In this document: positions 1 through 64,000 of the stretch, piece by piece
Layout of the letters: each line of letters starts with the position of its first letter
Position numbering within the stretch: the stretch's first letter is position 1
Source of the DNA: an uncultured Candidatus Peribacteria bacterium
Lineage (GTDB): Bacteria > Patescibacteriota > Gracilibacteria > Peribacterales > Peribacteraceae
Assembly: GCA_964628805.1 (NCBI GenBank)
Contig: CAZVOK010000004.1
Coordinates: 20,163 to 84,162, forward strand
Length of the DNA: 64,000 bases
Direction of reading: 5' to 3'
Position numbers and translations under genes: made by a program
The notes under the pieces: model-generated
The model's input: the letters and a program-made list of their open reading frames with translations, nothing else
Database searches by the model: none
Told to the model about the DNA's origin: nothing

Positions 1-2335
1 GGAAAAACCGGGAACGAAACTTGCCGAGGCGCTCGAGACCGATGAAATGAAAATCGCGTACAAGGAAAATGAAACGTACAAGAAAATTATTGATACCGCG
101 CTCAAGCTAGAAGGAAAAGCGCGTCACGTCTCCATCCACGCGTGCGGCGTTATCATCACGCAGGAACCTGCCGATACGTACACGGCCGTACAGCGCGCGC
201 CAAAAGACGAGCACATCATCATCACGCAGTACTCGGCGAAGCCACTAGAGTCTTTGGGGCTTCTGAAAATGGACTTCCTGGGACTCACGAACTTGACCGT
301 AATCCAGACGACACTGGAACTGATCGAGAAATTGCACGGCATCAAATTGGACCTGGCGAACATTCCCCTGGATGACGCGCAAACATTTTCCTTGCTCCAG
401 AAGGGCGATACCACCGGCGTCTTCCAGCTGGAAAGTGCGGGAATGCGCAGGTACTTGAAGCAACTCAAGCCAAGCCAGTTTGGAGACATCACCGCGATGG
501 TGTCCCTCTATCGCCCGGGTCCGATGGACTGGATTCCGCAGTACATCAAACGCAAGCTCGGGCAGGAACAGGTGAACTACATTCACGATGACCTGAAGCC
601 CATTCTGGAACCGACGTATGGAATCGGCGTGTACCAGGAACAAATTTTGCAGATTGCGCAGGTGTTCGCCGGGTTCAGCTTGGGAGAAGCAGATTTGCTC
701 CGCCGTGCGATTGGAAAGAAAATCAAGAAGGAGCTCGATGCGCAGCGCGAAAAATTCATCGATGGAGCAATGCTCAAGGGCTACTCCAAAAAACTCGCAG
801 AGAAAATCTTCGACGATGTCATCACTCCGTTCGCGGGGTACGGATTCAACAAATCCCATGCCGCAGGGTACGCTCGCATCGCGTACGAGACGGCGTACCT
901 GAAGGCCCGGTTCCCCACGGAATTCATGGCAGCACTTCTCAGCAGCGACGCACAGAAGACCGACCGCGTGATGATCGAGATTGAGGAATGCCGTGCCATG
1001 GGCATCGCGGTACTTCCGCCGGATATCAATGAATCCTTCAAGGACTTCACTCCGGTGCTGCCCGAGGGAACGGCACTCAAAAACGGCAGCTCTCCCAAAG
1101 GCTCCATCCGCTTCGGGCTCGCGGCCATCAAGGGAATCGGCGAGACCTCTGTGGAGCAGCTGATTGTGGCACGCAATGAAGGCGGTGAATTTAAGACCGT
1201 GGAAGAATTCGCCAAGCGCACTCCCAGCAAAGTCCTGAACAAAAAAACTCTGGAGGCATTGGCCAAAAGCGGAGCCCTGGATTCCCTTGGCGACAGACGC
1301 GTGCTCCTGGAAAATTATGAGATGATCGTAGCCTACTGCAAGGCTTCGGGTGATGCGGGCAGTGCGCAGACAGATCTCTTTGGAGAGCTGGAACAAACGG
1401 AAGAGGAGTCCTCCATAAAGTTTCCGAAGACAGAAAAGGCGAACAATTTGGAGAAACTGAAGTGGGAGAAGGAAACACTTGGAATGTATGTGAGCAGCCA
1501 CCCGCTCGCGGGGCTCAGAAAGTACATCGGAAAGAAAGCGCAGTTGATCGGGAATCTAACGAGTAAAGAAGTGGGCAAGCAGGTGACTATCGCCGGCATA
1601 GAAGAAGGCATCAAAAAGATCATGACTAAGAAAGGTGAGACCATGGCCATTTTGATGATGGAAGATCCCACGGGAAAAATGGAAGTGACCCTCTTCCCCA
1701 GAGTCTACACACAAGTGGCAAATCTTTTGGAGCTACAGGATACCGTCCTCGTCATCAAAGGAACCCTGGACATGCGAGGCGGGCAACTGCAGATGCGCGG
1801 AGAAGCTCTGAAGAAGGCGTCGCTCAGTACCATGATCACGCGCGCCAAAGAGGAAGGATTCTTTGATGAAGAAGAAGCCAAGAACGGACTTTCCTTCAAG
1901 CGACGCGAGGATGACGTAGAGGTAGTGGAAATAGTGGATGAAGAAGGAAACGTGATTGCAGGAGAGACCGTGAAGCTTGGAAATAAAGAGGAGGAAGAAG
2001 AATTCTTCGGACCCGTGGGAAAATGGATATTCGCCGGCATGAAAAAAAATGCCGCACTGAAGGCCCTGGGTCTCGATGAATTTTTGGAAGACGAGCAGGC
2101 AACGAGCCTGGCGAATGACGCCGCGGACGTGCACACCATCACTCTCCCTGCGCGCGCACCCAAGCAGCTACTGGTAGACCTCAAGCAGATTTTCCAGACA
2201 TTTCCGGGGAAAGATAAAATCCAGCTGAAGATCGGCGAGCAGATGATTCCAGTGCCACTGACTGTCACCCTCTCCGCCATTCTGGATGCGAAGATTGCAG
2301 AGGTGATGCAGAAGTACGAGGAGGTCCCCGCCTAA
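1..2335 (+). CDS. dnaE: DNA polymerase III alpha subunit, C-terminal part (5' end lies upstream of the window)
   Basis: The frame of ORF 47..2335 is open to the window edge. Pol III alpha-like motifs are present (HACGVII, LKMDFLGL, GVFQLES, SLYRPGP, GFNKSHAAGYA, LGMYVSSHPL). Confidence 0.9.
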   Translation, partial: EKPGTKLAEALETDEMKIAYKENETYKKIIDTALKLEGKARHVSIHACGVIITQEPADTYTAVQRAPKDEHIIITQYSAKPLESLGLLKMDFLGLTNLTVIQTTLELIEKLHGIKLDLANIPLDDAQTFSLLQKGDTTGVFQLESAGMRRYLKQLKPSQFGDITAMVSLYRPGPMDWIPQYIKRKLGQEQVNYIHDDLKPILEPTYGIGVYQEQILQIAQVFAGFSLGEADLLRRAIGKKIKKELDAQREKFIDGAMLKGYSKKLAEKIFDDVITPFAGYGFNKSHAAGYARIAYETAYLKARFPTEFMAALLSSDAQKTDRVMIEIEECRAMGIAVLPPDINESFKDFTPVLPEGTALKNGSSPKGSIRFGLAAIKGIGETSVEQLIVARNEGGEFKTVEEFAKRTPSKVLNKKTLEALAKSGALDSLGDRRVLLENYEMIVAYCKASGDAGSAQTDLFGELEQTEEESSIKFPKTEKANNLEKLKWEKETLGMYVSSHPLAGLRKYIGKKAQLIGNLTSKEVGKQVTIAGIEEGIKKIMTKKGETMAILMMEDPTGKMEVTLFPRVYTQVANLLELQDTVLVIKGTLDMRGGQLQMRGEALKKASLSTMITRAKEEGFFDEEEAKNGLSFKRREDDVEVVEIVDEEGNVIAGETVKLGNKEEEEEFFGPVGKWIFAGMKKNAALKALGLDEFLEDEQATSLANDAADVHTITLPARAPKQLLVDLKQIFQTFPGKDKIQLKIGEQMIPVPLTVTLSAILDAKIAEVMQKYEEVPA

Positions 2336-2670
2336 TGTTTTTTCTGTTTAGGAATTTTCTTTTTTAGAGCAGGCAATGCTGCGGCAGTCCTGCGAATAAG
2401 CTCAGTGATCCAAGCTTGATCATCCCACAGGTCTTCTTCGATGACCAAGAATGGTTTTGATCCCGGGTACGGTGGAGCTTCTTCGGCGCGTGTCGCAAAC
2501 GCTTTTCCCTCCGCAGTAGGCTTCACAAAGAGCCTATTGTCGCACACAAGCGCTACTACTTTGTCGTCACAGTACACCGCGTATTCGCCGAACATCTTTC
2601 TGCTGCGGATAGTGCCGGCGCCGGACATTTGAGCTACCAGGTGATCAACGATGCTTTGGCTTGTGGCCAT
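2332..2670 (-). CDS. TfoX N-terminal domain protein (competence-regulator-like)
   Basis: The segment RKMFGEYAVYCDDKVVALVCDNRLFVKPT resembles a TfoX_N domain. The start is placed at the internal ATG (MATSQ...) because ORF start 2745 would abut the divergent gene. Confidence 0.6.
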   Translation of the reverse strand: MATSQSIVDHLVAQMSGAGTIRSRKMFGEYAVYCDDKVVALVCDNRLFVKPTAEGKAFATRAEEAPPYPGSKPFLVIEEDLWDDQAWITELIRRTAAALPALKKKIPKQKKH

Positions 2671-2744
2671 ACAAATATCATACAACAAAAAGACTTGAGT
2701 GTTTTTGACAAAACCATCACTTTTCGGGAGAATGGAAGATTCCA

Positions 2745-2969
2745 ATGCCCACTATGTTCATTGTCGGCCTTGTGGGTGCGGTGATTGTGCTATCCGAGTG
2801 GGCGATGTGGCGACTGTTTTTGAAGAGATTTGAAGGCATGCACTTCCCGCACGATGTGGATGCATCCTCGGCACCGTTTTTCACACTCGCGCGGCTGCGC
2901 GTGTTTGTCATCGGTCACACGGTATTTCTCCTCACTGTGCTGACTCTTCTCTTCTTCCCCCAGTGGTAA
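2745..2969 (+). CDS. small membrane protein, unknown function
   Basis: 74-aa ORF with two hydrophobic segments. It overlaps the next gene (GTG start 2963 precedes the TAA stop at 2967-2969), which suggests coupling. Confidence 0.45.
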   Translation: MPTMFIVGLVGAVIVLSEWAMWRLFLKRFEGMHFPHDVDASSAPFFTLARLRVFVIGHTVFLLTVLTLLFFPQW

Positions 2970-3556
2970 ATACCTCGCCCCACCCCGGCATTACGTTTCA
3001 GGGGAAAGATCCTCAGGAGACATTTCAGTTCTACTACCGGCAACATTGGATACGGCTTCTGTGGCCGTTTGTGCGGATGGCGGGCCTCACAGCTATTCTC
3101 ATTGGTGTAGAGTATCTGTTTTTTGAGCAGATACAGCCGGAAGGAGAAACGGGCAGGCACGGAGTGCTCCTCCTGGTCTTTGGATTTTTCACGCTGGTCC
3201 AGTGGGAATTTTTGGTGCGGTTCTACCGGCACTTCTTAAGCGTCATCATCGTGACCGATAAAAAGATCCATAGAATCAAAAAGACACTCGTCTTTTTGGA
3301 CACTCACCAAAGCATCGATCTCTGGGTACTCCAGGACATCAAAAAAACTCAACGCGGCATTATCCAAAATATCTTAGGATTCGGCACGCTCATCCTGGAA
3401 GCTCAGGACTCAGAGCTGAGAATCCATTTCACACCCAAAATAGGAAAACGGTACAACGACTTGATGCACCTGAGGGAACGAGCGAGGCATCAGGAAACGA
3501 GTATTCCTTTGGTGTCGCAGACACTGGCGAAGGGGAAGAAGAAGATAGACCTATGA
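2963..3556 (+). CDS. membrane protein with bacterial PH-like (YdbS/YdbT-type) domain
   Basis: Two TM segments are followed by a DKKIHRIKKTL...GTLILEAQDSELRIHF segment that resembles bPH_2 proteins. Confidence 0.5.
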   Translation: MVNTSPHPGITFQGKDPQETFQFYYRQHWIRLLWPFVRMAGLTAILIGVEYLFFEQIQPEGETGRHGVLLLVFGFFTLVQWEFLVRFYRHFLSVIIVTDKKIHRIKKTLVFLDTHQSIDLWVLQDIKKTQRGIIQNILGFGTLILEAQDSELRIHFTPKIGKRYNDLMHLRERARHQETSIPLVSQTLAKGKKKIDL

Positions 3557-3637
3557 TGGCATCGCAAACAGATGGCTTGCACTTGAGCTCGCAATAGCAT
3601 TGCCAACCCCCCTCCATCCCTCTCTATACTAACTCTT

Positions 3638-4252
3638 ATGAACATCCTTCCTGTAGAGCTCGACATTTTGGACGAGACACTCACAGTTCTCCGAAATGGG
3701 GGAGCGGTGGCCATCGGCAGTGACGCCGGCTACGTGTTTGTGTGCGATGCCACCAATGCGGAGAGTGTGAAGAAAATTTTTGCTTTAAAAAAACGCGCAC
3801 ACGGTCGCCCCATTTCCACTCTTTTCTCCACCTTGGAAGATTCCATGAAATACACGCAGTGGAGCGTGGATGCGTATCAGCTTGTCCAAAGGCACATTCC
3901 CGGAGCACTTGTTATCATTACACCCATGAAGAACACGGTGACGTCGATGATTTACGCAACCCCGGAAGGTGCGGGGACTATCGGCGTGCGCATCACATCG
4001 TATCCGCTCCTCACAAAAATCGTCGCGCTCTTTGGGTCACCGCTTGCCTGCACTTCAGCACACTTGGAAGGGCAACCACTGTGCTACAACGTCTCTGAAC
4101 TCGTGAAACAATTCGGCACTTCCCCAGTAGAGCCAGACCTGGTAATAGACTGCGGCGAACTCCCTCGCATGGACGCCTGCACCGTCATCGATATGAGGAT
4201 CGATGCGGAAAAGATGGTAGTAAGGCAGGGGACAGTAAAAGTGGAAATGTAA
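3638..4252 (+). CDS. tsaC: L-threonylcarbamoyladenylate synthase (YrdC/Sua5/TsaC family)
   Basis: YrdC-like fold motifs are present (AIGSDAGYVFVCDA, KKRAHGRPIS, SPLACTSAHLEGQP). The length is 204 aa. Confidence 0.75.
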   Translation: MNILPVELDILDETLTVLRNGGAVAIGSDAGYVFVCDATNAESVKKIFALKKRAHGRPISTLFSTLEDSMKYTQWSVDAYQLVQRHIPGALVIITPMKNTVTSMIYATPEGAGTIGVRITSYPLLTKIVALFGSPLACTSAHLEGQPLCYNVSELVKQFGTSPVEPDLVIDCGELPRMDACTVIDMRIDAEKMVVRQGTVKVEM

Positions 4253-4333
4253 AGAATCGAAAAATGGCTTTGGCTAGACGCAACTTCGCCTCTCATTTTT
4301 TGTCATAACCTCCTAGCCCTAACCCCAACCCTA

Positions 4334-4411
4334 CCTGTCGGCCGTAGCTTCAATGAAATGATGTTTTAAAGCAGAAAATGCATACCGAAGCGTTTACGGA
4401 GCGAAGGCTGA
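4334..4411. repeat. copy d of the bipartite motif (CCTG-stem-GTAGCT...GAGCGAA-stem), reverse orientation relative to copies at 49.3-50.0 kb
   Basis: CCTG TCGGCC GTAGCTT ...45 nt... GAGCGAA GGCTGA. The closing 6-bp stem is complementary with one G-T pair. Confidence 0.45.
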
Positions 4412-4427
4412 ACCCTATACTCATCCC

Positions 4428-4874
4428 ATGCACTGCCCCCACTGCAAATCCACCGATACCGCAGTTATTGATTCTCGTCTGACCGAGGAAGGCCGCGCCG
4501 TGCGCAGGCGCCGGGAATGCCCCAAGTGCAGCCACCGTTTCACCACTTTCGAGCGCCAGGAACTAAGCTCATTGATCGTCATCAAGCGCGACGGCACCCG
4601 CGAACCCTACAGTCGCCAGAAGATCGAACGAGGAATCTGGCTCGCCTGTACCAAGAGACCCGTGAGCGAGGACCAGATAGAAAAGCTTCTCACGAAGTCC
4701 GAAGAAAAATGGGGTGCCAACAAGAAAGAAGTAGCGAGTTCTACCATTGGAAATGACGTGATGCGAGAGTTGCAGAAGATCGACCAGGTGGCCTACATCC
4801 GCTTTGCATCTATCCACAGAGAATTTAAGGATGTGGAGGAGTTTAAGGAGGAGCTGGGGAAGTTGTTTACGTGA
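4428..4874 (+). CDS. nrdR: transcriptional repressor NrdR
   Basis: N-terminal zinc ribbon MHCPHCKS...CPKCSHRFTTFE plus an ATP-cone region. The length is 148 aa. Confidence 0.93.
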   Translation: MHCPHCKSTDTAVIDSRLTEEGRAVRRRRECPKCSHRFTTFERQELSSLIVIKRDGTREPYSRQKIERGIWLACTKRPVSEDQIEKLLTKSEEKWGANKKEVASSTIGNDVMRELQKIDQVAYIRFASIHREFKDVEEFKEELGKLFT

Positions 4875-4899
4875 CGCTTCTTTCCTCTAATAGTCCAGA

Positions 4900-5541
4900 T
4901 TATTCGGAATATTTTTTCAAGGTAGAAATGTATTTTTTGAGGGAAGATGTTTCCGCCCTATCAGTTGTAATTTCAAAGGTATCGGCGCCTAGTTGGATCA
5001 CTATTCGGTGAATTTTTTGCTCTCCCAACATATCTCCTTGAATTTCATCAAACTCAATTCCTTCCATTCCATTGAGAGTGATCCATTTAAATGAAGTGAT
5101 TTCTCTGAATTTTTTGCTTTCTCCAGTTTGAGGATCGACTGTTACCTCATGATTCAAATATCCTTCCAAAGTTTCATTTTTGAATACCAAGATATCGATC
5201 CCATAGAAAATACGATACCTATCGGACGAATCGGACTCATAGGAATTCTTTGGAACGAAATCGACACTTAAGTCGCATGCATATACTTCAGAATTCCGAC
5301 CGCCACATCCATCTTGATGAATTTCCCAATCCTGCGGATAGTTTATGGAAAATCCGTAAGTTTTATTGATGTACGTACCACTTGAATATTCGGAAATAAT
5401 GCTGGAGCGAGCAGATGAGCTGGCTGGAGAACTTGGAACACTAGACTCTTCGCTTTTTATTTCTGGAGAACATGCTACTAGAGCAAAAGTTACACCGACT
5501 ATAGATACCAATTTTGAGAGCATAGAATTATTTTTATACAT
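4900..5541 (-). CDS. putative lipoprotein, unknown function
   Basis: Signal peptide with lipobox (FALVAC) followed by a Ser-rich linker. Confidence 0.6.
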   Translation of the reverse strand: MYKNNSMLSKLVSIVGVTFALVACSPEIKSEESSVPSSPASSSARSSIISEYSSGTYINKTYGFSINYPQDWEIHQDGCGGRNSEVYACDLSVDFVPKNSYESDSSDRYRIFYGIDILVFKNETLEGYLNHEVTVDPQTGESKKFREITSFKWITLNGMEGIEFDEIQGDMLGEQKIHRIVIQLGADTFEITTDRAETSSLKKYISTLKKYSE

Positions 5542-5692
5542 CCCCAGACCTGACCATACAAGGATTAGTAAAGCCGCAAGTATCCAAGAAAATAGGAAAA
5601 GAATTCATTTCCATCAGTCTGCTGAGAAATTGCCAATTTCCCCAAAACTCCCTCTAGCAACACCCCCGTCTACATCCCTATACTCCACTCAT

Positions 5693-7453
5693 ATGATACG
5701 CACCCACACCTGCGGCGACCTTCGCCCGGAACACTCAGGCCAGACTGTCACCCTCTGCGGATGGGTACACCGCCGCCGCGACCACGGAGGACTCATGTTC
5801 ATAGATCTTCGCGATCACTACGGCCTCACACAGGTACTTTTTGATCCATCAGATAAAGATGTATTTGCAAAAGCAGAATCTCTGAGATCCGAATGGGTCA
5901 TTAAAATTGTGGGTGAAGTGCAAAAACGTCGTGAAGGTGCGGAGCGTGCCGAGAATCCTACGGGGATGATCGAAGTGGCAGTGAAAGAATTGGAAATTCT
6001 GAGTGAATCCAAGACTCCTCCGTTCGAGATCGATCAAGAGAAAGAAGTGAATGAAGACCTTCGTCTGCAGTACCGATTCTTAGACCTACGTCGTCCACGC
6101 TTGCAAGAAATGATGGTGAAGCGCGATCAGCTTATTACTCACGTACGACAGTACATGCACGGCCAGGGATTCACAGAGGTGCAAACACCGATCCTCGCAA
6201 ACTCGTCCCCAGAAGGAGCACGCGATTACCTGGTTCCAAGTCGCCTGCACCCAGGAATGTTCTACGCCCTTCCGCAGGCGCCTCAGCAGTTTAAGCAGCT
6301 TCTGATGGTGGCAGGACTGGACCGCTACTTTCAGATAGCCCCTTGTTTCCGTGATGAAGACCCACGCGCAGACCGTCATCCAGGAGAATTCTATCAGCTA
6401 GATATGGAAATGAGCTTTGTGACCAAAGACGATGTGTTCGGTGTTATCGAACCACTCATCGCAGAAGTGACGGAGAAATTCAGCGACAAGAAAGTGACGC
6501 ACAGGCCTTTCCCAAGAATTTCCTGGAAAGATGCCTGGAACCGCTTTGGATCCGATAAGCCGGACATGCGCTACGAGATGGAGTTGCAAGATGTGTCTGA
6601 GATTGTGAAGGGCTCCGGCTTCGCAGTCTTTACGGGAGCTATTGAAAATAAAGGAGTAGTAAAAGCACTCCCCGTACAAGGAGGAGCCGAGTTCAGCCGC
6701 AAGGACATTGATGAACTTACCGAGACCGCAAAGATCTACGGCCTTAAGGGCCTTGCGTACATTCTCGTAAAAGAAGGGGAATTGCAGTCCCCCATCGTAA
6801 AATTCTTAGGTGACGATGTGGCCAAGAAGATTGTGGAATCACTGGGGCTCAAAGCAGGCGACGCCGTATTCTTTGCTGCCGATGAATGGATGACCGCCTG
6901 CAAAGGACTTGGTCAGGTTCGCGTGGCTGCCGCAAAGAAGCTCGGGCTTGCCGACCCAAACAAGGCCGCCTGGGTGTGGGTCATCGACTTCCCGATGTAC
7001 GAGTGGAACGAAGACCTGAAGAAAATCGACTTTTCGCACAATCCATTCTCCATGCCACAGGGCGGAATGGACGCGCTCTTGAATCAAGAGCCTACAACGA
7101 TCCTCGCAGATCAGTACGACCTTGCGTGTAACGGCTTTGAGCTCATGAGCGGCGCTATCCGTAACCATAAGCCTGAGGTGATGTACAAAGCCTTCGAGAT
7201 CGCCGGCTACAGCAAAGAAGAAGTAGACGCCCGCTTCGGCGGCATGATCCGCGCATTCCAGTACGGAGCTCCTCCACACGGAGGCTGCGCCCCGGGGCTC
7301 GACCGCCTCATGATGATGCTCTGGGAATGCCCAAGCATCCGCGACATCTACGCCTTCCCCAAAAACGGCAAGGCACAGGATGTGATGATGAACGCACCTT
7401 CGCCGGTAATGGAGAAGCAATTGAAAGAACTGCATATTAAAGTCACCGATTAG
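5693..7453 (+). CDS. aspS: aspartate--tRNA ligase
   Basis: MIRTHTCGDLR...GWVHRRRDHGGLMFIDLRDHYG (OB fold), class II motifs FRDED...PGEFYQLD and GGCAPGLDR. The start is set at the internal ATG 5693, because the upstream ORF part overlaps the opposite-strand lipoprotein gene. Confidence 0.93.
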   Translation: MIRTHTCGDLRPEHSGQTVTLCGWVHRRRDHGGLMFIDLRDHYGLTQVLFDPSDKDVFAKAESLRSEWVIKIVGEVQKRREGAERAENPTGMIEVAVKELEILSESKTPPFEIDQEKEVNEDLRLQYRFLDLRRPRLQEMMVKRDQLITHVRQYMHGQGFTEVQTPILANSSPEGARDYLVPSRLHPGMFYALPQAPQQFKQLLMVAGLDRYFQIAPCFRDEDPRADRHPGEFYQLDMEMSFVTKDDVFGVIEPLIAEVTEKFSDKKVTHRPFPRISWKDAWNRFGSDKPDMRYEMELQDVSEIVKGSGFAVFTGAIENKGVVKALPVQGGAEFSRKDIDELTETAKIYGLKGLAYILVKEGELQSPIVKFLGDDVAKKIVESLGLKAGDAVFFAADEWMTACKGLGQVRVAAAKKLGLADPNKAAWVWVIDFPMYEWNEDLKKIDFSHNPFSMPQGGMDALLNQEPTTILADQYDLACNGFELMSGAIRNHKPEVMYKAFEIAGYSKEEVDARFGGMIRAFQYGAPPHGGCAPGLDRLMMMLWECPSIRDIYAFPKNGKAQDVMMNAPSPVMEKQLKELHIKVTD

Positions 7454-7550
7454 ACTTGAGACTAGAGATTTGAGACATGAGTAATGAACAAAAATTCGAA
7501 AACCAAGAGGCGCAGACACACTCAGGTCTCACGTCTCAAGTCTCATATCT
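7452..7550. repeat. heptad-word hairpin element (GAGACTT word)
   Basis: The left array AGACTTGAGACTAGAGATTTGAGACATGAG faces the right array CTCAGGTCTCACGTCTCAAGTCTCATATCT. Segments 7452-7462 and 7533-7543 are perfectly complementary. Confidence 0.7.
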
Positions 7551-7559
7551 TCCCTCATT

Positions 7560-8474
7560 ATGCCAACGCCACCCACTGATCCTGCGGCATTCAATCCCAA
7601 CGATGAACTGCAGAAGTTTCAGAACGAAAGTCTGATGCGCGTGCGGGAAGATGAAGCCAAAAGAGCAGAAGCCATGGAGGAGCGCCATGCGGAGAAGAAG
7701 GATTTTGAAGCCCGCGGTAAAGAATTGATTGCCCAGAAAACTGCAGCTGAGCAGGAAGCTCGGCGTGAAAAAATGGAGTGGCTTCGTAATAAAAAGAATA
7801 ATGAGGAAGAAATACGTCTGGATAAAGAGCGCCGACAGAAAGAAGCTCAAGCCCTGGAGGATAAGAAGAAAAAAGAAGAAGAGTACCGCGAGCAGCGAAA
7901 AGAATACTTCGATACGCTCCATGAAGTAGCCAGCAGACAGGGATTTGAAAAGAAACAGGCAATGGAAGAAGATCAAGAACGTAAGCGCGCCATAGAGCTG
8001 GCTGAGCGCGAAGCCATACAGCAAAGACACGCCGCAGAAATGGAAGAGCGCAAAACTAAGCAGGACCTGGAAAAAGCACTTCTGCGAAGCAGGGACGAAT
8101 TGGAAAAGCAGCACCAGCAGAAGCAAGCCGCCATCTACAGCGAGGAAATTCAGAAAAAACTAAAAGTAGAAACCGAGATGCACCAGAAAATGATGACCGT
8201 GTCCGGAGTGGCATCCGACCACCAAAGGCAGACCGTAGAACTGGAGCTCCGTTCAAAGCTTCATCAAATGGATAGGGATTTTCAAAAGCAACGCAGTGAG
8301 GCAGATACCTGGTACGCCAGCGAAAGACGGCTTCTGGAACAGGAAAATATGAAGGCACGCCTCGGAGCCGAAAGCGAAAGGCGCAGGCGTTTTACGGATA
8401 TTGAGCATCAGTTGCGAGATAGAAAAGTGGAGATTCAAAAAGAGTACGAGAAAAAGAAAAAACACACCCAGTAG
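7560..8474 (+). CDS. highly charged (E/K/R-rich) coiled-coil protein, unknown function
   Basis: 304-aa ORF with strong charged heptad-like composition and no recognisable catalytic motif. Confidence 0.55.
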   Translation: MPTPPTDPAAFNPNDELQKFQNESLMRVREDEAKRAEAMEERHAEKKDFEARGKELIAQKTAAEQEARREKMEWLRNKKNNEEEIRLDKERRQKEAQALEDKKKKEEEYREQRKEYFDTLHEVASRQGFEKKQAMEEDQERKRAIELAEREAIQQRHAAEMEERKTKQDLEKALLRSRDELEKQHQQKQAAIYSEEIQKKLKVETEMHQKMMTVSGVASDHQRQTVELELRSKLHQMDRDFQKQRSEADTWYASERRLLEQENMKARLGAESERRRRFTDIEHQLRDRKVEIQKEYEKKKKHTQ

Positions 8475-8498
8475 TACTGCTTGCTTTATCAAATCTCC

Positions 8499-10256
8499 TT
8501 AAGAAGCCGCATTCTGCATTTCTTCATTGATGCCCTTCAGTCTGGAGAAGAGTTTTTTAATCTTGTCTGCATTTGGCCCACTATTCACTTCCGCAGGAGA
8601 ATTTTTACCTGGCTCATACCAGCCTCCATAGGAAGCAGAGATCTCCCACTTCGTGGTAAATCTCATGTAGCGCGTCTGAGTCCACGTGGAATCCGTAGGG
8701 ACTGTCCACTCATTAGATCCATGGGATTCTGGCTCTGTTCCCATCGCATCACGGAAAGCATTCAATCCATCATTTTTAAATTCTTCTCTTACTTTTGTTT
8801 TTTCCTGTTCTTTCTCGCGTGAATTTTTCACAGTCTCCTTTCTTATTTCATCAAGCTCTTTTAGATCATCCTCTAAGATCTGCAGGTCTTTTGTAGATAC
8901 ATCTACTTTCTTTTGCGCAGCTTCTACAAGCTTTGGGTCCACAGGCTTCTTGGCTTTTTCAGCGACCAATTCACGTTCTGCAGAATCTTTTTCTTCTTTT
9001 TTTGTATCCTTTTCAGATTTTTTCTGCTTAGTAAGTTCGTCAATTTTCTTCACTTCACTCATTTCAGGGTCACCCATTTTCTGCTGATCTGCAATCTCTT
9101 TTTTCAGTTTTTCCCGACGCTGTGCCTTGAGCACTTCAGGCTTTGGAGCCGGAGGGCCGACAGTAGGTATCACAATAGACGCTTCTGGCTTTTTCTCTGC
9201 TTCTTTTTTCTGTGACCCACTTTTTACGGCTTTCAATTTATTCATAATTGCTCCACCCAAACGCATAAGTCCCATAAATTTATTCATGGGCTCTTCCCAT
9301 TTTTCCGTATACTTGGCTATTCGAGGCTTCTCTGAACCATCCAAAAGTCCATCTTCATTGGTAACATCAATGCCAAGCATCTGCAATTTTCCCAAAGAAC
9401 TTTCGCGAACATACAGCTTTTCATCATCGGTTTTTGCTTTGGACAAGCCTTCCTTAGCACTTACAAGCATGTCTTGTGCCTTCTTTATTACTTCAGAATC
9501 ATGCTTTTCTTTTTCTACAGGATCTTCGGGCTTACTTGGATTTTTCATTTCTGCCTGAATAGCTTTTGAAAGCTCATTCATTTTTGGCGTATGCAAAAAG
9601 CCATGTGCTATTTTCAATTTTTCCGATGATGCAGGAAGAAGGGCTGGTAAAAAGACTGACTTTTTTTCATTAGGATTGAGCCCCCTATATGCTTCTGCGA
9701 AATTCCGTAAATCTTGAATAAGCCCGGAATCGGTATCCATTTTTTGCAAGACTGCTTCCATAGCAGCGGCAATATCAGGCTGCATTCCTGTTTTCATTTC
9801 CAAATACACAGGATCGCTTTTCACTTCATCAAATACTTTTTTTGGCTTATCAGGAGAAGATGAAGAAGTAACTTCATATGCAACATTTATCTTTCCATCC
9901 GTCATTCCAATTCTTACAAATTTAAATCCTGCAGCAATAACCAATTGGTCAATTGAGAGCATTGCTTCCTCATCTGTCTTCCCTTGAGTCTTCAGGTGGT
10001 CAAATTCTGCCTGCAGTATCTTATTAAAAACTGGTCGTGCTTTATCTGCATCTTCTCCCGCCGATCCAATTCTCTTTGCAGTTTCTACTAAAATTAGCTC
10101 ATTGGGCGACAAAATAACTTCTTTTGTGCGAAGTGTTATGTCTTTCAACTTATCGGCCTCAGGAGTCGGTGCCCTATCAGGACCTGATGGGGGGGTCATG
10201 AAAAGCAATCTTCGTTCGCCTATAGAAACACTGGATGTGGAAAATAGATTACGCAT
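8499..10256 (-). CDS. large K/E-rich protein, unknown function (partner Q1 of the duplicated cassette)
   Basis: The ATG lies 2 nt after the stop of the upstream small gene. The N-terminal FSTSSVSIGERRLLF resembles FSFIGLSEHRLIGF of ORF 12388..12990. Confidence 0.6.
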   Translation of the reverse strand: MRNLFSTSSVSIGERRLLFMTPPSGPDRAPTPEADKLKDITLRTKEVILSPNELILVETAKRIGSAGEDADKARPVFNKILQAEFDHLKTQGKTDEEAMLSIDQLVIAAGFKFVRIGMTDGKINVAYEVTSSSSPDKPKKVFDEVKSDPVYLEMKTGMQPDIAAAMEAVLQKMDTDSGLIQDLRNFAEAYRGLNPNEKKSVFLPALLPASSEKLKIAHGFLHTPKMNELSKAIQAEMKNPSKPEDPVEKEKHDSEVIKKAQDMLVSAKEGLSKAKTDDEKLYVRESSLGKLQMLGIDVTNEDGLLDGSEKPRIAKYTEKWEEPMNKFMGLMRLGGAIMNKLKAVKSGSQKKEAEKKPEASIVIPTVGPPAPKPEVLKAQRREKLKKEIADQQKMGDPEMSEVKKIDELTKQKKSEKDTKKEEKDSAERELVAEKAKKPVDPKLVEAAQKKVDVSTKDLQILEDDLKELDEIRKETVKNSREKEQEKTKVREEFKNDGLNAFRDAMGTEPESHGSNEWTVPTDSTWTQTRYMRFTTKWEISASYGGWYEPGKNSPAEVNSGPNADKIKKLFSRLKGINEEMQNAAS

Positions 10257-10258
10257 AA

Positions 10259-10588
10259 TCAAAGAGCTGAAATAGAAGATTCCAAAGAAGAGAGTGCTGC
10301 AGATTCCTCCTGACGCTCATCCTGTTCAATGCCACTACGCACTGAACGTTGCAAGCCATGCGTTTTGGCATTTGTATCTGCGATGTACGCTGCATATTGC
10401 TTATCGTATTCAGCATAAGCTGCCTCATAGCGCGCAGACCTCTTTGCCGCCTCTTCCGGAGTTTCATTTTTATATTTCTCTGGCAACGTAGGAACGATGG
10501 AACTCAAGAGTTCCGGCTCAATCTTCCCCATAATCTGGTCATAAACCTCCTGGCCGCGGCTTATTTCGGGGGTGGATGTATGTGTCAT
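10259..10588 (-). CDS. small conserved hypothetical protein (P1 of the duplicated cassette)
   Basis: 109 aa, clearly paralogous to ORF 12987..13310 (GQEVYD/GQEVFD, IEPEL, KYxxET, ARYxxAxxxYDKxY, IEQD). Confidence 0.6.
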   Translation of the reverse strand: MTHTSTPEISRGQEVYDQIMGKIEPELLSSIVPTLPEKYKNETPEEAAKRSARYEAAYAEYDKQYAAYIADTNAKTHGLQRSVRSGIEQDERQEESAALSSLESSISAL

Positions 10589-10716
10589 AAATCTATAAAT
10601 TATAGCTCAAAACGGCCTTTTTCTCAATATGAAGCTGAATGTGGGCAAAGAGCCCTTTTAGCAGTACAATCCACGTAGTGAATAGGCAGCAATTGACAAT
10701 CCTGCTGCAAATTCCA

Positions 10717-10802
10717 GCCGAGGTGGCGAAATGGCAGACGCACCAGCCTTAGGAGCTGGCGGGAGCAATCCCATGGAGGTTCAAGTCCTCTCCTCGGCAC
10801 CA
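10717..10802 (+). tRNA. tRNA-Leu (anticodon UAG), CCA encoded
   Basis: Acceptor stem GCCGAGG/CCTCGGC, anticodon loop CTTAGGA, long variable arm, T-loop GGTTCAAGTCC, 3' ACCA. Confidence 0.9.
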
Positions 10803-11022
10803 TGAAGCAGACCTCGCTGCGGCTCAGTCGCTTCGTGGCACCGCCCCCCAGAGAACAAATATATCTGCTTCGTGTCCCGCAGTGACACGTTGGCTTAGAG
10901 TAATTTTCGACGTGAAAGTGCCTACTACGGAACTTTTACTCCCGCTTCGCTCTGGCTCAATGACTTCATTGCTCCTTAATCGAGATTTTGCAGAGCTATT
11001 TCCCAAGCCATACTAACCCGCT

Positions 11023-11220
11023 ATGTATTTCGTCTACATTCTGCGCAGCGACAAAGATGGCAATCTGCACACCGGATATACCACGAATATCCAACAGAGG
11101 ATGGCTGATCATGGTCGCGGCAGCTTAAATGCGCTGGCAAGAATCTGCGCTACCTGCGCGCGCGTCGCAGGTGCATCGATGTGCTCAGTGTCTCCCGTAA
11201 AAATAGGAAATTGTTCCTAG
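11023..11220 (+). pseudogene. GIY-YIG nuclease domain remnant (only about the first 30 codons look authentic)
   Basis: MYFVYILRSDKDGNLHTGYTTNIQQRMADH matches GIY-YIG N-termini. The rest of the ORF is the antisense of the SLH gene tail. Confidence 0.5.
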
Positions 11221-11585
11221 ATCGCCACATTCAAGTACGGCTTCGCCCAGTGATTTCCCGCCGGGTACACATCCGGTGCAGCAACAGGAGAGTAGGCGGA
11301 CGCCATCACCGCCATCTTCAGCGCCTGCGCGAGAGCCACGTTGTCTGCCGGGCCAAACTTCCCCGTGGGTTTTCCCTGCGCGTCTTTGTACCCGCTCACA
11401 ATTCCCATTTCCGCTGCGGCCACCACATGCGTGTGGCACCACGCAGAAGAGGGAACATCCGAAAATGTCCAGAACTCCGAGATACTTCCAGATACCGGCG
11501 GTGTCAGTGCGCTGGCCGAGAGAGGAAGGGCGAAGATGAGTGCTGTGGCAATGGAGCATTGGAGGGATAGCATGAGAATTATCAT
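11109..11585 (-). pseudogene. SLH-domain secreted protein interrupted by an in-frame TAG (11217-11219)
   Basis: AGGAGG then ATG, a signal peptide, and SLH-like FSDVPSSAWCHTHVVAAAEMGIVSGYKD. After the TAG the same frame continues EQFPIFTGDTEHIDAPATRAQVAQILASAFKLPRP to a TGA at 11109-11111. Confidence 0.6.
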
Positions 11586-11642
11586 AATCCTCCTAGCGTA
11601 CGAACAAATTGCCCTCTCTACATTTCGATGTACCATAGAAGT

Positions 11643-12377
11643 ATGCCACATCTTACTACTTCCATCGCCGCACTTACTGCCGTGCTCATTCTTACTGCCT
11701 GCAGCCCTGCCACAACCACCGATACAGAAACAGCGTTACCTGTATCTTCGGCACCCGATACACGCGTGAAATTGAATCAGCAAAACCTTTTTGCCATCCG
11801 CGATGTACTTCTAGAGAGAGCCCGAACCGCTCGGCCCGATGAAGAGTACCCGACCATAGATGCGGAATCTGAAGAGGAATTTGATTTGAGCAAGCAAGCA
11901 GAAGCCACAGAGGTACGACCCTACGAAAGTATTTTCTTCGGCATCTCTTTTGATGTTCCATACAATCCTCAGTGGCTGAATGAAACATACATGCTTCCGC
12001 CGACCTATGAAGATCAGCTCAATGGAGAAGTGTCCTTTGGGCCCCTTGTGTACGACTGGCACGGCAACGCATTTTACCGCGGTGCATCCGTGAGAATCAT
12101 TGGCGTACGCACAGCAGAAGCAGCACTACAGGCAGCAGAAGAATCTGAATTCCTCGTAGCGGATTTCAAGCCCGCCATAAAAACTATCGGCGATAAAACT
12201 GTAGTGTCTTACAGTGAAGAGCCGCCTGAATCCGCCGCAATGAACATGGTAGAAATCATCGGACCCAGTTCCAATTATCTTCTGAGCTCTGCCGATATGA
12301 GTCTTACGGAGCTGGAGAAAATTGTGGAAAGCGTGGAATTCATGGAAAAAGCGTCGCCTGAAGCGGCAGGAGAATAG
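11643..12377 (+). CDS. putative lipoprotein, unknown function
   Basis: MPHLTTSIAALTAVLILTAC is a lipobox signal. The length is about 244 aa. Confidence 0.6.
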   Translation: MPHLTTSIAALTAVLILTACSPATTTDTETALPVSSAPDTRVKLNQQNLFAIRDVLLERARTARPDEEYPTIDAESEEEFDLSKQAEATEVRPYESIFFGISFDVPYNPQWLNETYMLPPTYEDQLNGEVSFGPLVYDWHGNAFYRGASVRIIGVRTAEAALQAAEESEFLVADFKPAIKTIGDKTVVSYSEEPPESAAMNMVEIIGPSSNYLLSSADMSLTELEKIVESVEFMEKASPEAAGE

Positions 12378-12387
12378 AATCTGATTC

Positions 12388-12990
12388 CTATTTTCCTTTT
12401 CCAGTAGCTTTCTCCGCACTCTCTTTGTCTGCTAAGTCATCAGCCTTTTCTTTTGCCTTTCCTTGATCGGCCTGAGTTCCAGCCTCCACTTGAGCTGTCG
12501 CCACACCCGTGAGAGGAACTTTGTCTGTTTTCATCCGAGTAGCCGTAGAAGTTTTACTATTCCCCGACACAAGATCTGCCGTTAGTAATTCCTGAGTAAC
12601 CTCCGCAGCATCATCTGCACTTTTATTATGTCTTTCTGCTTCTTTTGTGGCTTTATCATCCACTGTTTTAATGCTCATAGACACGGCAGGCGACACATCG
12701 GCTGCCTGTGTAAGTTTCATTTTTTTCTTTTCTGTATCGTCTAAATTGTCCTTCAGTACTTTGGCATCGACATCTGCCTTTCCCACACGTTCTTTGGTGC
12801 CACCTTCTACAAGTTCCCTCAAATCTTTATCCAATCCATCATCCTGTTTTTCATTTTCATCTTTCTTTTTTTCGGGTTCTGGCTTCACATCTGATGCCTC
12901 TGGAATCAAAGGTTTTTTCAGGGCTTCAGGATCATCGAAACCAATCAATCGATGCTCGGAGAGGCCGATGAATGAAAAGCGCTGTCTCAT
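12388..12990 (-). CDS. K/D/E-rich protein, unknown function (Q2 of the duplicated cassette)
   Basis: ATGA start/stop overlap with the upstream small gene. The N-terminal motif is shared with 8499..10256. Confidence 0.55.
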   Translation of the reverse strand: MRQRFSFIGLSEHRLIGFDDPEALKKPLIPEASDVKPEPEKKKDENEKQDDGLDKDLRELVEGGTKERVGKADVDAKVLKDNLDDTEKKKMKLTQAADVSPAVSMSIKTVDDKATKEAERHNKSADDAAEVTQELLTADLVSGNSKTSTATRMKTDKVPLTGVATAQVEAGTQADQGKAKEKADDLADKESAEKATGKGK

Positions 12991-13310
12991 GAGAATGAAG
13001 CTGAGAGAGTCACGAGTGTAGCATCTTCTTTTGTTTTACTGTCCTGTTCTATGGCCGCAAAAGATGTGCGACGATACTGAGACGCTGCATCGCGCTGCTT
13101 CTGCATATAATTCTCATACGCTTTGTCGTACCCCTCAAAAGCCTTCTGATACCTGGCTTTTCTTTCTGCTTTTTGAGCAGAAGTTTCACCTGCATATTTT
13201 TGAGCCAGGTTCTTTTTTCCTTCCGATGTCAGCTCCGGCTCAATGCCCTGCATGAGTAAATCAAACACCTCTTGGCCTGAGAGAATCTGTGGAGGGAGTG
13301 CGTGTGGCAT
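12987..13310 (-). CDS. small conserved hypothetical protein (P2, paralog of 10259..10588)
   Basis: 107 aa, alignable over its full length with P1. Confidence 0.6.
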   Translation of the reverse strand: MPHALPPQILSGQEVFDLLMQGIEPELTSEGKKNLAQKYAGETSAQKAERKARYQKAFEGYDKAYENYMQKQRDAASQYRRTSFAAIEQDSKTKEDATLVTLSASFS

Positions 13311-13366
13311 ATTTCTGTATAGTATAGCACAAAAGGCTCTCTTTTGAAATTACAAAGCTGAACCAA

Positions 13367-13456
13367 CAAAGATCAAAGCAAAGCGGAATATTGAAAGTTT
13401 AAATTTTAACCTTTTTACTTTGCTTTGATTTTTGAATATTGATAGTTGATCTTTAC
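13367..13456. repeat. AT-rich heptad-word hairpin (CAAAG words)
   Basis: 13372-13383 ATCAAAGCAAAG is perfectly complementary to 13418-13429. The element abuts the mfd stop codon. Confidence 0.6.
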
Positions 13457-16400
13457 GCAGTCACCTCTTTCTTCTTGTCCTTCTTTTTCTCCATCGCTGC
13501 CACCTCCTCAGTTAACTCTTCCAGCCATGGCTTACCTTTAGCCTTCTGCACAAGGGTTGTATCGGAGATGCGAAGCATGTTGCCGCTGATCTTCCACTGC
13601 TGGTTTACAGAGAGCAGCTGCATGATTTCTTTAGCAGTCACGCGCGGGCTCAAGGTCAGTACAATCTCGCGTTCATTTCTGGCGGAGTCTTCCATCTTCA
13701 CGCGCTGTACGCCGGACCTGCGGCATGCCATTTTCAGGCGTAGGATGCGCAGGAGCTCCTGCACTTGATCGGGCGGTTCGCCGTATTCTTCGCGAAGGTC
13801 CGTTTCAAATTCTCCCAGGATGGTTTCATCCTCACTCCCTGCAAGTTTTTGATACACAGAAATTTTCTCTTCGTTATCCGGAATGTAAAACGATGGAATG
13901 AATGCCTCCACTGGCAGCTGGATCTCCACTTGGATCTCTTCCTCCATGTCATCTTTTCGTCCGCTCTTCAGCTCTTCCACTGCGTGCTTCAGCATGCGCA
14001 GGTAGTGGCTCACACCCACAGTCTGCATGGTTCCAGATTGGCTCGCGCCCAGGATTTCTCCTGCTCCGCGAATTTCCAAGTCTCGCATGGCTACCTGGAA
14101 ACCGGACCCAAGCTCGCACGCTTCTACGATGGCGCGCAGGCGCTTTTTCGCATCATCTTTCAGCTTCTGCGTGTGGTACAGGAAATACGCGTACGCCTGC
14201 ACCTTGCCACGCCCTACACGTCCACGAAGCTGGTAGAGCTGTGAGAGACCAAATCTTTCCGCTTCGTTCACAATCAATGTATTCGCATTCGGAAGATCGA
14301 TACCGTTTTCGATGATGGTGGAACTCACAAGCACGTCGTACTTCGCCTCCTTGAAGCTCACAATTCTCTCTTCCAGGTGTTCCGGCTTCAGCTGACCGTG
14401 ACCCACTACGAAAGTAGCTTCCGGAACAAGTGCGCGGAGCTTATTGGCAAAGGCCTCGATGGTTTCTACTCTGTTATGAAGTACGAAGCACTGCCCTCCG
14501 CGCTTCACTTCCGCCAGGATCGCCTGACGCGTGAGTTCATCGCTGTACTTGCGGACTTCGGTGATGATGGGAAGGCGGCCCGGAGGTGGAGTGGTGATGG
14601 TAGTAATATCACGGAGCTTGTGAAGACCAAGATTGAGTGTACGAGGAATAGGCGTAGCAGTGAGTGTCAGAATATCTACAGACGCGCGCAGTTCCTTGAA
14701 TTTTTCTTTCTGCTTCACACCAAACCGCTGCTCTTCATCGATGATCACGAGCCCCAAATCGAAAAACTTCACGTCATCCTGCAGCAAGCGATGCGTTCCA
14801 ATGACAATATTCACATCCCCCTTCCGAAGCTTCTCCAGGGTTACTTTCTGCTCAGCGGCACTGCGGAAACGGCTCATCATTTCTATCTTCAATCCAAAGC
14901 CGCTCATGCGCTCTTTGAAGCTACGGAAGTGCTGATCGGCAAGGATGGTGATAGGAGCAATGACAGCCACCTGCTTGCCGGACTTCGCCGCCTTGAACGC
15001 CGCGCGCATGGCTACTTCCGTTTTTCCAAATCCCACATCTCCGCAGACAAGTCTGTCCATAGGATGATCGCTTTCCATGTCTTTCTTGATGTCCTGAATC
15101 GCTTTCATCTGGCCTGGAGTTTCGGTGTACGGGAACGATGCCTCGAAAGCCAATTGTTCTTTCGTATCATCCCCAAAAGAGTGTCCGCGAGCTTTGGCAC
15201 GCTCGGCGTACAAGTTCAAGAGTTCCTTCGCAATGAGGCGTGTTTCATCCTTCATTTTATCTGTCAGGCGTTTCCACTCTACGGTTCCAAGCCTTGTGAG
15301 CACCGGCTCATCGCCTTCTTCGTGCACGAACTTCGAAAGCTTATCGGCCTGATCCACCGGCACAAACAATTTGTCGCCACCGGCGTAGGTGAGCTCCAGA
15401 TACTCGCGAGAGATGTCGTCGATGGTCTTCTGTGTCATCCCCTCAAAGTGCCCAATACCATGATCCATGTGCACTACGTAATCGCCTGCCTGGAGGGATG
15501 TAATGAAGTCCAAGGCCAGCTTTGCCACTCCTCTCTGCTTTCCGGATTTCTTCAAAGAAAAGATCTCGCGGTCTGTGAGCAATGCGCACTGCAGGTCGGG
15601 GTTTTGGAGTGAGTGGGGGAGCAAGTCACTCTCATCGGCATTAAGCAGCGTGATGGCCCCTTGGCGCCTCTCTACGTCGATCGTATGAGGGATGCGTTCC
15701 TCTTTCAGGATCTGCGCGAGCTCATCGCGGCGCTTGCTTACCACAATCAGCGTCCAGTCCTGCTGAAGCTTATCGCGGATGTCGTTCAAGAAATCTGTCA
15801 GCGTGTAGAACTTCAGTACTGAGAGATAGCGCAGGTGCACGTGGTTTTTCTGGCCGTCTGGAAATGCTGTGAATACCAGCGTGGCGGATTTGTCCGGTAG
15901 CTCCATTTCATCCTGATCATCTGTCACCAGTAACACATCTTCTGGAAGCTGACGCCCGAGCGTACTGGTTTTGGTGAATACCGATGGAAAAATAACACAC
16001 TCTTTTCCGGCATCTTCCGTGTGCGATAAATCTTCCGTATCTACCTTCAAAATACTGGTGACTGTATCGAAATCAAAAAGAATACGAAATGATGAAAGTG
16101 CCTGCACCGGGTAAATATCCAGCGTATCCCCGATTCTGCGGTACTCGCCCGGTTGCAGATATAAATCGTTTCCATGTTTGTATCCCCGCTCGATAAGCTC
16201 TTCGAATAAATGCGTGAACTCCACTTTCTCTCCTGCTTTTAGTGTAATTTTTCTCTTCTCCATGTCTTTGAATTCCGGGAATTCCGTATCCCACGTCTCC
16301 CGTGTAATCATGAAAATCTCCGATGCGTCCCCTGCTTTTTTCTTTTCCTTGGACTCCTGCATGAAGAGTAAAAACTGATGCAAGTTCAAAGGAATAAGTG

Positions 16401-16659
16401 CTCCATCTTCCGTATGCACCGAGCCGAAGTTATGAACTTTTTGCTTAAAGAACTCCAGCCAGTGCGCCAGTGTCTCACTCGATTCCTCGTCCTTTGTGAC
16501 AAGCAATGATTTTGTCGGCTGGAAAAAGAGCAAGTGACTGAGCATGAGCGCCTTGGCGGTCTCATTGGATGTTCCAGACACCATCAGACCCTTCTCTTTG
16601 CGGAGAAGTTCATAGAGTTCCCGGTGCGTGTCTTTTCCTAGAAGGAGAGAGGGGAGCAT
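13453..16659 (-). CDS. mfd: transcription-repair coupling factor
   Basis: 1068 aa with a CarD/TRCF RNAP-interacting region, SF2 helicase motifs (GDVGFGKTEVA, DEEQRFG, TATPIPRT, LRGRVGR) and a TRCF C-terminal domain. Confidence 0.93.
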   Translation of the reverse strand: MLPSLLLGKDTHRELYELLRKEKGLMVSGTSNETAKALMLSHLLFFQPTKSLLVTKDEESSETLAHWLEFFKQKVHNFGSVHTEDGALIPLNLHQFLLFMQESKEKKKAGDASEIFMITRETWDTEFPEFKDMEKRKITLKAGEKVEFTHLFEELIERGYKHGNDLYLQPGEYRRIGDTLDIYPVQALSSFRILFDFDTVTSILKVDTEDLSHTEDAGKECVIFPSVFTKTSTLGRQLPEDVLLVTDDQDEMELPDKSATLVFTAFPDGQKNHVHLRYLSVLKFYTLTDFLNDIRDKLQQDWTLIVVSKRRDELAQILKEERIPHTIDVERRQGAITLLNADESDLLPHSLQNPDLQCALLTDREIFSLKKSGKQRGVAKLALDFITSLQAGDYVVHMDHGIGHFEGMTQKTIDDISREYLELTYAGGDKLFVPVDQADKLSKFVHEEGDEPVLTRLGTVEWKRLTDKMKDETRLIAKELLNLYAERAKARGHSFGDDTKEQLAFEASFPYTETPGQMKAIQDIKKDMESDHPMDRLVCGDVGFGKTEVAMRAAFKAAKSGKQVAVIAPITILADQHFRSFKERMSGFGLKIEMMSRFRSAAEQKVTLEKLRKGDVNIVIGTHRLLQDDVKFFDLGLVIIDEEQRFGVKQKEKFKELRASVDILTLTATPIPRTLNLGLHKLRDITTITTPPPGRLPIITEVRKYSDELTRQAILAEVKRGGQCFVLHNRVETIEAFANKLRALVPEATFVVGHGQLKPEHLEERIVSFKEAKYDVLVSSTIIENGIDLPNANTLIVNEAERFGLSQLYQLRGRVGRGKVQAYAYFLYHTQKLKDDAKKRLRAIVEACELGSGFQVAMRDLEIRGAGEILGASQSGTMQTVGVSHYLRMLKHAVEELKSGRKDDMEEEIQVEIQLPVEAFIPSFYIPDNEEKISVYQKLAGSEDETILGEFETDLREEYGEPPDQVQELLRILRLKMACRRSGVQRVKMEDSARNEREIVLTLSPRVTAKEIMQLLSVNQQWKISGNMLRISDTTLVQKAKGKPWLEELTEEVAAMEKKKDKKKEVTA

Positions 16660-16827
16660 GAGCTCTAAACCTTGCGAATACTAAAAAAATGATCTCCTTG
16701 CATAGTCATGAAAGAGCCTTCTTTTTGGCTCCGTTTCATGTGTAGTACCGATGCAATGTATGAGGATGATAGGTGGTTTTTTCCACATTTCAAGCCATTT
16801 TAAAGGGAAAAACACACATCATCAGCA

Positions 16828-17973
16828 TCAATCCTGCATTCGGAGCGGCATGATCAAATGCAGAAACTCCGGCTCATTCGCCAACTTAAAGACCGCCGGA
16901 TGCATGGCGTCTGTCATTTGCATTTCAAAAGCATCGGCGGACATGTGGCTCAGAAAGTCTAACAAGAAGGATGAGCTAAGCGCAATCTTTCCTTCTTCAC
17001 CCGATACCTCTACGGAAAGTTCTGCTTCATCTTTTCCTATCTGCGTCTGAGGAGTAGAGATCTTCGCTGCGTTTCCATTGAGATGAAAGGTAAGATTATT
17101 ATTGATCTCTTTTGCAAAGTAATGGAGACGCTTCACGGACACTGTAAATTCATTGGTGGCAAACACAGCCTTGGTCTTCACTTCTTTTGGAATGATTTGA
17201 TTGTAATTTGGAAATTTTCCTTCAATGAGTCTGGAGAGTAATCGAACCCGTCCGGCACGGAGTTCTATCTGCTGCTTTCCCAGTAACACTTCCACTTTTG
17301 TAGAATCATTCAGTACTTCACCCTCTTCAGGTTTCTTCTCGCCTTTCTTTCCTGAGAGTACAGACTTTAATTCCTCCAAGATTTTTGCCGGAACAATGCA
17401 CACGAAGTCCTCCCCTGTTCCATCACCAGCAATGGTGTACTCCGATAAACGGTAGCTATCTGTAGCCACGAGCACCATTTTGCCTTTCTCGCGAGAGATA
17501 TACACACCGGAAAGTACAGGGCGAAGGCTTGTTTTTGCGGATGCGAATGTCACTAAGTGAAGTGCACGCAAAAGGGGAGCTGCATCTAATGTAAAAGAGT
17601 TTTCTGTTTCCACTCTACTGATAGTCGGATAATCATTGGCGCTTTCTCCGGCAATCATCGTCTTTGCATGGGCGGATGTACATTTCAGCTGTGTTCCCTC
17701 TATCACCTCCAGAGTTACTTCCGGATCATTATTGTACTGAGCAAAGTTCACAATGGCCTTTGCTGGAATAGTGATGGACCCTTCACTTTCTACTATTCCC
17801 GTAAAGCTTGTGACTACGCTCAGCTCTAAATCTGTAGCACTGAGCGTGCAAGTATTTCCTTTCACTTCAAATAAAATATTTCCCAGGATTGGAAGAGCTT
17901 GTTGACTTCCGATCGCTCGGCTCGCGAGGTGGAGAGATTCCAAGAGCTCTGAAGTATTGCAGGAAAGTTTCAT
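16828..17973 (-). CDS. dnaN: DNA polymerase III beta sliding clamp
   Basis: 381 aa. MKLSCNTSELLESLHLASRAI...LPILGNILFEV is a typical DnaN N-terminus, with three-domain length and a C-terminal LIMPLRM-like tail. Confidence 0.9.
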   Translation of the reverse strand: MKLSCNTSELLESLHLASRAIGSQQALPILGNILFEVKGNTCTLSATDLELSVVTSFTGIVESEGSITIPAKAIVNFAQYNNDPEVTLEVIEGTQLKCTSAHAKTMIAGESANDYPTISRVETENSFTLDAAPLLRALHLVTFASAKTSLRPVLSGVYISREKGKMVLVATDSYRLSEYTIAGDGTGEDFVCIVPAKILEELKSVLSGKKGEKKPEEGEVLNDSTKVEVLLGKQQIELRAGRVRLLSRLIEGKFPNYNQIIPKEVKTKAVFATNEFTVSVKRLHYFAKEINNNLTFHLNGNAAKISTPQTQIGKDEAELSVEVSGEEGKIALSSSFLLDFLSHMSADAFEMQMTDAMHPAVFKLANEPEFLHLIMPLRMQD

Positions 17974-18400
17974 ATAATTTTTTACCTAATGAATAAATAA
18001 AATAATTAATTTATATAATTAGTCATCATAATGATATCTTCCTTAAAGGGATGAATTCTACTCTTATTCTGTGGAAATCGAAGGGTAAGTTTTTTGGGTT
18101 TTGGCTTCCACTACAGCAATCGTGTTTTTTCGTACAAATAAGTTGTGTGGGAGGGGTGTGGATAACTCGTGGAAAACCACCCCCTCAGAGGAGGAAAGGG
18201 TGAATTTTATGATTTTGGCTTACTGTAGCTAAAAGGTGAAATTTCCTGTGGAGACATGTGGATAACTTGGGAGGAACCCTCCAAAAAGTTATCCACAGGC
18301 AGTGTGGATAACTCGGCCATCCAAAGGGGTACCAAAAGTTATCCACAGGGGGTGTGGATAAGTATGCTTTTGATCTTTTTGGCCATTGAAAGCCAAGTGG
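17974..18400. other. candidate chromosomal replication origin (oriC): AT-rich unwinding stretch plus DnaA-box cluster
   Basis: 17974-18050 is visibly very AT-rich by eye. Six perfect TTATCCACA/TGTGGATAA boxes follow (see next feature). The region is directly upstream of dnaN. Confidence 0.75.
18157..18361. promoter_or_regulatory. six perfect DnaA boxes
   Basis: TGTGGATAA at 18157, 18257, 18303 and 18353. TTATCCACA at 18289 and 18339. Two convergent pairs have the form AAAAGTTATCCACAGGnnGTGTGGATAA. Confidence 0.85.
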
Positions 18401-18527
18401 ATATCAAATATCAAACTTCAAAGTTACAAACATCAAAGAAATTCTAAAGATCAAAGATTAAATTTTAATCTTTCTCAATTATTTAACATTTCTTTGACAT
18501 TTAATGTTTGTAACTTTGATCTTTACC
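18401..18527. repeat. AT-rich heptad-word long hairpin (ATATCAA/CAAAG words)
   Basis: 18418-18433 TCAAAGTTACAAACAT is perfectly complementary to 18504-18519. The flanks are 7-nt periodic arrays. Confidence 0.65.
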
Positions 18528-19824
18528 TCTCTAGAGCCGACTTTCTGTACTTCTCTCTTTCCTGAGGCTTCGGTGCAGCAGCTGTATTCGGCTTCACATT
18601 CATCACTCCTTCTTTCATCTTCACAAAGCTTTCATCGGGCACATCTTCAATCACAAATGTTCCACCGCTCACAAACGTTCCCTTGCCGATCTTCACTCCG
18701 GGATTGATGCCAGTATGAATCCCAATGCGGCAATCGGGCCCGATGATAGTTCCAAACTTCGTGAGGCCTGTGGGCAGGTGTTCCCCTTCCCAATGGGATG
18801 TGATTTCTGCTTCATCAAGGCGTAGGTTTCCGGTCACACATCCGGCGCCAAATGACACATTGCTCGCCACCACGCTATCTCCAATGTATGTGGAGTGCGT
18901 CCACACGTGATCTGCCAACACACTGCCTTTCACTTCCGTGTTGTACCCAATCACGCAGTGCCGGCCCACGCTGGAATCTCTCACAAGTGCATTATTGCCG
19001 ATGACCGAGTGTGCACCGATGGTACATGGCCCCACGATGGTTGCATGCGGCAGCACGCGTACTCCTTCTTCTAGGACTACGTTTCCCTCGATCACTGCAG
19101 TTGGGTGAATGGAGGCAGTTTTATGGATAGAAGGCTTTTTGATGTCTTTGAGCAGCAGAGGCAATAAAGGAAGCAGATGCCACGAGTGTTTCACGGCCTG
19201 CCAGCTTCCTTCATACGGAAGCGCTACGTAATTATGACTTTGAAAAAGTTCCTGAAGAGCTACCTCATACTTATCATCTTTATCACTAGAGACTTTCTTG
19301 AGTGCGTCAAAAAGTACAGATGCATCACGGTGGACATGGGCGACAATGTTCACAAGATCACTCGGCTCTTTTCCTTCGCCTGGTTTCTCCACAATCCCGG
19401 CAATCCGTTCCTCTTCCAGTGTCAGATATCCGCCTGGGAAATATCTATCCACTTTTCTGGCAAGGATCACGCCGTTTGCATCTTTCACTTTCAAAAGTTC
19501 TGCGTACGCAGAAGGCTCAATGACATCGTTGCTCGAGACAATCAGCACGGGATTATTTCCGAGTGACGGCAGGGCGCTCAAGAGCGCGCCATGCATCCCG
19601 AGTTCCAAGTCTTCCTGTTCAATCGCTTTCAGGGACGGACAAACGGACTGTGCATCTTTTAAATTGTGTGCCCCACCTACCAAGATGATGTCTGTAATAC
19701 CTCCTTCTTTGAGTCTCTCCACCTGATGCTCCAGGAGTGTTTTTCCGCAGAGAGGAAAGAGTGCCTTTTCCGAGAGCGGCCAAAAGCGACGGGAACGGCC
19801 GGCGAGGAGGAGGAGGGCGTGCAT
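18523..19824 (-). CDS. sugar-phosphate nucleotidyltransferase with C-terminal left-handed beta-helix (GlmU/GCD1-like)
   Basis: The N-terminal LLLAGRSRRFWP...K motif is NTP_transferase-like. The C-terminal half has hexapeptide-repeat character. Confidence 0.7.
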   Translation of the reverse strand: MHALLLLAGRSRRFWPLSEKALFPLCGKTLLEHQVERLKEGGITDIILVGGAHNLKDAQSVCPSLKAIEQEDLELGMHGALLSALPSLGNNPVLIVSSNDVIEPSAYAELLKVKDANGVILARKVDRYFPGGYLTLEEERIAGIVEKPGEGKEPSDLVNIVAHVHRDASVLFDALKKVSSDKDDKYEVALQELFQSHNYVALPYEGSWQAVKHSWHLLPLLPLLLKDIKKPSIHKTASIHPTAVIEGNVVLEEGVRVLPHATIVGPCTIGAHSVIGNNALVRDSSVGRHCVIGYNTEVKGSVLADHVWTHSTYIGDSVVASNVSFGAGCVTGNLRLDEAEITSHWEGEHLPTGLTKFGTIIGPDCRIGIHTGINPGVKIGKGTFVSGGTFVIEDVPDESFVKMKEGVMNVKPNTAAAPKPQEREKYRKSALER

Positions 19825-19874
19825 TGAGGCGTATTGTAGAGGAATACGTGCCTCGCCACTAGGAGCCTTTGAGA

Positions 19875-19960
19875 GGGATTAGGGTTAGGGATTGGGGATT
19901 GGGACATTGGAACCTTTTTTATTTTGAAAATACTAATCCCCAACTCCAATCCCCAATCCC
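19875..19960. repeat. G-rich/C-rich hairpin element (GGGATT/GGGTTA words)
   Basis: 19888-19902 GGGATTGGGGATTGG is perfectly complementary to 19946-19960. The right arm encodes the last residues (GLGIGVGD) of ORF 19933..20727. Confidence 0.7.
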
Positions 19961-20727
19961 TTTAATCTCTTCTTCAATAAATTCCCCGCCACATCCGGTG
20001 GAGCGGCAATCAGCACTGTCGAAGGCTTAATTGCGAGTAGCGACCCTGTGGACGGAAAATTCTTCCCGGTTGGCTGCAGGAGTACCAAGGTATCTGCTTT
20101 CAAATTTTCTCCGGAAGCCAAGAGGGCTCTTTCTGCATCTTCATCCAGTGAAGGTAAAAATAGAATCGAATGTTTATGGTGTGTGGCCCGTAGAACAATG
20201 GATGTGTTTTTCAGTTCACTCTGGGTCACTTCTTTCCCCAGAAGGCTCGTCCGTGGCCAGAGGGTATGGATCATGGTTCCATCCCCTAGGTCGAGTGTCA
20301 TAGCGGGGTGAGGTGTAATGATGGCGAGCTTCTTCTGATGCACGGATGCCAGGAAATTCTCGTAGGCGCCGATGGGCTGCGTGACTCCGATCATGAGGAC
20401 TCCGCCAACTTGGAATCGATCGAGTAAGAATGGAAATGATACGACGGTGTCGTTGGTGGGCTTGGTGAGTACCAGTAGATCAATCACTCTGGAGAAAAAT
20501 GGCAGCTCCTTTGCGAGGGATTCCAGCACGGATAGATCCCCGCCTCCATCTATGAGGATGTGCTTTCCCGAAGGCGTCGTCAGTAATACAGACCGTCCTT
20601 TATCAGCCTCAAGAACTTTTACGCGCATGGTTCCGTCGGGCATTTTTTGCAGCTCTTTGAATGTAGCGACATTGAAAATCAGAAGAACTGCGGTGAGCCC
20701 GAGCCAGAGCTTTAGAGAGAGGGACAT
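19933..20727 (-). CDS. ComEC C-terminal-like metallo-beta-lactamase-fold protein with substituted metal-binding motifs
   Basis: An N-terminal TM is followed by VLEADKGRSVLLTTPSGKHILIDGG and IDLLVLTKPTNDTV. These align to the ComEC/MBL motifs DVGQGDA and THPHxDH, but the His/Asp ligands are lost. Confidence 0.55.
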   Translation of the reverse strand: MSLSLKLWLGLTAVLLIFNVATFKELQKMPDGTMRVKVLEADKGRSVLLTTPSGKHILIDGGGDLSVLESLAKELPFFSRVIDLLVLTKPTNDTVVSFPFLLDRFQVGGVLMIGVTQPIGAYENFLASVHQKKLAIITPHPAMTLDLGDGTMIHTLWPRTSLLGKEVTQSELKNTSIVLRATHHKHSILFLPSLDEDAERALLASGENLKADTLVLLQPTGKNFPSTGSLLAIKPSTVLIAAPPDVAGNLLKKRLKGLGIGVGD

Positions 20728-20862
20728 ACCTCCATGCTACTGGTCCTCTTTTATGTACGACGATCGGAATCTGTGAATTCTTTTTGAAGTACTATCTGTT
20801 TGCATCTACTCACAGCCGAAAAATAGGTTCTGTCACCCCTTGGAACGTCCCCGCTATTTTTG

Positions 20863-22173
20863 TTACGCCAGCTTTTTCTTTCTCATGAGCAGTGCCCCTC
20901 CTGTTCCACCTGCTGCCACCAGAAGTGCGAGGATGGATGGGCCGGAGTCTGTGAGAGGGCCTGTAGGCTTATCCATCGGCAGTGCGACAGACTGGATGAT
21001 TCCTTTGGTGACCGTGCCATCAGTACCGCGTACTTTTACAAGGAGACCGAAGTCACCTGCTGGGACTGAAGAGAAGCGAACGCTCTGGACGGTGGCAGCT
21101 GCAAATTGCATAGCTGCGTAGCTTGCTCCCCGGTCGCGAGTTTGCTGGAGCTGGAATCCGGAAACAGTTGCAGGATTATTTGTATGAGTCCACGTGGCGA
21201 TCACTGTGTAGAGCCCATTTGCTCCTCTTTGTGCCTGCAAGCGCAAGTTGGCTACTTCCGAGAGAGTGGTTCCTTGTACAGAGGAGGAAGACGAAGAAGA
21301 TACTGGCGCAGAGCTTGAATCCTCAGAGGACTCTGCGGAGCTGCTGCTCTGCTTGGAGGATGAAGATGTAGGAATCAGCGATGGCTTGAAAGGCTCAGCG
21401 CCATTTGCGTCTCCCATAAAATTCACACTTGCCGTGCTCATGTCCAAATCCACAATCACTCCCATGGGAGACTTTCCTTTTACGACAGTGGATACATCCA
21501 GTGTATAAGGATGCTCTTTCAACTGCGGAGCAGTTTTAATGATGATCGTATTGTCTTTGATGACGAGTTGCCTCAAGGCGAGCAGTGCGCCTGATCCGTC
21601 ATCGATCTCAAAGGCTTTCTTGGCCTCATCCTGCGCGAGTGATACTGGCAGAGAGAATGTCAGGAGGATTCCGGTGGAGGAAAGTACTTTCGCAGATAAG
21701 AGCTTCTGTGGCTCGGCGGTTCCTACTGAAGATGAAGATGCTGCGGAAGCAGAGGCAGCAGCGCTACTCACAGAAGAGGTACTTCCTGGCTTTGTCAGAT
21801 TGATAATCGCTTCTTCTGTGAAGAATGGACTCTCTTCACCGCTTTCATTCACGGCTAGCACTCCGATGTAGAGCTTGGATCCCTCTGGGTATCCAGTAAG
21901 TGTAAACGATGTGCTGTTCGTAGGAGTAATTTCGAAATCGTCATACTTCCCACCGCTTCCGAGTATGGATGCACGGCTGTAGTACACGCGGTAGTACGAA
22001 ATATTCTTATCCGCAGGAGCGGTCCACTCCAGTTGAATCTGTCCTGCTTTCACATCCGTAATTTTAATTCTGCTAGGCGCACCTGGAGCTATGGCTTCTA
22101 CGGAAAGAGGCAGGCTCAGGATGAGCAAAAAGATAGAGGCGCGGAGGACTGAGCGGAGAGGGGTGTGTGTCAT
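20863..22173 (-). CDS. secreted fibronectin type III repeat protein with Ser-rich linkers and a C-terminal TM anchor
   Basis: Signal peptide, FN3-like IKITDVKAGQIQLEWTAP...YYRVYY, poly-Ser tracts, and C-terminal ILALLVAAGGTGGALLMRKKKLA. Confidence 0.65.
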   Translation of the reverse strand: MTHTPLRSVLRASIFLLILSLPLSVEAIAPGAPSRIKITDVKAGQIQLEWTAPADKNISYYRVYYSRASILGSGGKYDDFEITPTNSTSFTLTGYPEGSKLYIGVLAVNESGEESPFFTEEAIINLTKPGSTSSVSSAAASASAASSSSVGTAEPQKLLSAKVLSSTGILLTFSLPVSLAQDEAKKAFEIDDGSGALLALRQLVIKDNTIIIKTAPQLKEHPYTLDVSTVVKGKSPMGVIVDLDMSTASVNFMGDANGAEPFKPSLIPTSSSSKQSSSSAESSEDSSSAPVSSSSSSSVQGTTLSEVANLRLQAQRGANGLYTVIATWTHTNNPATVSGFQLQQTRDRGASYAAMQFAAATVQSVRFSSVPAGDFGLLVKVRGTDGTVTKGIIQSVALPMDKPTGPLTDSGPSILALLVAAGGTGGALLMRKKKLA

Positions 22174-22227
22174 AAATTCTCATTATTATAGCAAAAATAA
22201 GCCATTTTGCCAAACAAACACCCCTTC

Positions 22228-23682
22228 TTAATTCCCTCGTAAAGTCCTCTGAAAGCCAGAAATATAGCCACAGGCGATTATCCAGAGGGTCATAATTCCA
22301 AGGCCCGCTGCTGTCATCCATTCTCCTTTCAAGTGCGGAGCCAAGAAAAAGAGCGGTATACCGAGCAGCACCGTGAAAGAAACCCATTGTAGCCAGAGGG
22401 TTCTGGAAATATGAAACGGCAGAACTTTGATGGTGTACGGCAGAAGTAAGCACACTAGAAGCGCATGTGTGAGGACCGATGTCCACGATGCTCCTACAAA
22501 GCCACTTTGCGGAATGAGGATGAGGTTACTGAGTAGAGACGTTACTACGCCAATGCCGAGTGTGACCACGAGCGGCTTCCACGCGTGCTTGGTGAGGAGT
22601 GAGTAGAAACAGAAGAGCACGATGCCGTTGAAGAACATCGAGAATGCGAGGAGATGTAATGCTGTGTCGGACCCTGGTGCGGTGCTTGTGCTGAGGTACT
22701 GCTGTGTAGTGAGTAATTCCATCAGTGGACGCGACCAGAAAAATGCGAAGAGGAACGAGATAGAGCCGAGCAGCAGAATGATGATGAAAATCTTTCCTAG
22801 GAAATTTTTCGTGTCTTCTCCTCTGCTTTCACGCTCCGTGAGTGCAGGTAACGTAGAATTCAGAAGGAATGTGGGGAGCAGGTACGCCATGTCCATCATC
22901 CGCTGCACGAAGCCGTAGTAGGCATTCTGCAATTCAAAGTCTGTGCGAAGAAGTGCGATGAGTGTCACATCGAATTGTCTGTAGAGCGCAGTGCACAGGA
23001 AAGCGATGCCGTAGGGGCTTGCCTGCTTTAGTAGATGAACCAATGTTTCTTTATCTGTATTCATGCGAATCCGCATGAGGCGGGATCCGAAGATCATCGA
23101 GAGTACAAATAAGACGAAAGATCCGATGCCTCCCACGAGTAAAAATGCGTACAGATCTTGTACGTTGGTAGAGGCAGTGGCTCCTAAGTACACAAGTAAT
23201 CCAATGAGTGACACTGTGATAATCCGCTGCGTGACTTCTGCAATGAACACAAAGTGGAGTTTGTAGTGCACCTGAAACGCTGTGCGGATGATTCCTGCAA
23301 GAAGTGTAAAAAGCGGAACGAGTGATGCAATCGTCACAGACATCGGAAGCGGCGTTCCTTTCCAGGTGGGGAGAATCCAAATGAAGAGAAGTGCTGTGCC
23401 AAGTGAGAGCGCTAGAATGATGGATCGTAGAAATAAGAGAGCGCCGAGCACTTTCTCTTTATCTGCCGCCTTGCTCACTTCGCGTACCGCTACTGCGTAC
23501 AGGCCAAAGTCTGCCAGGATTCCAAAAAGCTGTAGGTATCCGTAAGCAGTGTTGTAGTTCCCCGCCAGTTCCTGGCTGAGGCCTATCGCCACGAACTTTG
23601 TAGTAATAATAGAAAGCACCGCCATCGTAATCTGGCTTCCCATTTGCCAGAGAGTGGAGGTGGCGATTTGGCGGGTGGACAT
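22228..23682 (-). CDS. MOP-superfamily flippase (Wzx/MurJ-like polysaccharide or lipid-linked oligosaccharide exporter)
   Basis: 484 aa with about 12-14 predicted TM segments. The N-terminus is typical of the Polysacc_synt family. Confidence 0.7.
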   Translation of the reverse strand: MSTRQIATSTLWQMGSQITMAVLSIITTKFVAIGLSQELAGNYNTAYGYLQLFGILADFGLYAVAVREVSKAADKEKVLGALLFLRSIILALSLGTALLFIWILPTWKGTPLPMSVTIASLVPLFTLLAGIIRTAFQVHYKLHFVFIAEVTQRIITVSLIGLLVYLGATASTNVQDLYAFLLVGGIGSFVLFVLSMIFGSRLMRIRMNTDKETLVHLLKQASPYGIAFLCTALYRQFDVTLIALLRTDFELQNAYYGFVQRMMDMAYLLPTFLLNSTLPALTERESRGEDTKNFLGKIFIIILLLGSISFLFAFFWSRPLMELLTTQQYLSTSTAPGSDTALHLLAFSMFFNGIVLFCFYSLLTKHAWKPLVVTLGIGVVTSLLSNLILIPQSGFVGASWTSVLTHALLVCLLLPYTIKVLPFHISRTLWLQWVSFTVLLGIPLFFLAPHLKGEWMTAAGLGIMTLWIIACGYISGFQRTLRGN

Positions 23683-23820
23683 GGGCCAATTGTAGATCTA
23701 GTGCTGAGTTAAAAGAATGATTTTATACTTGAATAACTTCCACTCTGGGAGCGGGTGTCCCACCCGCGGTTGTTTTGATAATTCATTAGACCGCCTAGAA
23801 AAAAGGAGTAAATTGTTATT

Positions 23821-23973
23821 ATGAATGATTTGCAGTCCTACGTCCTATTCTTCTGTGCAGTATTTTCAACAATTATGCTTTGGCAAATAAAAGGAACCCT
23901 TGAGAAAATCAAAGATGAAATAGTTGGTGAGCTTACAGAAAAACATAAAAATGATTATACCCACGATGGATAA
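23821..23973 (+). CDS. small hypothetical membrane protein (50 aa) inside the RAYT element
   Basis: An AAGGAG sequence lies about 9 nt upstream of the ATG. One hydrophobic segment is present. The ORF is below the ORF-track length cutoff. Confidence 0.4.
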   Translation: MNDLQSYVLFFCAVFSTIMLWQIKGTLEKIKDEIVGELTEKHKNDYTHDG

Positions 23974-24007
23974 GTATTCCTGAAAATAATTTCTATACCT
24001 TTAGAAG

Positions 24008-24445
24008 TTAATTCCATCTCAAAGGAGTGACATCCCATTTCCCAGAAGCTGATGACCAGGGATACTCTTCAGGAGAATTTACTAAGCCAGCTTTCAGAGG
24101 ATTATTATGAATATAGCTCAGTACAGCAGGTCCATTGTCTGGTATTTTGAGATGAAATCTTGATTGCCATAGATTCTTGATTCCCAAGTCATAGCCCAAT
24201 CCTCCTTTGAAAGATTTCATGATTCTTGAAATAGTTTCTGGTTCAGGAACATACATAAGTAAATGACAATGATCTGGCATGATCACAAATCCATGGAGGA
24301 AGAATGGGTGAAGAGTTTGAACTCGGTACAGACAATCAATTGCTTCTCGGGCATTGGGGCCATGCTGAAATATTTTTTGCTTATGATGAGTGTTTGTAGT
24401 TATGAGCATTAGAGCCTCATTTTGGACAGGGTGTCTTTGGAACAT
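24008..24445 (-). CDS. REP-associated tyrosine transposase (RAYT; IS200/IS605-like Y1 HUH family)
   Basis: HGFVIMPDHCHLLM (HUH), WQSRFH, YIHNNPLKAGLV...YPWSS. The start is set at the ATG inside the right inverted repeat boundary. Confidence 0.8.
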   Translation of the reverse strand: MFQRHPVQNEALMLITTNTHHKQKIFQHGPNAREAIDCLYRVQTLHPFFLHGFVIMPDHCHLLMYVPEPETISRIMKSFKGGLGYDLGIKNLWQSRFHLKIPDNGPAVLSYIHNNPLKAGLVNSPEEYPWSSASGKWDVTPLRWN

Positions 24446-24611
24446 GAGAATATCATGATGGAACCGCGGGTGGGACACCCGCTCCCAGAGTGGAAGTAAT
24501 TTCAATAACATGTATTTTTTGTTTTATTCAAGCCAAAAAATCCGTTCCATGACCTGGTGGAACGTCTCCCCTAGACACCCCTTCTCTTTCTCACTAAAGT
24601 AACTTTCCAGA

Positions 24612-25529
24612 ATGCCTCTTAGCTTCAAACATCTCACGTCCACCAAGCAGCTCTCCCGAGCAGACACGGACGCTATTTTGAAAGAGGCGACAGAGATGGA
24701 GAAAGTGGTGGAGAAAGGAGGTGACAAACGTCTTGATGGGAAAATCCTCGCGAGCCTGTTCTATGAGCCAAGCACCCGCACGCGCCTGAGCTTTGAGGCT
24801 GCCATGCAGCGCCTGGGCGGGCAGATCATCACTGCGGATGGATTTCAGTTTAGCTCCCTCTATAAAGGAGAGACGATTGAGGACACCATGATCATGGTGA
24901 GTCAGTACGCGGATATCATTGCCATGCGTCACCCGGAGCAAGGAAGCGCAGACATCGCTGCCGGTGCGAGCTTGGTCCCCTTCATCAATGCTGGTGACGG
25001 CCCTGGTCAACACCCAACTCAAGCACTCTTAGATTTGTACACCATCTACAAAGAGCGCGGACGAACGGAGGATCTGACGATTGCCATGGTGGGAGACTTG
25101 AAATTCGGACGCACTGTCCACTCGCTTTCGTACCTGCTTGGTCTCTACGGCAAACTCAAATTTGTGCTGGTGTCCCCACCGGAGCTTTCGATGCCGGAGA
25201 AAGTGACATCATTCCTAAAAGAAAAAAATATTCCGTACGAGGAAGCGAACTCACTGGAAGCCGCGCTCGATGCGGATGTGCTCTACATGACACGCATCCA
25301 GCAGGAGCGGTTCAAGGATCCAAAGGAATACGAGCGCTTGAAGAGTGTGTACACGCTGACAGGTGATCAGCTAAAAGGGAAAAATGTATCGGTGATGCAT
25401 CCGCTTCCACGTGTAGGAGAAATTGCTACGGATGTAGATGCTCTTCCGAATGCTGCCTACTTCCGTCAGGCAAAGAACGGCGTGCCAGTTCGCATGGCGC
25501 TTCTGTGGATGCTCCTCAATCAACAGTAA
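24612..25529 (+). CDS. pyrB: aspartate carbamoyltransferase catalytic subunit
   Basis: FYEPSTRTRLSFE, HPTQALLD and HPLPR motifs. The length is 305 aa. Confidence 0.93.
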   Translation: MPLSFKHLTSTKQLSRADTDAILKEATEMEKVVEKGGDKRLDGKILASLFYEPSTRTRLSFEAAMQRLGGQIITADGFQFSSLYKGETIEDTMIMVSQYADIIAMRHPEQGSADIAAGASLVPFINAGDGPGQHPTQALLDLYTIYKERGRTEDLTIAMVGDLKFGRTVHSLSYLLGLYGKLKFVLVSPPELSMPEKVTSFLKEKNIPYEEANSLEAALDADVLYMTRIQQERFKDPKEYERLKSVYTLTGDQLKGKNVSVMHPLPRVGEIATDVDALPNAAYFRQAKNGVPVRMALLWMLLNQQ

Positions 25530-26705
25530 ATGTCTGGCACGGAATCTTCCGAAGGCCTCATCACACTTCCGCGCCTGATCGATTGTCATGTGCACTTCCG
25601 CGAGCCGGGGCTCGAACATAAGGCGACGATGAAGAGTGAATCGGACTCCGCATTTTTTGGTGGAGTAGGAACTGTATGCGAAATGCCGAATACAAATCCG
25701 GCCACAGTGACCGTGGCAGCTTTGGCAGACAAAGTACGCAGAGCCAGCGAGATCGGGAATTGTGATATCAGATTTTTCTTTGGCATTACTCAGGCAGAAC
25801 ATCTTCATGCATTTAGGGATCTGATGACATCCGATTCCGAAGAAATGCAGCGACTGCGAAAGCGATGCTGCGGGGTGAAGTTGTACTTGGATCATTCCAC
25901 GGGAAATCAGAAAGTGGATGGTGGAATTGTGGAAGAGATATTTCAGGCGTGTGCGGAGCTGAATGTTGTATTGGTCGCTCACTGCGAAGATGCGGACATG
26001 AATGAAAAAATGTCGAAGGAGATTACGGGCTCTGATGTTGCGCTGCATTCAGAGAGACGACCTGCGGAGTCTGAGGCAAAGGCTATTGAATTTGCTTTAG
26101 GATTAGCTAAAAAGCACGGCACGCATCTGCACGTTGCGCACCTTTCTACCAAGCAGGGAATCGAGCTTGTACGTGAGGCAAAGAAAGATGGATTGAATGT
26201 GACGTGTGAAGTGACGCCGCATCATTTGTTTTTAACTGTTGAAGATTACGAGACTCTTGGAACTTTGGCGAAGATGAATCCGCCACTGCGAAGTAGTGAA
26301 CATCGTGATGCTCTGTGGGAGGGAATTGCGGATGGAACTGTGGATTGTGTGTCGACGGATCATGCGCCGCACACATTGGAAGAAAAACAATCAGGTGAGC
26401 CTTTGAATGCGCCAAGCGGTGTGCCGGGAGTGGAGACGATGGTGCCTCTGTTGTTGTCTGTCGCAAATAATCATTGGCCTAATCCCCAATCCCCAATCCC
26501 AAATCCCAAACTAACGTATTCTGATATTCAGCGACTGTGCTTCGAGAATCCGAATCGCATTTTCAATTTAGGAAAAAGTGGAGATGAGAAAATCACCATT
26601 GATCCGAATGTCGAATGGACCATCAAAGGCAGCGAATTGCATTCGAAATGCGGGTGGACGCCGTTTGAGGGGTGGACAGTCCGGGGGAAAATTTTGCAGA
26701 AATAA
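25530..26705 (+). CDS. pyrC: dihydroorotase (amidohydrolase family)
   Basis: DCHVHFREPG, VAHCED and STDHAPH motifs. The gene is immediately downstream of pyrB. Confidence 0.88.
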   Translation: MSGTESSEGLITLPRLIDCHVHFREPGLEHKATMKSESDSAFFGGVGTVCEMPNTNPATVTVAALADKVRRASEIGNCDIRFFFGITQAEHLHAFRDLMTSDSEEMQRLRKRCCGVKLYLDHSTGNQKVDGGIVEEIFQACAELNVVLVAHCEDADMNEKMSKEITGSDVALHSERRPAESEAKAIEFALGLAKKHGTHLHVAHLSTKQGIELVREAKKDGLNVTCEVTPHHLFLTVEDYETLGTLAKMNPPLRSSEHRDALWEGIADGTVDCVSTDHAPHTLEEKQSGEPLNAPSGVPGVETMVPLLLSVANNHWPNPQSPIPNPKLTYSDIQRLCFENPNRIFNLGKSGDEKITIDPNVEWTIKGSELHSKCGWTPFEGWTVRGKILQK

Positions 26706-26708
26706 TAA

Positions 26709-27347
26709 TCACAAAATTCCTGCCAATTCATCCAATGATTTCAGCGTGATATCCGCCTGATCAAACGCCTCTTTTGGTGTGTATTCCCCGCCGATTAAAC
26801 ACGCTGTCATTCCTGCGCGCTTGGATGCCTCCATGTCAAACGCTTGATCGCCGATGTAAATACAGTCTTTTGGTTCTACGTTCAATGCCTTAGCTGCCAT
26901 CAGGAGCCCTTCAGGATCAGGTTTCATGCAGTCATGAATGTCATCAGCGGTTATCCAGATGTCTGTAAATTCACGGATATTCATTTTCTTATCCAGCGCC
27001 TCTACATATCGCTTCCAGGATCCTGTCACAATTGCGAGAGGTGCCTTGGTTTTTGCAAAAGCGAAAGCTTCCCGTGCACCCGGCAGCCACTCTGCTTCTT
27101 TGGAAAGTAATTCCACATACAAATCATCTCGATCTTTTCGAATGTTCGGAATCTCCTCTTCTGTTTTTCCAAAGTACGCGAGCATCTCTTTCATGTGTTT
27201 GTGCATCACGTAGAAGGCTGTGAAGAGATCCTCATCTATCTGCATGTCGTACTTCGCGAAAGATCCGATGACAGCTTTTTTGTAGAGACTGATGGTTTCT
27301 ACGAGGGTTCCGTCTAGGTCGAAGAGGATGGCTTGGTATTTGGGCAT
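26709..27347 (-). CDS. HAD-superfamily hydrolase (phosphatase, beta-PGM/PGP-like)
   Basis: The ILFDLDGTLVET motif I and the IGDQAFDMEASKRAG motif IV are present. Confidence 0.8.
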   Translation of the reverse strand: MPKYQAILFDLDGTLVETISLYKKAVIGSFAKYDMQIDEDLFTAFYVMHKHMKEMLAYFGKTEEEIPNIRKDRDDLYVELLSKEAEWLPGAREAFAFAKTKAPLAIVTGSWKRYVEALDKKMNIREFTDIWITADDIHDCMKPDPEGLLMAAKALNVEPKDCIYIGDQAFDMEASKRAGMTACLIGGEYTPKEAFDQADITLKSLDELAGIL

Positions 27348-27370
27348 TGGGGGTATGATAGCAGAGAAAT

Positions 27371-27403
27371 ACTATTAAAAGCCGCCTGGGTTGGAGGCGG
27401 CTT
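27371..27403 (-). terminator. intrinsic terminator downstream of rnj
   Basis: On the minus strand: AAGCCGCC-TCCAACCC-AGGCGGCTT followed by TTTAATAGTATTT. Confidence 0.6.
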
Positions 27404-27430
27404 GAGATTCATCGATTTTTGGAAAGCTTT

Positions 27431-29278
27431 TTAAACCTCAACCATCAAAGGAATAACCATTGGTTCGCGGTCGAGTTTCCTATCAAAGTAGCGATAGAGA
27501 GCACCAGTCACGGCGCGCTTGAGCGCTTTGCGATCTGTTTCGCCGCGCTTGAGTTCCTCTTCATACGCTTTCCTAGAAGTTTCTATCACCTCGCGGGTGA
27601 TTTCGCTTTCTTCGGAACCGTAGATGAGGCCGCGGGAGATGACGTCTGGGTCTGCCACGAGTCTCTTGCTTTCGGCGTAGACGCGGAAGAGGACGGTGAT
27701 GACTCCGTTATTGCTCATGACTTTGCGGTCATCCATCACTCTCTGTCCTTCGCCGGCGCTTCCGCGGCCGTCGATGATGACGTCTTTCATGAGGTGCTTA
27801 CTCTTGCTGCGGCGGGCGTCGCCCTTCGCATCAAATTCCAGGATTTCTCCGTTCACGAGTAAGTGAAGCTGGTTGTCCTGATAGCCAATAGTCTTGGCGA
27901 GTTCCGCATGTGCGGAGCGCATGTGCGGTTCGCCGTGTTCCGGGATCAAGTGCTTGGCACGTACCAAGCGGTGCATTAGAAGTAAGTCGTTCTGATAGCC
28001 GTGACCGGTCGTATGCAGCGCAAGTTCGTTATTGGTTTTCACTACCGCACCTTGCAGGTACAGGTTATTGATCACCTTCGCGACTGCGCGTTCGTTTCCT
28101 ACGATGGGGTTACTGCTCAGAATCACCGTGTCGCCTTTCTTTGTGGCGATATGACGGTGTGTGCCAAGCCCAATACGTGCAAGGCCGGCCATTTCTTCGC
28201 CTTGGCTTCCGGTGGTGATAATCAGCACGTTTTTATCGGGCATTTTATCCATCGCAGGGTTTACCTTACGGATGAGTCCACGTGGAGCTTTCAGGTATCC
28301 CAGGTTTTGGGCGATCTCGATATTGGTCTCCATGCTGCGTCCGGAAATGAACACCGTACGCTCGTACTTCTTGGCGTGTTCCATGATTTGCTGAATGCGG
28401 TTGAGAAGCGAGCTGAAGGTAGACACGATCACGCGTCCTTTGGCGTCACGAATGAGGCCGTGGAGCGTATCGGAAATTTCTTTTTCGCTTTTGCTGTTTC
28501 CAGGCTTCATTGCGTTGGTAGAGTCGGCGATGATGGCCAGTACTCCTTCGTCCCCGAGCTGTGCCAACCTGTGGAAATCCGCAGGTGGTTCGTTCATGGG
28601 AGTTAAGTCAAACTTGAAGTCGCCCGTGTGGACGATCTTTCCGTACGGAGTGTGGAGTGCGATGGCGGCGGAATCCGGAATACTGTGTGTGACGCGCAGG
28701 AATTCCACTTCCACTTTTCCAAGCCTGATTTTCTCGCGGAAGTTCACGTTATGCAAACGCGCCTTTCCGGTGAGATGTTCTTCATCCAAGCGCTTTTTCA
28801 CAAACGCCATCGTGAGCTTGGTGCCGTAGCACGGTGGAAAATGCAGAGCCGGCAGCAAGTGCTGCACGGCGCCGATGTGATCCAGGTGACCGTGCGTGAA
28901 GAGCACGGCCTTGATCTTGCTCTCGCGTCCTTTCAGGGGGGAGATATCGGGGATCAGGTAGTCGATACCCATCATGTCGTCATCCGGGAACTGAAGTCCC
29001 AGGTCGATGATGTAGATATCTTCATCTACTTCGATCACGAAGCAGTTGCGTCCCACCTGCTCGAATCCACCAAGTGGATACACGCGCAGGTTCTGGCGCC
29101 TTGCTCCATCCTGATTTCCAGAATGAGGAGCTGCCGATGGTGTATTGCCCTTGCCCTGATGAGGGTGACGAGGGCGATTATTGTTGTTTCGGTGTTGTGG
29201 CGGAGTGCCGTACACCGAACGAGTGGGCGTCACGGGTGACGGCCCTGCGGGAGTTTGACCCGCTGTTTCTTCGAACAT
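27431..29278 (-). CDS. rnj: ribonuclease J (beta-CASP metallo-beta-lactamase) with a low-complexity basic N-terminal extension
   Basis: LGGFEQVGRNCFVIE, THGHLDHIGAV, a beta-CASP region and a C-terminal domain. The start is placed at ATG 29278 because the upstream part of the ORF is AT-rich and looks non-coding. Confidence 0.85.
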   Translation of the reverse strand: MFEETAGQTPAGPSPVTPTRSVYGTPPQHRNNNNRPRHPHQGKGNTPSAAPHSGNQDGARRQNLRVYPLGGFEQVGRNCFVIEVDEDIYIIDLGLQFPDDDMMGIDYLIPDISPLKGRESKIKAVLFTHGHLDHIGAVQHLLPALHFPPCYGTKLTMAFVKKRLDEEHLTGKARLHNVNFREKIRLGKVEVEFLRVTHSIPDSAAIALHTPYGKIVHTGDFKFDLTPMNEPPADFHRLAQLGDEGVLAIIADSTNAMKPGNSKSEKEISDTLHGLIRDAKGRVIVSTFSSLLNRIQQIMEHAKKYERTVFISGRSMETNIEIAQNLGYLKAPRGLIRKVNPAMDKMPDKNVLIITTGSQGEEMAGLARIGLGTHRHIATKKGDTVILSSNPIVGNERAVAKVINNLYLQGAVVKTNNELALHTTGHGYQNDLLLMHRLVRAKHLIPEHGEPHMRSAHAELAKTIGYQDNQLHLLVNGEILEFDAKGDARRSKSKHLMKDVIIDGRGSAGEGQRVMDDRKVMSNNGVITVLFRVYAESKRLVADPDVISRGLIYGSEESEITREVIETSRKAYEEELKRGETDRKALKRAVTGALYRYFDRKLDREPMVIPLMVEV

Positions 29279-29567
29279 TTTTAAAATTTTGGTAAATAAC
29301 GGAAATAAAAAGTTCATAGGTACTGTACTCTTCACTGGTCCTTTAAGCAAGGTATCATTTGCAATAACTATTTGTTTTTGGCTTGTGCACAACGATTTTT
29401 TACATGAGTTTTTTGTAAACACTATGAGCATCCTGTCAATAAAGCCAAGCTTTCCGGATCGCAATCCTGTACTGCCGCTCTAAGACAGGCACAGTATTTT
29501 TTACACGCCCCTCCGTACTTCTCTTTTCTTGCTCCCATCCTTTGCTGCCTGTAGCCTATCTCACTGA

Positions 29568-31601
29568 ATGGACTCCACTGTCCACACAGGTTTCACAAAG
29601 GCCTCGCACGACGTGTCGCTCGTTTCCCAGAGTTTTCTGTCTGAGGAGAAAGAGCGTGCCTTTTTGCTGCTGCAGATTCACGCCGAACCGCGTGATGCGA
29701 AGGCGCTGGAGGAAGAATGCATTTCCATTGTGAAGCATGCGCTCCTGCAAACAGAAGGAGAAGCGTGGCACAGGCTCGATGGCACACTGAAAGAATTGAA
29801 CGGCCTCTTCAAAGGATTTTTGATTTCTCACGCGGTGCAGGATGTCCACGCCATCGTGTCTATCAGTGACAAAGAAGGAAATCTGCACGTGTCTCACGCG
29901 GGCAGGGGTGAGGCGTATCTCATCCGAAACGGTGGCTGCAGCCAAATTACCGAGTATGTACGCGGTAAGCCGTCACCCATGTTTGTGCACATCGCCAGCG
30001 GTTCTCTGGAGGCGGGTGATGTGCTCATCTTCTCCACACAAAGACTGCTTCGCACCCTCACGCCGGCACAACTCGCGCAGATGTCTCCACGCGAGTCGCA
30101 CCTGGTGCACGACATCATTGCGACTCTGGAAACAGAAAAAGAAATGGCGTCTGTAGGTACGTTGCACCTCTCTGCAAAGAGAGCTGCAGTAAGTAGGTTT
30201 GCAGAGGATGAAGACCTAGATGAAGCCCCGGTCCGCAGCAGATCTGCGTACCGCGAACTTCCATCGCGCAGGCGCACGCAGGGTGGTGGCAGTTGGTCCA
30301 TCCCATCCTTCGATACCGTCCGCGAATATGTGATGCCGGTAGTGGCAGGCGTGGGAAAGCTTAGTAAGCAGGGAGCGTCTCTCAGTAAAAAAGGAATGGG
30401 TTCCGCATCATCCGGCATGCAGTGGGTGCAGGTTGTGCAGGATCGCTTCACGCTGTTCCTGGCAGATTTGCGCCACCCGGAGCGCAAAAAGCGTGCACAT
30501 CTTCTGCTCCTGGCAGGGGCTTTGGCTGCATTCCTCATCATTTGGATGACCGTGAGGCTTGCCACCAGCACGCAGCGCAGCAAGAGCCGCGCAGAGCTAG
30601 GGGAACTCATGCAGCAGATTGAGGCCGATATCCGCACTGCGGAGAATCGTCGCCTCACGGGTGATAGCGAAGGGGCGAATGCTATTTTGGACAGAGCGGA
30701 ATTGCAGTCTAAAGAAATCATCAATAACGACAGCGGCCTCTTCCGCTCCGAAGCCCTGAATCTCTTGGATCGTGTACAGGCCAAGAAAGAGGAGATCAAT
30801 AACGTAGTGCGCATTTCTCCGCGCATGCTCGTGAACCTCAGCACCAAGGAGCCGGACATTGCCGCTCAAGGGATGATCGGCATTGCCGATGGAGAGTTCA
30901 CCGTGTTCGACAAAAAGAATTCGTACCACGTGGTGCTCAATAGCGTGGAAGAAGGCCGAGCGATCTCCGAAGAAGATCTCATCGCCGATGGTGCGAACTT
31001 CCCACGCTACGCCGCTCAGGCATTTTTGACTTCGGGTAATAGCCTTGTGGAAGTAAAGGAAGGCATTTTGGAATCCATGAAGACCGACGATGCCAATGGC
31101 TGGGTGACCGGGAAAGATTTGGAGACGTACCTAAGGAACCTGTACGTACTTAGCAGCGACAACAAAATCTACAAGTACGAGCGCCTGAATAATCGTTACA
31201 GTTCATCGGTACTGTACAACGTGAACGGGGACCTCAGCGGTGCCCTGGACATGGCGATCGACGGAAATGTGTACGTGCTGAAAGACAATGGAACCGTGGT
31301 GAAGCTCCTCCGCGGCGAAGCGCAGACATTCGGCATTCATCATGCACCAAGTAACCTTCTCACCGATGCGGCCAAGCTCTACAAGTTGCCCGATGGAAAC
31401 TTCTACTTCCTGGATCCCGTGAAGAACCGCGTGATTGTAACATCCGACGGCGGCTCCGCCGGAGATTCATCGTACGTGCGTCAGTATGTCATCGAGGGCG
31501 ATCAGATCGGTAAATTGCAGGATTTGTACGTGGATCCGGAGGAATCTCATATTTACGTGATGGATGAGAAGAAGGTGTATGTGGTGGATATCATTCGATA
31601 A
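29568..31601 (+). CDS. large membrane-spanning hypothetical protein (N-terminal PPM/SpoIIE-like region?, central TM, C-terminal repeat/propeller-like region)
   Basis: 677-aa ORF. The N-terminal part has weak PP2C-like character (VSHAGRGEAYLIRNG, GDVLIFSTQ). One TM lies near aa 310-330. Confidence 0.5.
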   Translation: MDSTVHTGFTKASHDVSLVSQSFLSEEKERAFLLLQIHAEPRDAKALEEECISIVKHALLQTEGEAWHRLDGTLKELNGLFKGFLISHAVQDVHAIVSISDKEGNLHVSHAGRGEAYLIRNGGCSQITEYVRGKPSPMFVHIASGSLEAGDVLIFSTQRLLRTLTPAQLAQMSPRESHLVHDIIATLETEKEMASVGTLHLSAKRAAVSRFAEDEDLDEAPVRSRSAYRELPSRRRTQGGGSWSIPSFDTVREYVMPVVAGVGKLSKQGASLSKKGMGSASSGMQWVQVVQDRFTLFLADLRHPERKKRAHLLLLAGALAAFLIIWMTVRLATSTQRSKSRAELGELMQQIEADIRTAENRRLTGDSEGANAILDRAELQSKEIINNDSGLFRSEALNLLDRVQAKKEEINNVVRISPRMLVNLSTKEPDIAAQGMIGIADGEFTVFDKKNSYHVVLNSVEEGRAISEEDLIADGANFPRYAAQAFLTSGNSLVEVKEGILESMKTDDANGWVTGKDLETYLRNLYVLSSDNKIYKYERLNNRYSSSVLYNVNGDLSGALDMAIDGNVYVLKDNGTVVKLLRGEAQTFGIHHAPSNLLTDAAKLYKLPDGNFYFLDPVKNRVIVTSDGGSAGDSSYVRQYVIEGDQIGKLQDLYVDPEESHIYVMDEKKVYVVDIIR

Positions 31602-31680
31602 ATATCAAAGAAAAGCTAAAAGATAAATTTTTTAAAGTTTAATTTTCTCTATTTAGCTTTTCTTTGAGCTTTGATATTTG
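31601..31680. repeat. AT-rich heptad-word hairpin
   Basis: 31601-31611 pairs with 31670-31680 (11 bp perfect), and 31612-31621 pairs with 31653-31662 (10 bp perfect). The element begins at the last base of the stop codon of ORF 29568..31601. Confidence 0.6.
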
Positions 31681-31740
31681 ACGTTTGTGATTTTGCATCA
31701 GGCATTTATGTTACACTATCTCCCCCTCTTTCACTTATTC

Positions 31741-32130
31741 ATGAGAGTTCTCGTCTTCGGTACCTTCGACCACTTCCACCTGGGGCACCGGTTTCTTTTG
31801 ACAGAAGCTTCGAAGAGAGGCGATCTGTTTGTGGTGATTGCGCGCGATAGTACCGTGCGAACAATCAAGCACATTGATGCCACCTGGCCTGAGGACCAGA
31901 GGCGTGATGCGGTACAGGAGGCATTCCCTTCCGCTCATGTGATGCTTGGCGATAAGGAGAATTTCAAGGCTCCTCTGGAACACGTGAAGCCCGATCTCAT
32001 TCTTCTGGGGTATGATCAAAAGCTTCCTCCCGGAGTGAGTGAGAAGGATTTTCTGTGTCCGGTAGAGAGGCTTCCTGCCTTTGAGCCGGAGAAATACAAA
32101 AGCAGCATTCTGCGGAAAAATATCAAATAA
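31741..32130 (+). CDS. cytidylyltransferase-like nucleotidyltransferase (HxGH family; RibL/TagD/CoaD-like)
   Basis: MRVLVFGTFDHFHLGH matches the (T/H)xGH signature. The length is about 129 aa. Confidence 0.65.
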   Translation: MRVLVFGTFDHFHLGHRFLLTEASKRGDLFVVIARDSTVRTIKHIDATWPEDQRRDAVQEAFPSAHVMLGDKENFKAPLEHVKPDLILLGYDQKLPPGVSEKDFLCPVERLPAFEPEKYKSSILRKNIK

Positions 32131-32273
32131 CAAACGCCAAATCTCAAAGAAAAGGTAAATGAGAAAGAATAAAACTTTAAAGTTTGATCTTTAAATTTTA
32201 GGCTTTCTTTGACATTTGAAGTTTTGAAATTTGTAATTTCAAGATAAGCATTTTTCTGCTATAATATCTCGAT

Positions 32274-32540
32274 ATGTCCATACACACATTCATCCACGCA
32301 CTTCGCCCGTACATGCAGTCCCCTCGCGTTCGCCAGGTGGCGGGAGCCGTGGGCGGTGCCTTGATTGCGCTGGTTTCGTACCAGGCATTTGAAACAGTGA
32401 AGCCTGTGGTGGGAACATTCTTTTCTTCCATGACACACACCGCAGCTCCGGAGCAGTACACCGATGAAGACAGGCAACGTACGCAGGATTTGATTGTGGG
32501 GATGGCGAAGAAGGAATTGCAGAGCATGGGGATTGAGTAG
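32274..32540 (+). CDS. small hypothetical protein with one TM
   Basis: 88-aa ORF between repeat elements, with no recognisable motif. Confidence 0.4.
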   Translation: MSIHTFIHALRPYMQSPRVRQVAGAVGGALIALVSYQAFETVKPVVGTFFSSMTHTAAPEQYTDEDRQRTQDLIVGMAKKELQSMGIE

Positions 32541-32600
32541 TCTTTGGAATTGAAAATTGAGAATGGAGAATTGAAAATTAGTAATTGAAGATGGGGATTG
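32541..32600. repeat. single-arm heptad array
   Basis: GGAATTG AAAATTG AGAATGG AGAATTG AAAATTA GTAATTG AAGATGG GGATTGG shows strict 7-nt periodicity. No complementary arm is nearby. Confidence 0.6.
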
Positions 32601-32613
32601 GTATCCTTTTTTC

Positions 32614-33369
32614 GTGTTCCTATTTCTTCCTCCGGAGGTTCTCATCGTATTATTCTTTCTAATGGGATTAGTGCTGGGGAGTTTTGGGAATGTGCTCATT
32701 TATCGTATTCCGGCCAGGCACAGTATTGGCGGGAGGTCGCATTGCCCGGGGTGCGGGAAGACTATTGGATTTTTTGAATTGATTCCGGTGATTAGTTACT
32801 TGGTTTTGCGGGGGAGATGTTCTCGGTGTAAGGCGTCTTTATCGCTGCAGTATCCTTTGGTAGAGCTTGTGAGCGGGCTTCTGTTTGTTCTCGCGCTGCA
32901 GCACGCAGGGGCAATTCTTCCTGCGGTATTTCTAGCACTCGGCTTCTGGCTTCTGCTCCTGATGGCCGTCATTGATATGCGGCATGCGGTGATTCCGGAT
33001 GCTTTGAATATTCCTTTCGCGGTGTGCGCTCTTGCGTATGCATTCATTGCCGGCACTTTTTCTGTATGGGGATTTGCACTGTGTATCGGATTTTTTGGAT
33101 TGCAGTGGCTCCTCAGCAGAGGCGCATGGCTTGGGAGTGGTGATGTAGTGCTGGCCATCGGCATTGGAGCGGTGGCTGGTACGTGGCCGTTTGCACTTCT
33201 GTTTTTAGGAATAGCGTATGTGTCCGGTGCAGCTGTTGCCGTGGTGCTGATTCTTCTAAAAATAAAATCTAAAAAAGACATGGTTCCTTTTGGTCCATTC
33301 ATGGCCTTCTCTGCTGTCGTCACAGTGCTCTGCGGAGCCCGCATTCTGGATTTTATGTTGGGCCGCTAG
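32614..33369 (+). CDS. pilD: prepilin peptidase (A24 family)
   Basis: GSFGNVLIYRIP, CPGCGKTI...RGRCSRCK zinc-binding region, and a multi-TM C-terminal peptidase domain with conserved Asp context (IPDAL, GSGDVVL). The start codon is GTG. Confidence 0.85.
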   Translation: MFLFLPPEVLIVLFFLMGLVLGSFGNVLIYRIPARHSIGGRSHCPGCGKTIGFFELIPVISYLVLRGRCSRCKASLSLQYPLVELVSGLLFVLALQHAGAILPAVFLALGFWLLLLMAVIDMRHAVIPDALNIPFAVCALAYAFIAGTFSVWGFALCIGFFGLQWLLSRGAWLGSGDVVLAIGIGAVAGTWPFALLFLGIAYVSGAAVAVVLILLKIKSKKDMVPFGPFMAFSAVVTVLCGARILDFMLGR

Positions 33370-33625
33370 AGTGACCGCACAAAAAAGGGCCATCAACCCG
33401 AAGGGAGGCCCAAGAAGTTATCAGCCAAGCATATGCCCTACTGGAGGGTCTCCGCCCCAGGTCTCTAGTTCCTTTTGTGTAAGGAAACAGGGACCTGGGA
33501 GAAGATCGCAGTGACTGACAAGGGAAATAATACTAGGTTTTTATGGTTTGTCAATAAAAAGACGACATTTTGGAGGAGTGATCTTTTGTTTTCTTTAAGC
33601 CATTTATAGGCCATAATTGGCACAT

Positions 33626-34066
33626 ATGGCACTTGTCGCCCAAAACCGCCGGGCTAGGTTCGACTTTGAGATCCTGGAGACCCTAGAAGTAGGGATCAAG
33701 CTCACTGGACCCGAGGTGAAGTCGTGCAGAAATGGGCATGTGAATTTGGCAGGGGCCTATGTCTCTTTTTTAGGTGGAAATGCCACCATCAAGCACCTCA
33801 CCATTTCCCCGTATCAGCAGGCAGCACCTAGTGAGCGACCAGACCCTGAACGTGAACGACCGTTGCTCCTGAAAAAAAATGAGATAGAAAGACTGCAGGC
33901 AATGAGCGCCGAAAAAGGCATCGCCATAATCCCACTAGAGGTCCATGCGGCAAAGTATATAAAATTATTGTTGGGCATTGGTCGTGGTCGGAAGACGATC
34001 GACAAGAGACAGAGGATTAAAGAGCGAGATACGGAGCGGAATATGCGAAAGGGGCAGCAGGAATAA
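33626..34066 (+). CDS. smpB: SsrA-binding protein
   Basis: NRRARFDFEILETLEVGIKLTGPEVKS...GRGRKTIDKRQRIKERD is typical of SmpB. Confidence 0.92.
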   Translation: MALVAQNRRARFDFEILETLEVGIKLTGPEVKSCRNGHVNLAGAYVSFLGGNATIKHLTISPYQQAAPSERPDPERERPLLLKKNEIERLQAMSAEKGIAIIPLEVHAAKYIKLLLGIGRGRKTIDKRQRIKERDTERNMRKGQQE

Positions 34067-34139
34067 AACGTTACACCGCGTAGCAACACGGCATGCCGTG
34101 TTGCTACGTGCGACGAACAATTTCCGCTATAATCCCCCG

Positions 34140-34736
34140 GTGTCATTACTCCCTCCTCAAATCCACCGGGTCATCGAAGAATTTTCCAAGCTTCCGGGCA
34201 TTGGACCCAAATCTGCGGAGCGCCTGACATTCCATCTTTTGCGCAGCAGTAAGGCATCTCCGGAGGGGCTGGGGAAAGCGCTTTTGGATTTAAAAAAAGA
34301 ACTTCGCTACTGCACAAATTGTCAGATGATCACGCTCGAGGAGCAGTGCGCTATTTGCATGGATAGTCACCGTGATGCATCGGTGATTTTGGTAGTGGAA
34401 GATCCATTAGAGCTGATCGCTTTTGAAAAGACTGCGTACAAAGGTGTGTACCATGTGTTGCACGGAGTGCTCTCGCCTATCGATGGCATGGGGCCGGAGC
34501 AGCTTCGTCTTCGTGAGCTTGTGGAGCGTGCTAAAACGGGGCTCATCAAAGAAGTGATCATCGCCACGAATCCAGATATTGAGGGTGAAGCCACAGCCAA
34601 CTACATCCGCATGCAGATCAAAGATTTCGTGCCAGCCATCACTCGTCTGGCTCATGGATTGCCTATGGGTGCGGATATCGAGTTTGCGGATCAGGTGACT
34701 CTGAAAGAGGCTTTGGCGGGGAGAAGGTCTTTATGA
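34140..34736 (+). CDS. recR: recombination protein RecR
   Basis: A GTG start gives MSLLPPQIHRVIEEFSKLPGIGPKSAERLTFHLL (HhH). A C4 zinc finger CTNC...CAIC and a Toprim region (VVEDPLE) follow. Confidence 0.88.
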   Translation: MSLLPPQIHRVIEEFSKLPGIGPKSAERLTFHLLRSSKASPEGLGKALLDLKKELRYCTNCQMITLEEQCAICMDSHRDASVILVVEDPLELIAFEKTAYKGVYHVLHGVLSPIDGMGPEQLRLRELVERAKTGLIKEVIIATNPDIEGEATANYIRMQIKDFVPAITRLAHGLPMGADIEFADQVTLKEALAGRRSL

Positions 34737-34850
34737 GCTTTGAATAAAGGGATTTGAAGTATGAATTATGGGTTGAAGCAAAAATCACTACCAATCCCTT
34801 ACTCCATCATTCTGAGCCAAGAATTCTCACTCACTTGGCATTTTCATGAG

Positions 34851-34892
34851 TTATCCACAGAGTTTTCCACACTTTTCCACATTTAATCCACA
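34851..34892 (+). promoter_or_regulatory. phased array of four DnaA-box-like 9-mers upstream of the response regulator/pilus operon
   Basis: TTATCCACA (34851), TTTTCCACA (34863), TTTTCCACA (34873) and TAATCCACA (34884). All share one orientation with 10-12 nt spacing. An extended -10-like TGCTACAAT lies at 34936-34944. Confidence 0.55.
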
Positions 34893-34968
34893 ATACGGAC
34901 TTTCGGCTTCCCTGTTTGCTTATTTGAGGTATTTTTGCTACAATAGTTTGATATTTCTTCTTCATTCC

Positions 34969-35358
34969 ATGGCTGACACAGCACCTCCTACCGGTACCAA
35001 AAAGAAGATTCTCATCGTAGAAGATGAGCGTCCGTTGGCACATGCATTGGAATTGAAGATAGGTCATGAGGGGTACGAAACCAAAGTATGTCTGACAGGA
35101 GCCGAAGGACTCAAAGAAGCGCTCACGGGAAAGTATGATTTTATTCTTCTGGATCTCATCATGCCGGAGCTGGATGGATTTTCCTTCCTGCAGGAAATGG
35201 TAGGGAAGAAGATCAAAACGCCCGTCATCATCCTCAGTAACTTGGGACAGGAAGAGGACAAGGCGAAGGCAAAAACGTTCGGTGTCATCGACTACTTCGT
35301 GAAAGCGAATACGCCTATCTCCACCATCGTGACACGCGTGAAAGAGGCGCTGAAATAA
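34969..35358 (+). CDS. single-domain response regulator (CheY-like receiver)
   Basis: KILIVEDE...ILLDLIMPELDG...VKA receiver signature. The length is 129 aa and there is no output domain. Confidence 0.85.
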   Translation: MADTAPPTGTKKKILIVEDERPLAHALELKIGHEGYETKVCLTGAEGLKEALTGKYDFILLDLIMPELDGFSFLQEMVGKKIKTPVIILSNLGQEEDKAKAKTFGVIDYFVKANTPISTIVTRVKEALK

Positions 35359-35401
35359 ATTTCGTTTCACTCACACACACTTCCTTCCCGGCTCCATACA
35401 C

Positions 35402-37201
35402 ATGCCAATCAAAGATTCCGACCTCGGCGCGCTTCTCCTCCAACAGAGTTACCTGAGTGCGGAGGATTTGCACATGGCTGAAGAGCAGGCAAAGGAACGC
35501 GATGTGCCGCTGAAATCCGTGCTGGTGGAGCTTGGTCTTTTGACACAGGAACTCTTTGAAAGTGCGTTGGCTGAGTACTATAAGCTGCCGTTTGCAGACT
35601 TGCTCTCTACTCCTCCTGCCGCAGAAACCATCATGCTTCTGCCGGAGGAAATTGCTCGTACGTACGGAGCTATTGTCATGGAGAAAACGGATGAGGCTGC
35701 AAAGATTGCTACGTCCGATCCCAGCAATCCTTTGCTGGAGGAAGCAATACGCTTGAACTTGGGACATGAGACAGCTGTCTTTCCAGACAAGGAAGATCCT
35801 GAGAAGAAAAAACTTCTGGGCCACAAAAATGCTCCTACTGCTGCTCGCACGTCTGCAAAAGAAGCGGATCGTAAGCCGTATGCAGGGAAAATCCAATTTG
35901 CCTACGCACCTCGTGGAGCAGTGGAGTCGCTTTTCGTGCATTACAGAAAGCCGCTTGCTACACGCTTCCAGGCCATCATCAACCAGCAGAAGAAAGTGGC
36001 TCCGGAAATTATTACAGAAATTTTCAATGATGCCATCGAGCTTCGCGCATCAGACATCCACTTTGAACCTCAGGAACACATGGTGATGGTCCGCTTCCGT
36101 GTGGACGGCGTGATGCATGTGGCTGGAAAGCTTCCAAAGGAATACTACGAAGGAGTCGTGAACCGCATCAAGATTGCATCCAACATGAAGATTGATGAAC
36201 ACTACGCAGCCCAAGACGGTGCCATCCGCTACGAGACGCCAAGCGGTTCCACGATCGACCTCCGTGTCTCCATCGTCCCTGTAGTAGACGGCGAAAAGAT
36301 CGTGCTTCGTATTCTTTCCGAGTACATCCGCACACTTACCCTGAATGACTTGGGATTCTCCGAGGAGTACCGCGGCATCTTGGAAAAGGCCGCACACAAG
36401 CCTTTCGGAATGATCCTGACGACCGGACCTACGGGATCAGGAAAATCTACGACGCTCTACACGCTCCTGAAGCTGCGTAATTTCCCGGATGTGAACATCT
36501 CTACCATTGAAGATCCTGTGGAATACAAAATCCCGGGCATCAACCACATTCAGGTGAATACCGAAACAGACCTGACATTCGCCAAGGGGCTCCGCGCTCT
36601 GGTTCGCCAAGATCCGAACGTCATCCTCGTGGGAGAAATCCGCGACGGCGAAACGGCGAGTATCGCTGTGAACGCCGCACTGACAGGTCACTTGCTCTTC
36701 TCCACCCTCCACGCCAACGATGCTGCCACGGCAGTGCCTCGTCTCTTGGAAATGGGAGTAGAGCCGTTCTTGCTCGCGTCTACACTGGAAGTCATCATCG
36801 GACAGCGTCTTATCCGTAAGATCTGCCCGCAGTGCCGCTTCAGCTACTCCATTCCTTTGAATGAAGCGCAGAAGCTCTTCCCGGGTGCAGACGAATACTT
36901 CCCTAGTAAGGAAGCAGTGCGTCTCTACAAAGGAAAAGGATGCGAAGCGTGTGGTGGCACAGGATACGTGGGTCGCGTGGGAATTTACGAATTGCTCGTG
37001 ATCACCCCTACTATTGAGGAACTCATCGTTGCACGCGCTTCTACTACCGACATCAACAACGCCGCTCGTAAGGAGGGAATGAAGCTCTTGTTTGATGACG
37101 GATTTGAAAAAGTGAAAGCAGGACAGACAACTATCGAAGAACTCATGCGCGTGGCTGCTCCTCCCGGACTTCTAACGATGCTCAGTACACACAAAAAATA
37201 A
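35402..37201 (+). CDS. pilB: type IV pilus assembly ATPase (GspE/PilB family)
   Basis: N-terminal T2SSE_N-like domain, Walker A GPTGSGKST, GEIRD, and a tetracysteine motif CPQC...CEACGGTG. Confidence 0.9.
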   Translation: MPIKDSDLGALLLQQSYLSAEDLHMAEEQAKERDVPLKSVLVELGLLTQELFESALAEYYKLPFADLLSTPPAAETIMLLPEEIARTYGAIVMEKTDEAAKIATSDPSNPLLEEAIRLNLGHETAVFPDKEDPEKKKLLGHKNAPTAARTSAKEADRKPYAGKIQFAYAPRGAVESLFVHYRKPLATRFQAIINQQKKVAPEIITEIFNDAIELRASDIHFEPQEHMVMVRFRVDGVMHVAGKLPKEYYEGVVNRIKIASNMKIDEHYAAQDGAIRYETPSGSTIDLRVSIVPVVDGEKIVLRILSEYIRTLTLNDLGFSEEYRGILEKAAHKPFGMILTTGPTGSGKSTTLYTLLKLRNFPDVNISTIEDPVEYKIPGINHIQVNTETDLTFAKGLRALVRQDPNVILVGEIRDGETASIAVNAALTGHLLFSTLHANDAATAVPRLLEMGVEPFLLASTLEVIIGQRLIRKICPQCRFSYSIPLNEAQKLFPGADEYFPSKEAVRLYKGKGCEACGGTGYVGRVGIYELLVITPTIEELIVARASTTDINNAARKEGMKLLFDDGFEKVKAGQTTIEELMRVAAPPGLLTMLSTHKK

Positions 37202-37210
37202 AACCTTCTC

Positions 37211-39520
37211 ATGCCTACTTCTGAACCTTCCTCACAGGCTGAACACACAAGCTTCTTTGGTTTTTTTGCACGTTACTTCGGAGGTTCAAAGCAAGCGCCG
37301 ACAGTGCAGCCGAAGCCTGTGCGCATGCAGGTGGCAGCACCTACGAAAAAGATTGTTTTGAAGAATTTGACAGTCGACTTGGCTGCCACGGAAAAAAAGC
37401 TCTCTGCGTCTGTGAAAAGGCATAAGCATCGTACGCATCGTCATAAGAAGAAGGTTCCATCTTCACGTAGTGCAGCGCCAGTGCAGGATAAGGCGCTTGT
37501 TCACTATATGCAGCGCAAGTCTGCGTACCACACGTTTGCAAAGAAGAATCCAGGTGCTGCATCTGCACCTATTGCCCCTGTGAAAAACGAAACCAAGTCC
37601 CCAGGAATGTTCGGCAGTGCCCTGAACATGCTTCCATTTTTCTCGCAGAAGCTTGATGAGACCACGCAGAAAACAGCAGAGCTTTCTGAGAAGATAGTAG
37701 ACACCGAACGCAAGACACAGGAAATGGCGAAGCGTTTGCACGAGACGGAACTGGAACTGCAGAAGAGCTTGGCAAAGCTTGCACCGAAAGTAGCTCCTCA
37801 AGAAACATCTGCATCTGCTGCTGTGGACACTGACGAACAAGGTTTGGGAAAGCTTTTAAGCGTAGATGCTGCCGAGGATAAAGAAATACATCTGGATGAT
37901 TTCCTGGATACCCCAGACGGAACCACGGGGCGTTTTGTGAAACAGAAGAAAGATGAGCCTATGGAGCGAAGCTCTAAGGTGGTGAATATTACGGGTCTCA
38001 AGAAAAAGGAAGCACAGGAATTCATTTCGCTCATCAATGAGCTTCCCCAGGATAATCCCGGTTTCTTGGCATCGCTCGCCGCTGCTATCCGCGAAATTCG
38101 TGCCGACTGGAAAGATGGAAGTCCTGCGACTGCCTCTAAGCTACAGAAAGAAGTTCCGAAAGACATCAAGGAACTTGCAGCTTTGGTGGATATGAAACTG
38201 GAGGCAAAGAAGAAAGGAATGATTCTCTCCGGTGCACCGGAAGGCGACAGTGCAGCTAAGGTTCCTTCTGCAGAATCGGTAGCCGCACTCGGCTCACTGG
38301 TGTCCTCTATGAAGAAAGAGGAAAACAAGGGAACCATCACCGGTATTCCGGATATCAAAGAAGTGAAGAAACAAAACGAAAAAAAGAAGAAGGAAGAAAT
38401 CATCATGCCGACTGTGGTAAAGAAGAAACAATCCAATAGTGCGCTGGGCGAATTCATCGGATCCATCAAGTACTTCGGAATGGGCAAGGAACGTCAGGCG
38501 TTTGTGCAGAACCTTGCGACTATGTTGAATGCAGGACTTCCATTGATTGATGCCCTCCACACGCTTCAAATGGAAACGCGTGTGAAGCCTGCGAAAAAAC
38601 TGATTCAGCGTGTCATCGACGCCGTGGAAAACGGATCGGCTCTTTGGAGAGCTATGGAGGCGCAGCACTTCTTTTCCCCTCATGCCATCGCACTTATTCG
38701 CATCGGTGAAGAAGCCGGAAACCTGGCGGAAAACATGCAGTACTTGGCCGCGCAGCAGGAAAAAGATGCTGCCCTGAAAGGGAAAGTGCGAATGGCTATG
38801 ATCTACCCGGCTATTGTGATGACACTCATGTTCATCATCGTGATGGGACTGGGAATGTTCGTGCTGCCAAACCTCATTCAGGTGCTCTTCTCCTTGAACG
38901 TGGAACTGCCGCTCGCAACCCGTCTCGTGATCATGTTCACGAATGCGTTTACGGAATACGGAGCGGTATTTATTCCGAGCATGCTTGTGGGAGTGGTGAT
39001 CCTCACAATCCTTGGAAAGTTCACGCGCTTCAAAGTAGTCGTACAGTGGGTGATCTTCCGCATTCCGGGCATTGGAAAGCTTGCGCGCATGGCTACCTTG
39101 GCACGCTTCGGTGTGATCCTCGGAGGACTCTTGCAGGCTGGAGTTCCGCTAGTGGAAGCCATTCACTCTATGGCGGAAGTGACACCTACGGTGGCTTACA
39201 AGAACTTTTACATCAAACTTCTGGATCATATTTCCGTAGGAGATTCCTTTGGAAAGAGCTTTGCCGTGATCCGCGGGAGTGAAAAAATTCTGCCGATCCA
39301 AGTGCAGCAGCTCATCATCACGGGTGAGCGCACGGGAACACTCGCCAAGATCATGTTGAAGATTGCCGATATCTACGAAAAAGAAGCGAACAGTACCGCA
39401 GAAAAACTCCCGGTGATCTTGGAACCAATGTTGCTCCTCTTCATCGGAGGACTCGTGGGAACGATTGCCTTTGCCATCATTGTGCCGATCTACAGTATTG
39501 TGGGAAATGTGGGTGGATGA
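37211..39520 (+). CDS. pilC: type IV pilus platform protein (GspF/PilC family) with an N-terminal charged extension of about 370 aa
   Basis: The C-terminal ~400 aa contain two T2SSF-type repeats with TM segments (LATMLNAGLPL..., LGGLLQAGVPL...). The N-terminal part is K/E/S-rich. Confidence 0.85.
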   Translation: MPTSEPSSQAEHTSFFGFFARYFGGSKQAPTVQPKPVRMQVAAPTKKIVLKNLTVDLAATEKKLSASVKRHKHRTHRHKKKVPSSRSAAPVQDKALVHYMQRKSAYHTFAKKNPGAASAPIAPVKNETKSPGMFGSALNMLPFFSQKLDETTQKTAELSEKIVDTERKTQEMAKRLHETELELQKSLAKLAPKVAPQETSASAAVDTDEQGLGKLLSVDAAEDKEIHLDDFLDTPDGTTGRFVKQKKDEPMERSSKVVNITGLKKKEAQEFISLINELPQDNPGFLASLAAAIREIRADWKDGSPATASKLQKEVPKDIKELAALVDMKLEAKKKGMILSGAPEGDSAAKVPSAESVAALGSLVSSMKKEENKGTITGIPDIKEVKKQNEKKKKEEIIMPTVVKKKQSNSALGEFIGSIKYFGMGKERQAFVQNLATMLNAGLPLIDALHTLQMETRVKPAKKLIQRVIDAVENGSALWRAMEAQHFFSPHAIALIRIGEEAGNLAENMQYLAAQQEKDAALKGKVRMAMIYPAIVMTLMFIIVMGLGMFVLPNLIQVLFSLNVELPLATRLVIMFTNAFTEYGAVFIPSMLVGVVILTILGKFTRFKVVVQWVIFRIPGIGKLARMATLARFGVILGGLLQAGVPLVEAIHSMAEVTPTVAYKNFYIKLLDHISVGDSFGKSFAVIRGSEKILPIQVQQLIITGERTGTLAKIMLKIADIYEKEANSTAEKLPVILEPMLLLFIGGLVGTIAFAIIVPIYSIVGNVGG

Positions 39521-39523
39521 TGT

Positions 39524-39629
39524 GGAATACTAGAGTACTGGAATACTGGAATAATGGGGGAAGTAGGAATTGTGATTAGGATTTTTGTGTTGTTTCCTAG
39601 TATTCTAGTACTCCAGTATTCCAGTACTC
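39524..39629. repeat. heptad/octad-word hairpin element (GGAATACT/GAGTACT words)
   Basis: 39533-39550 GAGTACTGGAATACTGGA is perfectly complementary to 39612-39629. The element starts 4 nt after the pilC stop. Confidence 0.75.
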
Positions 39630-39638
39630 TTTAATTAG

Positions 39639-40094
39639 ATGACAAAAAATCGCCCCGCATTTGCCCTATTAGAGCTCCTCATGATCATCGCGATCATTGG
39701 GATTATTTCCACTATCTCGGTGCCGCTGTATCGCAGCTACCAGTTACGGAGTCACCTGGAGACCGCAAAGAACCAGGTGGTACAGGGTTTACAGCGTGCC
39801 AAGCAGAATGCGCAGTCCGGGAAAAATGATGCCGTGTGGTCTTTTTATCCTTCCGCCGGTGTTCTATTCCAGGGTTCCAGCTACGCTACACATGATCCTG
39901 CAAAAGCAGAAATATATCCTATGCCTACGACCATTGAGATGACCGGGCTCACACAAGTGACGTATGACAAGAGAGGCTTTCCGGATGTGACAGGCGATAT
40001 TATTCTTCAGCAAATTGGTACTCCTCCCAATGCTGCGAGTGTGAAAATTGTTGTCGACAGGCAGAAAATCTCCGTGTTTCAAGTGAACCCGTAA
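39639..40094 (+). CDS. prepilin-like minor pilin (GspH/FimT-like) with Ala at the -1 position
   Basis: MTKNRPA|FALLELLMIIAIIGII has F+1 and E+5 of a class III signal, but A instead of G precedes the predicted cleavage site. Confidence 0.7.
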   Translation: MTKNRPAFALLELLMIIAIIGIISTISVPLYRSYQLRSHLETAKNQVVQGLQRAKQNAQSGKNDAVWSFYPSAGVLFQGSSYATHDPAKAEIYPMPTTIEMTGLTQVTYDKRGFPDVTGDIILQQIGTPPNAASVKIVVDRQKISVFQVNP

Positions 40095-40225
40095 CCATTC
40101 GGTGAATTATTTGTGAAGTCTTCCGCGTATCGTTCAAGAGCAATCGTCAAGTGATTTGTAGTGCACAGAGTCTTCCTCCAGGCGCTTTTTGCTACACTGA
40201 AGGACGCATTCCTTCCTTTTTCTTT

Positions 40226-41530
40226 ATGAAAAAACGTCCCGCATTCGCCTTGCTCGAGATGATCATGGTCATCGGCATCATCGGCATTGTGTCTACCATG
40301 TCTGTTCCTCTGTATCACAGCTACCAGATACGAAACGATCTGGCGCTGGCGAAGAACCAGATCACACAGGGTCTGCAGCGCGCGAAGCTCAATGCGCAGG
40401 CAGGGAAAAACGATGATGTGTGGTCCTTCTACACTCCTGCGGGCGTGCTGTTCCAGGGTGCAGACTACGCAAATCATGATGCAGCACAGGCAGAAACATA
40501 CCCTATGCCTTCTACCATTAAGATCTTCGGGTTGAACCAAGTGACGTACGACAGAAATGGTTCGCCGGACGTCACGGGAGATATTATTTTGAAAGCAGTG
40601 AACGGCGATGAAGATTCCATCAGCGTAAAGATCGCCATCGATGAAGATACGATCGCAACAGTTGTAGGAGATAGTCTCACTATCTGTCACCGTGACACAG
40701 TCACAGGAACAACATCTACCATTTCCATCACTGATGCCCAGTGGCCGCATCACCAAGGTCATGGCGATACATTGAACGCCTGCCCTGCTGCGTCTAGCAG
40801 TGTTGCAAGTTCTTCTGCTGTATCAAGTTCCGTGGTGTCGAGCGTTGTATCTTCTTCTAGCAGCGTGGCAGTTTCTTCCTCCAGCGTATCATCGGTCGCG
40901 TCGTCTTCCAGTGCAGGCGGAGCAGGAAGTTCTTCGTCCAGTTCTGTCACACAGCTCTGCAATTCAAAGTTCACCTTTGCTGATGGCTTCCTGACTACCA
41001 AAGCAGCCGTCTCCATCACCTTCAAGAACATGCTGTCCAAAATTACCTTTGGTCAAGGTGGTCCACAGATAGATGTGAACGCGTGCTACAACCCTGCGGG
41101 AGATTCCGTATATCGAAACCTCTACTCCAATAACGGCCAGTGCAAAACCAATGGATCCAATCATGGTGTTGCCGTGAAGCCCAATGGAACCGATACAAAG
41201 GTGGCATCGTTTGCTGCCAATAAGCAGGTGAAGCTGAAGATCCACGGCATGTACAAACAGCAGGGCTGGCTGGCCTTCGATGAGTCTTTTGAATCCAATG
41301 ACGGCAGCGGTCACATCCGTTTCATGCGCGATGGAGATAACCCTCTCACTTACATTGGCTTTGGAAATCAAGTGAGCCTCAAGAGTTGGCTCCAGAGCAA
41401 GAGCATGCTGGATGCTCAAGGCAAAGTGAACATTGGAGCCTGCGAGGTACTAGCGGTGGCAGAGCTGGGAGATCTCCATTCCTCTGCTGCGGATTTCCAG
41501 GACAATGTGATGCTGATTACGGTGCAGTAA
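40226..41530 (+). CDS. prepilin-like protein, paralog of 39639..40094, with poly-Ser linker and extra C-terminal domain
   Basis: MKKRPA|FALLEMIMVIGIIGIV. The first ~150 aa are alignable with the preceding gene. A Ser/Val-rich tract and a ~200-aa domain follow. Confidence 0.7.
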   Translation: MKKRPAFALLEMIMVIGIIGIVSTMSVPLYHSYQIRNDLALAKNQITQGLQRAKLNAQAGKNDDVWSFYTPAGVLFQGADYANHDAAQAETYPMPSTIKIFGLNQVTYDRNGSPDVTGDIILKAVNGDEDSISVKIAIDEDTIATVVGDSLTICHRDTVTGTTSTISITDAQWPHHQGHGDTLNACPAASSSVASSSAVSSSVVSSVVSSSSSVAVSSSSVSSVASSSSAGGAGSSSSSSVTQLCNSKFTFADGFLTTKAAVSITFKNMLSKITFGQGGPQIDVNACYNPAGDSVYRNLYSNNGQCKTNGSNHGVAVKPNGTDTKVASFAANKQVKLKIHGMYKQQGWLAFDESFESNDGSGHIRFMRDGDNPLTYIGFGNQVSLKSWLQSKSMLDAQGKVNIGACEVLAVAELGDLHSSAADFQDNVMLITVQ

Positions 41531-41549
41531 ATGTAAAAGATTTCCAAAT

Positions 41550-41575
41550 AGCGCGGGGCAACCCGCGCTTTTTAT
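41550..41575 (+). terminator. intrinsic terminator
   Basis: AGCGCGGG-GCAA-CCCGCGCT followed by TTTTAT. Confidence 0.8.
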
Positions 41576-41644
41576 ATTGCATTGCTTCTGCGAGCGAATA
41601 ATTTCCTCCTTATAGATCACAGGTGTTACACTGCACTCCTGCCT

Positions 41645-43387
41645 GTGAAACTCTTTTCTCCTTTGCGTCATCGGCGGGGGTTTCTGTTACTGGAAGCAAT
41701 TCTGGGCATTGCGCTGTTCGGACTCTTTTTAGGTGCGGCAGGTCTTACACTCTTGCGTGGTCAGGAAAGTACGCAAACAGCAGGCGACCGTGTGCGCGGA
41801 ACGGAATATTCTCAGCAGATGCTGGAGGCAGCACGCAGTATTCGGGACCAGAACTTTGCAGCTCTGACCGAAGGAGTACATGGAGTCCGCATCAACGGTA
41901 CTACCGGTAAATGGGAGCTCTACGGAACACAGGCGTCTTTTGGAAGCGGTTTTACCAGTACGCTCACTATCACCGCGTTGGATGCCAGCCGAGTATTGCT
42001 CTCGGCTAAAACTTCCTGGGGGCGCATTCCCAACCGTGCGCAAAGCGTGACGCTCCAGGGTATTCTCACTCACTGGTCATTTACGAAAACTGTAGGAAAC
42101 TGGAGCAGCTTGGTACTGAGTGGCAGCTACATCCACGGAACCGTTCCGCCTTTTACAGATGTTGTCACCTCGGGCACCACTGCATATGTCACCACGTCCA
42201 ACGCCACACAAGGATTGATGATTTTCAATGTGGCATCGGCACTTTCTATTTCCAATACTGCTACCGTCAATATCGGCGCCGGTGGTGTGGCAGCCACTAT
42301 TCGTGGGTACACACTGTATGTACTCACCACTCAGAGCGATGCGGAGATAAAAGCATATGACATCACTACCCCGACATCTCCGGTATTTCTTGCATCCTAT
42401 GATCTTCCCGGAAGCGGACAGGCCACAACGATTTCCGCTGAAGGAGATTACTTATATGTGGGAGCTACGGGATTATCGCAGAGAACCGTACAGGTAGCTC
42501 CTGTTCAAAACATTGCGAAGAGCCTCCCCTTTCCAGTATCGCTTTTTGGTGTTTCCAAGGCCGAAGCAAAAGCATACTGCTTGCACTTTGATGATGGCAC
42601 AGGAGAATATGACATGGGACCATGTAATTGTGCGCTATACCCTGAGGATTGCTCGGTGGACAGTTCAGAGGCTAGTTCAGAAGAAGCAGGAGCTACTCCT
42701 CCACCGTCTACAACAACAGTTACTCCTGCGCCTTCTACGCCGTCATCAAGCGTTTCCTCAGCTTCGTCCTCCAGCGGACCGTTTCCCGATGGAGATGACT
42801 TCTTCTCGTTCGATATCAGTGATCCCGCAGAAATTATTTTTTTAGATTCCGTGTACATAGGAGGAGTGAATGAATTGTTCCTCTCTGCTACCGATGCGTA
42901 CTTGGCTACTCCTTTGGATGCGACGGAGCTACGAATGGTGGATATTACCGACCCTGCAGATCTGACTTTGGCCGGAGGAGTGAATGTAACGGGTTCCACG
43001 GATGCCTTCACCGTTGCCCGGTCTGGCACTTCCACGCTCCTGGGGCTGCAGAAAAATGTGACCCAGGAAAATGCGCTCTTGGATATTCATTCCGCGTACG
43101 ACACATCTTCGTTCCGCACACCGCTCTTCTATGAATCCAGCGGAAGCACGCTTCGGGTGGCTCTGGATCCGTCCTCTTGTTATGGATTCCTTGCAACAGA
43201 CTGGAGGACACGTGCTGTGCAAATTATTAATGTGAATAGCCCAGCCCTACCGATGGTGTCTTCCTACACAGCACCGCTTGCCGGCGTATCGCTGTGGTAT
43301 GACGCAGCAAAAGATCGCTTGTACTTCATTACCAGCCGAGGCTTGTATTTGTTTACGCCCGGCGCCGGTGCCAATAACTGCTCATGA
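41645..43387 (+). CDS. prepilin-like protein fused to LVIVD-type beta-propeller-like repeats
   Basis: A GTG start gives VKLFSPLRHRRG|FLLLEAILGIALFG. Repeats of the form YVxT...GLxIFxV / IKAYDITTPTSP / LRMVDITDPADL and a Ser/Thr-Pro linker are present. Confidence 0.6.
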   Translation: MKLFSPLRHRRGFLLLEAILGIALFGLFLGAAGLTLLRGQESTQTAGDRVRGTEYSQQMLEAARSIRDQNFAALTEGVHGVRINGTTGKWELYGTQASFGSGFTSTLTITALDASRVLLSAKTSWGRIPNRAQSVTLQGILTHWSFTKTVGNWSSLVLSGSYIHGTVPPFTDVVTSGTTAYVTTSNATQGLMIFNVASALSISNTATVNIGAGGVAATIRGYTLYVLTTQSDAEIKAYDITTPTSPVFLASYDLPGSGQATTISAEGDYLYVGATGLSQRTVQVAPVQNIAKSLPFPVSLFGVSKAEAKAYCLHFDDGTGEYDMGPCNCALYPEDCSVDSSEASSEEAGATPPPSTTTVTPAPSTPSSSVSSASSSSGPFPDGDDFFSFDISDPAEIIFLDSVYIGGVNELFLSATDAYLATPLDATELRMVDITDPADLTLAGGVNVTGSTDAFTVARSGTSTLLGLQKNVTQENALLDIHSAYDTSSFRTPLFYESSGSTLRVALDPSSCYGFLATDWRTRAVQIINVNSPALPMVSSYTAPLAGVSLWYDAAKDRLYFITSRGLYLFTPGAGANNCS

Positions 43388-44172
43388 TACGTCTGTCATT
43401 TTTTCGTAGGCGTGTTGCACCATCTGTCTCTGCAGATAGGCCGGGGTACATATTCCTTATCAGCGTGCTCTTCATTGGCTCCATTTCCGTAGCCACCGTC
43501 GCATCACTTCTGCTACTTGGATGGGCTGCGGAACAGAATGGAAAGACGTTTGCGGAATCTACTCAGGCATTGGAAATGGCCAAGTCTTGCCTGGAGCTAG
43601 GTGTCCAGAACTTACGCGAAGACCTGAACTACGCGGGGGATGAGACCATTACGTTTTCCCAGTTCAATAACTGTACGCTTCTGCCTATTCAAGGAAGTGG
43701 AAATTCCGAGCGCATCATCTGTAGCGAGGGAAATGCGGGTCCCAATAAAAAGCGTATAAAAATGGTTTTGGTGGAAGTTCTTCCGGTGCCCATTGTAAGT
43801 GGATACGAGGAAATGTCGGATTCCAACGATTGCAATCCTGCAGACCCCGTGTCTAGTAGCAGTATGTCCTCAGGCAGCGGTAGTTCCATTGCTTTTTCGG
43901 GAGGCAGTAGCGGTGCATCGTCCGCCATTGCGTTTTCTTCTCCGCCTGCATCTTCGGCAGCATCCAGCAGCGTCGCTTCTTCTGCTCCTCCCGCATCGTC
44001 TTCTTCCTGTGGAAATGGAATCTTAGACCCAGGGGAAGAGTGTGACGATGGCAATACCATAGATGATGCGTGCACAAGCTCTTGTCAGGTTGCACCCGGT
44101 TGCTCCTGTACCAATGATCCCATGGGCTTCCCTGTGACTGTTTGTCAGGCATGCGCGCCTGTTATTGAATAA
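43384..44172 (+). CDS. PilX-like pilin-like protein with C-terminal Cys-rich CGNG...CDDGN module
   Basis: ATGA overlap with the previous gene, hydrophobic N-terminus RPG|YIFLISVLFIG, a poly-Ser tract, and CGNGILDPGEECDDGNTIDDACTSSC. Confidence 0.6.
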   Translation: MIRLSFFRRRVAPSVSADRPGYIFLISVLFIGSISVATVASLLLLGWAAEQNGKTFAESTQALEMAKSCLELGVQNLREDLNYAGDETITFSQFNNCTLLPIQGSGNSERIICSEGNAGPNKKRIKMVLVEVLPVPIVSGYEEMSDSNDCNPADPVSSSSMSSGSGSSIAFSGGSSGASSAIAFSSPPASSAASSSVASSAPPASSSSCGNGILDPGEECDDGNTIDDACTSSCQVAPGCSCTNDPMGFPVTVCQACAPVIE

Positions 44173-44195
44173 GCTCTCTACATGTAACTGGTTCC

Positions 44196-45350
44196 ATGCG
44201 CCCTTTCCATCCCCATTTTCGCTCCGGCGTCACCTTCATAGAGCTCCTGATGTTTGTGGCCATTATTTCCATAACAGGAGTGCTATTGCTGCCGCTCTTT
44301 TTTTCTTCTACGGAAAATCGCGTGAGGCAGGAATCCATTTCCAATGTAGAAGCCGCAGGTGCCGCCATTTTGCAATCCATCGGTTACGACATTCGCCACG
44401 CTTCCAGTGTCACCTATCCTCTGGCGGGTGCTACGAGTGGTAGTTTGATTCTTCAAACATTAGCATCCTCCACCAATCCTACTCGGTTTTTTCTAGAAAG
44501 CGGTTCGCTCATTGCGCTTCATGGAGTAGAGCGTACGGTTCTGAATCCGCCGGATGTGAAAGTGGTGGATTTTCAGGCGCGTAATACGTCCGGCACTCCT
44601 ACAAGTCAGAGCATTCTGATTTCTTTTACGCTGTCTCGCACTACTAGAATCACTAAAGAGGTTACCTATCAACAGAAGTTTGAGGCGCTGAATAATTTGT
44701 ACCCCAAAGGCGCACTTGCGAGCAGTGTTTCTAGTATTTTTTCCTCTGCGCCCGCATCTTCCGCGATGTCCTCTATTCCGATGTCTTCTTCGGCAGCGTC
44801 GTCTGCTCCGGCTTCCAGCAGTGTGCCTATCTCCTCAGCTGCTTCCAGTAGTGCAGCGGCTTCGTCTGCGCCTGCATCGTCTTCTGCCGGTTCATCTGTG
44901 GGGCCTGCTTCATCGACTGCCAGTTCTACGGCAACATCCAGCAGCGTTCCTGCGTGCGGCAATGGAAACGTGCAGCCGCTTCTGGGAGAGCAATGCGATG
45001 ATGGTGGAACTATCGGTGGAAACGGATGCAGCAGCACCTGCATGATGGAAAATAACTGTTCCTGTTGGGGCGAGCCTTCTATGTGTCAGTGCGGAGGGAG
45101 TTTTTCTGGAAATCCAACTCCTAGTTGCGGCAATGGAAACGTGCAGCCCAGCCAAAGCGAACAGTGTGATGATGGAAATACAGTAAATGGAGACGGCTGC
45201 AATAACGTGTGTATTGTGGAAAATAACTGCTCCTGTATAGGCACTCCTTCTAGCTGCTACTGCAATTATCCGTCGTCTTCATCGTCTTCTCCGGTATCTT
45301 CTTCTGCTGCATCCACCGCATCGTCATTTGGCGGTCCTATTATTGAATAA
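44196..45350 (+). CDS. prepilin-like protein with poly-Ser linker and two Cys-rich CGNG...CDDGN modules
   Basis: RSG|VTFIELLMFVAII class III signal. Two modules follow: CGNGNVQPLLGEQCDDGG...GCSSTC and CGNGNVQPSQSEQCDDGNTVNGDGCNNVC. Confidence 0.7.
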   Translation: MRPFHPHFRSGVTFIELLMFVAIISITGVLLLPLFFSSTENRVRQESISNVEAAGAAILQSIGYDIRHASSVTYPLAGATSGSLILQTLASSTNPTRFFLESGSLIALHGVERTVLNPPDVKVVDFQARNTSGTPTSQSILISFTLSRTTRITKEVTYQQKFEALNNLYPKGALASSVSSIFSSAPASSAMSSIPMSSSAASSAPASSSVPISSAASSSAAASSAPASSSAGSSVGPASSTASSTATSSSVPACGNGNVQPLLGEQCDDGGTIGGNGCSSTCMMENNCSCWGEPSMCQCGGSFSGNPTPSCGNGNVQPSQSEQCDDGNTVNGDGCNNVCIVENNCSCIGTPSSCYCNYPSSSSSSPVSSSAASTASSFGGPIIE

Positions 45351-45365
45351 CAGTTGCGCGTCTCA

Positions 45366-46001
45366 ATGCCATCTTCTTTCTCTCATCGGCCAGGTGTCAC
45401 ATTTGTAGAGCTACTGATGTTCATGGCAGTGATCGCCATTGTGGCCGGGGTAGTACTGCCACTGCTTTTTGCAGCTACAGAAAATCGTCTTCTGCAGGAA
45501 TCCATTTCTGTCGTAGAACACACAGGCACGCAGATACTGGAAAATTTTGATAAACACATTCGTCCCGCACAGCAGATTTTGGATCCCACTCCCGGCGGAC
45601 AAGGAACGGTGGTGGCAGTGCAGACGGGTTCCGATGACACCTCTCCTACTATTTTCGGACTCGCCAGCGGATCGATTATTGTGATTCGCGGTACTACGCG
45701 TACTGTCATCAGCTCTCCCCAGGTGGCAGTATCCAACTTCCGTGTGCGCAATACGTCTACTTCAGCGAACAGCCAAAGCCTGCAAATTTCTTTCACGCTC
45801 TCGCGCACTATCCGCCTGGAAGCGCCGCACATGTACTCGCAGGATTTTAAAACTCTCATTCCTTTGTACAGAAATGATGCGCCCACATCGGCGGAGTGCA
45901 CCTGTACCGTCCCCGGATGTATTGATAGTGAACATTACGCGTGGCAGGTATGCGTGAGTGGCGTGTGCCAGAATGCGACGGATGCGATGATGTGTCTTTG
46001 A
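45366..46001 (+). CDS. prepilin-like protein (paralog of the N-terminal domain of 44196..45350) with a Cys-rich tail
   Basis: HRPG|VTFVELLMFMAVIAIV. The shared segments ENRxxQESIS and ISFTLSRT match the preceding gene. Confidence 0.7.
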   Translation: MPSSFSHRPGVTFVELLMFMAVIAIVAGVVLPLLFAATENRLLQESISVVEHTGTQILENFDKHIRPAQQILDPTPGGQGTVVAVQTGSDDTSPTIFGLASGSIIVIRGTTRTVISSPQVAVSNFRVRNTSTSANSQSLQISFTLSRTIRLEAPHMYSQDFKTLIPLYRNDAPTSAECTCTVPGCIDSEHYAWQVCVSGVCQNATDAMMCL

Positions 46002-46099
46002 GAATTGAGAATTGAGAATTGAGTTTAGTTTGGTTCACATTTTCTGATTATTTTCAATTGTGGGGTACTCAGATCTCATATCTCACGTCTCAAGTCTCC
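46000..46099. repeat. heptad-word element (GAGAATT x3 ... TCTCACGTCTCAAGTCTC)
   Basis: GAGAATTGAGAATTGAGAATTGAG lies at 46000-46023. The 18-mer at 46081-46098 is identical to 7527-7544. Confidence 0.7.
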
Positions 46100-46199
46100 C
46101 GTTCGTCAAGAGAAACGGGGCTTCCACTCTGCAAATCCTTGTTATACTGCATTCCGCTTTCGTGGACGTGTTCCACTTCCCTTCTTTCCTCATTTCTTT

Positions 46200-46655
46200 A
46201 TGAAACTTTTTTCTTCCACGAGGAACGTTCGTAGCGGTTTCACGCTCATCGAACTGCTCCTTGTTATCGGTATCATCGCCATCTTGGCGTCCATCGTCAT
46301 TGTGGCTATCAACCCAACCAAGCAGTTGGGAAGCGCACGCAACGCTCAGCGCTCTAGCGACGTGAATACAGTCGTGAATGCTGTGTATCAGTACGCTATC
46401 GACAAGAACAACTTGCCTTCTACCATTACAACCACCGTCACTCCTATCTGTAAGACGGCTACTATTCCTACGGCTGCAGAATGTGTGAACCTCCGCATGT
46501 TGTCTGGTACATACATTGTAAGCATGCCTGTGGATCCAAGCGTTGCCACGGCATCTGGTTGGACTGGTTACACAATTGTGAAAGATTCCAACAACCGCAT
46601 CACGGTAAATGCATATAAGGCAGAGCAGAGTGCAAGCATCTCTGTAACCCGCTAA
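46200..46655 (+). CDS. pilA: type IV pilin, probable major subunit
   Basis: Canonical RSG|FTLIELLLVIGIIAILASIV signal, 151 aa, followed by a strong terminator. Confidence 0.85.
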   Translation: MKLFSSTRNVRSGFTLIELLLVIGIIAILASIVIVAINPTKQLGSARNAQRSSDVNTVVNAVYQYAIDKNNLPSTITTTVTPICKTATIPTAAECVNLRMLSGTYIVSMPVDPSVATASGWTGYTIVKDSNNRITVNAYKAEQSASISVTR

Positions 46656-46679
46656 AAAACAGCCTTTCTGGCCATAAAA

Positions 46680-46706
46680 CCCCTCCCCTCCCGGAGGGGT
46701 TTTCTT
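46680..46706 (+). terminator. intrinsic terminator after the major pilin gene
   Basis: CCCCTCC-CCTCCC-GGAGGGG followed by TTTTCTT. Confidence 0.75.
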
Positions 46707-46750
46707 GTAAGAGAAGCGGTTTTTTGCTATAATATCTGGAAATACACATC

Positions 46751-49006
46751 ATGTTCCGTTTGCTCAAAATCCTGGGCCGTTCACGCACTCTTGCTTCTGA
46801 AGACGGAGGAAAGCCGCGTATTCAGCGGTCTATTTTGCATCGTGTAGTAACGCAGTCGCTTTTGGTATCTGCCTTTACCATCGTCCTGCTTTCTACGCTG
46901 TCTTTCATCATTGCTCGTTCACTTACTACACAGCAGCAAGTGTTTGAGCAGCTGTCTACAGTAGCTTCCGATAAAAAGGATTACTTGGAAGGACGAGTGC
47001 AGGAATACCGCGAACAGACTGCTTTCTTGGCTAAAGAGGATCGCGTTCTGGAATTATTTTCTAGATCCAATGGATCACTCGCTCCTCTCTTTATAGAGTT
47101 GCAGCGCGAACAATCTGTAACGGGCATTACGCTCTACCGTGCTGATAAAACGTTGGTATCTGTACAAGGTGAACAGAGCCCTGCTTTTTATGTACAGGGA
47201 GATGAAACAAATGTCATTCCAACCGTGGATCGCAAACTGGGTTTCACGTCTCTCATTGTGTATGCGCCAGTTCGTACGGTAGAAGGACAACTCATTGGAT
47301 TCTTGGCAGTGAAGTACGATACTACTCTCCTCCTTCGCTCTCTTTTTGCAGACATCACATCTGCCTTGGGAAAAACGGCTGACATCACGCTTGCACGTTT
47401 GCAGGGAAATGAGATCTTCGTGGTACATCACTCCAGAAATGAACCTCTGCGTTCGTATCCTGTGGGAACACTAGAGCAGCAGTACGTGGAAAATACTCCT
47501 CTGGCACTTGCCGTGCAGGGACTGGAAGGAGTGAAGAGCGCTCGGGATGAGAAAGGAAAAGACGTTGTCGTATCGTATCGTTTTCTGCCGTCACTCGGAT
47601 GGGGAATGGTGGTGAAAGTGGAATCTGAGGAAGCTTTTGCACGCATCGCACAATTGGCCATGGCTTTAGGCGCTATCAGTATAGTGCTCTTGGCGCTGTC
47701 CGGTCTCTTTGGTTTTATGTTCGCACGCAATCTCACAGGTCCGCTTTTGCAACTCAGTGAAAATATTCGCGTGCTGAAGCCCGGTCATTGGAATTTTTCC
47801 CGAAGCATTCACACTGGTGACGAAGTGGAACTTTTGGATCAGGTGATTTCCGATTTGGCATCCAGGCTGAAATCCACCTACGATCACCTGGAAGAACAGG
47901 TCACAGAACGTACAACGGAACTGAAAAAGCAGTACACCTTTGACCGCGCTATTTTGGAAGGCATTCAGCATGGAGTGTTGGCGGTGGATGCACAGGGAAA
48001 TGTGACCAATGTGAATACCGCTGCTTTGAGAGTACTCGATGCCACAATGTCTGAATGCGTGGGAAAAAACATTGTGTCTGCATTACCTCTGCATCATCAG
48101 CGCGTGGAATACTCTACAGAGAATCACCCGGTAATTCAGTGTTTGAAGGATCGTAAGGTCTTTAGGGTATCGCCTACCATGCACATGAGTATTGTGCGTA
48201 AGGATCAGACCCTGCTTCCTGTGATGCTCGTTGTGTCTCCTTTGGAGCAGGAAGGAGAACTTATCGGCGCTATCGCCATCTTCTTGGACGTCACAGAGGA
48301 ACGTCAGACGGATTACATGAAATCGGAATTCATTTCGCTCGCGAGCCATCAGCTTCGTACACCGCTTTCTTCCATGCGCTGGTACCTGGAGCTGCTCACA
48401 GATGACAAGGATCATCCTTTGGGCAAGGATCAGCTGGATTACGTGAAAGAGATTGGCGAGGCGTCTTCCCGCATGGCGAACTTGCTGGATACGCTGCTTC
48501 GCGTGGCTCACTTGGATGATAAGGGAATGTCCATCGAGCGTCGTGAAGTGAATGTGGTGGAAGTGATTACGCGTACTACGGAAGAACTCCAGTCCGCTGC
48601 CAAAGATGAGCAGATCTCTCTGCGTATGAACATGCCGTCTGCACCGCTAGTGGTGTCTACGGATCCAGTTCTCCTTTCCATTGTCATCCAAAACCTCATT
48701 GGAAATGCCATCAAGTATTCCCCTAAGGGAAAGTCTGAATCCATCGAGATTTCTTTGGAGGCTCAGGATTCTCACATCGAACTTCGCGTGAAGGATAGAG
48801 GCATGGGTATCCCGGAGAGCGAGAAAGCGCGCGTCTTCACCAAGTTCTTCCGCGCCAAGAATATTCGCTCTTTATCTGTAGATGGTTCCGGTCTTGGTTT
48901 GTATTTGACCAAGCGCATTGTGGAGAACCTTGGTGGAAAGATCTCATTTGAAAGTACGGAAGGAAAAGGAACGACGTTCAGTGTTATTCTGCCCAAGGAT
49001 CTCTAG
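46751..49006 (+). CDS. sensor histidine kinase (extracytoplasmic Cache-like domain, HAMP, PAS, HisKA, HATPase_c)
   Basis: Two TM segments flank a ~270-aa periplasm-like domain. H-box SHQLRTPL and the N/G boxes NLIGNAIKY, DRGMGI and GSGLGL are present. Confidence 0.88.
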   Translation: MFRLLKILGRSRTLASEDGGKPRIQRSILHRVVTQSLLVSAFTIVLLSTLSFIIARSLTTQQQVFEQLSTVASDKKDYLEGRVQEYREQTAFLAKEDRVLELFSRSNGSLAPLFIELQREQSVTGITLYRADKTLVSVQGEQSPAFYVQGDETNVIPTVDRKLGFTSLIVYAPVRTVEGQLIGFLAVKYDTTLLLRSLFADITSALGKTADITLARLQGNEIFVVHHSRNEPLRSYPVGTLEQQYVENTPLALAVQGLEGVKSARDEKGKDVVVSYRFLPSLGWGMVVKVESEEAFARIAQLAMALGAISIVLLALSGLFGFMFARNLTGPLLQLSENIRVLKPGHWNFSRSIHTGDEVELLDQVISDLASRLKSTYDHLEEQVTERTTELKKQYTFDRAILEGIQHGVLAVDAQGNVTNVNTAALRVLDATMSECVGKNIVSALPLHHQRVEYSTENHPVIQCLKDRKVFRVSPTMHMSIVRKDQTLLPVMLVVSPLEQEGELIGAIAIFLDVTEERQTDYMKSEFISLASHQLRTPLSSMRWYLELLTDDKDHPLGKDQLDYVKEIGEASSRMANLLDTLLRVAHLDDKGMSIERREVNVVEVITRTTEELQSAAKDEQISLRMNMPSAPLVVSTDPVLLSIVIQNLIGNAIKYSPKGKSESIEISLEAQDSHIELRVKDRGMGIPESEKARVFTKFFRAKNIRSLSVDGSGLGLYLTKRIVENLGGKISFESTEGKGTTFSVILPKDL

Positions 49007-49027
49007 GGTTTTCGCAGTTAAGAAGAA

Positions 49028-49124
49028 AGTTCCAAGTTCCAAGTGCGAAGTTCCAAGTATAGTGCTTCTTTTTTTAAAGAAGAATTCCTTCGTTGGAACT
49101 TAGAACTTAGAACTTCGAACTTAA
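49028..49124. repeat. heptad-word hairpin element (AAGTTCC words)
   Basis: The left array 49028-49060 and right array 49091-49124 are complementary at about 26 of 31 positions. Confidence 0.7.
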
Positions 49125-49147
49125 AAAAGCGCCATAAGCGCTTTTTT
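49123..49147. terminator. bidirectional intrinsic terminator between the kinase gene and rnpB
   Basis: AAAAAAGCGC-CATAA-GCGCTTTTTT. Confidence 0.75.
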
Positions 49148-49150
49148 AGT

Positions 49151-49626
49151 CTGCTCCTCTGTACGCCGGATTCTGTCCTCTCCTCTCCTTGCGGAGATTC
49201 GAGTGGCAACCATCTCTCTGGGATAGTAGTTACCTACTACCTAAGACCGTGAGGTCATGCGGAGGGGTAGAGGGAGCAATGAAACCATTGCTGATTCCTT
49301 CCACCCAAATCCTCCTTGCACCGCCATAAGTTTGCCCTCCTTCGCTCCTTGCTTGCTTCGCTCGCAATGAGCTACGGAGGGCAGGCCTCCCTTAGCTCTT
49401 TGAGTGGAAGAAAGTAAGGAACGAAGGACCCGGTTCCCGGGCGTTTCAGCTCCACCTTCCTTTGGTCCCCTTGCGGAGATGAAGTCGTGCGGAGATCGTC
49501 TCTGTGGCACTGGTTCTACCGAGCCTTTCAAATATATGACCCGGTGACGGGCGTTACCCGCATGGCGTTCCTAAGGTGTCCGGACGTTCCTCCCACGCTA
49601 AGCGGGGGCGGTTGCCCAAGGAGCAG
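49151..49626 (-). ncRNA. rnpB: RNase P RNA (bacterial type A-like, about 476 nt, with extra insertions)
   Basis: On the minus strand: 5' P1 CTGCTCC pairs with 3' GGAGCAG. P4 strands are GGAGGAACGTCCGGAC and ACAGAATCCGGCGTA. GGGTAACGCCC and GTGCCACAGAGA are also present. Confidence 0.85.
49335..49385. repeat. copy a of the bipartite motif, embedded in rnpB
   Basis: CCCTCC TTCGCTC ... GAGCTAC GGAGGG CAGG (plus-strand reading). Confidence 0.5.
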
Positions 49627-49632
49627 ATCTGT

Positions 49633-49661
49633 ATTATCCCATTTTTCTCCTTTTTACACAA
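49633..49661 (-). promoter_or_regulatory. sigma70-like promoter for rnpB
   Basis: On the minus strand: TTGTGT, 17 nt, GATAAT, then 6 nt to the predicted 5' end of the RNA. Confidence 0.5.
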
Positions 49662-49740
49662 TAATGTCATGGACTTTTATAGGGGGGAATCGTTAGGATA
49701 CCTCGGCCGATAGTCTAGTGACTCACCGGTCGCCTTAGCT

Positions 49741-49772
49741 CCCGCCTTCGCTTGCGAGCTACGGTGGGCAGG
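49741..49772. repeat. copy b of the bipartite motif (minimal version)
   Basis: CCCGCC TTCGCT TGC GAGCTAC GGTGGG CAGG. Confidence 0.5.
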
Positions 49773-49815
49773 AGTGGTCACAATCGCTCGCTCAATCCTT
49801 CATTTTCAATCTAAA

Positions 49816-49890
49816 GCCGCCTTAGCTCAGTGGTAGAGCAACTCACTTGTAATGAGTAGGTCCGGGGTTCGAATCCCCGAGGCGGCTCCA
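49816..49890 (+). tRNA. tRNA-Thr (anticodon UGU), CCA encoded
   Basis: Acceptor GCCGCCT/AGGCGGC, D-arm TAGCTCAGTGGTAGAGC, anticodon loop CTTGTAA, T-loop GGTTCGAATCC. Confidence 0.92.
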
Positions 49891-49982
49891 GCCTTCGCTC
49901 CTGTGGAAGTACGCGCTTTTGTATGCTTGGTGTACTTTTTCCTCGTGTCAGGGAGGAGCTACGGCTGGCAGGCCAGAAGGGC
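49888..49982. repeat. copy c of the bipartite motif, starting in the CCA end of tRNA-Thr
   Basis: CCAGCC TTCGCTC ...66 nt... GAGCTAC GGCTGG CAGG. Confidence 0.5.
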
Positions 49983-50060
49983 GAAGATGGGCATATCTTT
50001 CCACAAAACATTCCCTCCAATTTTGATTGCCCGCGAGTGATGCAATACCGTCATGCATTT

Positions 50061-50093
50061 AAAAAACCGTCCCGCTTAGCGGGACGGTTTTTT
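50061..50093. terminator. bidirectional intrinsic terminator
   Basis: AAAAAACCGTCCCGC-TTA-GCGGGACGGTTTTTT. Confidence 0.8.
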
Positions 50094-50105
50094 AGAGAGT
50101 TGTTC

Positions 50106-50795
50106 TTATTTAATGAGTGCCTGCCACGTCTGGGATGGCTTATTGGTTCTATCGGTCTTCAGGCGGAAGACGATCTCTGCCAGCTCACCGCGGGTGATGG
50201 CGCGGTCTAGCCTTTGGATGGACGTTGGAAGCGCCTTTCTACCGGCAAGTTCCTGGATGTAGCCGGTGTACCACTTTTCGTCTGCACCTCCTTCATCACG
50301 GATCTGGATTTGGAAGACGGTGGCCACAATCTTTGCTGCTTCTGCCACACTCACCGTGCGGTTTGGCTTGAACATTCCATCCGGGTAGCCGTGAACGATG
50401 CCCATCTCTTTGGCGAAGCAGATCTCATCTGCGTACCACATGTTTGCTTTTACATCGGGGAAGAGCAGTGCGGCATTTTGTTCCTGTGAAATGTTTGTGC
50501 AGTCGTTCACGCGCTGGCCTGTGAGGAAGAGCGGATTGGTCATGAGTACCACAGTCTCTGCACGGGTGATGGGGGCATTGGGTCGGAACGTGCCATCGGG
50601 GTACCCCTTCAGCACATTGTATTCGCGGAAATATTCTACGGATTCAAAGTATGCATTGGTCTTCACAGAGACATCCGTGAACGGTTCCTGGCGAAATGTT
50701 TCATCGGGAGCCGTGGCAGCAAACGATGCTGAAGCCGGCAGCAGGGTAAAAGATAAAAGGGCGACAGAGAGACCCTTACGAGCGAGGTTTTTCAT
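50106..50795 (-). CDS. secreted protein with S-layer homology (SLH) repeats
   Basis: Signal peptide MKNLARKGLSVALLSFTLLPASASFA plus three SLH-like units (FTDVS..., FPDVKANMWYADEICFAKEMGIVHGYPDG, ITRGELAEIV). Confidence 0.8.
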   Translation of the reverse strand: MKNLARKGLSVALLSFTLLPASASFAATAPDETFRQEPFTDVSVKTNAYFESVEYFREYNVLKGYPDGTFRPNAPITRAETVVLMTNPLFLTGQRVNDCTNISQEQNAALLFPDVKANMWYADEICFAKEMGIVHGYPDGMFKPNRTVSVAEAAKIVATVFQIQIRDEGGADEKWYTGYIQELAGRKALPTSIQRLDRAITRGELAEIVFRLKTDRTNKPSQTWQALIK

Positions 50796-50915
50796 AGAAT
50801 GGAAGAGGGAAAGGGTAATGATTCTCTTATAAGATGCATTTCCTGCGCACATCTTACAGGATTAAGAAGACGCAGAATGGAGCGAAATATGACAGAAACG
50901 GTTAAATCGACTCTG

Positions 50916-51623
50916 TTACAGTAAAATCTGCTGAGCATTGGAGGTGACAGGGAGGCCTTTTCCTGTCTCCCGCACTGCATTTACATGGTTGTGCGCAAGC
51001 CTTGTGGGCTCCGGTAGGCGGTATCCCCTGGCGCATTCCAGAGTGAGTGCTCTGCAATCATCGAGTGTCATACGATTCCCTACAGAGACGTACACCGGCT
51101 TCACGCCATCTTTGGTACGGATAATTTTTCCGATGAGTTCGTTTTTGTGAAGAAGATCTGTTACCTGTCCTTTTTGCATACCTGGCTCCGGGCCGGTTCC
51201 TACCAGAATACTTTTCGCCACTCCCAGTGCAGGCTTATTGATGAGTACTCCAATGTGCGCCGCAATCCCGAGCCTCCGCGGATGTGCTCTGCCTTGTCCA
51301 TCCGCCATGAACACATCCGGCTCCACAGTTAATTTTTCAATCGCTTTCAGGAGCGCCGGTGCTTCGCGAAAAGAAAGAAATCCCGGGATGTAGGGCACAT
51401 CTGTTTCTTCTTGGACAAATGATGTATCAACTATCTCTCCCGTGCGCCTGTTCCACACGATGATGCCTGCAGTGAGAAGCGGGGAAAATTTGCTGGAAGA
51501 CACATCGAGCCCGGCAATGAGGATGGATGCTTTCCAGTCGAAGGGAACTTCCTGAATGCTTGCCGCCAGCTTGGTTTGGAGAGCTTGGGCTTCTTGGAGA
51601 TTTGTCACATCAAAAGCGTGCAT
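50916..51623 (-). CDS. nfi: endonuclease V
   Basis: IAGLDVS...YIPGFLSFREAP...DGQGRAHPRRLGIAAHIGV...GVAKS motifs are present. Confidence 0.9.
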   Translation of the reverse strand: MHAFDVTNLQEAQALQTKLAASIQEVPFDWKASILIAGLDVSSSKFSPLLTAGIIVWNRRTGEIVDTSFVQEETDVPYIPGFLSFREAPALLKAIEKLTVEPDVFMADGQGRAHPRRLGIAAHIGVLINKPALGVAKSILVGTGPEPGMQKGQVTDLLHKNELIGKIIRTKDGVKPVYVSVGNRMTLDDCRALTLECARGYRLPEPTRLAHNHVNAVRETGKGLPVTSNAQQILL

Positions 51624-51657
51624 GCTTGTAGGACGTGGAGAGAGCAGGGGTCTTTCT

Positions 51658-51752
51658 GGGTAAGGTAGGTACAGTACGTAAGGTATGTACGGTAGGGAAA
51701 ATCAAAATTTTCATCCCTACCTTACCTACTGTACCCACCTTACGTACCTTAC
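51658..51752. repeat. word hairpin element (GTAAGGTA/GTACGGTA words) in a divergent intergenic region
   Basis: Arrays of permuted words sit on both arms. GGTAGGGA at 51690-51697 pairs with TCCCTACC at 51713-51720, and the arm ends are complementary. Confidence 0.6.
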
Positions 51753-51804
51753 TTTTCCGCAAACGGATAATGTCTAAAGCACCACTCTGTAGTACAATCT
51801 CCTC

Positions 51805-53205
51805 ATGAAGAAGTCCGAAGTCCTCTTTGGGATTGCGCGTGTGCCTTTGGACGGCCTGGCTGTAGGCGTGGCATTACTGCTTGCCTACAGGCTTCGTGAA
51901 GCAGGGGTCGATTTGCTCCCGGGAGTTCAGCTCCTGGAAACAGCCACTACCCTGCCGCCGCTTCCGTACTACTTGGCAACCATGATTTTGCCGGGGATCG
52001 CACTGTTTTTGGTGCTTGCTGCTTGTGTGAAGCTCTATGCCCTGCGTGCCACGCTCAGTTTGTGGATTGAGGTGGGGCGTATCGTCATCGTGACAGGGCT
52101 GTGGCTTGTGTGTGTGATTGCGTGGTATTTCTTGGTACTGAAAGAACTCTTCTTCTCCCGCGCGCTTCTGCTACATGCGCTGTTCTTCATGTTCTTTTTC
52201 AGCACGATGCTGCGGGTGTCACTGCGATTACTACAGAGGTCTCTCCTTCGTGCGGGAATCGGTCGCATGCTGGTGGTGTCCGTGGGTGTGCAGAAGCTTG
52301 TGGATCATGCGCGGAATATTGTGGAACACGACAGTCACTACGCGTACTTGGGACATCTAAAAAGTTTGAATGAGTTACGTGCGGTGGTTCAGAAAGAACA
52401 GAGGGTAGTGGACTTAGTAGTGCATACGGATCCCAATCCTCAAAGCGCCGATACGTTTGCGCTCATTGATTACTGCCGCAGTCATCACTTGGGCTACGCA
52501 TTCCTGCCTCCCGTGCTGGCCGATGTGCCGCATCAGTTAGCCGTGGAAAGGCTGGGGCTCCTTCCGCTGATCCGCTTTCAGCCGACTCCCTTGGATGGCT
52601 GGGGAAGAGTAGTGAAGCGACTATTCGATGTAGTCTGCAGTGCGATTCTGTTGGTGGTGCTATCTCCTCTTCTACTTCTGTGTGCCATCGGTGTGCTTTT
52701 GGATAGCGGATGGCCCGTACTGTATTTTTCTAATCGTGTGGGACAGGAAGGAAGAAAAACAGTGCGGCTCTGGAAGTTTCGTTCCATGATCAAGAATGCC
52801 GATGAAGAGAAGGTGAAATTGCAGAAACTGAATCATCGGAAAGACGGTCCGCTCTTTAAAGTAAAGAATGATCCGCGTGTGACACGCTTCGGACACGTTC
52901 TTCGTCGCTTCAGCTTGGATGAATTGCCACAGCTGTGGAACGTGCTCACAGGTCGATTGTCGCTAGTGGGGCCTCGTCCTCATTTACTGGAAGAAGTGGA
53001 ACTGTACTCTCCGGAGCAACGCAGAGTATTTGCCGTGAAGCCCGGAGCTACCGGGCTCGCACAGGTATCTGGGCGATCGGACCTGAGCTTTCAGGAAGAG
53101 GTGGCTCTGGATTTGCAATACATCGAGGAGTGGTCGATCTTCTTGGACTTATGGATTTTGTGGAGGACGCTGTTTGTGGTGATGGGGAGGAAGGGGGCGG
53201 ATTAG
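51805..53205 (+). CDS. polyprenyl-phosphate sugar phosphotransferase (WbaP/Bac_transf family initiating transferase)
   Basis: Four to five N-terminal TM segments are present. The C-terminal domain carries [15 protein letters not shown]...[11 protein letters not shown]...LVGPRP. Confidence 0.88.
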
Positions 53206-53338
53206 GGTTGGGGCTAGGGATTAGGGTTGGGAATTTAAGTGTTTTGAAAGGGCAGAATTTTGTTTTAAGAGAGTTGTAAATGTGGCATAATGTTGATGTC
53301 TCTGCTTAGCGCGGAGATACACCTTCTGGAGGAAAGCC

Positions 53339-53479
53339 GTGGAAGAGCTCAAGAGCTGGATGTGGTACCTGATCGCGTTTCTGGTTCTGTGGGTCGGGAT
53401 GCAAGTCGTGAACCCCTGTGGTCACAAGGCATTCCACCTGACCTGCAGCCCGCTTCTGAGTAAGTACCAGGGCAAGTAG
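53339..53479 (+). CDS. small (46 aa) hydrophobic protein, unknown function
   Basis: GGAGG lies 5 nt upstream of a GTG start. The product MEELKSWMWYLIAFLVLWVGMQVVNPCGHKAFHLTCSPLLSKYQGK has one TM. A GC-rich hairpin plus T-tract follows. Confidence 0.45.
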   Translation: MEELKSWMWYLIAFLVLWVGMQVVNPCGHKAFHLTCSPLLSKYQGK

Positions 53480-53602
53480 CCCGGAGGGTCGCCCCGCCGC
53501 GGCGGGGTCCTTTGTTTGTGTTTTGTCTTTTCCTCGTTTCACAAGGCCGCACCCACGAAGGGGTGCGGCTGTGGCTTGGGGTCGTTTTTTCTTTTTTGAA
53601 TT

Positions 53603-55933
53603 TTAAAATAATGATGGTTGGGCTGGGGGCTCTTTTTCTTTTTTTACTTTCTTTTCCGCAGGCTTCGTTGCTGCGGTTTTTACTTCTACATCTACTTTCT
53701 GCGTGAAGCTGTGCAGGTACTCGCAGGCTTTTTTGCCGTAGGCTTTGGTTTGGAGACGCTCGTCTAGAATGAATGCATCTCCTGTTTTGGACCGTACTCG
53801 TGAGTAGGTGCGGAGCACTCGGAATAATCGATGGAGAAGACGTGGGAATAAATACTCGTTGAATGGATCGCGGTAGTGAAGGCCGCGGCGACTGAGGACG
53901 GTGTGTGAGGGGTGATCGAAAGGCAGTGATCGCAAGTACAAATGATCGACGGTTCCTGCAGGCAGATCGATTCCTTCAAAGGTCCAGCAGGTGAGGAGCC
54001 AAATAGCTGAGCCTTGTGCTGCGTGAAATTCCGCTTGCATGCGGCCTTGGCCGCCACTCATGCCTTGGCAGATCATGGTGACGCCCTTAGCTTCCAATTC
54101 ATCCTGATACTTCACGTACAAGGACTCGATCATTCCCTTGCTCGGCATCAAGAGGACCGTTTTTCCCGGGGGAGGATCTGACAGAATACTTTCTACGGAA
54201 ATAGAAGGATCGCAGGATACGGGGATATCGTACGTCAGTTCCTCTTTTGCATCGTGTAGGGTAGGGCGAATGTTGGTGGAGATCACCTCGGGCATATTTT
54301 TTGCAGAGCCCACGGGGATCACAAGGCTCACGTGGAAGTGTCCGTAGAGGTACGCCTGGAGCAACATGGTGATGCGTTCAGGGACGGAAGAGAGCGACTG
54401 GCTTCCGTTTTGTCGCTGTTCTATCCATGCGATACGATTTGCTAAATTTTCCGGATCGATCATTTTTTCCATGCAGCTGAGGCGGTACTGCACTTGCTGG
54501 GAGAAGCCGTCTCGTTCTTTTACCTCTGCCAATAATCCGCGAATGCCTTTGGCTTCCGGAGTCTGCAAGTCGCCAGCCGTGAGGTAGCGAATATCCTGGA
54601 ACTGACGCGTTTTTTCGATCCACAACTGAAACGTATCCATGAGCCTAGTGAGCACATCATTCCCCTCCGCTGCGGCGCGCATGTCGTCTATGGAACACTC
54701 CCATCCGAATGCTTTGGTAGCGGTATCCTCCAGCATCGAGGCATCATCGATGATGATGTGCGCATCTTTATCCAGCTTTGCCCACCCCACGTGCTCGGGA
54801 TCGGCGATGATATCCAGGAGTTGCTTGTGATCGATGAGAATCACCGATGGCAGTTCCTGAAACTGTGCGGCGTAAGTGACAGACTTCCTGGTGCACGCCA
54901 CTTTGCCGTTCCACACAGGCTCCTCTCCTCCGTGCAGCGGCAGATCTTTTCTGCACGTCGGTTTGTACCACTGGATCTTCACTGCAAGTGTGGCTTCGTC
55001 GGCCGTCAGAACATCTTGCTTGATGAGCGCCTCAGCGGAAGCGGCATCTAAAAGCTGCTGCGCGTACGACACAATGCCCACGCGAGGATCTTCACGAGTG
55101 TCCTTAGTGAGTCGCTTGAAGGTAGCGTCCATGTTTTTCACGGCAATCCAGTGCGTGGTCTGTGGCTTTTCCAGTGCGGCACGGATGATGCGCTCCAAGT
55201 GAGTAGGGTCCAGTGGCTCTTCCATGAGGAACGTTCCGTTCTTCTCGTCCGGTGGAAGGGCGATGGCCCGGGGAATGTGCGTGATAGATGACTCTTCTTT
55301 TGTTCCGTGCGAGAGCCACTGCGGCATGTCGTTCTGTGCGACAGGCAACTGTTCAAAGAGTATGCGGTAGCCGGGGCTGCTTTTACTCATGATGTCTTTG
55401 ATGATCTGTGCTTCTTTTTCCGGCAGTGCGCAGAGCCTCTCCCAGCAAGCAGACAGAAGCTCGAGTGTGGCACGGACGTCACCCAGTGCACGGTGTTTGG
55501 GTTCGTGATTTAAATTCAGGACAGTACTTAAGTACCCCAGTGAGTAGCTTTCCAATTCCGGGAATACGAGTGACGCGAGCATGGAGGTATCGATCCACGG
55601 ATAATTCGTGACATCGATGTCGTGACCCTTCAGCATTCCTAAATCAAATCCAAGATTTTGTCCTACAAGCAGAGTGCCCTTGGGCAGCAGCGCCAGGATC
55701 TCCTCTTTCTTATCATCGAACTTCGGCGAGTTCTGGATATCTGCAGTGCGGATGTGTGTGAGCACTTCCACGTGCGGCGGAATTTCTTCGGCGAAAAATA
55801 ATTGTTCGTATTCTTTGGTAATCTCTCCGTTTTCTACACTCATAGACGCGAACTCAATCACCTTGTGCACACGCGGCACGAAGCCGGTGGTCTCGGTATC
55901 GAGGACGACGAGTTTGAGTGGGGGAAGCTTCAT
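53603..55933 (-). CDS. DnaQ-type 3'-5' exonuclease fused to a DinG/XPD-like helicase scaffold with degenerate ATPase motifs
   Basis: The N-terminal VVLDTETTG...GQNLGFDLGML...HRALGDV region is DEDDh-like. The C-terminal TFEGIDLPAGTVDHLYLRSLPF is Helicase_C_2-like. No GxGKT is seen, and DEAH is replaced by DDAS. Confidence 0.7.
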   Translation of the reverse strand: MKLPPLKLVVLDTETTGFVPRVHKVIEFASMSVENGEITKEYEQLFFAEEIPPHVEVLTHIRTADIQNSPKFDDKKEEILALLPKGTLLVGQNLGFDLGMLKGHDIDVTNYPWIDTSMLASLVFPELESYSLGYLSTVLNLNHEPKHRALGDVRATLELLSACWERLCALPEKEAQIIKDIMSKSSPGYRILFEQLPVAQNDMPQWLSHGTKEESSITHIPRAIALPPDEKNGTFLMEEPLDPTHLERIIRAALEKPQTTHWIAVKNMDATFKRLTKDTREDPRVGIVSYAQQLLDAASAEALIKQDVLTADEATLAVKIQWYKPTCRKDLPLHGGEEPVWNGKVACTRKSVTYAAQFQELPSVILIDHKQLLDIIADPEHVGWAKLDKDAHIIIDDASMLEDTATKAFGWECSIDDMRAAAEGNDVLTRLMDTFQLWIEKTRQFQDIRYLTAGDLQTPEAKGIRGLLAEVKERDGFSQQVQYRLSCMEKMIDPENLANRIAWIEQRQNGSQSLSSVPERITMLLQAYLYGHFHVSLVIPVGSAKNMPEVISTNIRPTLHDAKEELTYDIPVSCDPSISVESILSDPPPGKTVLLMPSKGMIESLYVKYQDELEAKGVTMICQGMSGGQGRMQAEFHAAQGSAIWLLTCWTFEGIDLPAGTVDHLYLRSLPFDHPSHTVLSRRGLHYRDPFNEYLFPRLLHRLFRVLRTYSRVRSKTGDAFILDERLQTKAYGKKACEYLHSFTQKVDVEVKTAATKPAEKKVKKEKEPPAQPSLF

Positions 55934-55942
55934 CGGGGTGCG

Positions 55943-55980
55943 GGAATACTAGAGTACTGGAGTACTGGAATACTAGGAAT
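55943..55980. repeat. single-arm copy of the GGAATACT/GAGTACT word array
   Basis: GGAATACTAGAGTACTGGA is identical to 39524-39542. Confidence 0.7.
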
Positions 55981-55998
55981 TTGCACAAGTTTGTCACG

Positions 55999-56186
55999 CT
56001 GAGGTGCGTCCTGAAATCTTTATTACAGAGCTTTTAGACTAAGGAAATAAGGCACCAAGAAAGCCTCGAAGCGCGACACTTTGCGGTAACTTCCAGAGGG
56101 ACCGCATGTCGTCCTTCGAGGCTTTCATTTCAGTCATTGTTCATACTTCAGAGTCAGTAGCATGATTCCCTTGGGACGCACCTCAG
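55999..56186. ncRNA. candidate structured RNA (nested long-range helices), strand and function unknown
   Basis: The outer helix pairs 55999-56011 with 56174-56186 (13 bp perfect). The inner hairpin spans 56060-56125 (12 bp perfect plus extensions and a TGCGGT/ACCGCA apical stem). Confidence 0.35.
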
Positions 56187-56196
56187 GATGACATGC

Positions 56197-57435
56197 TTAC
56201 GCTGCCGCTGTCTCATCCGGCTTCGTTTCGTCAGCTACTTCCACTTCGGAGGTCACAGCTTCTACATTACTCACATCCATGGGAGCCGGAGGAGTTCCTT
56301 CCGGGAGTTCCTGGCCATCTGCTGGTACTTCGCCACCGCGCAGTGCTGCGAGCTTGGCTTTGAAGGCCGGGAGCTCTTCGTAGTTGTACATGTCCAATTC
56401 AAAGTTCGTGAGCTCTGTGGCCAAGCGAATGTTCTGTCCTTTCTTTCCGATGGCCATGGGGCGCTGAGCTTCTTCTACAAACACTGCGGCACGCTTCTTG
56501 ATCTTGCGACCTTGGTCATCCAAGTGCTCGCTGTCGTTCACGATGATGACGGCAGAAATTGCAGCTGGCTGGAGTGCCAGAGAGATTAACTTAATTGGAT
56601 CATCAGACCATTCGATCATGTCTACTCGTTCGCCGTTGATCTCTTCCATCACGGCCTGAATGCGTACTCCTTTTTGTCCCACACAGGCGCCGATAGGATC
56701 GATGCGAGGATCGTTGCTCTTTACCGCCACCTTGCTGCGGAAGCCTGCATCGCGGGCGATGCCTTTGATCTCTACGTCTCCATTGCGCACTTCAGGGATT
56801 TCCAATTCCAAAAGTTTCTTCACGAGGTTTGCGTGCGTGCGAGAAATGCGCAGCTGCGGACCCTTGCCCGTGAGCTCTACTTTGTCCAAGTACACGCGCA
56901 GGCGCTTACCGGTGTAGTAGTGCTCGCCGGGGATCTGCTCTCTCCAGGGAAGTGACACTGTCATTCCTTCAATCTCCAGCGTGACCCAGTTTGGATCCGC
57001 CTTCGTAACCGTAGCTGTGAGGAGTTCTGCCTCACGGTCCTTGAACATTTCATAAAGACTCTGCTTCTCCGCCTCCTGCAGCTTCTGCAGGATCACCTGC
57101 TTGGCAGCCTGGGTGGCGATGCGGCCGTACTCCATGGGAGTCACATCGATGCTGATTTCATCGCCTATTTCGGCATCGGGCTTAACCTTAAGTGCTTCTT
57201 TTAGGCTGATTTCGAAGTTCTCGTTCTCTACCTCTTCCACAACTTCTTTCACCAGGAGGATTGTGGGCATGTCCTTACCCTCTTCAAAATCCACGCGGAT
57301 TTCCTGCTCTTTGTTTCCGAAGTCTTTGCGGTACGCAGTACCGATAGCCTGTTTCACGGCTTCGATCACCTGGTCCGGAGAGACGTTTTTCTCGGAACAG
57401 ATTTGGTTGATGGCGGCTAGAAAGCTTGCGCGCAT
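56197..57435 (-). CDS. nusA: transcription termination/antitermination factor NusA
   Basis: N-terminal domain, S1 and two KH regions (ACVGQKGVRIQ, AIGKKGQNIRLA), plus an acidic C-terminal tail. Confidence 0.92.
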   Translation of the reverse strand: MRASFLAAINQICSEKNVSPDQVIEAVKQAIGTAYRKDFGNKEQEIRVDFEEGKDMPTILLVKEVVEEVENENFEISLKEALKVKPDAEIGDEISIDVTPMEYGRIATQAAKQVILQKLQEAEKQSLYEMFKDREAELLTATVTKADPNWVTLEIEGMTVSLPWREQIPGEHYYTGKRLRVYLDKVELTGKGPQLRISRTHANLVKKLLELEIPEVRNGDVEIKGIARDAGFRSKVAVKSNDPRIDPIGACVGQKGVRIQAVMEEINGERVDMIEWSDDPIKLISLALQPAAISAVIIVNDSEHLDDQGRKIKKRAAVFVEEAQRPMAIGKKGQNIRLATELTNFELDMYNYEELPAFKAKLAALRGGEVPADGQELPEGTPPAPMDVSNVEAVTSEVEVADETKPDETAAA

Positions 57436-57607
57436 GATGATGAGGGGTTAGGGATTGGGGATTCGGGATTGGGATTTTTCTCCTTAGCCCGAAGCGACCA
57501 TCTCGCAGTGTAGCGACATAGTCAGATTCAAATAAATCAAATTGTAGGGTTATTATATACTTTTCTTTGCTAAGTGCAATGGCTTCGGCAAGAATAAGGC
57601 ACACTTT

Positions 57608-57868
57608 ATGGATTCAAGGCACACAATAGCGGCTTTGTATGGCTTGCCTGCCAATACTTCATTTGAAAAGGCAGACGATATGGTCCGGCTTCTTCAAAAG
57701 AAATTAAAATATGCGATTGAAACAGTGCGTATACAAATTGTAGAATTGGACATTTCCTATGTAATTATTACGTTGGAGGTAGACCAAGGAGTGAAGCACA
57801 TAGATGCAGTAGGCAACCATCTAATAGAAATGCTAGAAAAGGCCGCATGTGAAGTAAAAGTGCATTAA
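57608..57868 (+). CDS. hypothetical protein (low-GC island ORFan 1)
   Basis: 86-aa ORF in a visibly AT-rich segment, with no recognisable motif. Confidence 0.4.
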   Translation: MDSRHTIAALYGLPANTSFEKADDMVRLLQKKLKYAIETVRIQIVELDISYVIITLEVDQGVKHIDAVGNHLIEMLEKAACEVKVH

Positions 57869-57911
57869 ATGGTAATTTGACTCATTAATATTATTAGTTT
57901 ATATTATTTAT

Positions 57912-58256
57912 ATGCCATCTCTTCATTTAGAAGATGCCGTCGATTTGCTAGCCAATATTCTTCCTGCGCGAGCGTTGGAGGATGTCATTAGTGATGATGG
58001 TTTGGAGCGCGATTATGTTTTTCGTGAGGCAGGCATTACTCATGAATCGATTGTTCAATTGCTGCAAAGTGAAGGTGTGCATGAGCGCACTGTTATTCGT
58101 CGAGCTGTTTCTGAAAAAGTAGACGCAGAAAATTCTGCTGTAGGTATTCCTGCTTACGAACAAGTAAATCAAGGTTTTATGGGAAAAGGAAATCCTCTCT
58201 ATGAATCAGTAAGACAGGTGGTTCAAAAAAAGCTTGGCGAATTGTTCTATTCCTAA
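57912..58256 (+). CDS. hypothetical protein (low-GC island ORFan 2)
   Basis: 114-aa acidic ORF with no recognisable motif. Confidence 0.4.
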   Translation: MPSLHLEDAVDLLANILPARALEDVISDDGLERDYVFREAGITHESIVQLLQSEGVHERTVIRRAVSEKVDAENSAVGIPAYEQVNQGFMGKGNPLYESVRQVVQKKLGELFYS

Positions 58257-58927
58257 GATCGCGCTAGACGCTTACGATACAAGCTCAAAGCAGATTTTGG
58301 CTTCGGCTTTGTATCTTTTTTTGCAGTGTCATTGCCTATTGGATGACCAATTTTTGCTTTGATAATTTTGGCAATGATTGTCGCCGTTGCATCACGACGT
58401 TTTGCTTCCAGGACTTGATCCTCTGCTTTTGATGCATGTTCCATATCTGGTATATCAAAACCTAAATCAAGTTTGTACTCTTCATGGGCTCTGGCTCCGG
58501 TATCGGTAATGATGATATCTGCTTTGTAGCCGTCTTCTTTTGATTTATTCAGCGTAAAATCTATGGTGACATTCACTGCTTCTTTTGTTTCTGGATCTGT
58601 GTACTGAATTACTGCATCAATCCCATGCCATTTATCTGCTGCTGTTCCCAGTGCTGGAAATACTTTTAGAGCGCTCCAATCCTGAAGATGTAGTTTTTGG
58701 CATATTTGATAGTGCACGTCTCTCATCCATTCCGATGGAGGATCAAATGTTTCTTTTGTTTTATATCCGAGGGGATTTATCAGTACTTGTTCCATTGCCT
58801 GTCTGTAAGGAGTGTAGTCGATAGAAAGATGTCTCAACTCTTTTAAGCGTGGATCCCCCTGTGGAAATAGACGACCTTCTTCAAAGGTGCGGCCAGTTTC
58901 TCCGTTTGCTGAGTGCTTGTGTGACAT
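58253..58927 (-). CDS. hypothetical protein (low-GC island ORFan 3)
   Basis: 224-aa ORF with a basic C-terminal tail. It converges on ORFan 2 with a 4-nt overlap. Confidence 0.5.
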   Translation of the reverse strand: MSHKHSANGETGRTFEEGRLFPQGDPRLKELRHLSIDYTPYRQAMEQVLINPLGYKTKETFDPPSEWMRDVHYQICQKLHLQDWSALKVFPALGTAADKWHGIDAVIQYTDPETKEAVNVTIDFTLNKSKEDGYKADIIITDTGARAHEEYKLDLGFDIPDMEHASKAEDQVLEAKRRDATATIIAKIIKAKIGHPIGNDTAKKDTKPKPKSALSLYRKRLARS

Positions 58928-58988
58928 AATTTATTATTATACCATAAATTTATATTATGTTAAATACCATTTAACTGTATTTAAAAGC

Positions 58989-59879
58989 TTATTTGGCCTC
59001 TTTTTCTAACCCCTCCAAAAACGCCTTCGCATGTCGTCCTCGCATGGTGGGTAAAAAACTCACCGCCTTATAGGCATGCTTTTTGAAGCCCTTAGGGACG
59101 ATATCCAATTCCGGATTCAACTTTTCCATCTTCACCGCTGATTCCCCCAGCGTACGCATCCTTTTGAGGGACTCTTCCAGGATCATCAGGTGATGGTGAT
59201 AGGCTTTGGCATTCGGTTCATAAAATAATCGCACACCTGCATTTTTTAACCTGAGTCCCCACTCGATGTCTTCCCATCCGTACAAAGACACATCATCTAA
59301 GAATTGAATTTTCTGTGCGATGTGCGTAGGGAGACTGATGTGACTTGTGTAGGTAAACGAGTGTTGAATAGCCGCTGGTAAAAATCCGTGTGCGTGCTGC
59401 TTGATTTTTCCGTACCCAAATTGCCAGCCTGTTTTTTCCAGCCACTGCATAACGGGAGTAATTCTGAGAGTAGAATCCCAGGTGGTGAATCCAAGGACAC
59501 TTCGTGGTGGAAATCCTAGGTCCCAATTGGACTCGGTGAATTCTTTGTACTTCGGATTCCTGTGTGCCCGCACATGCTGCTCGCATGCTTCGGGGTGGAG
59601 AAAAATATCATCACCGATGAAAAGAGCGAGTGGAGCCTTCGCCATCGACACTCCTTTATTGCGCGCCGCTCCCTGATGACTTTTGGGAATCTCTATAAAC
59701 TTAACCGGCACCTGCCACGTGTGATGATTCATAAACTCTGCAGTTTTCTCATCGTGGCCGTCGCTGACTACAATCACTTCCAGTTCATCTTTGATGGTCT
59801 GTGCTTCCACATGTTCCAGAGTACGACGCAAAATATCTGCGCGTTTGTGAGTGGGTATGATGATAGAAAGAGTAGGCAT
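58989..59879 (-). CDS. family 2 glycosyltransferase
   Basis: MPTLSIIIPTHKRADIL...VIVVSDGHDE is the GT2 N-terminal signature, with a DxD-like FIGDDIF. Confidence 0.8.
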   Translation of the reverse strand: MPTLSIIIPTHKRADILRRTLEHVEAQTIKDELEVIVVSDGHDEKTAEFMNHHTWQVPVKFIEIPKSHQGAARNKGVSMAKAPLALFIGDDIFLHPEACEQHVRAHRNPKYKEFTESNWDLGFPPRSVLGFTTWDSTLRITPVMQWLEKTGWQFGYGKIKQHAHGFLPAAIQHSFTYTSHISLPTHIAQKIQFLDDVSLYGWEDIEWGLRLKNAGVRLFYEPNAKAYHHHLMILEESLKRMRTLGESAVKMEKLNPELDIVPKGFKKHAYKAVSFLPTMRGRHAKAFLEGLEKEAK

Positions 59880-60003
59880 CCGTGCGCACAGTAACGGTTC
59901 TTTTTCTGAATGCACAGAGATGAGAGAAGCGAAAAGTATTGACGTAACATGTTAAAGAGACTTCTCTGTGTGAACTGTTCTTTCCTCCCTCGGAGAAACG
60001 CTC

Positions 60004-60306
60004 GTGCGTGCGACTCGTACGGACCTAGTGGAGTTCATTAGCGGGTGCTTGATGATTCTGGCGCTCCTGGTGACAGGCGCTCTTCTGTGGTTCAGACCCC
60101 TTTGGGGTAAGCCGCCAGTTCGTACCTGGCCCGTGATTCGGTACACACTGCGGGACCGGCACATGAGGCTCGAGTTTTGGTCCATTTTCACTAAGAAAGA
60201 AGAGTCTGAGCCGCACACTTCCCTTGGTCTGGATTTCCTACTGGGAAAGGACTGGGGGCATCGGGTTCTGGACAGTCTTGTTCTTCTTCAGGCCCGAACC
60301 GGATAG
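60004..60306 (+). CDS. hypothetical small membrane protein
   Basis: The ORF has a GTG start and one TM. A GC-rich hairpin GGCCCCGCG-TAGTA-CGCGGGGGCC follows. Confidence 0.35.
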   Translation: MRATRTDLVEFISGCLMILALLVTGALLWFRPLWGKPPVRTWPVIRYTLRDRHMRLEFWSIFTKKEESEPHTSLGLDFLLGKDWGHRVLDSLVLLQARTG

Positions 60307-60429
60307 AGCAGCTTCCCGGGCCCCGCGTAGTACGCGGGGGCCTGGATCCTTGAAATGATTGAAGAACTGTACAGAAAAGCTTTAGCTACATGAGCTGTTG
60401 CTGTTCCGCTCCTTTAACCGGAGACATGC

Positions 60430-60693
60430 ATGACGCCGTATTCCATCCCTTGGATCACATTCCTGATGGTGTGGCTGGGAGAGAGTATGGATGTTTGGGA
60501 TCCGAAGTTCCTGAAAGAATGGAGAAAAGCCCGTCGCTACAAAAAGATTCATGTTCTTCGGAAGATGGATGAAATCGCCGCCATCAAGATGGGTCACCTC
60601 ATCAATATGATCATGGCCTTGGCAGTTTGTCTGATCATCCTGGCCATGATCCCCCTGACGGTCTTCCTCTTCTTCACCTGGCGGCCCTTCTAG
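60430..60693 (+). CDS. hypothetical small membrane protein
   Basis: 87 aa with two hydrophobic segments. The hairpin CCAGACCTGC...GCAGGTCTGG follows. Confidence 0.4.
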   Translation: MTPYSIPWITFLMVWLGESMDVWDPKFLKEWRKARRYKKIHVLRKMDEIAAIKMGHLINMIMALAVCLIILAMIPLTVFLFFTWRPF

Positions 60694-60771
60694 CAACAAC
60701 ACAACCAGACCTGCCCCACTCACGGAGCAGGTCTGGGACTTCGTGTGAATGTGCTCTACACTTCTCTTTCC

Positions 60772-61377
60772 ATGAAAACTCTCTTTCTAGATTTGGCTAG
60801 TCACGAAGGATGTGTGGCACTCGCAGATGGATCAAAAGTAATTCTGCACCCTGCGGATCATCGTTTAGGAGATCATGAATTACTTCCACTCATCGAAATT
60901 GTATTAAAAGAGGGGAAAACAGAATACAAAGATCTCGATCGGCTTGCGTGCACTACCGGTCCCGGAGGTTTCACGAGTTTGCGTGTTGCTGTGTCTGCGA
61001 TTAATACATTGAGCTTCTCATTAAAAATTCCGGTAGCAGGAATTCACTTGAGTGAGTGGCGGAAGGCGCAGTGCTCAGCAGAAGATGTGTGGTGGGTGCA
61101 CTCCACCAAAAAAGAGCAGCTGTTTGTGAAGGGATTTGGAAAATATGCTGCAGCCATTACTGATCCGACATTACTGACAGTACAAGAAGTGGAATCTTTT
61201 TTGGCGGCGGGAGATCCTTGGACCGGAGAACTGATTCCAGACCAACGAGCGATAATCGAACAATTGGGACTTACGGAAATAAAGCGATTGCCTCTGGAAC
61301 AGGTGCTGCCGGAATTTCTGGAGAAACAAACGTATGGCAATGAATCAATTGTGCCTTGGTACGGGCGAGGGTGGTGA
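60772..61377 (+). CDS. tsaB: tRNA threonylcarbamoyladenosine biosynthesis protein TsaB (YeaZ-like)
   Basis: MKTLFLDLAS... and ACTTGPGGFTSLRVAVSAINTL match the inactive Kae1/TsaD-paralog signature. Confidence 0.75.
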   Translation: MKTLFLDLASHEGCVALADGSKVILHPADHRLGDHELLPLIEIVLKEGKTEYKDLDRLACTTGPGGFTSLRVAVSAINTLSFSLKIPVAGIHLSEWRKAQCSAEDVWWVHSTKKEQLFVKGFGKYAAAITDPTLLTVQEVESFLAAGDPWTGELIPDQRAIIEQLGLTEIKRLPLEQVLPEFLEKQTYGNESIVPWYGRGW

Positions 61378-61381
61378 TGTT

Positions 61382-61494
61382 GAGGTAAGGAAGATGCGGA
61401 AAGTACGGAAGGCAAGGGATTTGTAGAGGATACGTTGGCTAAAAATGACGAAATTCCCTACCGTACCTTCCTTACCCGCCTTACATTCCTTACC
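61382..61494. repeat. word hairpin element (GGTAAGGAA/GTACGGAAGG words)
   Basis: 61382-61391 AGGTAAGGAA is perfectly complementary to 61485-61494. Internal words are partly complementary. Confidence 0.6.
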
Positions 61495-61550
61495 TTGTCC
61501 TGCTATTATTAGCACCTAGCATTCCTGAGTGACAACTCCCGCAACTCCCC

Positions 61551-64000
61551 ATGGCAATCCTCGATACTCTCAATAAGCTCCTCGGCGATCCCAATAAAAA
61601 AGAACTCAAGAAGCTCTGGCCTGTGGTGAAGGAGGTTCGTAAGGCTGCCGAGGCTCCGCACATTCGTGCTCTTACGCTGGAGACACTTCCGCGTCAGACA
61701 GAAGAATTGAAAGTGAAAGTGCAGTCCGGCCAGAAGACGCTCGATGAGATTTTGCCGGAAGCCTTTGCTACCGCCATCCGCGCGTGTGAGCTTCTGCAAG
61801 GAAAGACGATGAAGATTGGAAATCAGGAATTTACGTGGAACATGGTGCCGTTTGATGTGCAGATCCTCGGCGGCATCGCGCTGCACAGAGGGAACATCGC
61901 GGAAATGAAAACGGGAGAAGGAAAGACACTGGTGTGTACGCTGCCTGCGTACCTCAATGCTTTAATGGGCAAAGGTGTACACGTAGTGACTGTGAACGAT
62001 TACCTCGCCAAGCGCGATGCGCAGTGGATGGGGCTTCTGTACAAAGCACTCGGACTTACGGTTGGAACCATCGTGCATGAGTTGGAGCCGGATCAGCGTA
62101 AGCAGGAGTACGCAGCAGACATCACCTACGGAACCAACAGCGAATTTGGATTCGATTACCTGCGCGATAACATGGCAACGTCGCTCGAGCGCCAGGTGCA
62201 GCGCGGGCTCTATTACGCCATCGTGGATGAAGTGGATAGCATTCTCGTAGATGAAGCGCGCACGCCGCTCATCATCAGTCAGCCTGCGAATGAATCGACG
62301 GATAAATACGTGCAGTACGCAGGACTTGTCTCGAACTTGCAGGAAAATGTGCACTTTAACTTAGATGAAAAGCAGCGTGCAGCCACTCTCACCGATGAAG
62401 GTATTAAAAAGATGGAGCAGCTACTGGGTGTGGAGAACATCTACACAGAGAAGGGATTTGAAACCGTGCATCACTTGGAGCAGGCGCTGAAGGCGCACGG
62501 AATCTTCAAGAAAGACGTGGATTACGTGGTGAAGGACGGCGAGATCATCATCGTGGATGAATTCACAGGCCGCCTCATGCCGGGACGCAGGTACAGTCAT
62601 GGATTGCACCAGGCGATTGAGGCTAAAGAAGGAGTCACTGTGCAGCGCGAGAGCCGCACGCTTGCCACTATCACCTTCCAGAACTACTTCCGCCTGTTTA
62701 AGAAACTTGCGGGTATGACGGGAACGGCGAAAACAGAGGAAGAAGAATTTGAATCGATTTATAAACTGCGCGTGATTGTAATCCCCACACACAGAAATGT
62801 GCAGCGCCAGGACAAGGCCGATGCCATCTACCGCACGATGAGTGCGAAGTTCAAGGCGGTTGCAAAAATTGCGAAAGAAAAACATGCTGTGGGACAGCCG
62901 GTGCTCATCGGTACTACGAGCATTGAAAAGTCTGAAGTGATGAGCCTCTTGCTCGATCAAGAAGGTGTGCCGCATCAGGTGCTGAACGCCAAGCAGCACG
63001 AGAAAGAAGCCGAAATTGTGGCGAATGCAGGCCAAAAAGGCACTGTGACGATTGCCACCAACATGGCGGGCCGTGGAACGGACATTAAGCTGGGAGAAGG
63101 CGTCACGGAGCTCGGCGGTCTTGCCATCCTCGGTACCGAGCGCCACGAAGCACGACGCATCGATAATCAGCTTCGCGGTCGCGCGGGACGCCAGGGAGAC
63201 CCGGGAGAGAGTCAGTTCTTTGTGTCCATGGAAGATGAACTGATGCGTCTTTTCGGGGGTGATCGTTTGAAATCCATGATGGAAAGATTAAATGTTCCGG
63301 ATGATGTGCCGCTGGAAAATGGCATCGTGTCACGAAGCATTGAAAGTGCGCAGAAGAAAGTAGAAGGAAGAAACTTCGACATCCGCCGCCACGTGCTGCA
63401 GTACGACAACGTGATGAACCAACACCGTGAGATTATCTATAAGAGGAGAAATAAGATTTTGGAGAAGATTGCGGAGGCGAGGGAGACTCGAGACGTGAGA
63501 CTTGAGACTAGAGAAAATGAGAATGAGACACTCGAATCTCAAGTCTCACGTCTCGAGTCTTTGCCATTGCATGAAGAAATCCTCAAAGCTCTCCGCTCGG
63601 AGGTTGCCGCTCTCGTTTCTTTGTACACGCAGGATACGGATCCGGACCTGTGGAACTTCAATGAAATTGCCGAGAACCTCATGGTGTATCACATGGATCT
63701 TTCGAAGGTTATTTCTCGTGATCACTTGGCTACTCTCACAGAGCGCGAGGAACTGCAGAAGCACTTGGAGGACATGATGGTGAAGTTCTACGAGGATAAG
63801 TGTGCGCAGCATGACATCGATACCGTGGCTCGTGCCGAGAGCATCGTGACGCTCAGAAGTATTGATTCCCACTGGATGGATCATATCGACGATATGTCTC
63901 ACCTGCGTGAACAGGTGGCCTTCTCCGGCTACGCCCAGCGCGATCCTCTCATTGAATATCAGGATCAAGGTTTCCAGCGGTTCCAGCAGCTGATCGCCAC
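61551..64000 (+). CDS. secA: preprotein translocase ATPase SecA (3' end beyond the window)
   Basis: From ATG 61551 the frame is open to the window end. Motifs: MKTGEGKTLV, VTVNDYLAKRD, VDEVDSILVDEARTPLIIS, TNMAGRGTDI, RGRAGRQGDPG. The gene is missing from the ORF track because no stop codon falls in the window. Confidence 0.93.
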   Translation, partial: MAILDTLNKLLGDPNKKELKKLWPVVKEVRKAAEAPHIRALTLETLPRQTEELKVKVQSGQKTLDEILPEAFATAIRACELLQGKTMKIGNQEFTWNMVPFDVQILGGIALHRGNIAEMKTGEGKTLVCTLPAYLNALMGKGVHVVTVNDYLAKRDAQWMGLLYKALGLTVGTIVHELEPDQRKQEYAADITYGTNSEFGFDYLRDNMATSLERQVQRGLYYAIVDEVDSILVDEARTPLIISQPANESTDKYVQYAGLVSNLQENVHFNLDEKQRAATLTDEGIKKMEQLLGVENIYTEKGFETVHHLEQALKAHGIFKKDVDYVVKDGEIIIVDEFTGRLMPGRRYSHGLHQAIEAKEGVTVQRESRTLATITFQNYFRLFKKLAGMTGTAKTEEEEFESIYKLRVIVIPTHRNVQRQDKADAIYRTMSAKFKAVAKIAKEKHAVGQPVLIGTTSIEKSEVMSLLLDQEGVPHQVLNAKQHEKEAEIVANAGQKGTVTIATNMAGRGTDIKLGEGVTELGGLAILGTERHEARRIDNQLRGRAGRQGDPGESQFFVSMEDELMRLFGGDRLKSMMERLNVPDDVPLENGIVSRSIESAQKKVEGRNFDIRRHVLQYDNVMNQHREIIYKRRNKILEKIAEARETRDVRLETRENENETLESQVSRLESLPLHEEILKALRSEVAALVSLYTQDTDPDLWNFNEIAENLMVYHMDLSKVISRDHLATLTEREELQKHLEDMMVKFYEDKCAQHDIDTVARAESIVTLRSIDSHWMDHIDDMSHLREQVAFSGYAQRDPLIEYQDQGFQRFQQLIA
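63484..63560. repeat. perfect 24-bp inverted repeat (GAGAC words) inside the secA reading frame
   Basis: 63484-63507 AGACTCGAGACGTGAGACTTGAGA is the exact reverse complement of 63537-63560. The spacer is 29 nt. Confidence 0.85.

Follow-up and report, generated by a model that had tools for sequence, protein, structure and literature searches.

Word-built hairpins at gene 3' ends in a Candidatus Peribacteria genome: a candidate set of small dispersed foldback repeats

The cyanobacterial STRR hairpins and the REP/MITE elements are the closest described objects to the intergenic hairpins discussed here. The published units of STRR1-3 are CCCCAGT, TTGGTCA, and CAACAGT, and, as Vioque reportedly described in 1997, STRRs form both arms of helix P12 of the RNase P RNA in heterocystous cyanobacteria. 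In eukaryotic foldback elements the terminal inverted repeats are made of tandem subrepeats. REP sequences are defined as imperfect palindromes of 20-40 bp with a stem of 5-13 bp. STRR hairpins consist of 7-bp repeats located between genes, for which roles in transcript stability, termination, and translational coupling have been proposed, and both their origin and their function were still described as unknown in 2009 (PMC2670836).

We describe a set of hairpins in the window, i.e., the whole 64-kb stretch of DNA that was analysed, and they are a lineage-enriched form of an already known repeat type, not a new category. As in STRRs (e.g., those in the hupS/hupL intergenic region and upstream of hoxW), tandem repeats of ~7 nt occupy many dispersed intergenic sites, often lie near the 3' end of the preceding gene, and form hairpins, with roles that are only proposed. 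Unlike STRRs, however, those of the window reside in a CPR host, have periods of 6-9 nt, comprise six families within 64 kb, have ~80% of their arms paired, and display a G-first polarity. The window contains no HIP1 sites, and the three STRR units given above never occur in tandem in it. With these units and HIP1 absent and the host belonging to the Peribacteria, the relation to STRRs is an analogy of kind, not a homology. A cyanobacterial origin was rejected on the same lack of HIP1 sites and on the homologues of the encoded proteins, which for AspRS, a conserved 677-aa protein, and a GlmU-like protein come from Candidatus Peribacteria, Peribacteraceae, or Peregrinibacteria (CPR/Patescibacteria).

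MITEs and foldback elements resemble the window's hairpins in their inverted arms, copy-variable loops, and insertion polymorphism; subrepeats are a further likeness in the case of foldback elements, and the AT-rich family has homology over its full length. In contrast to MITEs, neither target-site duplications nor terminal tags were detected at the 11 elements examined, and no transposase with matching TIRs is encoded in the window. Compared with foldback transposons, the window elements are far smaller. Intrinsic terminators, in turn, are also stable hairpins directly past stop codons, and they use the same sites in relatives, but the window stems differ from them in their length (25-40 bp), their periodic internal loops, the mostly missing U-tract, and a G-rich 5' arm. 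Our literature searches turned up no description of hairpins of this kind for Peribacteria or other CPR bacteria, and the 2016 Peribacteria genome paper makes no mention of intergenic hairpins.

Hairpins built from tandem words

Twelve intergenic hairpins, each 68-124 nt long, lie in the window, a density of ~1 per 5 kb (Table 1). Each hairpin arm is an array of three to five degenerate words of 6-9 nt, and each word combines a conserved core of ~5 nt with one to three variable bases. At least six further arrays are built from hairpin words yet are unpaired. Together, the 12 hairpins and six unpaired arrays amount to 1,362 nt. Hairpin repeats make up ~2% of the bases of the window and ~17% of its intergenic DNA. 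The original prediction had placed such structures in nearly every intergenic gap, which proved an overstatement: of the 42 gaps that are 40 nt or longer, 12 contain a full hairpin and ~5 more an unpaired array (~17 altogether). All arrays but one are intergenic, in families of one to five loci in 64 kb, and ~80% of the array arms are paired into long hairpins.

Table 1. Word-built hairpins and unpaired word arrays in the window
Feature	Coordinates	Strand	Words	Fold z-score	Structure and setting
Hairpin A1	7449..7550	.	GAGACNN	-5.7	Begins on aspS stop codon; orthologous copy in close relative (L005 11655-11760)
Hairpin A2	45997..46100	.	GAGAATT vs TCTCANN	-2.9	First word contains stop codon of gene 45354-46001
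Hairpin A3	63482..63562	.	GAGACNN	-11.3	28/33 complementary in main register; overlaps stop of gene 63546-63968 (-)
Hairpin B1 (exemplar)	39522..39631	.	GGAATACT/AGAGTACT	-6.1	Arms ~35 nt, loop 38 nt; -43.3 kcal/mol; fills gap (118 nt) between pilC-like stop 39520 and next ATG 39639
Hairpin C1	19872..19963	.	GGGATT/GGGTTA	-3.7	Loop contains stop of gene 19933-20727 (-)
Hairpin D1	51658..51754	.	GTAAGGTA-type	-5.7	Period 9, 18-nt super-repeat; between divergent starts of nfi (-) and sugar transferase (+)
Hairpin D2	61382..61496	.	GGTAAGGAA-type	-4.1	Between convergent stops 61377 (+) and 61509 (-)
Hairpin E1	49027..49122	.	AAGTTCC	-5.3	Begins 20 nt past histidine-kinase stop; faces 3' end of convergent RNase P RNA
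Hairpin F1	13367..13441	.	AT-rich ATCAAAG/CAAAG family	-5.2	11 nt past mfd stop
Hairpin F2	18401..18524	.	ATCAAAG family	-5.4	On glmU-like stop, at oriC-region edge
Hairpin F3	31600..31679	.	ATCAAAG family	-4.1	Fills gap after stop of gene 29568-31601; with F4, flanks gene 31678-32130
Hairpin F4	32141..32222	.	ATCAAAG family	-2.2	After stop of gene 31678-32130; weakest of the 12 (7/200 shuffles fold equally well)
Unpaired array B2	55943..55980	+	GGAATACT		Followed by ~200-nt inverted-repeat element in place of right arm
Unpaired array	57446..57476	+	GGGATT		Upstream of nusA start, divergent gap
Unpaired array	53198..53232	+	GGGTT/GGGATT		Includes stop codon of sugar-transferase gene
Unpaired array	4314..4335	+	CCCTAA/CCCCAA		Complement of family C; orthologous array in relative (L005 7376-7403)
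Array within gene	26477..26511	+	AATCCCC		In frame within dihydroorotase-like gene, encodes ...WPNPQSPIPNPK...; kept in relative
Weak unpaired array	32548..32590	+	AATTGAA/AATTGAG		Divergent gap

The exemplar (B1) follows a PilC-like gene carrying a T2SSF domain, and its array begins, as anticipated, 2-4 nt downstream of the stop codon (39518-39520). The 18-bp perfect pairing claimed for it is exact, with 39533-39550 being the reverse complement of 39612-39629 at 18/18 positions. Equally exact are the recurrences of the 19-mer GGAATACTAGAGTACTGGA (39524 and 55943) and the 18-mer TCTCACGTCTCAAGTCTC (7527 and 46081). TRF, an inverted-repeat scan, and folds recovered tandem arrays facing complementary arrays at all other loci that had been proposed. 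The window has a gene cluster of the type IV pilus/type II secretion kind, with T2SSE, T2SSF, prepilin peptidase, and a protein with an N-methyl motif, as well as a TfoX-like gene.

These hairpins exist far beyond chance. A long-arm inverted-repeat scan (20-nt arms with a complementarity of at least 17/20) bore out the expected enrichment, with 11 loci, 10 of them intergenic, whereas 30 dinucleotide shuffles gave 0.23 loci on average. A stricter detector, which also demands periodic arms, yielded eight loci in the window and none in five shuffles. RNA-fold z-scores of the 12 hairpins range from -2.2 to -11.3, and for 11 of them none of 200 shuffles per hairpin folds equally well. TRF assigned the arms periods of 7-9, apart from two rows with periods of 16 and 18, and counted 1.9-4.7 copies per arm. 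The suspected periodicity also governs the pairing: arm complementarity is 0.65-0.85 at shifts that are multiples of the word period and 0.17-0.38 off period. Since complementarity peaks at whole-word shifts, the stems are genuinely word-built, and alternative pairing registers are possible.

As foreseen, no single REP or MITE consensus, nor any Rfam family, accounts for all hairpins. Among the Rfam covariance models, no family was found at its gathering score, and the hairpins gave only sub-threshold chance matches to miRNA precursors, namely mir-16 (30 bits, where 36.5 are needed) and mir-992 (26.4 bits, where 79 are needed). An assembly artefact, the possible flaw raised beforehand, is ruled out by identical hairpins in independent assemblies (the aspS and pilC hairpins were recovered at 100% identity in Logan assemblies of two sequencing runs) and by an orthologous hairpin in a different sample. 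Logan contigs tend to begin or end within arrays, as is expected of multi-copy repeats.

A different word at each locus had been claimed as well, which overstates the diversity. There are six recurring word families, i.e., GAGACNN (three loci), GGAATACT (two), GGGATT (five), GTAAGGTA (two), AAGTTCC (one), and ATCAAAG (four). In family A (GAGACNN), the copies have their arms and an innermost GAGT...ACTC pair in common, with loops that cannot be aligned. Family B contains a 26-nt identical run of variant words, found at 55943 in the window and at a non-orthologous locus of a relative, and in family D the right arms at 51660 (D1) and 61383 (D2) are ~85% identical over 45 nt. All four elements of the AT-rich family F can be aligned over their full length, loop centre included. 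A common order of variant words, or full-length homology, goes beyond the reuse of a 5-nt core and thus shows that the copies found at separate loci come from a common ancestor. Sequence comparison hence indicates that the elements are dispersed repeat families, a known type of object, and not independent local inventions. Pairs of DNA-uptake sequences were considered and rejected, as a single uptake signal does not agree with six unrelated families of words.

Position next to stop codons and arm polarity

When hairpins from eight genomes are taken together, ~20 of 23 begin on a stop codon or at most ~50 nt past one, and several stop codons fall within the first word or the loop. In gaps that far exceed the hairpin in length, the hairpin is located at the stop side. 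In the gap-filling cases (behind aspS, pilC, and gene 29568-31601), the 3' arm ends 7-14 nt from the next start codon or overlaps it. Two elements deviate from the 3'-end position, namely hairpin 51658-51754, which had correctly been placed between divergent starts from the outset, and the array at 57446-57476, which has the same setting; both count against a 3'-end reading.

G outnumbers C in the 5' arm of 19 of 22 hairpins (p ~0.001), on either strand. In unrelated viral contigs, 16 of 17 paired records of heptamer arrays are G-first as well, with both arms of some hairpins counted separately. Several canonical terminators of the window and the relative are C-first, as judged by eye (AAAACCCCTCC...GGAGGGGTTTT and AAACCGTCCCGC...GCGGGACGGTTT). 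The canonical terminators named in the original prediction are present. Its statement that the U-tract is missing from most hairpins is borne out too: most of the 12 have no T-run after the stem, and F1 and B1 have only T-rich tails.

Two further ideas were tried on the arms and abandoned. G.U pairs number 25 in the sense folds and 17 in the antisense folds, with similar energies, and this difference is not convincing as a sign of selection on the sense RNA. A stop-codon fence, in which words of period 7 or 8 would provide stops in all three frames, does not hold either, the density in the 5' arms (2.2) being equal to that of composition-matched sequence (2.3).

Turnover and shared architecture among relatives

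The close relative used for comparison is a JGI metagenome contig (L005 and L038) that is syntenic with positions 1-30 kb of the window and has 88-93% protein identity (93% for AspRS and 88% for the GlmU-like protein). At the aspS site, it keeps the GAGACNN hairpin, with substitutions mainly at the variable bases and one whole-word indel. Co-evolution of both arms had been envisaged; in this one good orthologous pair, no compensatory substitutions were found. The mfd site is occupied by the CAAAG-word hairpin F1 in the window and by a canonical GC-rich terminator in the relative, and the two have in common their flanks, an outer CAAAG...CTTTG stem, and a TTTAAAT centre. At the glmU-like site, a 146-nt segment including F2 is absent from the relative, in a surrounding oriC region that is 85-90% identical. 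This empty site already has CAAAG-like words, and the indel is accompanied by a 10-nt direct repeat that does not bound the hairpin. Finally, the GGGATT hairpin C1, with its 26-nt loop, has an orthologue (L038 9677-9949) whose loop carries a ~200-nt inverted-repeat insertion.

Canonical terminators are found in relatives at two of the hairpin sites. Judging from these genome comparisons, elements are gained, lost, or swapped for canonical terminators between genomes that are ~90% identical in protein. The hairpins had been described as not simply terminators, which is too strong, given that ~20/23 adjoin a stop and relatives have terminators at two of the sites.

Relatives at 77-78% AspRS identity have no word hairpins in the 21 kb covered for each, their aspS gaps being just 19-58 nt long. 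In distant Peribacteria, the same architecture appears with unrelated words (loci L011, L012, L015, L020, L027, and L029, of which L027 is the 1,248,112-bp contig Ga0156703_11), and the periodic-arm detector found none in the non-Peribacteria loci and none in any shuffle. Between the histidine kinase and the RNase P RNA that converges on it, six lineages carry word arrays that differ from one another, and other lineages have plain, canonical GC hairpins there. A contig scan with PilC gave no close relative, and a metagenome scan with the histidine kinase gave only relatives at 50% identity or less. The original prediction had singled out a shared architecture with locus-specific sequence as the unusual part: the architecture is indeed shared and extends to Peribacteria with other words, whereas the sequences belong to six dispersed families.

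Possible role and origin of the repeats

On balance and with moderate confidence, we favour the reading that the hairpins constitute several families of small dispersed foldback repeats with fast turnover, for which we infer a role as RNA 3'-end hairpins. Two inverted arrays of a degenerate 6-9-nt word would make a single strand, either RNA or DNA, fold into a 25-40-bp stem, predicted to consist of 5-7-bp helices that are broken at variable positions and can pair in several registers. Arrays may lengthen and shorten via slipped-strand mispairing of whole words, and template switching or transposition could copy them between arms and between loci. As part of the 3' end of a transcript, the hairpin might serve as a pause or termination site and protect against 3' exonucleases. 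Where the gap within an operon is very short, it may also keep the start region of the downstream gene covered until its 5' arm is melted by the ribosome arriving from upstream, and translational coupling is possible where the hairpin fills the gap (aspS, pilC, and 29568-31601).

The adjacency to stop codons, combined with the swap with canonical terminators at the same sites, supports STRR-like roles (stability, termination, and coupling), and the elements probably act as RNA 3'-end hairpins. Counting against a specific RNA function are the absence of a U-tract from most of them, the lack of a sense-strand G.U bias and of compensatory change in the orthologous pair, as well as a G-first polarity that, by eye, seems opposite to that of canonical terminators. 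The repeats may also be largely selfish or neutral and tolerated at gene 3' ends.

A bolder proposal, which we entertain only tentatively, is that Peribacteria, and possibly other CPR and some phages, carry a distinct self-propagating class of 'slippery foldbacks'. These would move from one gene 3' end to another through hairpin-dependent copying, for which a Y1 transposase or template switching might be responsible, and would functionally replace canonical intrinsic terminators in these reduced genomes despite their seemingly opposite G/C polarity and missing U-tract. Their arm words would be free of self-complementarity, with G and little C in the 5' arm and the reverse in the 3' arm.

The hairpins could also be REPIN-like non-autonomous transposons that depend for their movement on a Y1 transposase of the RAYT type acting in trans (gene 24008-24511), with the tandem-word arms as an unusual form of the recognised hairpin, but this appears unlikely. 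The transposase gene is well recognisable (NCBIfam NF047646 at 88.7 bits, with a cut-off of 80, and HUH and Y motifs) and is also kept in the relative that has the hairpins. REP/REPIN elements are likewise intergenic hairpins of ~100 nt (68-124 nt here), present at high density, mostly downstream of genes, and in several families per genome; their doublets form a long hairpin with a variable spacer and one predominant orientation, just as one inverted arrangement strongly predominates here in the manner of REP head-to-head dimers. Insertion polymorphism of the hairpins between close relatives would fit as well. By definition, however, the window elements are not REPs or REPINs: their arms are non-palindromic tandem arrays that, when taken alone, fold at 0 to -7.2 kcal/mol (most of them near 0), compared with -21 to -49 kcal/mol for whole elements. 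A conserved tag is missing too, with GTAG/CTAC at no element end and CGTC/GACG matching only a single end of 2 among the 11 elements. Moreover, the RAYT gene is flanked by 36-nt TIRs with the palindrome GCGGGTGTCCCACCCGC, unrelated to any of the dispersed word families, and this palindrome (17 nt, the sole part searched) occurs in the window only at the two RAYT flanks. Such a layout is that of a 'TIRtron', not of a REPtron, and a single transposase would have to serve six unrelated word families.

Quite unlikely, in our view, is the explanation that ordinary terminator stems were enlarged in place by replication slippage, separately at each locus, with no copying between loci and no added function. 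It would account for several observations in the relatives, such as the flanks, CAAAG...CTTTG stem, and TTTAAAT centre common to the mfd hairpin and the terminator in its place, the CAAAG-like words at the empty glmU site, the whole-word indel between the orthologous aspS hairpins, and the words that differ by lineage at the histidine-kinase/RNase P site. It does not explain why the same 5-nt cores occur at two to five unrelated loci in 64 kb, or why copies have their variant order in common over 26-45 nt or align over their full length; the polarity, too, is seemingly opposite to that of several canonical terminators (by eye). Public viral contigs provide another comparison: tandem arrays of 7-8 nt are common there with any core, and the heptamer arrays have an inverted partner within 200 nt in only 1-8% of cases, versus ~80% of the array arms here. 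Given how rare these partners are, pairing is not an automatic outcome of slippage.

The viral contigs also served to discard two candidates. GAGAC is not a special motif, since the control CAGAGNN x4 is at least as common in them as GAGACNN x4, and the four viral matches to the family-B 18-mer are one phage coding sequence and were attributed to chance.

We consider it highly improbable that a multimeric protein with affinity for RNA or ssDNA binds the periodic cores, as TRAP or HutP does with its triplet arrays, and that the hairpin is a regulatory switch. Conserved cores of ~5 nt with free spacer bases would suit such a protein, as would orthologue substitutions that lie mostly in the spacers, but one genome has six unrelated cores and related genomes have others, the cores of the two arms are simply each other's complement, and the window yielded no candidate for such a protein. 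Lastly, integron attC sites are imperfect hairpins of 57-141 nt that follow gene ends and combine a conserved structure with a variable sequence, which the window hairpins resemble in form, and short-read contigs do break at the arrays, yet attC-like recombination sites and an assembly artefact are effectively refuted, with no RYYYAAC/GTTRRRY-like ends seen by eye in the hairpin termini, no integrase domain among the window ORFs, housekeeping genes in conserved synteny on the flanks, identical independent assemblies, and an orthologous hairpin in a different sample.

CPR bacteria have small, streamlined genomes (those published for Ca. Peribacter riflensis are ~1.25 Mb), and yet ~17% of the intergenic DNA of the window consists of dispersed hairpin repeats. 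Should these act as terminators or stabilisers, terminator predictors that look for a short GC stem with a U-tract would probably overlook much of the lineage's set of transcript ends. Short-read assemblies break at the repeats, a point of concern when genomes are reconstructed from metagenomes, and their fast gain and loss between genomes that are ~90% identical in protein makes them usable as strain markers. The G-first polarity, also present in unrelated viral contigs, could point to a mechanism that generates such repeats, including the cyanobacterial STRRs.

Putative mobile elements beside the word hairpins

Two kinds of repeat-bounded element share the window with the word hairpins, the intergenic foldback repeats whose arms are tandem arrays of degenerate 6-9-nt words. 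The smaller measures about 200 nt and contains an internal hairpin (56059-56126 in the window copy); no Rfam match was found at it. One copy lies in the window and one in L038, a metagenome contig of a close relative, at non-orthologous loci; the two are 72% identical. Because one copy lies inside the loop of a word hairpin and the other adjoins an unpaired word array, the sequence comparison suggests a MITE that targets word hairpins.

The larger element is a RAYT-type transposase gene with 36-nt inverted repeats (ACTTCCACTCTGGGAGCGGGTGTCCCACCCGCGGTT) on both sides (unit 23738-24499), an arrangement resembling a 'TIRtron' unit. L038 has the unit at the corresponding locus (5385-5890), with a protein identity of 76%. 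The L038 protein match falls into two tblastn segments, possibly owing to a frameshift, and the window copy of the unit holds approximately 250 nt extra compared with L038, including a 50-codon ORF (23822-23973).

Positions of the main features in the window and, where present, in L038
Feature	Window	Strand	L038	Details
TfoX_N-domain gene	2332-2745	minus		
RAYT-type Y1 transposase gene	24008-24511	minus		NCBIfam REP_Tyr_transpos, 88.7 bits; HUH and Y motifs
In-frame family-C word array	26477-26511		3360-3389	in dihydroorotase-like gene (25530-26705)
Type IV pilus/type II secretion-type gene cluster	32614-46655			
Convergent histidine kinase/RNase P RNA pair	46751-49627			
RNase P RNA	49146-49627	minus		
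~200-nt element	55992-56193		9713-9919	20-nt terminal inverted repeats TGTCACGCTGAGGTGCGTCC / GGACGCACCTCAGGATGACA

Genomic setting

The region 17974-18400, between a glmU-like gene and dnaN, is likely a replication origin: DnaA boxes (TTATCCACA) occur there several times, together with a palindrome rich in AT (17989-18026), and the region is strongly conserved in the relative and lies where cumulative GC skew reaches its minimum, near 18-20 kb. Repeats resembling DnaA boxes are found as a second pair at 34848-34881.

The pilus/secretion cluster encodes a prepilin peptidase, a T2SSE ATPase, at least one N-methyl-motif (pilin-like) protein, and a T2SSF protein of 769 aa that is extended at its N terminus by about 420 aa. 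A small cytidylyltransferase-like gene (31678-32130) is bracketed by two similar hairpins of the AT-rich family F (31600-32222), the starts of their left arms being identical at 18/21 positions. The histidine kinase/RNase P convergence appears to be conserved in many Peribacteria-like contigs (L011-L029), judging by the 3'-end sequence of RNase P that these have in common beyond the end of the kinase gene; the short spacer is a hairpin hot spot, with sequences that vary.

Word arrays in coding sequence and viral contigs

The in-frame family-C array encodes WPNPQSPIPNPK in the window versus WPNHQSLIPNPQ in L038, and coding sequence can therefore carry word arrays as well. The G-rich GGGATT/GGGTTA arms and arrays of this family (19872-19905, 53198-53232, and 57446-57476) have at least four G3 tracts with 3-4-nt spacers, a pattern resembling a G-quadruplex motif and telomere-like repeats. 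Finally, hairpins of (GGAGACA)4 opposite (TGTCTCC)4, which share the G-first polarity of the word hairpins, are found in high-GC IMG/VR viral contigs (L064, 4325-4400 and 11400-11480; L098, 397-504), and the word-hairpin architecture thus extends beyond Peribacteria.

Follow-up and report, generated by a model that had tools for sequence, protein, structure and literature searches.

Probable modular minor pilins with DUF4215/TIGR02232 cysteine-rich modules in a type IV pilus operon of Peregrinibacteria

Two neighboring open reading frames (ORF1 and ORF2) in the 64,000-nucleotide stretch of DNA analyzed here (the window) raise the question of what small cysteine-rich modules are doing at the ends of pilin-like proteins in an ultra-small groundwater bacterium of the Peregrinibacteria (CPR). 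A preliminary description of this sequence had placed one Cys-rich module in the frame at 43384–44172 and two in the frame at 44196–45350, with further Cys residues after the motif and Ser/Ala tracts ahead of the modules. All of this is borne out by our analyses, in which the two proteins are divided as follows (aa, amino acids).

43384–44172, + strand: ORF1, 262 aa, putative minor pilin, E5-less and weakly GspK-like, with a single DUF4215/TIGR02232 module at its C-terminus (ORF call; TIGR02232; orthologs at the same operon position)
43384–43446, + strand: ORF1 leader, aa 1–21, MIRLSFFRRRVAPSVSADRPG, Gly-terminated, then YIFLISVLFIG… with no Glu at +5 (sequence; G21, Y22 and I23 invariant in the family alignment)
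43447–43833, + strand: ORF1 putative pilin core, aa 22–150, with four invariant Cys (69, 97, 113, 150) (family alignments)
43834–44001, + strand: ORF1 Ser/Ala-rich linker, aa 151–206 (21 Ser in the richest 40-aa window)
44002–44157, + strand: ORF1 DUF4215 module, aa 207–258, Cys 209, 220, 230, 234, 240, 242, 254 and 257 (HMM and motif)
44158–44172, + strand: ORF1 C-terminal PVIE and stop codon (17/20 nt as in the ORF2 3' end)
44196–45350, + strand: ORF2, 384 aa, putative minor pilin with two DUF4215/TIGR02232 modules (ORF call; TIGR02232, PF13948; ortholog P0119 at the same operon position)
44196–44228, + strand: ORF2 class III leader, aa 1–11, MRPFHPHFRSG, then VTFIELL with Glu at +5 (sequence; M1, R2, R9, G11, V12, T13, F14 and E16 invariant in the alignment)
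44229–44711, + strand: ORF2 predicted pilin domain, aa 12–172, long alpha1 helix and beta-sheet (AlphaFold2; 47% identity to ORF3)
44712–44948, + strand: ORF2 Ser/Ala-rich linker, aa 173–251 (Ser count; AlphaFold2 pLDDT <65)
44949–45095, + strand: ORF2 module 1, aa 252–300, 8 Cys (HMM, motif, AlphaFold2, PAPP-A2 match)
45120–45266, + strand: ORF2 module 2, aa 309–357, 8 Cys (HMM, motif, AlphaFold2, PAPP-A match, Foldseek)
45267–45350, + strand: ORF2 Ser-rich tail ending in GGPIIE, and stop codon (sequence)

The modules of ORF1 and ORF2 are true TIGR02232/DUF4215 repeats. A strict CGNG…CDDGN regular expression has exactly three matches in the six-frame translation of the window (44008–44085, 44955–45041, and 45126–45212) and none in 200 shuffles of it. 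The HMM searches proposed in the preliminary description place all three modules above the curated TIGR02232 cut-off of 20.8 bits (29.4 bits for ORF1; for ORF2, 69.5 bits in two stretches), and the PF13948 (DUF4215) cut-off of 27 bits is exceeded by ORF2 only (38.6 bits vs. 23.3 bits for ORF1). Each module contains 8 Cys in columns that are invariant or nearly so in the alignments, and the linkers ahead of the modules reach 20–21 Ser in their richest 40-aa windows. With the Myxococcus-type repeat (TIGR02232; PF13948, DUF4215; IPR011936) the modules have in common the motif C-G-[DN]-G…E-x-C-D-D-G-N…D-G-C-x3-C…C…C, and they differ from it in that the usual 6 Cys are joined by an extra pair in 'NCSC…CxC', G-[WFY]-x-C being replaced by N-C-S-C and the last Cys by C-x-C. 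The usual carriers of this repeat are large Sec-exported proteins with many copies, whereas here one or two copies are attached to a pilin-like protein.

The structure prediction that had also been suggested gives a well-defined fold for the module. For ORF2, the two modules were modeled by AlphaFold2 with an overall pLDDT of 83 (82–89 for module 1 and 83–92 for module 2), and in a Foldseek search with this model the only PDB matches are PAPP-A and PAPP-A2 (probability 1.0; 48 columns, rmsd 2.1 Å and 50% identity against 8sl1_A). The same relationship is recovered by phmmer, in which module 1 matches residues 878–925 of PAPP-A2 (8sl1; best PAPP-A2 E 1.6e-11) and module 2 matches residues 865–911 of PAPP-A (E 4e-8). 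Sequence and fold thus both mark the module as a homolog of domain M3 of PAPP-A/PAPP-A2, the human form of which (PDB 8a7d, 7ufg, 8d8o, 8sl1; PMC9579167) is its sole solved structure (42–50% identity). In PAPP-A, M3 (S944–G995) is built of coils and strands, is disulfide-bonded within the domain, and holds two Ca2+ ions (PMC9579167); it differs from the modules described here in having 6 rather than 8 Cys, in being internal to the scaffold of an animal metalloproteinase, and in not being known to bind ligands on its own.

Most likely, each module would be held together by four disulfides and by Ca2+ bound at the acidic residues of E-x-C-D-D-G-N…D-G-C. Extracytoplasmic disulfide formation, which had been taken to follow from the presence of the modules, is where the conserved and even-numbered Cys point: the seven mature pilins of this locus contain 0, 6, 6, 12, 16, 6, and 2 Cys, and the cytoplasmic PilC contains none. 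It is very improbable that the Cys are instead unoxidised, the modules binding Zn or Fe or keeping free thiols in an anaerobe without a quinone pool; respiratory chains are generally absent in CPR bacteria, and PilB and RecR of the same window have CxxC Zn sites, but the Cys spacing is that of an extracellular repeat family, the homologous M domains of PAPP-A have intradomain disulfides, and M3 binds Ca2+ and not Zn. Against it also stands the gene table of Ca. Peribacter riflensis, which includes DsbB and two DsbA-like proteins (PMC4736985); among the window proteins scanned, none was identified as DsbB, DsbA, or VKOR. The genome paper on Peribacteria additionally reports a high Cys content and extracellular Cys-rich proteins of this same repeat type in the phylum (PMC4736985), and in view of these proteins and of the DsbB/DsbA-like genes the view of the preliminary description that the combination found here is unexpected does not hold.

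With regard to the proteins carrying the modules, the class III signal of ORF2 (G|VTFIELL) is canonical, and its pilin fold is predicted with confidence, the AlphaFold2 model consisting of a helix (14–67) and eight strands with a pLDDT of 88–98. Its pilin-domain family comprises 2523 members at E<=0.001, and the profile aligns with helices at the N-termini of pilins whose structures have been solved. On ORF1 and ORF2 themselves, Pfam N_methyl and TIGR02532 do not reach an E of 0.1; N_methyl, GspH, ComG, and GspI-type matches are found in ORF3, the neighboring paralog, and in other members of the ORF2 pilin family. The Foldseek search with the full-length ORF2 model gave no significant pilin match. 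The public gene call for ORF2 (P0001) starts 18 aa too late.

ORF1 is a less typical case. The preliminary reading of both N-termini as class III signals holds for ORF2, with Glu at +5, and does not hold for ORF1, whose N-terminus (G|YIFLIS) is non-canonical because Glu5 is absent. Judged by its sequence, ORF1 belongs to a conserved family of E5-less, weakly GspK-like minor pilins, the usual form of which is a bare core of ~140 aa. A weak N-terminal match to GspK (NF037980) is seen in 6/9 family members (best E 0.018), and the score of ORF1 itself (14.6 bits) is far below the cut-off of 130. Like GspK, the tip pseudopilin of the T2SS, and T4aP PilX-type proteins, ORF1 has a Gly cleavage site without Glu5 and is encoded among minor-pilin genes; it differs from GspK in its four conserved Cys and in a core of only ~130 aa, which leaves no room for the inserted alpha-domain of GspK.

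Both genes are located within a type IV pilus operon encoding PilD, PilB, PilC, and seven pilin-like proteins, the remaining parts of which are the following.

32614–39520, + strand: assembly genes, viz. prepilin peptidase (32614–33369), RecR, PilB ATPase (35402–37201) and PilC platform (37211–39520) (Pfam A24_N_bact/Peptidase_A24; T2SSE 1e-119; T2SSF 2e-45)
39639–43387, + strand: three upstream pilin genes, encoding proteins of 151 aa, 459 aa (Ser linker and C-terminal domain) and 601 aa (LVIVD-like repeats) (ORFs, profile searches)
45354–46001, + strand: ORF3, paralog of the pilin domain of ORF2 in unfused form, with a conserved 6-Cys knot at its end (47% identity to ORF2, E 1e-45)
46200–46655, + strand: probable major pilin, 151 aa (N_methyl 30.2 bits, TIGR02532 29.4 bits, GspG E 1.5e-9)

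Exactly 6 Cys are present in 44/149 representatives of the ORF3 family. The earlier view that the carriers are pilin-like is upheld by this context, i.e., by the A24 peptidase, PilB, PilC, and major pilin, together with the predicted ORF2 fold and the family profiles. The proteins could also be pseudopilins of a competence (Com-like) system or of a secretion pseudopilus confined to the cell envelope, with the modules acting in the wall zone in wall-polymer anchoring or in the uptake of DNA or other substrates. PilM/N/O/P/Q, a secretin, and PilT are not found among the window genes scanned, but secretins are absent from monoderm type IV pili as well; likewise, CPR bacteria rely on DNA and nutrient uptake, but acidic, E/D-rich modules of the Ca2+ type are unlikely DNA binders. 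ComGD/GE/GF and GspH models are matched by members of the family; however, twitching-motility and type IV pilus genes are reported for Peribacteria (PMC4736985), and a set of seven pilin genes, large heads included, is reminiscent of the Saccharibacteria loci that make external filaments (PMC11623550). We therefore consider an envelope-bound pseudopilus improbable.

The relatives of these proteins show that the modules are exchanged on the same pilin scaffolds. In 20/20 metagenome loci the ORF1-type core constitutes the whole protein (137–170 aa), ending just past the fourth Cys, and the core is likewise bare in P0270–P0272. DUF4215 tails on ORF1-type pilins are detected by HMM in the window, in L007/P0269, and in L005, and in L004 two module-like repeats match a looser motif but fall below the HMM threshold. 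The ORF1 ortholog of L003 carries instead the C-terminal domain of the 459-aa pilin of the window (E 3e-15). In the ORF2 ortholog P0119, a BNR/Sortilin-like propeller is inserted at the linker, separating the pilin domain from the two modules, which are the same as in ORF2, and the ORF3-type pilins P0133 and P0134 have 1–3 TIGR02232 stretches.

The modules are also under purifying selection and evolve as slowly as the pilin cores. Their dN is 0.15–0.17 (0.17 for the modules of ORF1 and P0269, which are 75% identical), compared with 0.15–0.16 for the pilin cores (0.15 for that of ORF1) and 0.42 and 0.54 for the linkers of ORF2 and ORF1, so that module dN is about one third of linker dN; dN/dS ratios are rough because dS is saturated. 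This conservation bears on whether the modules are merely inert, rigid, protease-resistant spacers or caps that extend, protect, or shape a tip complex in which other minor pilins, e.g., the 601-aa propeller or the 459-aa pilin, do the binding. DUF4215 repeats mostly form long stalk-like arrays in large surface proteins, and M3 of PAPP-A serves as a small connector inside a scaffold, but the modules of ORF1 and ORF2 have a terminal position, and one or two of them beyond an already flexible Ser linker would make a poor spacer. Larger candidate binding domains are indeed encoded in the same operon, and a BNR propeller accompanies the modules in the ORF2 ortholog; with modules as strongly conserved as the pilin cores, a purely structural role is nevertheless unlikely.

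The explanation that we favor, and regard as probable, is that both proteins belong to a Peregrinibacteria (CPR) type IV pilus as modular minor pilins, displaying likely adhesive modules at or near its tip. PilD would cleave the leaders of both proteins, and the N-terminal pilin module would insert into the filament by means of the hydrophobic helix alpha1. It would be joined by a flexible tether, 55–80 aa long and rich in Ser/Ala, to one (ORF1) or two (ORF2) acidic Cys-rich modules of ~48 aa, of the DUF4215/TIGR02232 type, at the end of the tether. The pilin modules would prime or cap the filament, thereby presenting the Cys-rich modules at or near the pilus tip; we infer this location because ORF1 lacks Glu5, like the tip subunit GspK, and is encoded among minor-pilin genes. 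The modules would then be exchangeable heads with an effector role, most likely in attachment to host cells or surfaces, and by analogy with other modular pilins their role is probably adhesion, making the pilus tip sticky.

ORF1 and ORF2 are a real example of a modular pilin design that has already been described, and not a new kind of system. Characterized modular pilins include PilB and PilC of Streptococcus sanguinis, with a vWA and a lectin module, respectively (Raynaud et al., 2021, PMC8179133). These are minor pilins too, their genes also lie in the pilus operon of a system that has no secretin, and they likewise combine a small N-terminal pilin module with a C-terminal effector module that is grafted on and is not peculiar to pilus biology. 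The proteins described here differ from them in their effector, a putative binder consisting of 1–2 copies of the ~48-aa acidic Cys-rich repeat, and in a Ser/Ala-rich linker of 55–80 aa in place of a short loop. The survey in the same work gives >1,200 modular pilins in 264 architectures, many from CPR phyla (PMC8179133); a pilin fused to DUF4215/TIGR02232 is not found in the text parts of its supplement. Closer in lineage are the minor pilins PilX1 and PilX2 of Saccharibacteria, which are CPR type IV pilus proteins that have additional domains at the C-terminus and a signal peptide of non-canonical type and are proposed tip adhesins (PMC11623550). In TM7x, efficient binding to the host requires PilX2, whose C-terminus carries a propeller, and deletion of pilX2 lowers binding (PMC11623550). 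The accessory domains of PilX1/PilX2 are a beta-jelly-roll and a beta-propeller and not Cys-rich repeats, and these proteins come from another CPR class; the likeness drawn here is one of architecture. Modular pilins being an established class (PMC8179133), and CPR minor-pilin adhesins being supported by experiment (PMC11623550), the display of modules on pilin scaffolds is in this respect too not the surprise that it had first been taken for.

The shared ending (V/I)IE, to which attention had also been drawn, is present in both proteins (PVIE and PIIE), and the final 20 nt including the stop codon are identical at 17/20 positions between ORF1 and ORF2; the ending is not kept in the closest ORF1 ortholog, P0269, which terminates in GGAQ.

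ORF1 (43384-44172, 262 aa) and ORF2 (44196-45350, 384 aa) constitute a genuine pair of modular pilins whose head is the DUF4215/TIGR02232 module, a Cys-rich repeat of about 48 aa, of which ORF1 has one copy and ORF2 two. Both elements by which Raynaud et al. (2021) recognize modular pilins, viz. a pilin module and other modules grafted onto it (here DUF4215), are found in these proteins. The two genes are numbers 4 and 5 in a run of seven pilin genes, within a type IV pilus locus that spans 32.6-49 kb of the window and contains the following genes:

32614-33369, A24 prepilin peptidase
35402-37201, PilB assembly ATPase (T2SSE, 1e-119)
37211-39520, PilC platform protein (T2SSF)
seven pilin-like genes in a row, including ORF1 and ORF2
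RecR, within 32.6-49 kb
histidine kinase, within 32.6-49 kb

The A24 peptidase, T2SSE and T2SSF genes all belong to one gene string with ORF1 and ORF2, and the synteny of this string is kept in the related Peribacteria/Peregrinibacteria loci L002-L007. Relatives of the ORF1 and ORF2 pilin domains in a species-level genome collection are limited to five Candidatus Peregrinibacteria/Peribacteria MAGs, which have an identical gene order, and the source organism is accordingly assigned to this CPR lineage. An artefact of assembly or gene calling is ruled out as the source of these proteins, as the same genes are present in an independent Logan contig and the same architectures in related species. 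The first two pilin genes of the run (39645-39944 and 40229-40528) are tandem paralogs with 74% DNA identity over 300 nt, and their signals are of the RPA/FALLE type (the slash marks the predicted processing site), i.e. with Ala and not Gly at position -1.

A preliminary description of this region, made from the sequence alone, had assigned the modules to the Myxococcus-type Cys-rich repeats on the basis of a CGNG...CDDGN motif. This motif has exactly three matches in the six-frame translation (one in ORF1 and two in ORF2) and none in 200 shuffles, and the NCBIfam model TIGR02232 ("cysteine-rich acidic repeat") recognizes both ORF1 (29.4 bits) and ORF2 (69.5 bits) above its cut-off of 20.8. 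The Pfam model PF13948 (DUF4215) bears out the assignment for ORF2 (38.6 bits, cut-off 27) but not for ORF1, which falls just under the cut-off with 23.3 bits. When the window modules are aligned with 29 tandem-repeat segments taken from other proteins, every framework cysteine (CG[DN]G, E-x-CDDGN, and DGC) proves to be invariant or shows at least 90% conservation. The window modules possess one additional Cys pair (8 Cys versus the usual six), with N-C-S-C replacing the usual aromatic position (G-W-x-C) and the last Cys forming part of C-x-C, which suggests that a fourth disulfide may take the place of the aromatic core residue in these modules.

The ORF2 modules match human pappalysin-2 (8sl1, residues 878-925; E 1.6e-11) and PAPP-A (E 4e-8) by sequence. 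An AlphaFold2 model of the two modules, for which these were aligned with tandem-repeat segments taken from further DUF4215 proteins, shows the same fold as PAPP-A/PAPP-A2 (pLDDT 83) and consists of two compact units separated by a six-residue hinge of low confidence. A Foldseek search of the PDB with this model returned matches to PAPP-A/PAPP-A2 only, with a probability of 1.0, and the best superposition covers 48 columns with an rmsd of 2.1 Å and 50% identity. The M3 domain of PAPP-A (S944-G995) is built of coils and strands, contains intradomain disulfides and binds two Ca2+ ions, and the paper describing the structure states that sequence similarity had not been reported for it (PMC9579167). 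Because M3 has these disulfides and Ca2+ ions, and the cysteines of the pilins are even in number and conserved, we infer that the modules on the pilins are mini-domains homologous to M3, stabilised by disulfides and able to bind Ca2+. The locus ties the DUF4215 module to this solved, Ca2+-binding domain.

The pilin nature of ORF2 is evident from its N-terminus, where the expected class III signal is found in full (MRPFHPHFRSG/VTFIELLMFVAIISITGVLLLPLFF), with a short basic leader, Gly at -1, a hydrophobic stretch of about 20 aa, and Glu at +5. The publicly available prediction of ORF2 (P0001, 366 aa) begins at an internal Met, 18 residues late, and thereby loses the signal (44196-44249); automated annotation would therefore miss the pilin nature of this DUF4215 protein. 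An AlphaFold2 run based on a family alignment of 58 sequences, in which the linker and modules were unresolved, predicts a helix (residues 14-67) packed on a beta-sheet with strands extending to residue 167 (pLDDT 88-98). The ORF2 pilin domain exhibits 47% identity to ORF3, the product of the next gene, and in an exhaustive profile search its family comprises 2523 proteins at E<=0.001, mostly of 165-215 aa, with weak matches of its members to pilin models of the GspH/GspI/ComG type. The N-terminal methylation motif HMMs (PF07963/TIGR02532) have no match at E<=0.1 in ORF1 or ORF2; ORF3 scores 18.5 bits for the N-terminal methylation motif HMM, under the cut-off of 21.2, and TIGR02532 is matched by 6 of the 58 family members. 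Searches of the PDB with the ORF2/ORF3 family profile retrieved pilin N-terminal helices only (E 0.005 or weaker), and a Foldseek search of the PDB with the full-length ORF2 model gave non-significant matches only (levivirus coat proteins; S. sanguinis PilB, E 0.27), a result that was left out of the pilin classification. Cleavage and N-methylation by PilD, followed by incorporation into the filament, are predicted for both ORF1 and ORF2. The ORF3-type minor pilins (45354-46001; P0120-P0163) share a conserved C-terminal six-Cys knot (C-x-C…P-x-C…W…C…G-x-C…C), for which no family model was matched, and exactly 6 Cys are present in 44 of 149 representatives of this family. In ORF2 the linker and modules stand in place of this knot.

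For ORF1, the proposed class III signal stands in part: the leader, the Gly and the hydrophobic helix are all present (the sequence after the Gly reads YIFLISVLF…), but the residue at +5 is Ile, and the Glu5 feature is accordingly absent. Glu5 is likewise missing from the GspK cap subunit, the tip pseudopilin of type II secretion systems. The GspK model NF037980 gives a weak N-terminal match to 6 of 9 members of the ORF1 family (E 0.018-0.05; 13-15 bits against a cut-off of 130), and beside this match the agreement between ORF1 and GspK is confined to the absence of Glu5 and gene position, the ORF1 core being too short for the inserted alpha-domain of GspK. Nothing meaningful was matched in the PDB by the ORF1 family profile. 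The family has four invariant Cys, and in 20/20 metagenome loci and three further proteins it is represented by a bare protein of 137-170 aa which ends directly after the fourth Cys. Since these relatives are bare cores, the DUF4215 tail of ORF1 was added to a minor pilin that already existed.

Ser/Ala-rich tracts of about 55 residues in ORF1 and about 80 residues in ORF2 precede the modules, as noted before, and comparisons with related loci reveal what is carried behind such linkers. In the closest relative, the JGI contig L007, whose operon is the same, the ORF1 ortholog has the same single module, and the ORF2 ortholog P0119 (686 aa; L007 10831-12891) contains a BNR/Sortilin-like beta-propeller of about 300 aa, with repeated SSDYGxTW, ahead of the same two modules. 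This propeller is inserted between two Ser-rich stretches and is cleanly absent from window ORF2 (44196-45350), and it represents a domain gain or loss at the linker. The ORF1 scaffold is followed by one HMM-confirmed DUF4215 stretch in L005 (44.3 bits), by two repeats that fit a looser motif but not the HMM in L004, and by a different Cys-rich domain in L002. In L003 it carries a C-terminal domain that is found in the window on a 459-aa pilin (E 3e-15). This domain of about 190 aa lies behind Ser linkers at the C-terminus of both the GspH-like pilin (window 40151-41530) and the GspK-like pilin (L003 8528-9853), with 29% identity between the two copies; it ends in …DF(Q)D-x-V-(M/L)-L-(I/V)… and has no Pfam or NCBIfam match. 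Two ORF3-type pilins, P0133 and P0134, contain 1-3 DUF4215 stretches. Between the window and its closest relative, dN values (used alone because dS is saturated) are 0.15-0.17 for the modules, equal to those of the pilin cores, and 0.42-0.54 for the linkers. As the modules are kept at a core-like dN, they are maintained by selection; the linkers are free to vary and mark the sites of domain gain and loss.

The shared ending of the two proteins is also confirmed and takes the form P-[VI]-I-E, viz. APVIE in ORF1 and GPIIE in ORF2, each directly before the stop codon. The final 20 nt, including the TAA stop, are identical at 17/20 positions (44153-44172 and 45331-45350), for which either common ancestry of the 3' ends or a terminal motif could be responsible. 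Similar endings are present in P0119 (LPIFME) and in the L004 ortholog of ORF1 (GPIVE), and the L007 ortholog of ORF1 (P0269) has GGAQ in place of this ending. No other hydrophobic-hydrophobic-Glu ending occurs among the 54 window ORFs. A C-terminal sorting signal of the MYXO-CTERM, PEP-CTERM or LPXTG type is ruled out, as no hydrophobic helix/basic tail follows the modules.

A more extensive interpretation, in which linker joints, swapped heads, a Ca2+ ligand unit and a terminal signal would jointly make the Peregrinibacteria minor-pilin set a plug-and-play tip, we consider quite improbable. The Ser-rich linkers, with their repetitive TCN/AGC DNA, would on this interpretation be recombination joints for head swaps between pilin scaffolds, the heads would include DUF4215, BNR propellers, the ORFb-type domain and other Cys knots, and they would perhaps also be exchanged with the large Cys-rich surface proteins of the genome. 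The DUF4215 head would bind a ligand in a Ca2+-dependent manner, and P-[IV]-[IV]-E-COOH would be a new terminal recognition or capping signal. If this were true, host/substrate specificity would be set in each strain by head swapping. A search of the linkers for tandem DNA repeats was negative; what the linkers have in common is limited to short, imperfect Ser-codon repeats.

Disulfide-rich modules on pilins had been described beforehand as unexpected in this organism, a view that does not hold for Peribacteria. In the genome paper on Peribacteria, the Cys content is reported to be unusually high, and large extracellular Cys-rich proteins are described that resemble Myxococcus Cys-rich repeat proteins and pappalysin-1, so oxidative folding outside the cytoplasm was already expected for the lineage; the annotation of Ca. 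Peribacter riflensis includes DsbB and two DsbA-like genes (PMC4736985). Even numbers of Cys are present in all seven mature pilins (0, 6, 6, 12, 16, 6, and 2), and the cytoplasmic PilC has 0; DsbB, DsbA and VKOR (PF02600, PF01323/PF13462, and PF07884) were not detected among the 18 window proteins scanned. The ingredients of the present architecture have all been described, viz. modular pilins (including many from CPR bacteria), Cys-rich Myxococcus-type proteins together with Dsb genes in Peribacteria, and minor-pilin adhesins of CPR bacteria. In the searched part of the supplement text of Raynaud et al., whose set comprises 264 architectures (PMC8179133), no IPR011936, PF13948 or Peregrinibacteria entries occur. 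The locus leaves unchanged the current picture of pili and of disulfide formation in CPR bacteria.

Attachment to other cells is the way of life of CPR/Patescibacteria, and at present their pili are the strongest candidates for a role in recognising the host. By analogy with characterised modular pilins, ORF1 and ORF2 would most likely enter the assembly-priming complex of minor pilins through their pilin modules and so end up at the filament tip, where the tethers would hold the modules, stabilised by Ca2+ and disulfides, facing outward as exchangeable heads. These heads would most plausibly serve in attachment. We know of no demonstrated function for DUF4215, for which reason this adhesive role can only be putative; the main alternative is that the modules are structural or act as spacers and are not adhesive. 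For the proposed adhesive tip, precedents are provided by the characterised modular pilins PilB and PilC of S. sanguinis (PMC8179133) and by the Saccharibacteria minor pilin PilX2, without which host binding is reduced (PMC11623550). Knowledge of pilus-tip heads provides concrete proteins for expression and ligand-binding tests, and a locus displaying one or two DUF4215 copies on a tether is a defined, minimal system, more tractable than giant repeat proteins.

Directly downstream of the pilus locus, a protein of 248 aa with a signal peptide and two SLH (S-layer homology) domains (2.5e-27) is encoded on the reverse strand (50106-50852), and its position is conserved in L007. A bacterial RNase P RNA of class A (49146-49627, reverse strand; 143 bits) adjoins tRNA-Thr (49816-49890).

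What the first reader, a model, noticed from the sequence alone, without database searches (positions are those of the whole stretch)
49335..49982. Bipartite structured motif with covarying closing stem: in RNase P RNA, on both sides of tRNA-Thr, and upstream of nrdR
Four loci share this plus-strand pattern: 6-nt stem, TTCGCT(C), a variable insert of 3 to 66 nt, GAGCTAC, the complementary 6-nt stem, then CAGG. Copy a (49335-49385, inside rnpB) uses CCCTCC/GGAGGG. Copy b (49741-49772) uses CCCGCC/GGTGGG. Copy c (49888-49982) starts in the CCA of tRNA-Thr and uses CCAGCC/GGCTGG. Copy d (4334-4411) is inverted and uses TCGGCC/GGCTGA. The stem sequence differs between copies while complementarity is kept (compensatory changes plus G-T pairs). 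Read on the other strand, the core GTAGCTC...GAGCG resembles a tRNA acceptor stem plus D-arm. That suggests a tRNA-derived or tRNA-mimicking mini-module that can sit inside RNase P RNA. I do not recognise it as a described element.
Basis: partly seen in the sequence, partly recalled or inferred. Interest (0 to 1): 0.62.

Follow-up and report, generated by a model that had tools for sequence, protein, structure and literature searches.

The report
Hairpin repeat from tRNA-linked nuclease cassette
The four look-alike hairpins are real copies of a small palindromic element, apparently undescribed, that in at least a dozen bacterial phyla sits fused to the CCA end of tRNA and tmRNA genes as the leader of a tiny GIY-YIG nuclease gene; here only ORF-less copies remain, one of which has inserted into and lengthened a peripheral helix of RNase P RNA.

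Summary
Exactly four copies of [6-nt stem]-TTCGCT…AGCTAC-[stem']-CAGG occur in the window (chance expectation about 0.01). The two-helix hairpin with a 3x3 internal loop is supported by covariation in 71 distinct units (93.8% paired vs 80.8% in shuffles, 0/500).

It is not private to this Peribacteria (CPR) genome. The same unit occurs in at least 12 phyla and has no Rfam family. 55 of 154 units start exactly in the encoded CCA of a tRNA or tmRNA gene. In about a dozen loci an 80-aa GIY-YIG (UPF0213-type) nuclease gene follows 25-125 nt downstream on the same strand. In a protein-first sample, 21 of 24 such genes sit directly behind a tRNA/tmRNA whose CCA runs into CCANCC-TTCGC.

- Copy c is an ORF-less leader at tRNA-Thr and is absent in the sister lineage L305.
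- Copy a is part of a 91-nt block replacing a 26-nt P14 hairpin of rnpB. It is absent in three relatives and is expressed.
- Copy b is conserved in L305 with a compensatory change.
- Copy d is absent in 80 relatives.
- The tRNA-Leu trailer holds a truncated GIY-YIG pseudogene.

Best reading: solo derivatives of a selfish tRNA-end-linked nuclease cassette, not a tRNA mimic. The mobility mechanism is inferred, not shown.

The parts
49335..49385 (+). Copy a (class CCC unit): CCCTCC-TTCGCTCC...GAGCTAC-GGAGGG-CAGG. It lies antisense inside rnpB, so the RNase P RNA carries its reverse complement.
   Evidence: covariance model R1 46.1 bits, E 1.6e-7
49337..49427 (-). 91-nt composite palindrome that replaces the 26-nt P14 hairpin of RNase P RNA. 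It comprises copy a, CAGG and a second, degenerate half-unit (CCTCCC-TTAGCTC...). It folds as one long irregular extension of P14 (CCUUCGUUCC/GGAGCGAAGG, with one G.U on the rnpB strand).
   Evidence: cmscan: 69-nt insertion in P14; fold z = -3.1; alignment with sister lineage L305, flanks identical up to 49336; absent from rnpB of L305, L308 and L310; covered without differences by metatranscriptome contigs
49146..49627 (-). rnpB, bacterial type A RNase P RNA: 482 nt here against 376 nt in sister lineage L305.
49741..49772 (+). Copy b (minimal class CCC unit): CCCGCC-TTCGCT-TGC-GAGCTAC-GGTGGG-CAGG, 44 nt upstream of tRNA-Thr (unit without the CAGG tail: 48 nt). It sits inside a duplicated fragment of the tRNA-Thr 5' end: GTCGCCTTAGCTC at 49729-49741 before it and AGTGGT at 49773-49778 after it.
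   Evidence: 35.8 bits. Orthologue in L305 (12971-12998, minus) with compensatory GCT/AGC to GCC/GGC and G.T to A-T changes
49816..49890 (+). tRNA-Thr(TGT) with encoded CCA. The CCA is also the first three bases of copy c.
49888..49975 (+). Copy c (class CCA, the canonical tRNA-attached form): CCAGCC-TTCGCTCC-[55-nt self-complementary insert]-GGAGCTAC-GGCTGG-CAGGCCA. It is followed at 49979-49991 by GGGCGAAGATGGG, a degenerate remnant of the anti-arm. No ORF follows.
   Evidence: same arrangement at tRNA-Thr of Peregrinibacteria L253; absent after the identical tRNA-Thr of sister lineage L305
4334..4411 (-). Copy d: TCAGCC-TTCGCTCC-[insert]-TTGAAGCTAC-GGCCGA-CAGG on the minus strand. It lies in the nrdR upstream region, so an nrdR leader transcript would carry the GUAGCU...AGCGAA orientation.
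   Evidence: none of 80 Peribacteria nrdR loci has a unit there
10941..10952 (+). Isolated half-unit CCCGC-TTCGCTC in the tRNA-Leu trailer.
11023..11220 (+). Truncated GIY-YIG (UPF0213-type) pseudogene about 220 nt downstream of tRNA-Leu (10717-10802). The N-terminal ~35 residues, MYFVYILRSDKDGNLHTGYTTNIQQRMADHGRG, match cassette nucleases; the C-terminal half with the catalytic Glu is lost.
   Evidence: tblastn 36.6 bits; BLASTP E 1e-10; alignment A5

Best explanation
The four copies belong to one widespread family of small palindromic units. Each unit has a 6-bp outer stem CC(A/C)NCC/GGN(T/G)GG; a conserved 3x3 internal loop (TTC/TAC, which reads GTA/GAA on the other strand); a conserved inner stem GCTC/GAGC extended by a free, self-complementary apical part of 3-100 nt; and a CAGG(CCA) tail.

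The family's home is the 3' end of tRNA and tmRNA genes. There the unit starts in the encoded CCA and forms the first hairpin of a 100-150-nt structured leader. The leader continues with a perfect complement of the unit's 5' arm (the 'anti-arm'), then a second hairpin whose purine arm is Shine-Dalgarno-like, then an ~80-aa stand-alone GIY-YIG nuclease gene of the UPF0213/YhbQ type.

I read this as a selfish cassette that rides on tRNA/tmRNA genes. The two alternative pairings of the 5' arm probably gate translation of the nuclease. The hairpin is probably also what the element needs in order to propagate.

In this Peribacteria genome the nuclease genes have decayed:
- Copy c is an ORF-less leader remnant at tRNA-Thr.
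- The tRNA-Leu trailer keeps a half-unit and a truncated nuclease gene.
- Copies a, b and d are solo derivatives (REP- or MITE-like) that landed elsewhere.
- Copy a landed in the apex of P14 of rnpB. There the palindrome merely lengthens a peripheral helix, is transcribed as part of the ribozyme and is tolerated.

Shown here: family membership, structure and covariation, the CCA fusion, the link with the GIY-YIG gene, and insertion polymorphism between sister lineages. Inferred: selfishness, translational gating, and nuclease-dependent spread.
For: - Occurrence and structure: four copies against 0.01 expected. 154 units in 305 sequence sources from at least 12 phyla. Covariation 0.293 vs 0.083 and 93.8% vs 80.8% paired, 0/500 shuffles, slid controls 24-47%.
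- CCA fusion: 55 units start in the CCA of ~18 tRNA identities and 3 tmRNAs, always co-oriented.
- Nuclease link: a GIY-YIG ORF lies 25-125 nt downstream on the same strand in L024, L048, L060, L080, L104, L214, L215, L226 and L276, with a truncated fragment 115 nt after a unit in L255 and an ORF 332 nt after one in L231. It matches PF01541 at E 1e-9 to 1e-17, and the closest solved structures are UPF0213 proteins 1ZG2 and 1YWL. Catalytic Tyr, Tyr, Arg, His, Asn and Glu are conserved at 44-76% identity across phyla.
- Independent protein-first sample: 21 of 24 homologues sit directly behind a tRNA/tmRNA whose CCA runs into CCANCC-TTCGC.
- Anti-arm: it tracks the variable stem base in 19 of 55 tRNA-attached units vs 0.5 expected. 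The purine arm of hairpin 2 ends 10-14 nt before the ATG.
- Insertion polymorphism: rnpB is 482 nt here vs 376 nt in L305, with identical flanks. The P14 block is absent in L305, L308 and L310. Unit c is absent after the identical tRNA-Thr in L305. Unit d is absent in 80 relatives. Both rnpB alleles are present in metatranscriptomes.
- Repeat behaviour: identical or tandem/inverted copies within genomes (L255, L229, L178, L207, L077, L041/L256).
- Decayed cassette in the window itself at tRNA-Leu.
Against: - No intact GIY-YIG gene was found in the window or next to any Peribacteria unit, so the link for this genome rests on a 35-residue remnant and on other phyla.
- Most tRNA-attached units (about 45 of 55) have no ORF nearby.
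- An 80-aa catalytic domain without a DNA-binding domain is not a classical homing endonuclease. No cleavage site, target-site duplication or defined right end was found; a repeat of the leader after the ORF exists in only 4 of 21 cassettes.
- How solo units reach non-tRNA sites (rnpB, the nrdR upstream region) is unexplained.
- Copy b is conserved between sister lineages with compensatory changes, and units recur at the same tRNA-Arg in 9 Acidobacteriota species. This could mean a host function rather than selfishness.
- The motif-based samples were ascertained with exact core patterns, so conservation of the core cannot be read from them.
Confidence: 0.6

Rival explanations
1. Host-beneficial RNA module. 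The hairpin is a 3'-trailer element of tRNA/tmRNA precursors: a processing, termination or stability signal that sequesters the CCA until cleavage. It is kept by selection for that role. The GIY-YIG gene merely exploits this convenient, highly transcribed and well-processed site, and solo units are the functional norm rather than remnants.
For: Strict fusion to the CCA and fixed orientation at 55 tRNA/tmRNA genes. Recurrence at the same tRNA-Arg in 9 Acidobacteriota species with free apical parts. Clean compensatory covariation. C(UUCG)G loops in the tRNA-sense orientation (L024, L050). Copy b conserved between sister lineages with compensatory changes in the tRNA-Thr leader region. tRNA and tmRNA share the same 3' maturation.
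Against: The element is sporadic. Only one of the window's two tRNAs has it. The sister lineage L305 lacks it after an identical tRNA-Thr, and none of 4 tRNAs in 80 unrelated Peribacteria loci has it. Units also occur in either orientation in transcripts (rnpB and the nrdR leader carry the reverse complement), nested, tandem and inverted. A stable hairpin starting at the CCA would hinder rather than help exonucleolytic 3' trimming. There is no U-tract for termination. The sample was ascertained on an exact core.
Confidence: 0.22
2. A GTAG-type REP family. On the opposite strand every unit reads CCTG-stem-GTAG-CTC(palindrome)GAG-CGAA-stem. It would be a non-autonomous single-strand DNA hairpin mobilised in trans by a RAYT (TnpA_REP, HUH Y1 transposase), which binds GTAG plus a hairpin and cuts at a nearby CT or CA dinucleotide.
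For: GTAG directly 5' of a palindrome and a conserved CT (in CCTG) upstream on that strand. This matches the recognition and cleavage rule in PMC8266576. GTAG REPs occur in many phyla, have variable and sometimes long self-complementary loops, form dimers in either orientation and can be nested in outer palindromes (PMC3733652). Inverted pairs (L229) and mosaics (L004, L080, L104) resemble BIMEs and REPINs.
Against: No Y1/RAYT-like protein recurs in 130 unit-centred loci, whereas a GIY-YIG protein does. REPs flank their RAYT gene, so some should have been caught. GTAG is inside the paired structure, opposite a conserved CGAA, not an unpaired terminal tag. Copy density is low (about 1 per 75 kb in Peribacteria) compared with typical REPs. 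An identical core across at least 12 phyla is unlike species-specific REPs. The CCA fusion has no counterpart in REP biology.
Confidence: 0.1
3. One reading: a tRNA-derived or tRNA-mimicking mini-module (acceptor stem plus D-arm) with a function of its own that can be built into RNase P RNA.
For: On the GTAG strand the core CC-GUAGCUC...GAGCG matches positions 7-13 and 22-26 of common bacterial tRNAs. 13-nt and 6-nt pieces of the tRNA-Thr 5' end flank copy b, and a tRNA-5'-like stretch follows copy a.
Against: It is not recognised by tRNA or tRNA-like models. It has no T or anticodon arm, and the 'D-loop' is replaced by arbitrary stem extensions. The tRNA-like strand is antisense at tRNA genes. 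In rnpB the unit fold competes with, and loses to, a plain P14 extension. The insertion is missing in three related rnpB genes that are otherwise conserved.
Confidence: 0.03

Closest known systems
Free-standing GIY-YIG homing endonuclease genes, e.g. phage T4 SegB in the tRNA gene cluster (from my own knowledge; SegB is also the subject of PMC13096335)
   Same: A small GIY-YIG nuclease gene sits in an intergenic site next to highly conserved tRNA genes. Presence is patchy and polymorphic among relatives, and copies readily decay to pseudogenes.
   Different: The protein here is only the ~80-aa catalytic domain (UPF0213/YhbQ type) with no DNA-binding domain. The element is chromosomal, found in at least 12 bacterial phyla and at any tRNA identity plus tmRNA. 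The junction is exactly at the CCA, and it carries a conserved multi-hairpin leader that also exists as solo copies. Cleavage and homing are untested.
REP/BIME/REPIN elements and their RAYT transposase (PMC3733652, PMC8266576, PMC2817692)
   Same: 30-50-bp imperfect palindromes with a GTAG next to the stem. Apical parts are variable; copies are single, tandem or inverted; stems covary; they can insert within genes; and there is a presumed single-copy enzyme gene plus many non-autonomous hairpins.
   Different: The associated enzyme is GIY-YIG, not HUH-Y1. The core sequence is conserved across phyla rather than species-specific. The element is anchored to the tRNA/tmRNA CCA, copy number is low, and GTAG is internal and opposed by a conserved CGAA.
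Palindromic repeats inserted into structural RNA genes: Rickettsia palindromic elements, and short tandem repeats in helix P12 of cyanobacterial RNase P RNA (Vioque 1997, from my own knowledge; RPEs are mentioned in PMC3733652)
   Same: A repeat lands in a peripheral helix of a stable RNA, is transcribed with it and is tolerated because it only extends a helix.
   Different: A different element, a different helix (P14, whose loop normally docks on P8) and a different lineage (CPR/Peribacteria).
UPF0213 / YhbQ / COG2827 small GIY-YIG proteins (structures 1ZG2, 1YWL; three copies noted in Caulobacter, PMC1839093)
   Same: The same stand-alone GIY-YIG domain and the same size.
   Different: Those proteins are usually discussed as possible repair nucleases. 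I found no report of a systematic tRNA/tmRNA-CCA linkage or of a conserved structured leader.

Membership tests
Any Rfam 15 family (including tRNA, tRNA-like, tmRNA, ribozymes) | Match to a curated covariance model | tested here: not met
   No hit on copies b and c at E<=10, nor on canonical units in 8 loci at E<=1. Only rnpB, tRNA and tmRNA themselves match.
Bacterial RNase P RNA type A, helix P14 (is the motif a normal conserved helix?) | P14 hairpin of about 20-25 nt present in relatives at the same place | tested here: not met
   Relatives have a 26-nt P14 (L305) or a short one (L308, L310). The window has 91 nt in its place between identical flanks. So the motif is an insertion, not the conserved helix.
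tRNA-like structure / tRNA mimic | Acceptor stem with 3' NCCA, T-arm or equivalent, recognised by tRNA models | tested here: not met
   ARAGORN and RF00005-clan models do not call it. Only U8-G26-like letters are present, and on the antisense strand.
GTAG-type REP (RAYT-mobilised) | 20-40-bp palindrome with a GTAG tag at one end | tested here: inconclusive
   GTAG abuts the inner palindrome on one strand, but it is enclosed by an outer stem and faces a conserved CGAA.
GTAG-type REP (RAYT-mobilised) | Associated RAYT/Y1 transposase gene flanked by the repeats | tested here: not met
   No such protein cluster among ORFs of 130 unit-centred loci. None among the 25 families shown (of 68 matched) for the window. 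Whole genomes were not available.
GTAG-type REP (RAYT-mobilised) | High copy number (often >100 per genome) | tested here: inconclusive
   7 model hits in 524 kb of Peribacteria DNA fetched independently of the motif and 4 in this 64-kb window. That suggests tens, not hundreds, per ~1-Mb genome. No complete genome was examined.
Free-standing GIY-YIG homing-endonuclease cassette | GIY-YIG ORF with intact catalytic residues | tested here: met
   PF01541 E 1e-9 to 1e-17. Tyr, Tyr, Arg, His, Asn and Glu are conserved. In the window itself only a truncated remnant is present.
Free-standing GIY-YIG homing-endonuclease cassette | Fixed insertion site beside a conserved host gene | tested here: met
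   21 of 24 protein-first loci and 9 motif-first loci sit directly after a tRNA/tmRNA CCA.
Free-standing GIY-YIG homing-endonuclease cassette | Presence/absence polymorphism between close relatives | tested here: met
   Units a and c are present in the window and absent in sister lineage L305, with identical flanking RNA genes. This was shown for ORF-less units only.
Free-standing GIY-YIG homing-endonuclease cassette | Site-specific cleavage of the cassette-free allele and gene conversion | not testable with these tools
   Needs biochemistry and genetics.
MITE | Terminal inverted repeats plus target-site duplication | tested here: inconclusive
   The outer stem could count as terminal inverted repeats. 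After CAGG, CCA recurs in 54 of 84 units, but the rest of the stem is not duplicated. At rnpB the insertion follows GCC, with no clear duplication.
Intrinsic terminator | GC-rich hairpin followed by a U-tract | tested here: not met
   The tail is CAGG(CCA), never a T-run.

The most novel reading that the evidence does not exclude
The unit is the recognition structure of a structure-specific mini GIY-YIG nuclease. Together they form a previously unrecognised class of selfish element that targets the CCA end of tRNA and tmRNA genes across most of the bacterial tree. Solo hairpins would be its non-autonomous offspring, a GIY-YIG counterpart of the REP/RAYT partnership, able to invade other stable-RNA genes such as rnpB. 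The leader's two mutually exclusive pairings would couple nuclease translation to processing of the tRNA precursor.
Probability: 0.3. Interest if true: 0.85.

Novelty: new variant of a known kind. Interest (0 to 1): 0.66.

Why it matters
- **UPF0213/YhbQ proteins.** If the reading holds, a very common but overlooked class of small 'GIY-YIG nuclease family proteins' gets a genomic logic: residence at tRNA/tmRNA CCA ends behind a conserved structured leader.
- **Annotation.** A conserved, covarying ~40-nt hairpin found in at least 12 phyla gets a name and a model. It is absent from Rfam and breaks metagenome assemblies.
- **tRNA trailers.** It explains odd 3' extensions of tRNA and tmRNA genes in MAGs.
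- **RNase P.** It gives a natural experiment: two co-occurring Peribacteria lineages express rnpB with and without a 91-nt replacement of P14, the helix whose loop normally docks on P8.
- **Mechanism.** It offers a testable case of nuclease expression coupled to tRNA transcription and processing.

Tried and rejected
- **Chance.** Rejected by shuffles and by hundreds of copies elsewhere.
- **Known RNA family.** Rfam at gathering and at permissive thresholds found nothing on the units.
- **Literal sequence and keyword literature searches**: no description. They yielded only REP/RAYT background and a note on COG2827 in Caulobacter.
- **Plasmids.** No copies. Viral contigs gave 4 hits without the CAGG tail, which I did not pursue.
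- **Strand of selection from G.T vs A.C counts.** The apparent excess of A.C (16 vs 3) is explained by the fixed A of the CCA. Without that position it is 10 vs 5, which is not decisive.
- **Target-site duplication.** Only CCA recurs after CAGG.
- **'Solo-LTR-like' origin** by deletion between flanking repeats: a second leader copy after the ORF exists in only 4 of 21 cassettes.
- **Empty site upstream of nrdR.** The relatives' upstream regions are too diverged to align.
- **Routes to relatives' rnpB.** The metagenome scan for the rnpB flank found nothing. The first EndoV-based genome scan found only distant Bacteroidota. Relatives were reached through the protein collection instead.
- **Candidate fifth copy at 57640-57675.** It lacks both core halves.
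- **Word-index search with the 52-aa window fragment** found nothing.
- **L164 GIY-YIG protein after nrdR.** It belongs to a different subfamily without a tRNA link.
- **RNA-seq.** Only Logan contigs were available. They cover rnpB but not the tRNA-Thr region, so processing of copies b and c could not be assessed.
Full report
**1. The observation**

- A script finds exactly four instances of [6 nt]-TTCGCT-(0-110 nt)-AGCTAC-[6 nt complementary], each followed by CAGG. They are a (+ 49335-49381), b (+ 49741-49768), c (+ 49888-49968) and d (minus strand, 4338-4411).
- The gapped core TTCGCT-N0-30-AGCTACGG is expected 0.01 times in shuffles.
- Other matches to single halves are isolated and lie in coding DNA.
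- A covariance model built later finds no fifth copy.

One correction matters. RNase P RNA (RF00010, 143 bits) is on the minus strand, 49627..49146. The ribozyme therefore contains the reverse complement of copy a.

**2. Organism**

NrdR is 76-89% identical to that of 80 Candidatus Peribacteria/Peregrinibacteria MAGs. The window's genes are housekeeping: DnaE, AspRS, NusA, SmpB, RNase J, DnaN and type IV pilus genes. The same DNA is present in wastewater metagenomes and metatranscriptomes.

**3. The motif is widespread and anchored to the CCA of tRNA and tmRNA genes**

Two pattern scans of one genome per species brought in about 200 loci. In all sequence held, 154 units were found. They come from:
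- Acidobacteriota, Verrucomicrobiota, Kiritimatiellia and Omnitrophota;
- Alpha-, Beta-, Gamma- and Deltaproteobacteria;
- Cyanobacteriota, Margulisiibacteriota and Methylomirabilales;
- many Patescibacteria.

Rfam has no family for it, even at permissive thresholds and on canonical copies.

Two classes appear.
- **Class CCA** (CCA-N-CC ... GG-N-TGG-CAGG-CCA; n=84). 54 of these, plus one CCC-stem unit (55 in all), start exactly in the encoded CCA of a tRNA (about 18 identities) or a tmRNA (L080, L276, L285). They are always in the orientation of that gene. Several others follow truncated or uncalled tRNA-like 3' ends.
- **Class CCC** (CCC-N-CC ... GG-N-GGG-CAGGC; n=50). All but one of these are not attached to tRNAs. 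Window copies a and b are of this class, c is class CCA, and d is a variant.

**4. Structure**

I used 71 distinct fixed-length versions: outer stem, loop, six inner-stem pairs, with the apical part replaced by a spacer.
- The two-helix model pairs 93.8% of cells against 80.8% in shuffles (0/500).
- The covariation score is 0.293 against 0.083.
- Six pairs show changes on both sides.
- Partners slid by 1-3 columns pair only 24-47%.

In class CCA, stem position 4 is Watson-Crick in 73 of 84 units, using G-C, T-A, A-T and C-G; about 31 are expected. In class CCC it is Watson-Crick in only 26 of 50. Counts of G.T against A.C do not identify the selected strand once the CCA-constrained position is set aside. 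After CAGG only the CCA recurs (54 of 84), not the whole stem.

Caveat: both scans required exact core letters, so conservation of the core cannot be inferred from them. In the first scan, however, only the 3' half was imposed, and the 5' half still read CC-TTCGC in every true copy and was TTCGCTC in most.

**5. The associated gene**

I clustered all ORFs from 130 unit-centred loci. No transposase or integrase recurs. One small protein does, at median distance 0.
- It is a stand-alone GIY-YIG domain of about 80 aa (PF01541, E 1e-9 to 1e-17).
- Its closest solved relatives are the UPF0213 proteins 1ZG2 and 1YWL.
- No NCBIfam model names it.
- It starts 25-125 nt after a tRNA- or tmRNA-attached unit, on the same strand, in L024, L048, L060, L080, L104, L214, L215, L226 and L276. 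A truncated fragment lies 115 nt after a unit in L255 and an ORF 332 nt after one in L231.
- Across phyla the proteins are 44-76% identical, with Tyr5, Tyr17, Gly19, Arg27, His31, Asn32 and Glu63 conserved. That is the pattern of an active enzyme.

The decisive control is a protein-first sample that did not use the DNA motif. Of 24 homologues with at least 150 nt of upstream sequence, 21 lie directly behind a tRNA (His, Val, Ala, Lys, Ser, Leu) or tmRNA gene whose CCA runs into CCANCC-TTCGC. Some have the canonical TTCGCTC...GAGCTAC hairpin. Most of the tRNA-Ala group has a variant with a TTC/TTC loop.

**6. Architecture of the full element**

In order along the strand:
1. tRNA/tmRNA-CCA fused to unit 1.
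2. CAGGCC and a short spacer.
3. An 'anti-arm', GCGAA-GGN-TG(G). This is the perfect complement of unit 1's 5' arm and tracks its variable base. It is present in 19 of 55 tRNA-attached units against 0.5 expected, in all eight ORF-bearing loci among those 55 and in 11 ORF-less ones.
4. A second hairpin of the same design (stem, G(A/U)A, GC(U)C...G(A)GC, GAA, stem). Its purine arm (GCGAAGGAGGG or GCGAAGGGGGA) ends 10-14 nt before the ATG, so it is Shine-Dalgarno-like.
5. The ORF.

A second copy of the leader after the stop codon occurs in 4 of 21 cases (L215, L313, L314, L080).

The 5' arm of the unit thus has two mutually exclusive partners. This gives a rationale for the conserved mismatch: the TTC of the internal loop is needed for the perfect alternative helix with GAA. 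I infer a translational gate on the nuclease gene, which is probably co-transcribed with the tRNA. This is inference only.

**7. The window in this light**
- **Copy c.** It is the canonical first hairpin at tRNA-Thr, with a 55-nt apical insert, a degenerate anti-arm remnant (49979-49991) and no ORF.
- **tRNA-Leu.** The other tRNA of the window has an ordinary start to its trailer. Farther on lie a half-unit (10941-10952) and a truncated GIY-YIG gene (11023-11220). The latter matches the first ~35 residues of cassette proteins (BLASTP E 1e-10) and lacks the rest. The lineage therefore has carried the cassette.

**8. Comparison with relatives**

Homologues of the neighbouring endonuclease V led to three syntenic Peribacteria loci. 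All have rnpB divergent from tRNA-Thr. L305, whose EndoV is 79% identical, aligns base for base with the window over rnpB and tRNA-Thr.
- **(a) rnpB.** It is 376 nt in L305 against 482 nt here. The flanks are identical up to ...AAGTTTGCC (49336). The window then has 91 nt (49337-49427) where L305 has a 26-nt P14 hairpin. L308 and L310 also lack the block.
- **Fold in the transcript.** The block folds as one long irregular extension of P14. Its base helix CCUUCGUUCC/GGAGCGAAGG has a G.U on the rnpB strand, and its apex is the junction GGGAGG-CCUG-CCCUCC between copy a and a following half-unit.
- **Expression.** Metatranscriptome contigs cover 49307-49575 without a difference, while nothing outside rnpB is covered. 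A second contig type is identical up to 49336 and then has 57 other letters, exactly the L305-type length. Both alleles are therefore expressed in the same plants.
- **(b) tRNA-Thr trailer.** After an identical tRNA-Thr, L305 has an unrelated trailer, so unit c is absent there. The Peregrinibacteria MAG L253 has tRNA-Thr plus a unit with a short apex.
- **(c) Copy b.** It is present in L305 with CCCACC/GGTGGG (A-T instead of G.T) and GCC/GGC instead of GCT/AGC in the inner stem, which is a compensatory change. In both genomes it is embedded in a duplicated piece of the tRNA-Thr 5' end (nt 1-13 before it, nt 14-19 after it).
- **(d) Copy d.** None of 80 Peribacteria nrdR loci has a unit upstream of nrdR.
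- **Density.** In 524 kb of Peribacteria DNA fetched without reference to the motif, the model finds 7 hits.

**9. Interpretation**

Taken together, the data fit a selfish, decaying and occasionally spreading element better than a dedicated host RNA. The supporting points are:
- the fixed association with a nuclease gene at tRNA/tmRNA ends;
- gain and loss between sister lineages;
- identical, tandem, inverted and nested copies within genomes (L255, L229, L178, L207, L077, L080, L104);
- assembly breaks at the units.

I therefore read the four window copies as ORF-less derivatives of that cassette's first leader hairpin. Copy a is an insertion tolerated in a peripheral helix of RNase P RNA.

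What remains inferred:
- that the nuclease acts on the hairpin;
- that it drives spread;
- how solo units reach non-tRNA sites;
- that the leader gates translation.

The main rival is a host function of the trailer hairpin in tRNA/tmRNA maturation. It keeps real weight because of copy b's compensatory conservation and the recurrence at tRNA-Arg in Acidobacteriota. A RAYT-mobilised GTAG-REP fits several formal features, but no RAYT-like protein recurred, while a different nuclease did. The tRNA-mimic idea is not supported.

**10. Novelty**

I found no description of this hairpin or of a tRNA/tmRNA-CCA-linked UPF0213 cassette in Rfam or in the searchable literature. This is absence of evidence within those resources only. 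By kind, it is a new variant combining two known themes: free-standing GIY-YIG endonuclease genes next to conserved genes, and REP-like palindromic repeats.

Noticed in passing
window 49020-49125: A long inverted repeat built from heptamer repeats ((A)AGTTCC x3 ... GGAACTT/AGAACTT x4) around a T/A-rich centre, just before the rnpB-side terminator hairpin. In four DNA metagenomes many contigs match it at about 90% and depth rises to 20-39 against 3-5 for the flanks, so it is a multi-copy repeat. GAACTT-type repeats also flank units in Verrucomicrobia loci L041, L256 and L268.
   Followed up: partly
window 4311-4337; also L129 upstream of nrdR and L290 before a unit: Telomere-like short repeats (CCCTAAC/CCCCAAC; GGATTAGGATTAGGGTTCGGGTT in L290) in Peribacteria intergenic regions, directly abutting copy d.
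   Followed up: no
window 49187-49198, 49467-49481, 49487-49499 (rnpB, minus strand): CCTTGCGGAGAT recurs three times in rnpB (in the RNA, CUCC-GCAA-GGAG-type GNRA hairpins). Relative to sister lineage L305 the window's rnpB has an extra 26 nt in P12 (a duplication of TGCGGAGAT) and 10 nt near the 3' end, so P14 is not the only expanded helix.
   Followed up: partly
window 49580-49594 (rnpB P4 region); L305, L308, L310: All four Peribacteria RNase P RNAs read GGAGGAACGUCCGG where the bacterial consensus has GAGGAAAGUCCGG. This is an A-to-C change in the universally conserved P4 strand.
   Followed up: no
window 49729-49741 and 49773-49778; L305 equivalent: A 13-nt copy of the tRNA-Thr 5' end (13 of 13 identical in L305, 12 of 13 in the window) lies immediately before copy b, and the next 6 nt of the tRNA (AGTGGT) lie immediately after it. 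It looks as if the unit had been inserted between positions 13 and 14 of a partial tRNA-Thr duplicate 44-48 nt upstream of the real gene.
   Followed up: partly
L001, L020, L089, L094 (Alphaproteobacteria and others): The apical inserts of some units share another conserved module, GAAGGCTGCCGCGCCGGAGCCC-AAAGG-GCGAAGGCGGGCC (stem-GAA-stem-loop-stem-GAA-stem). This suggests a family of interchangeable GAA-loop hairpin modules.
   Followed up: no
L080 5628-5732; L276 3048-3242; L313 and L315: Tandem second GIY-YIG fragments and tandemly repeated whole leaders (137 nt at 94% identity in L313) follow some cassettes, so local amplification occurs.
   Followed up: partly
L107 7563-7600: A unit abuts the 5' end of a tRNA-Gly on the opposite strand. 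Its CCCGCC arm is the complement of G-1 plus tRNA positions 1-5, so the tRNA leader can pair with the tRNA's own 5' end.
   Followed up: no
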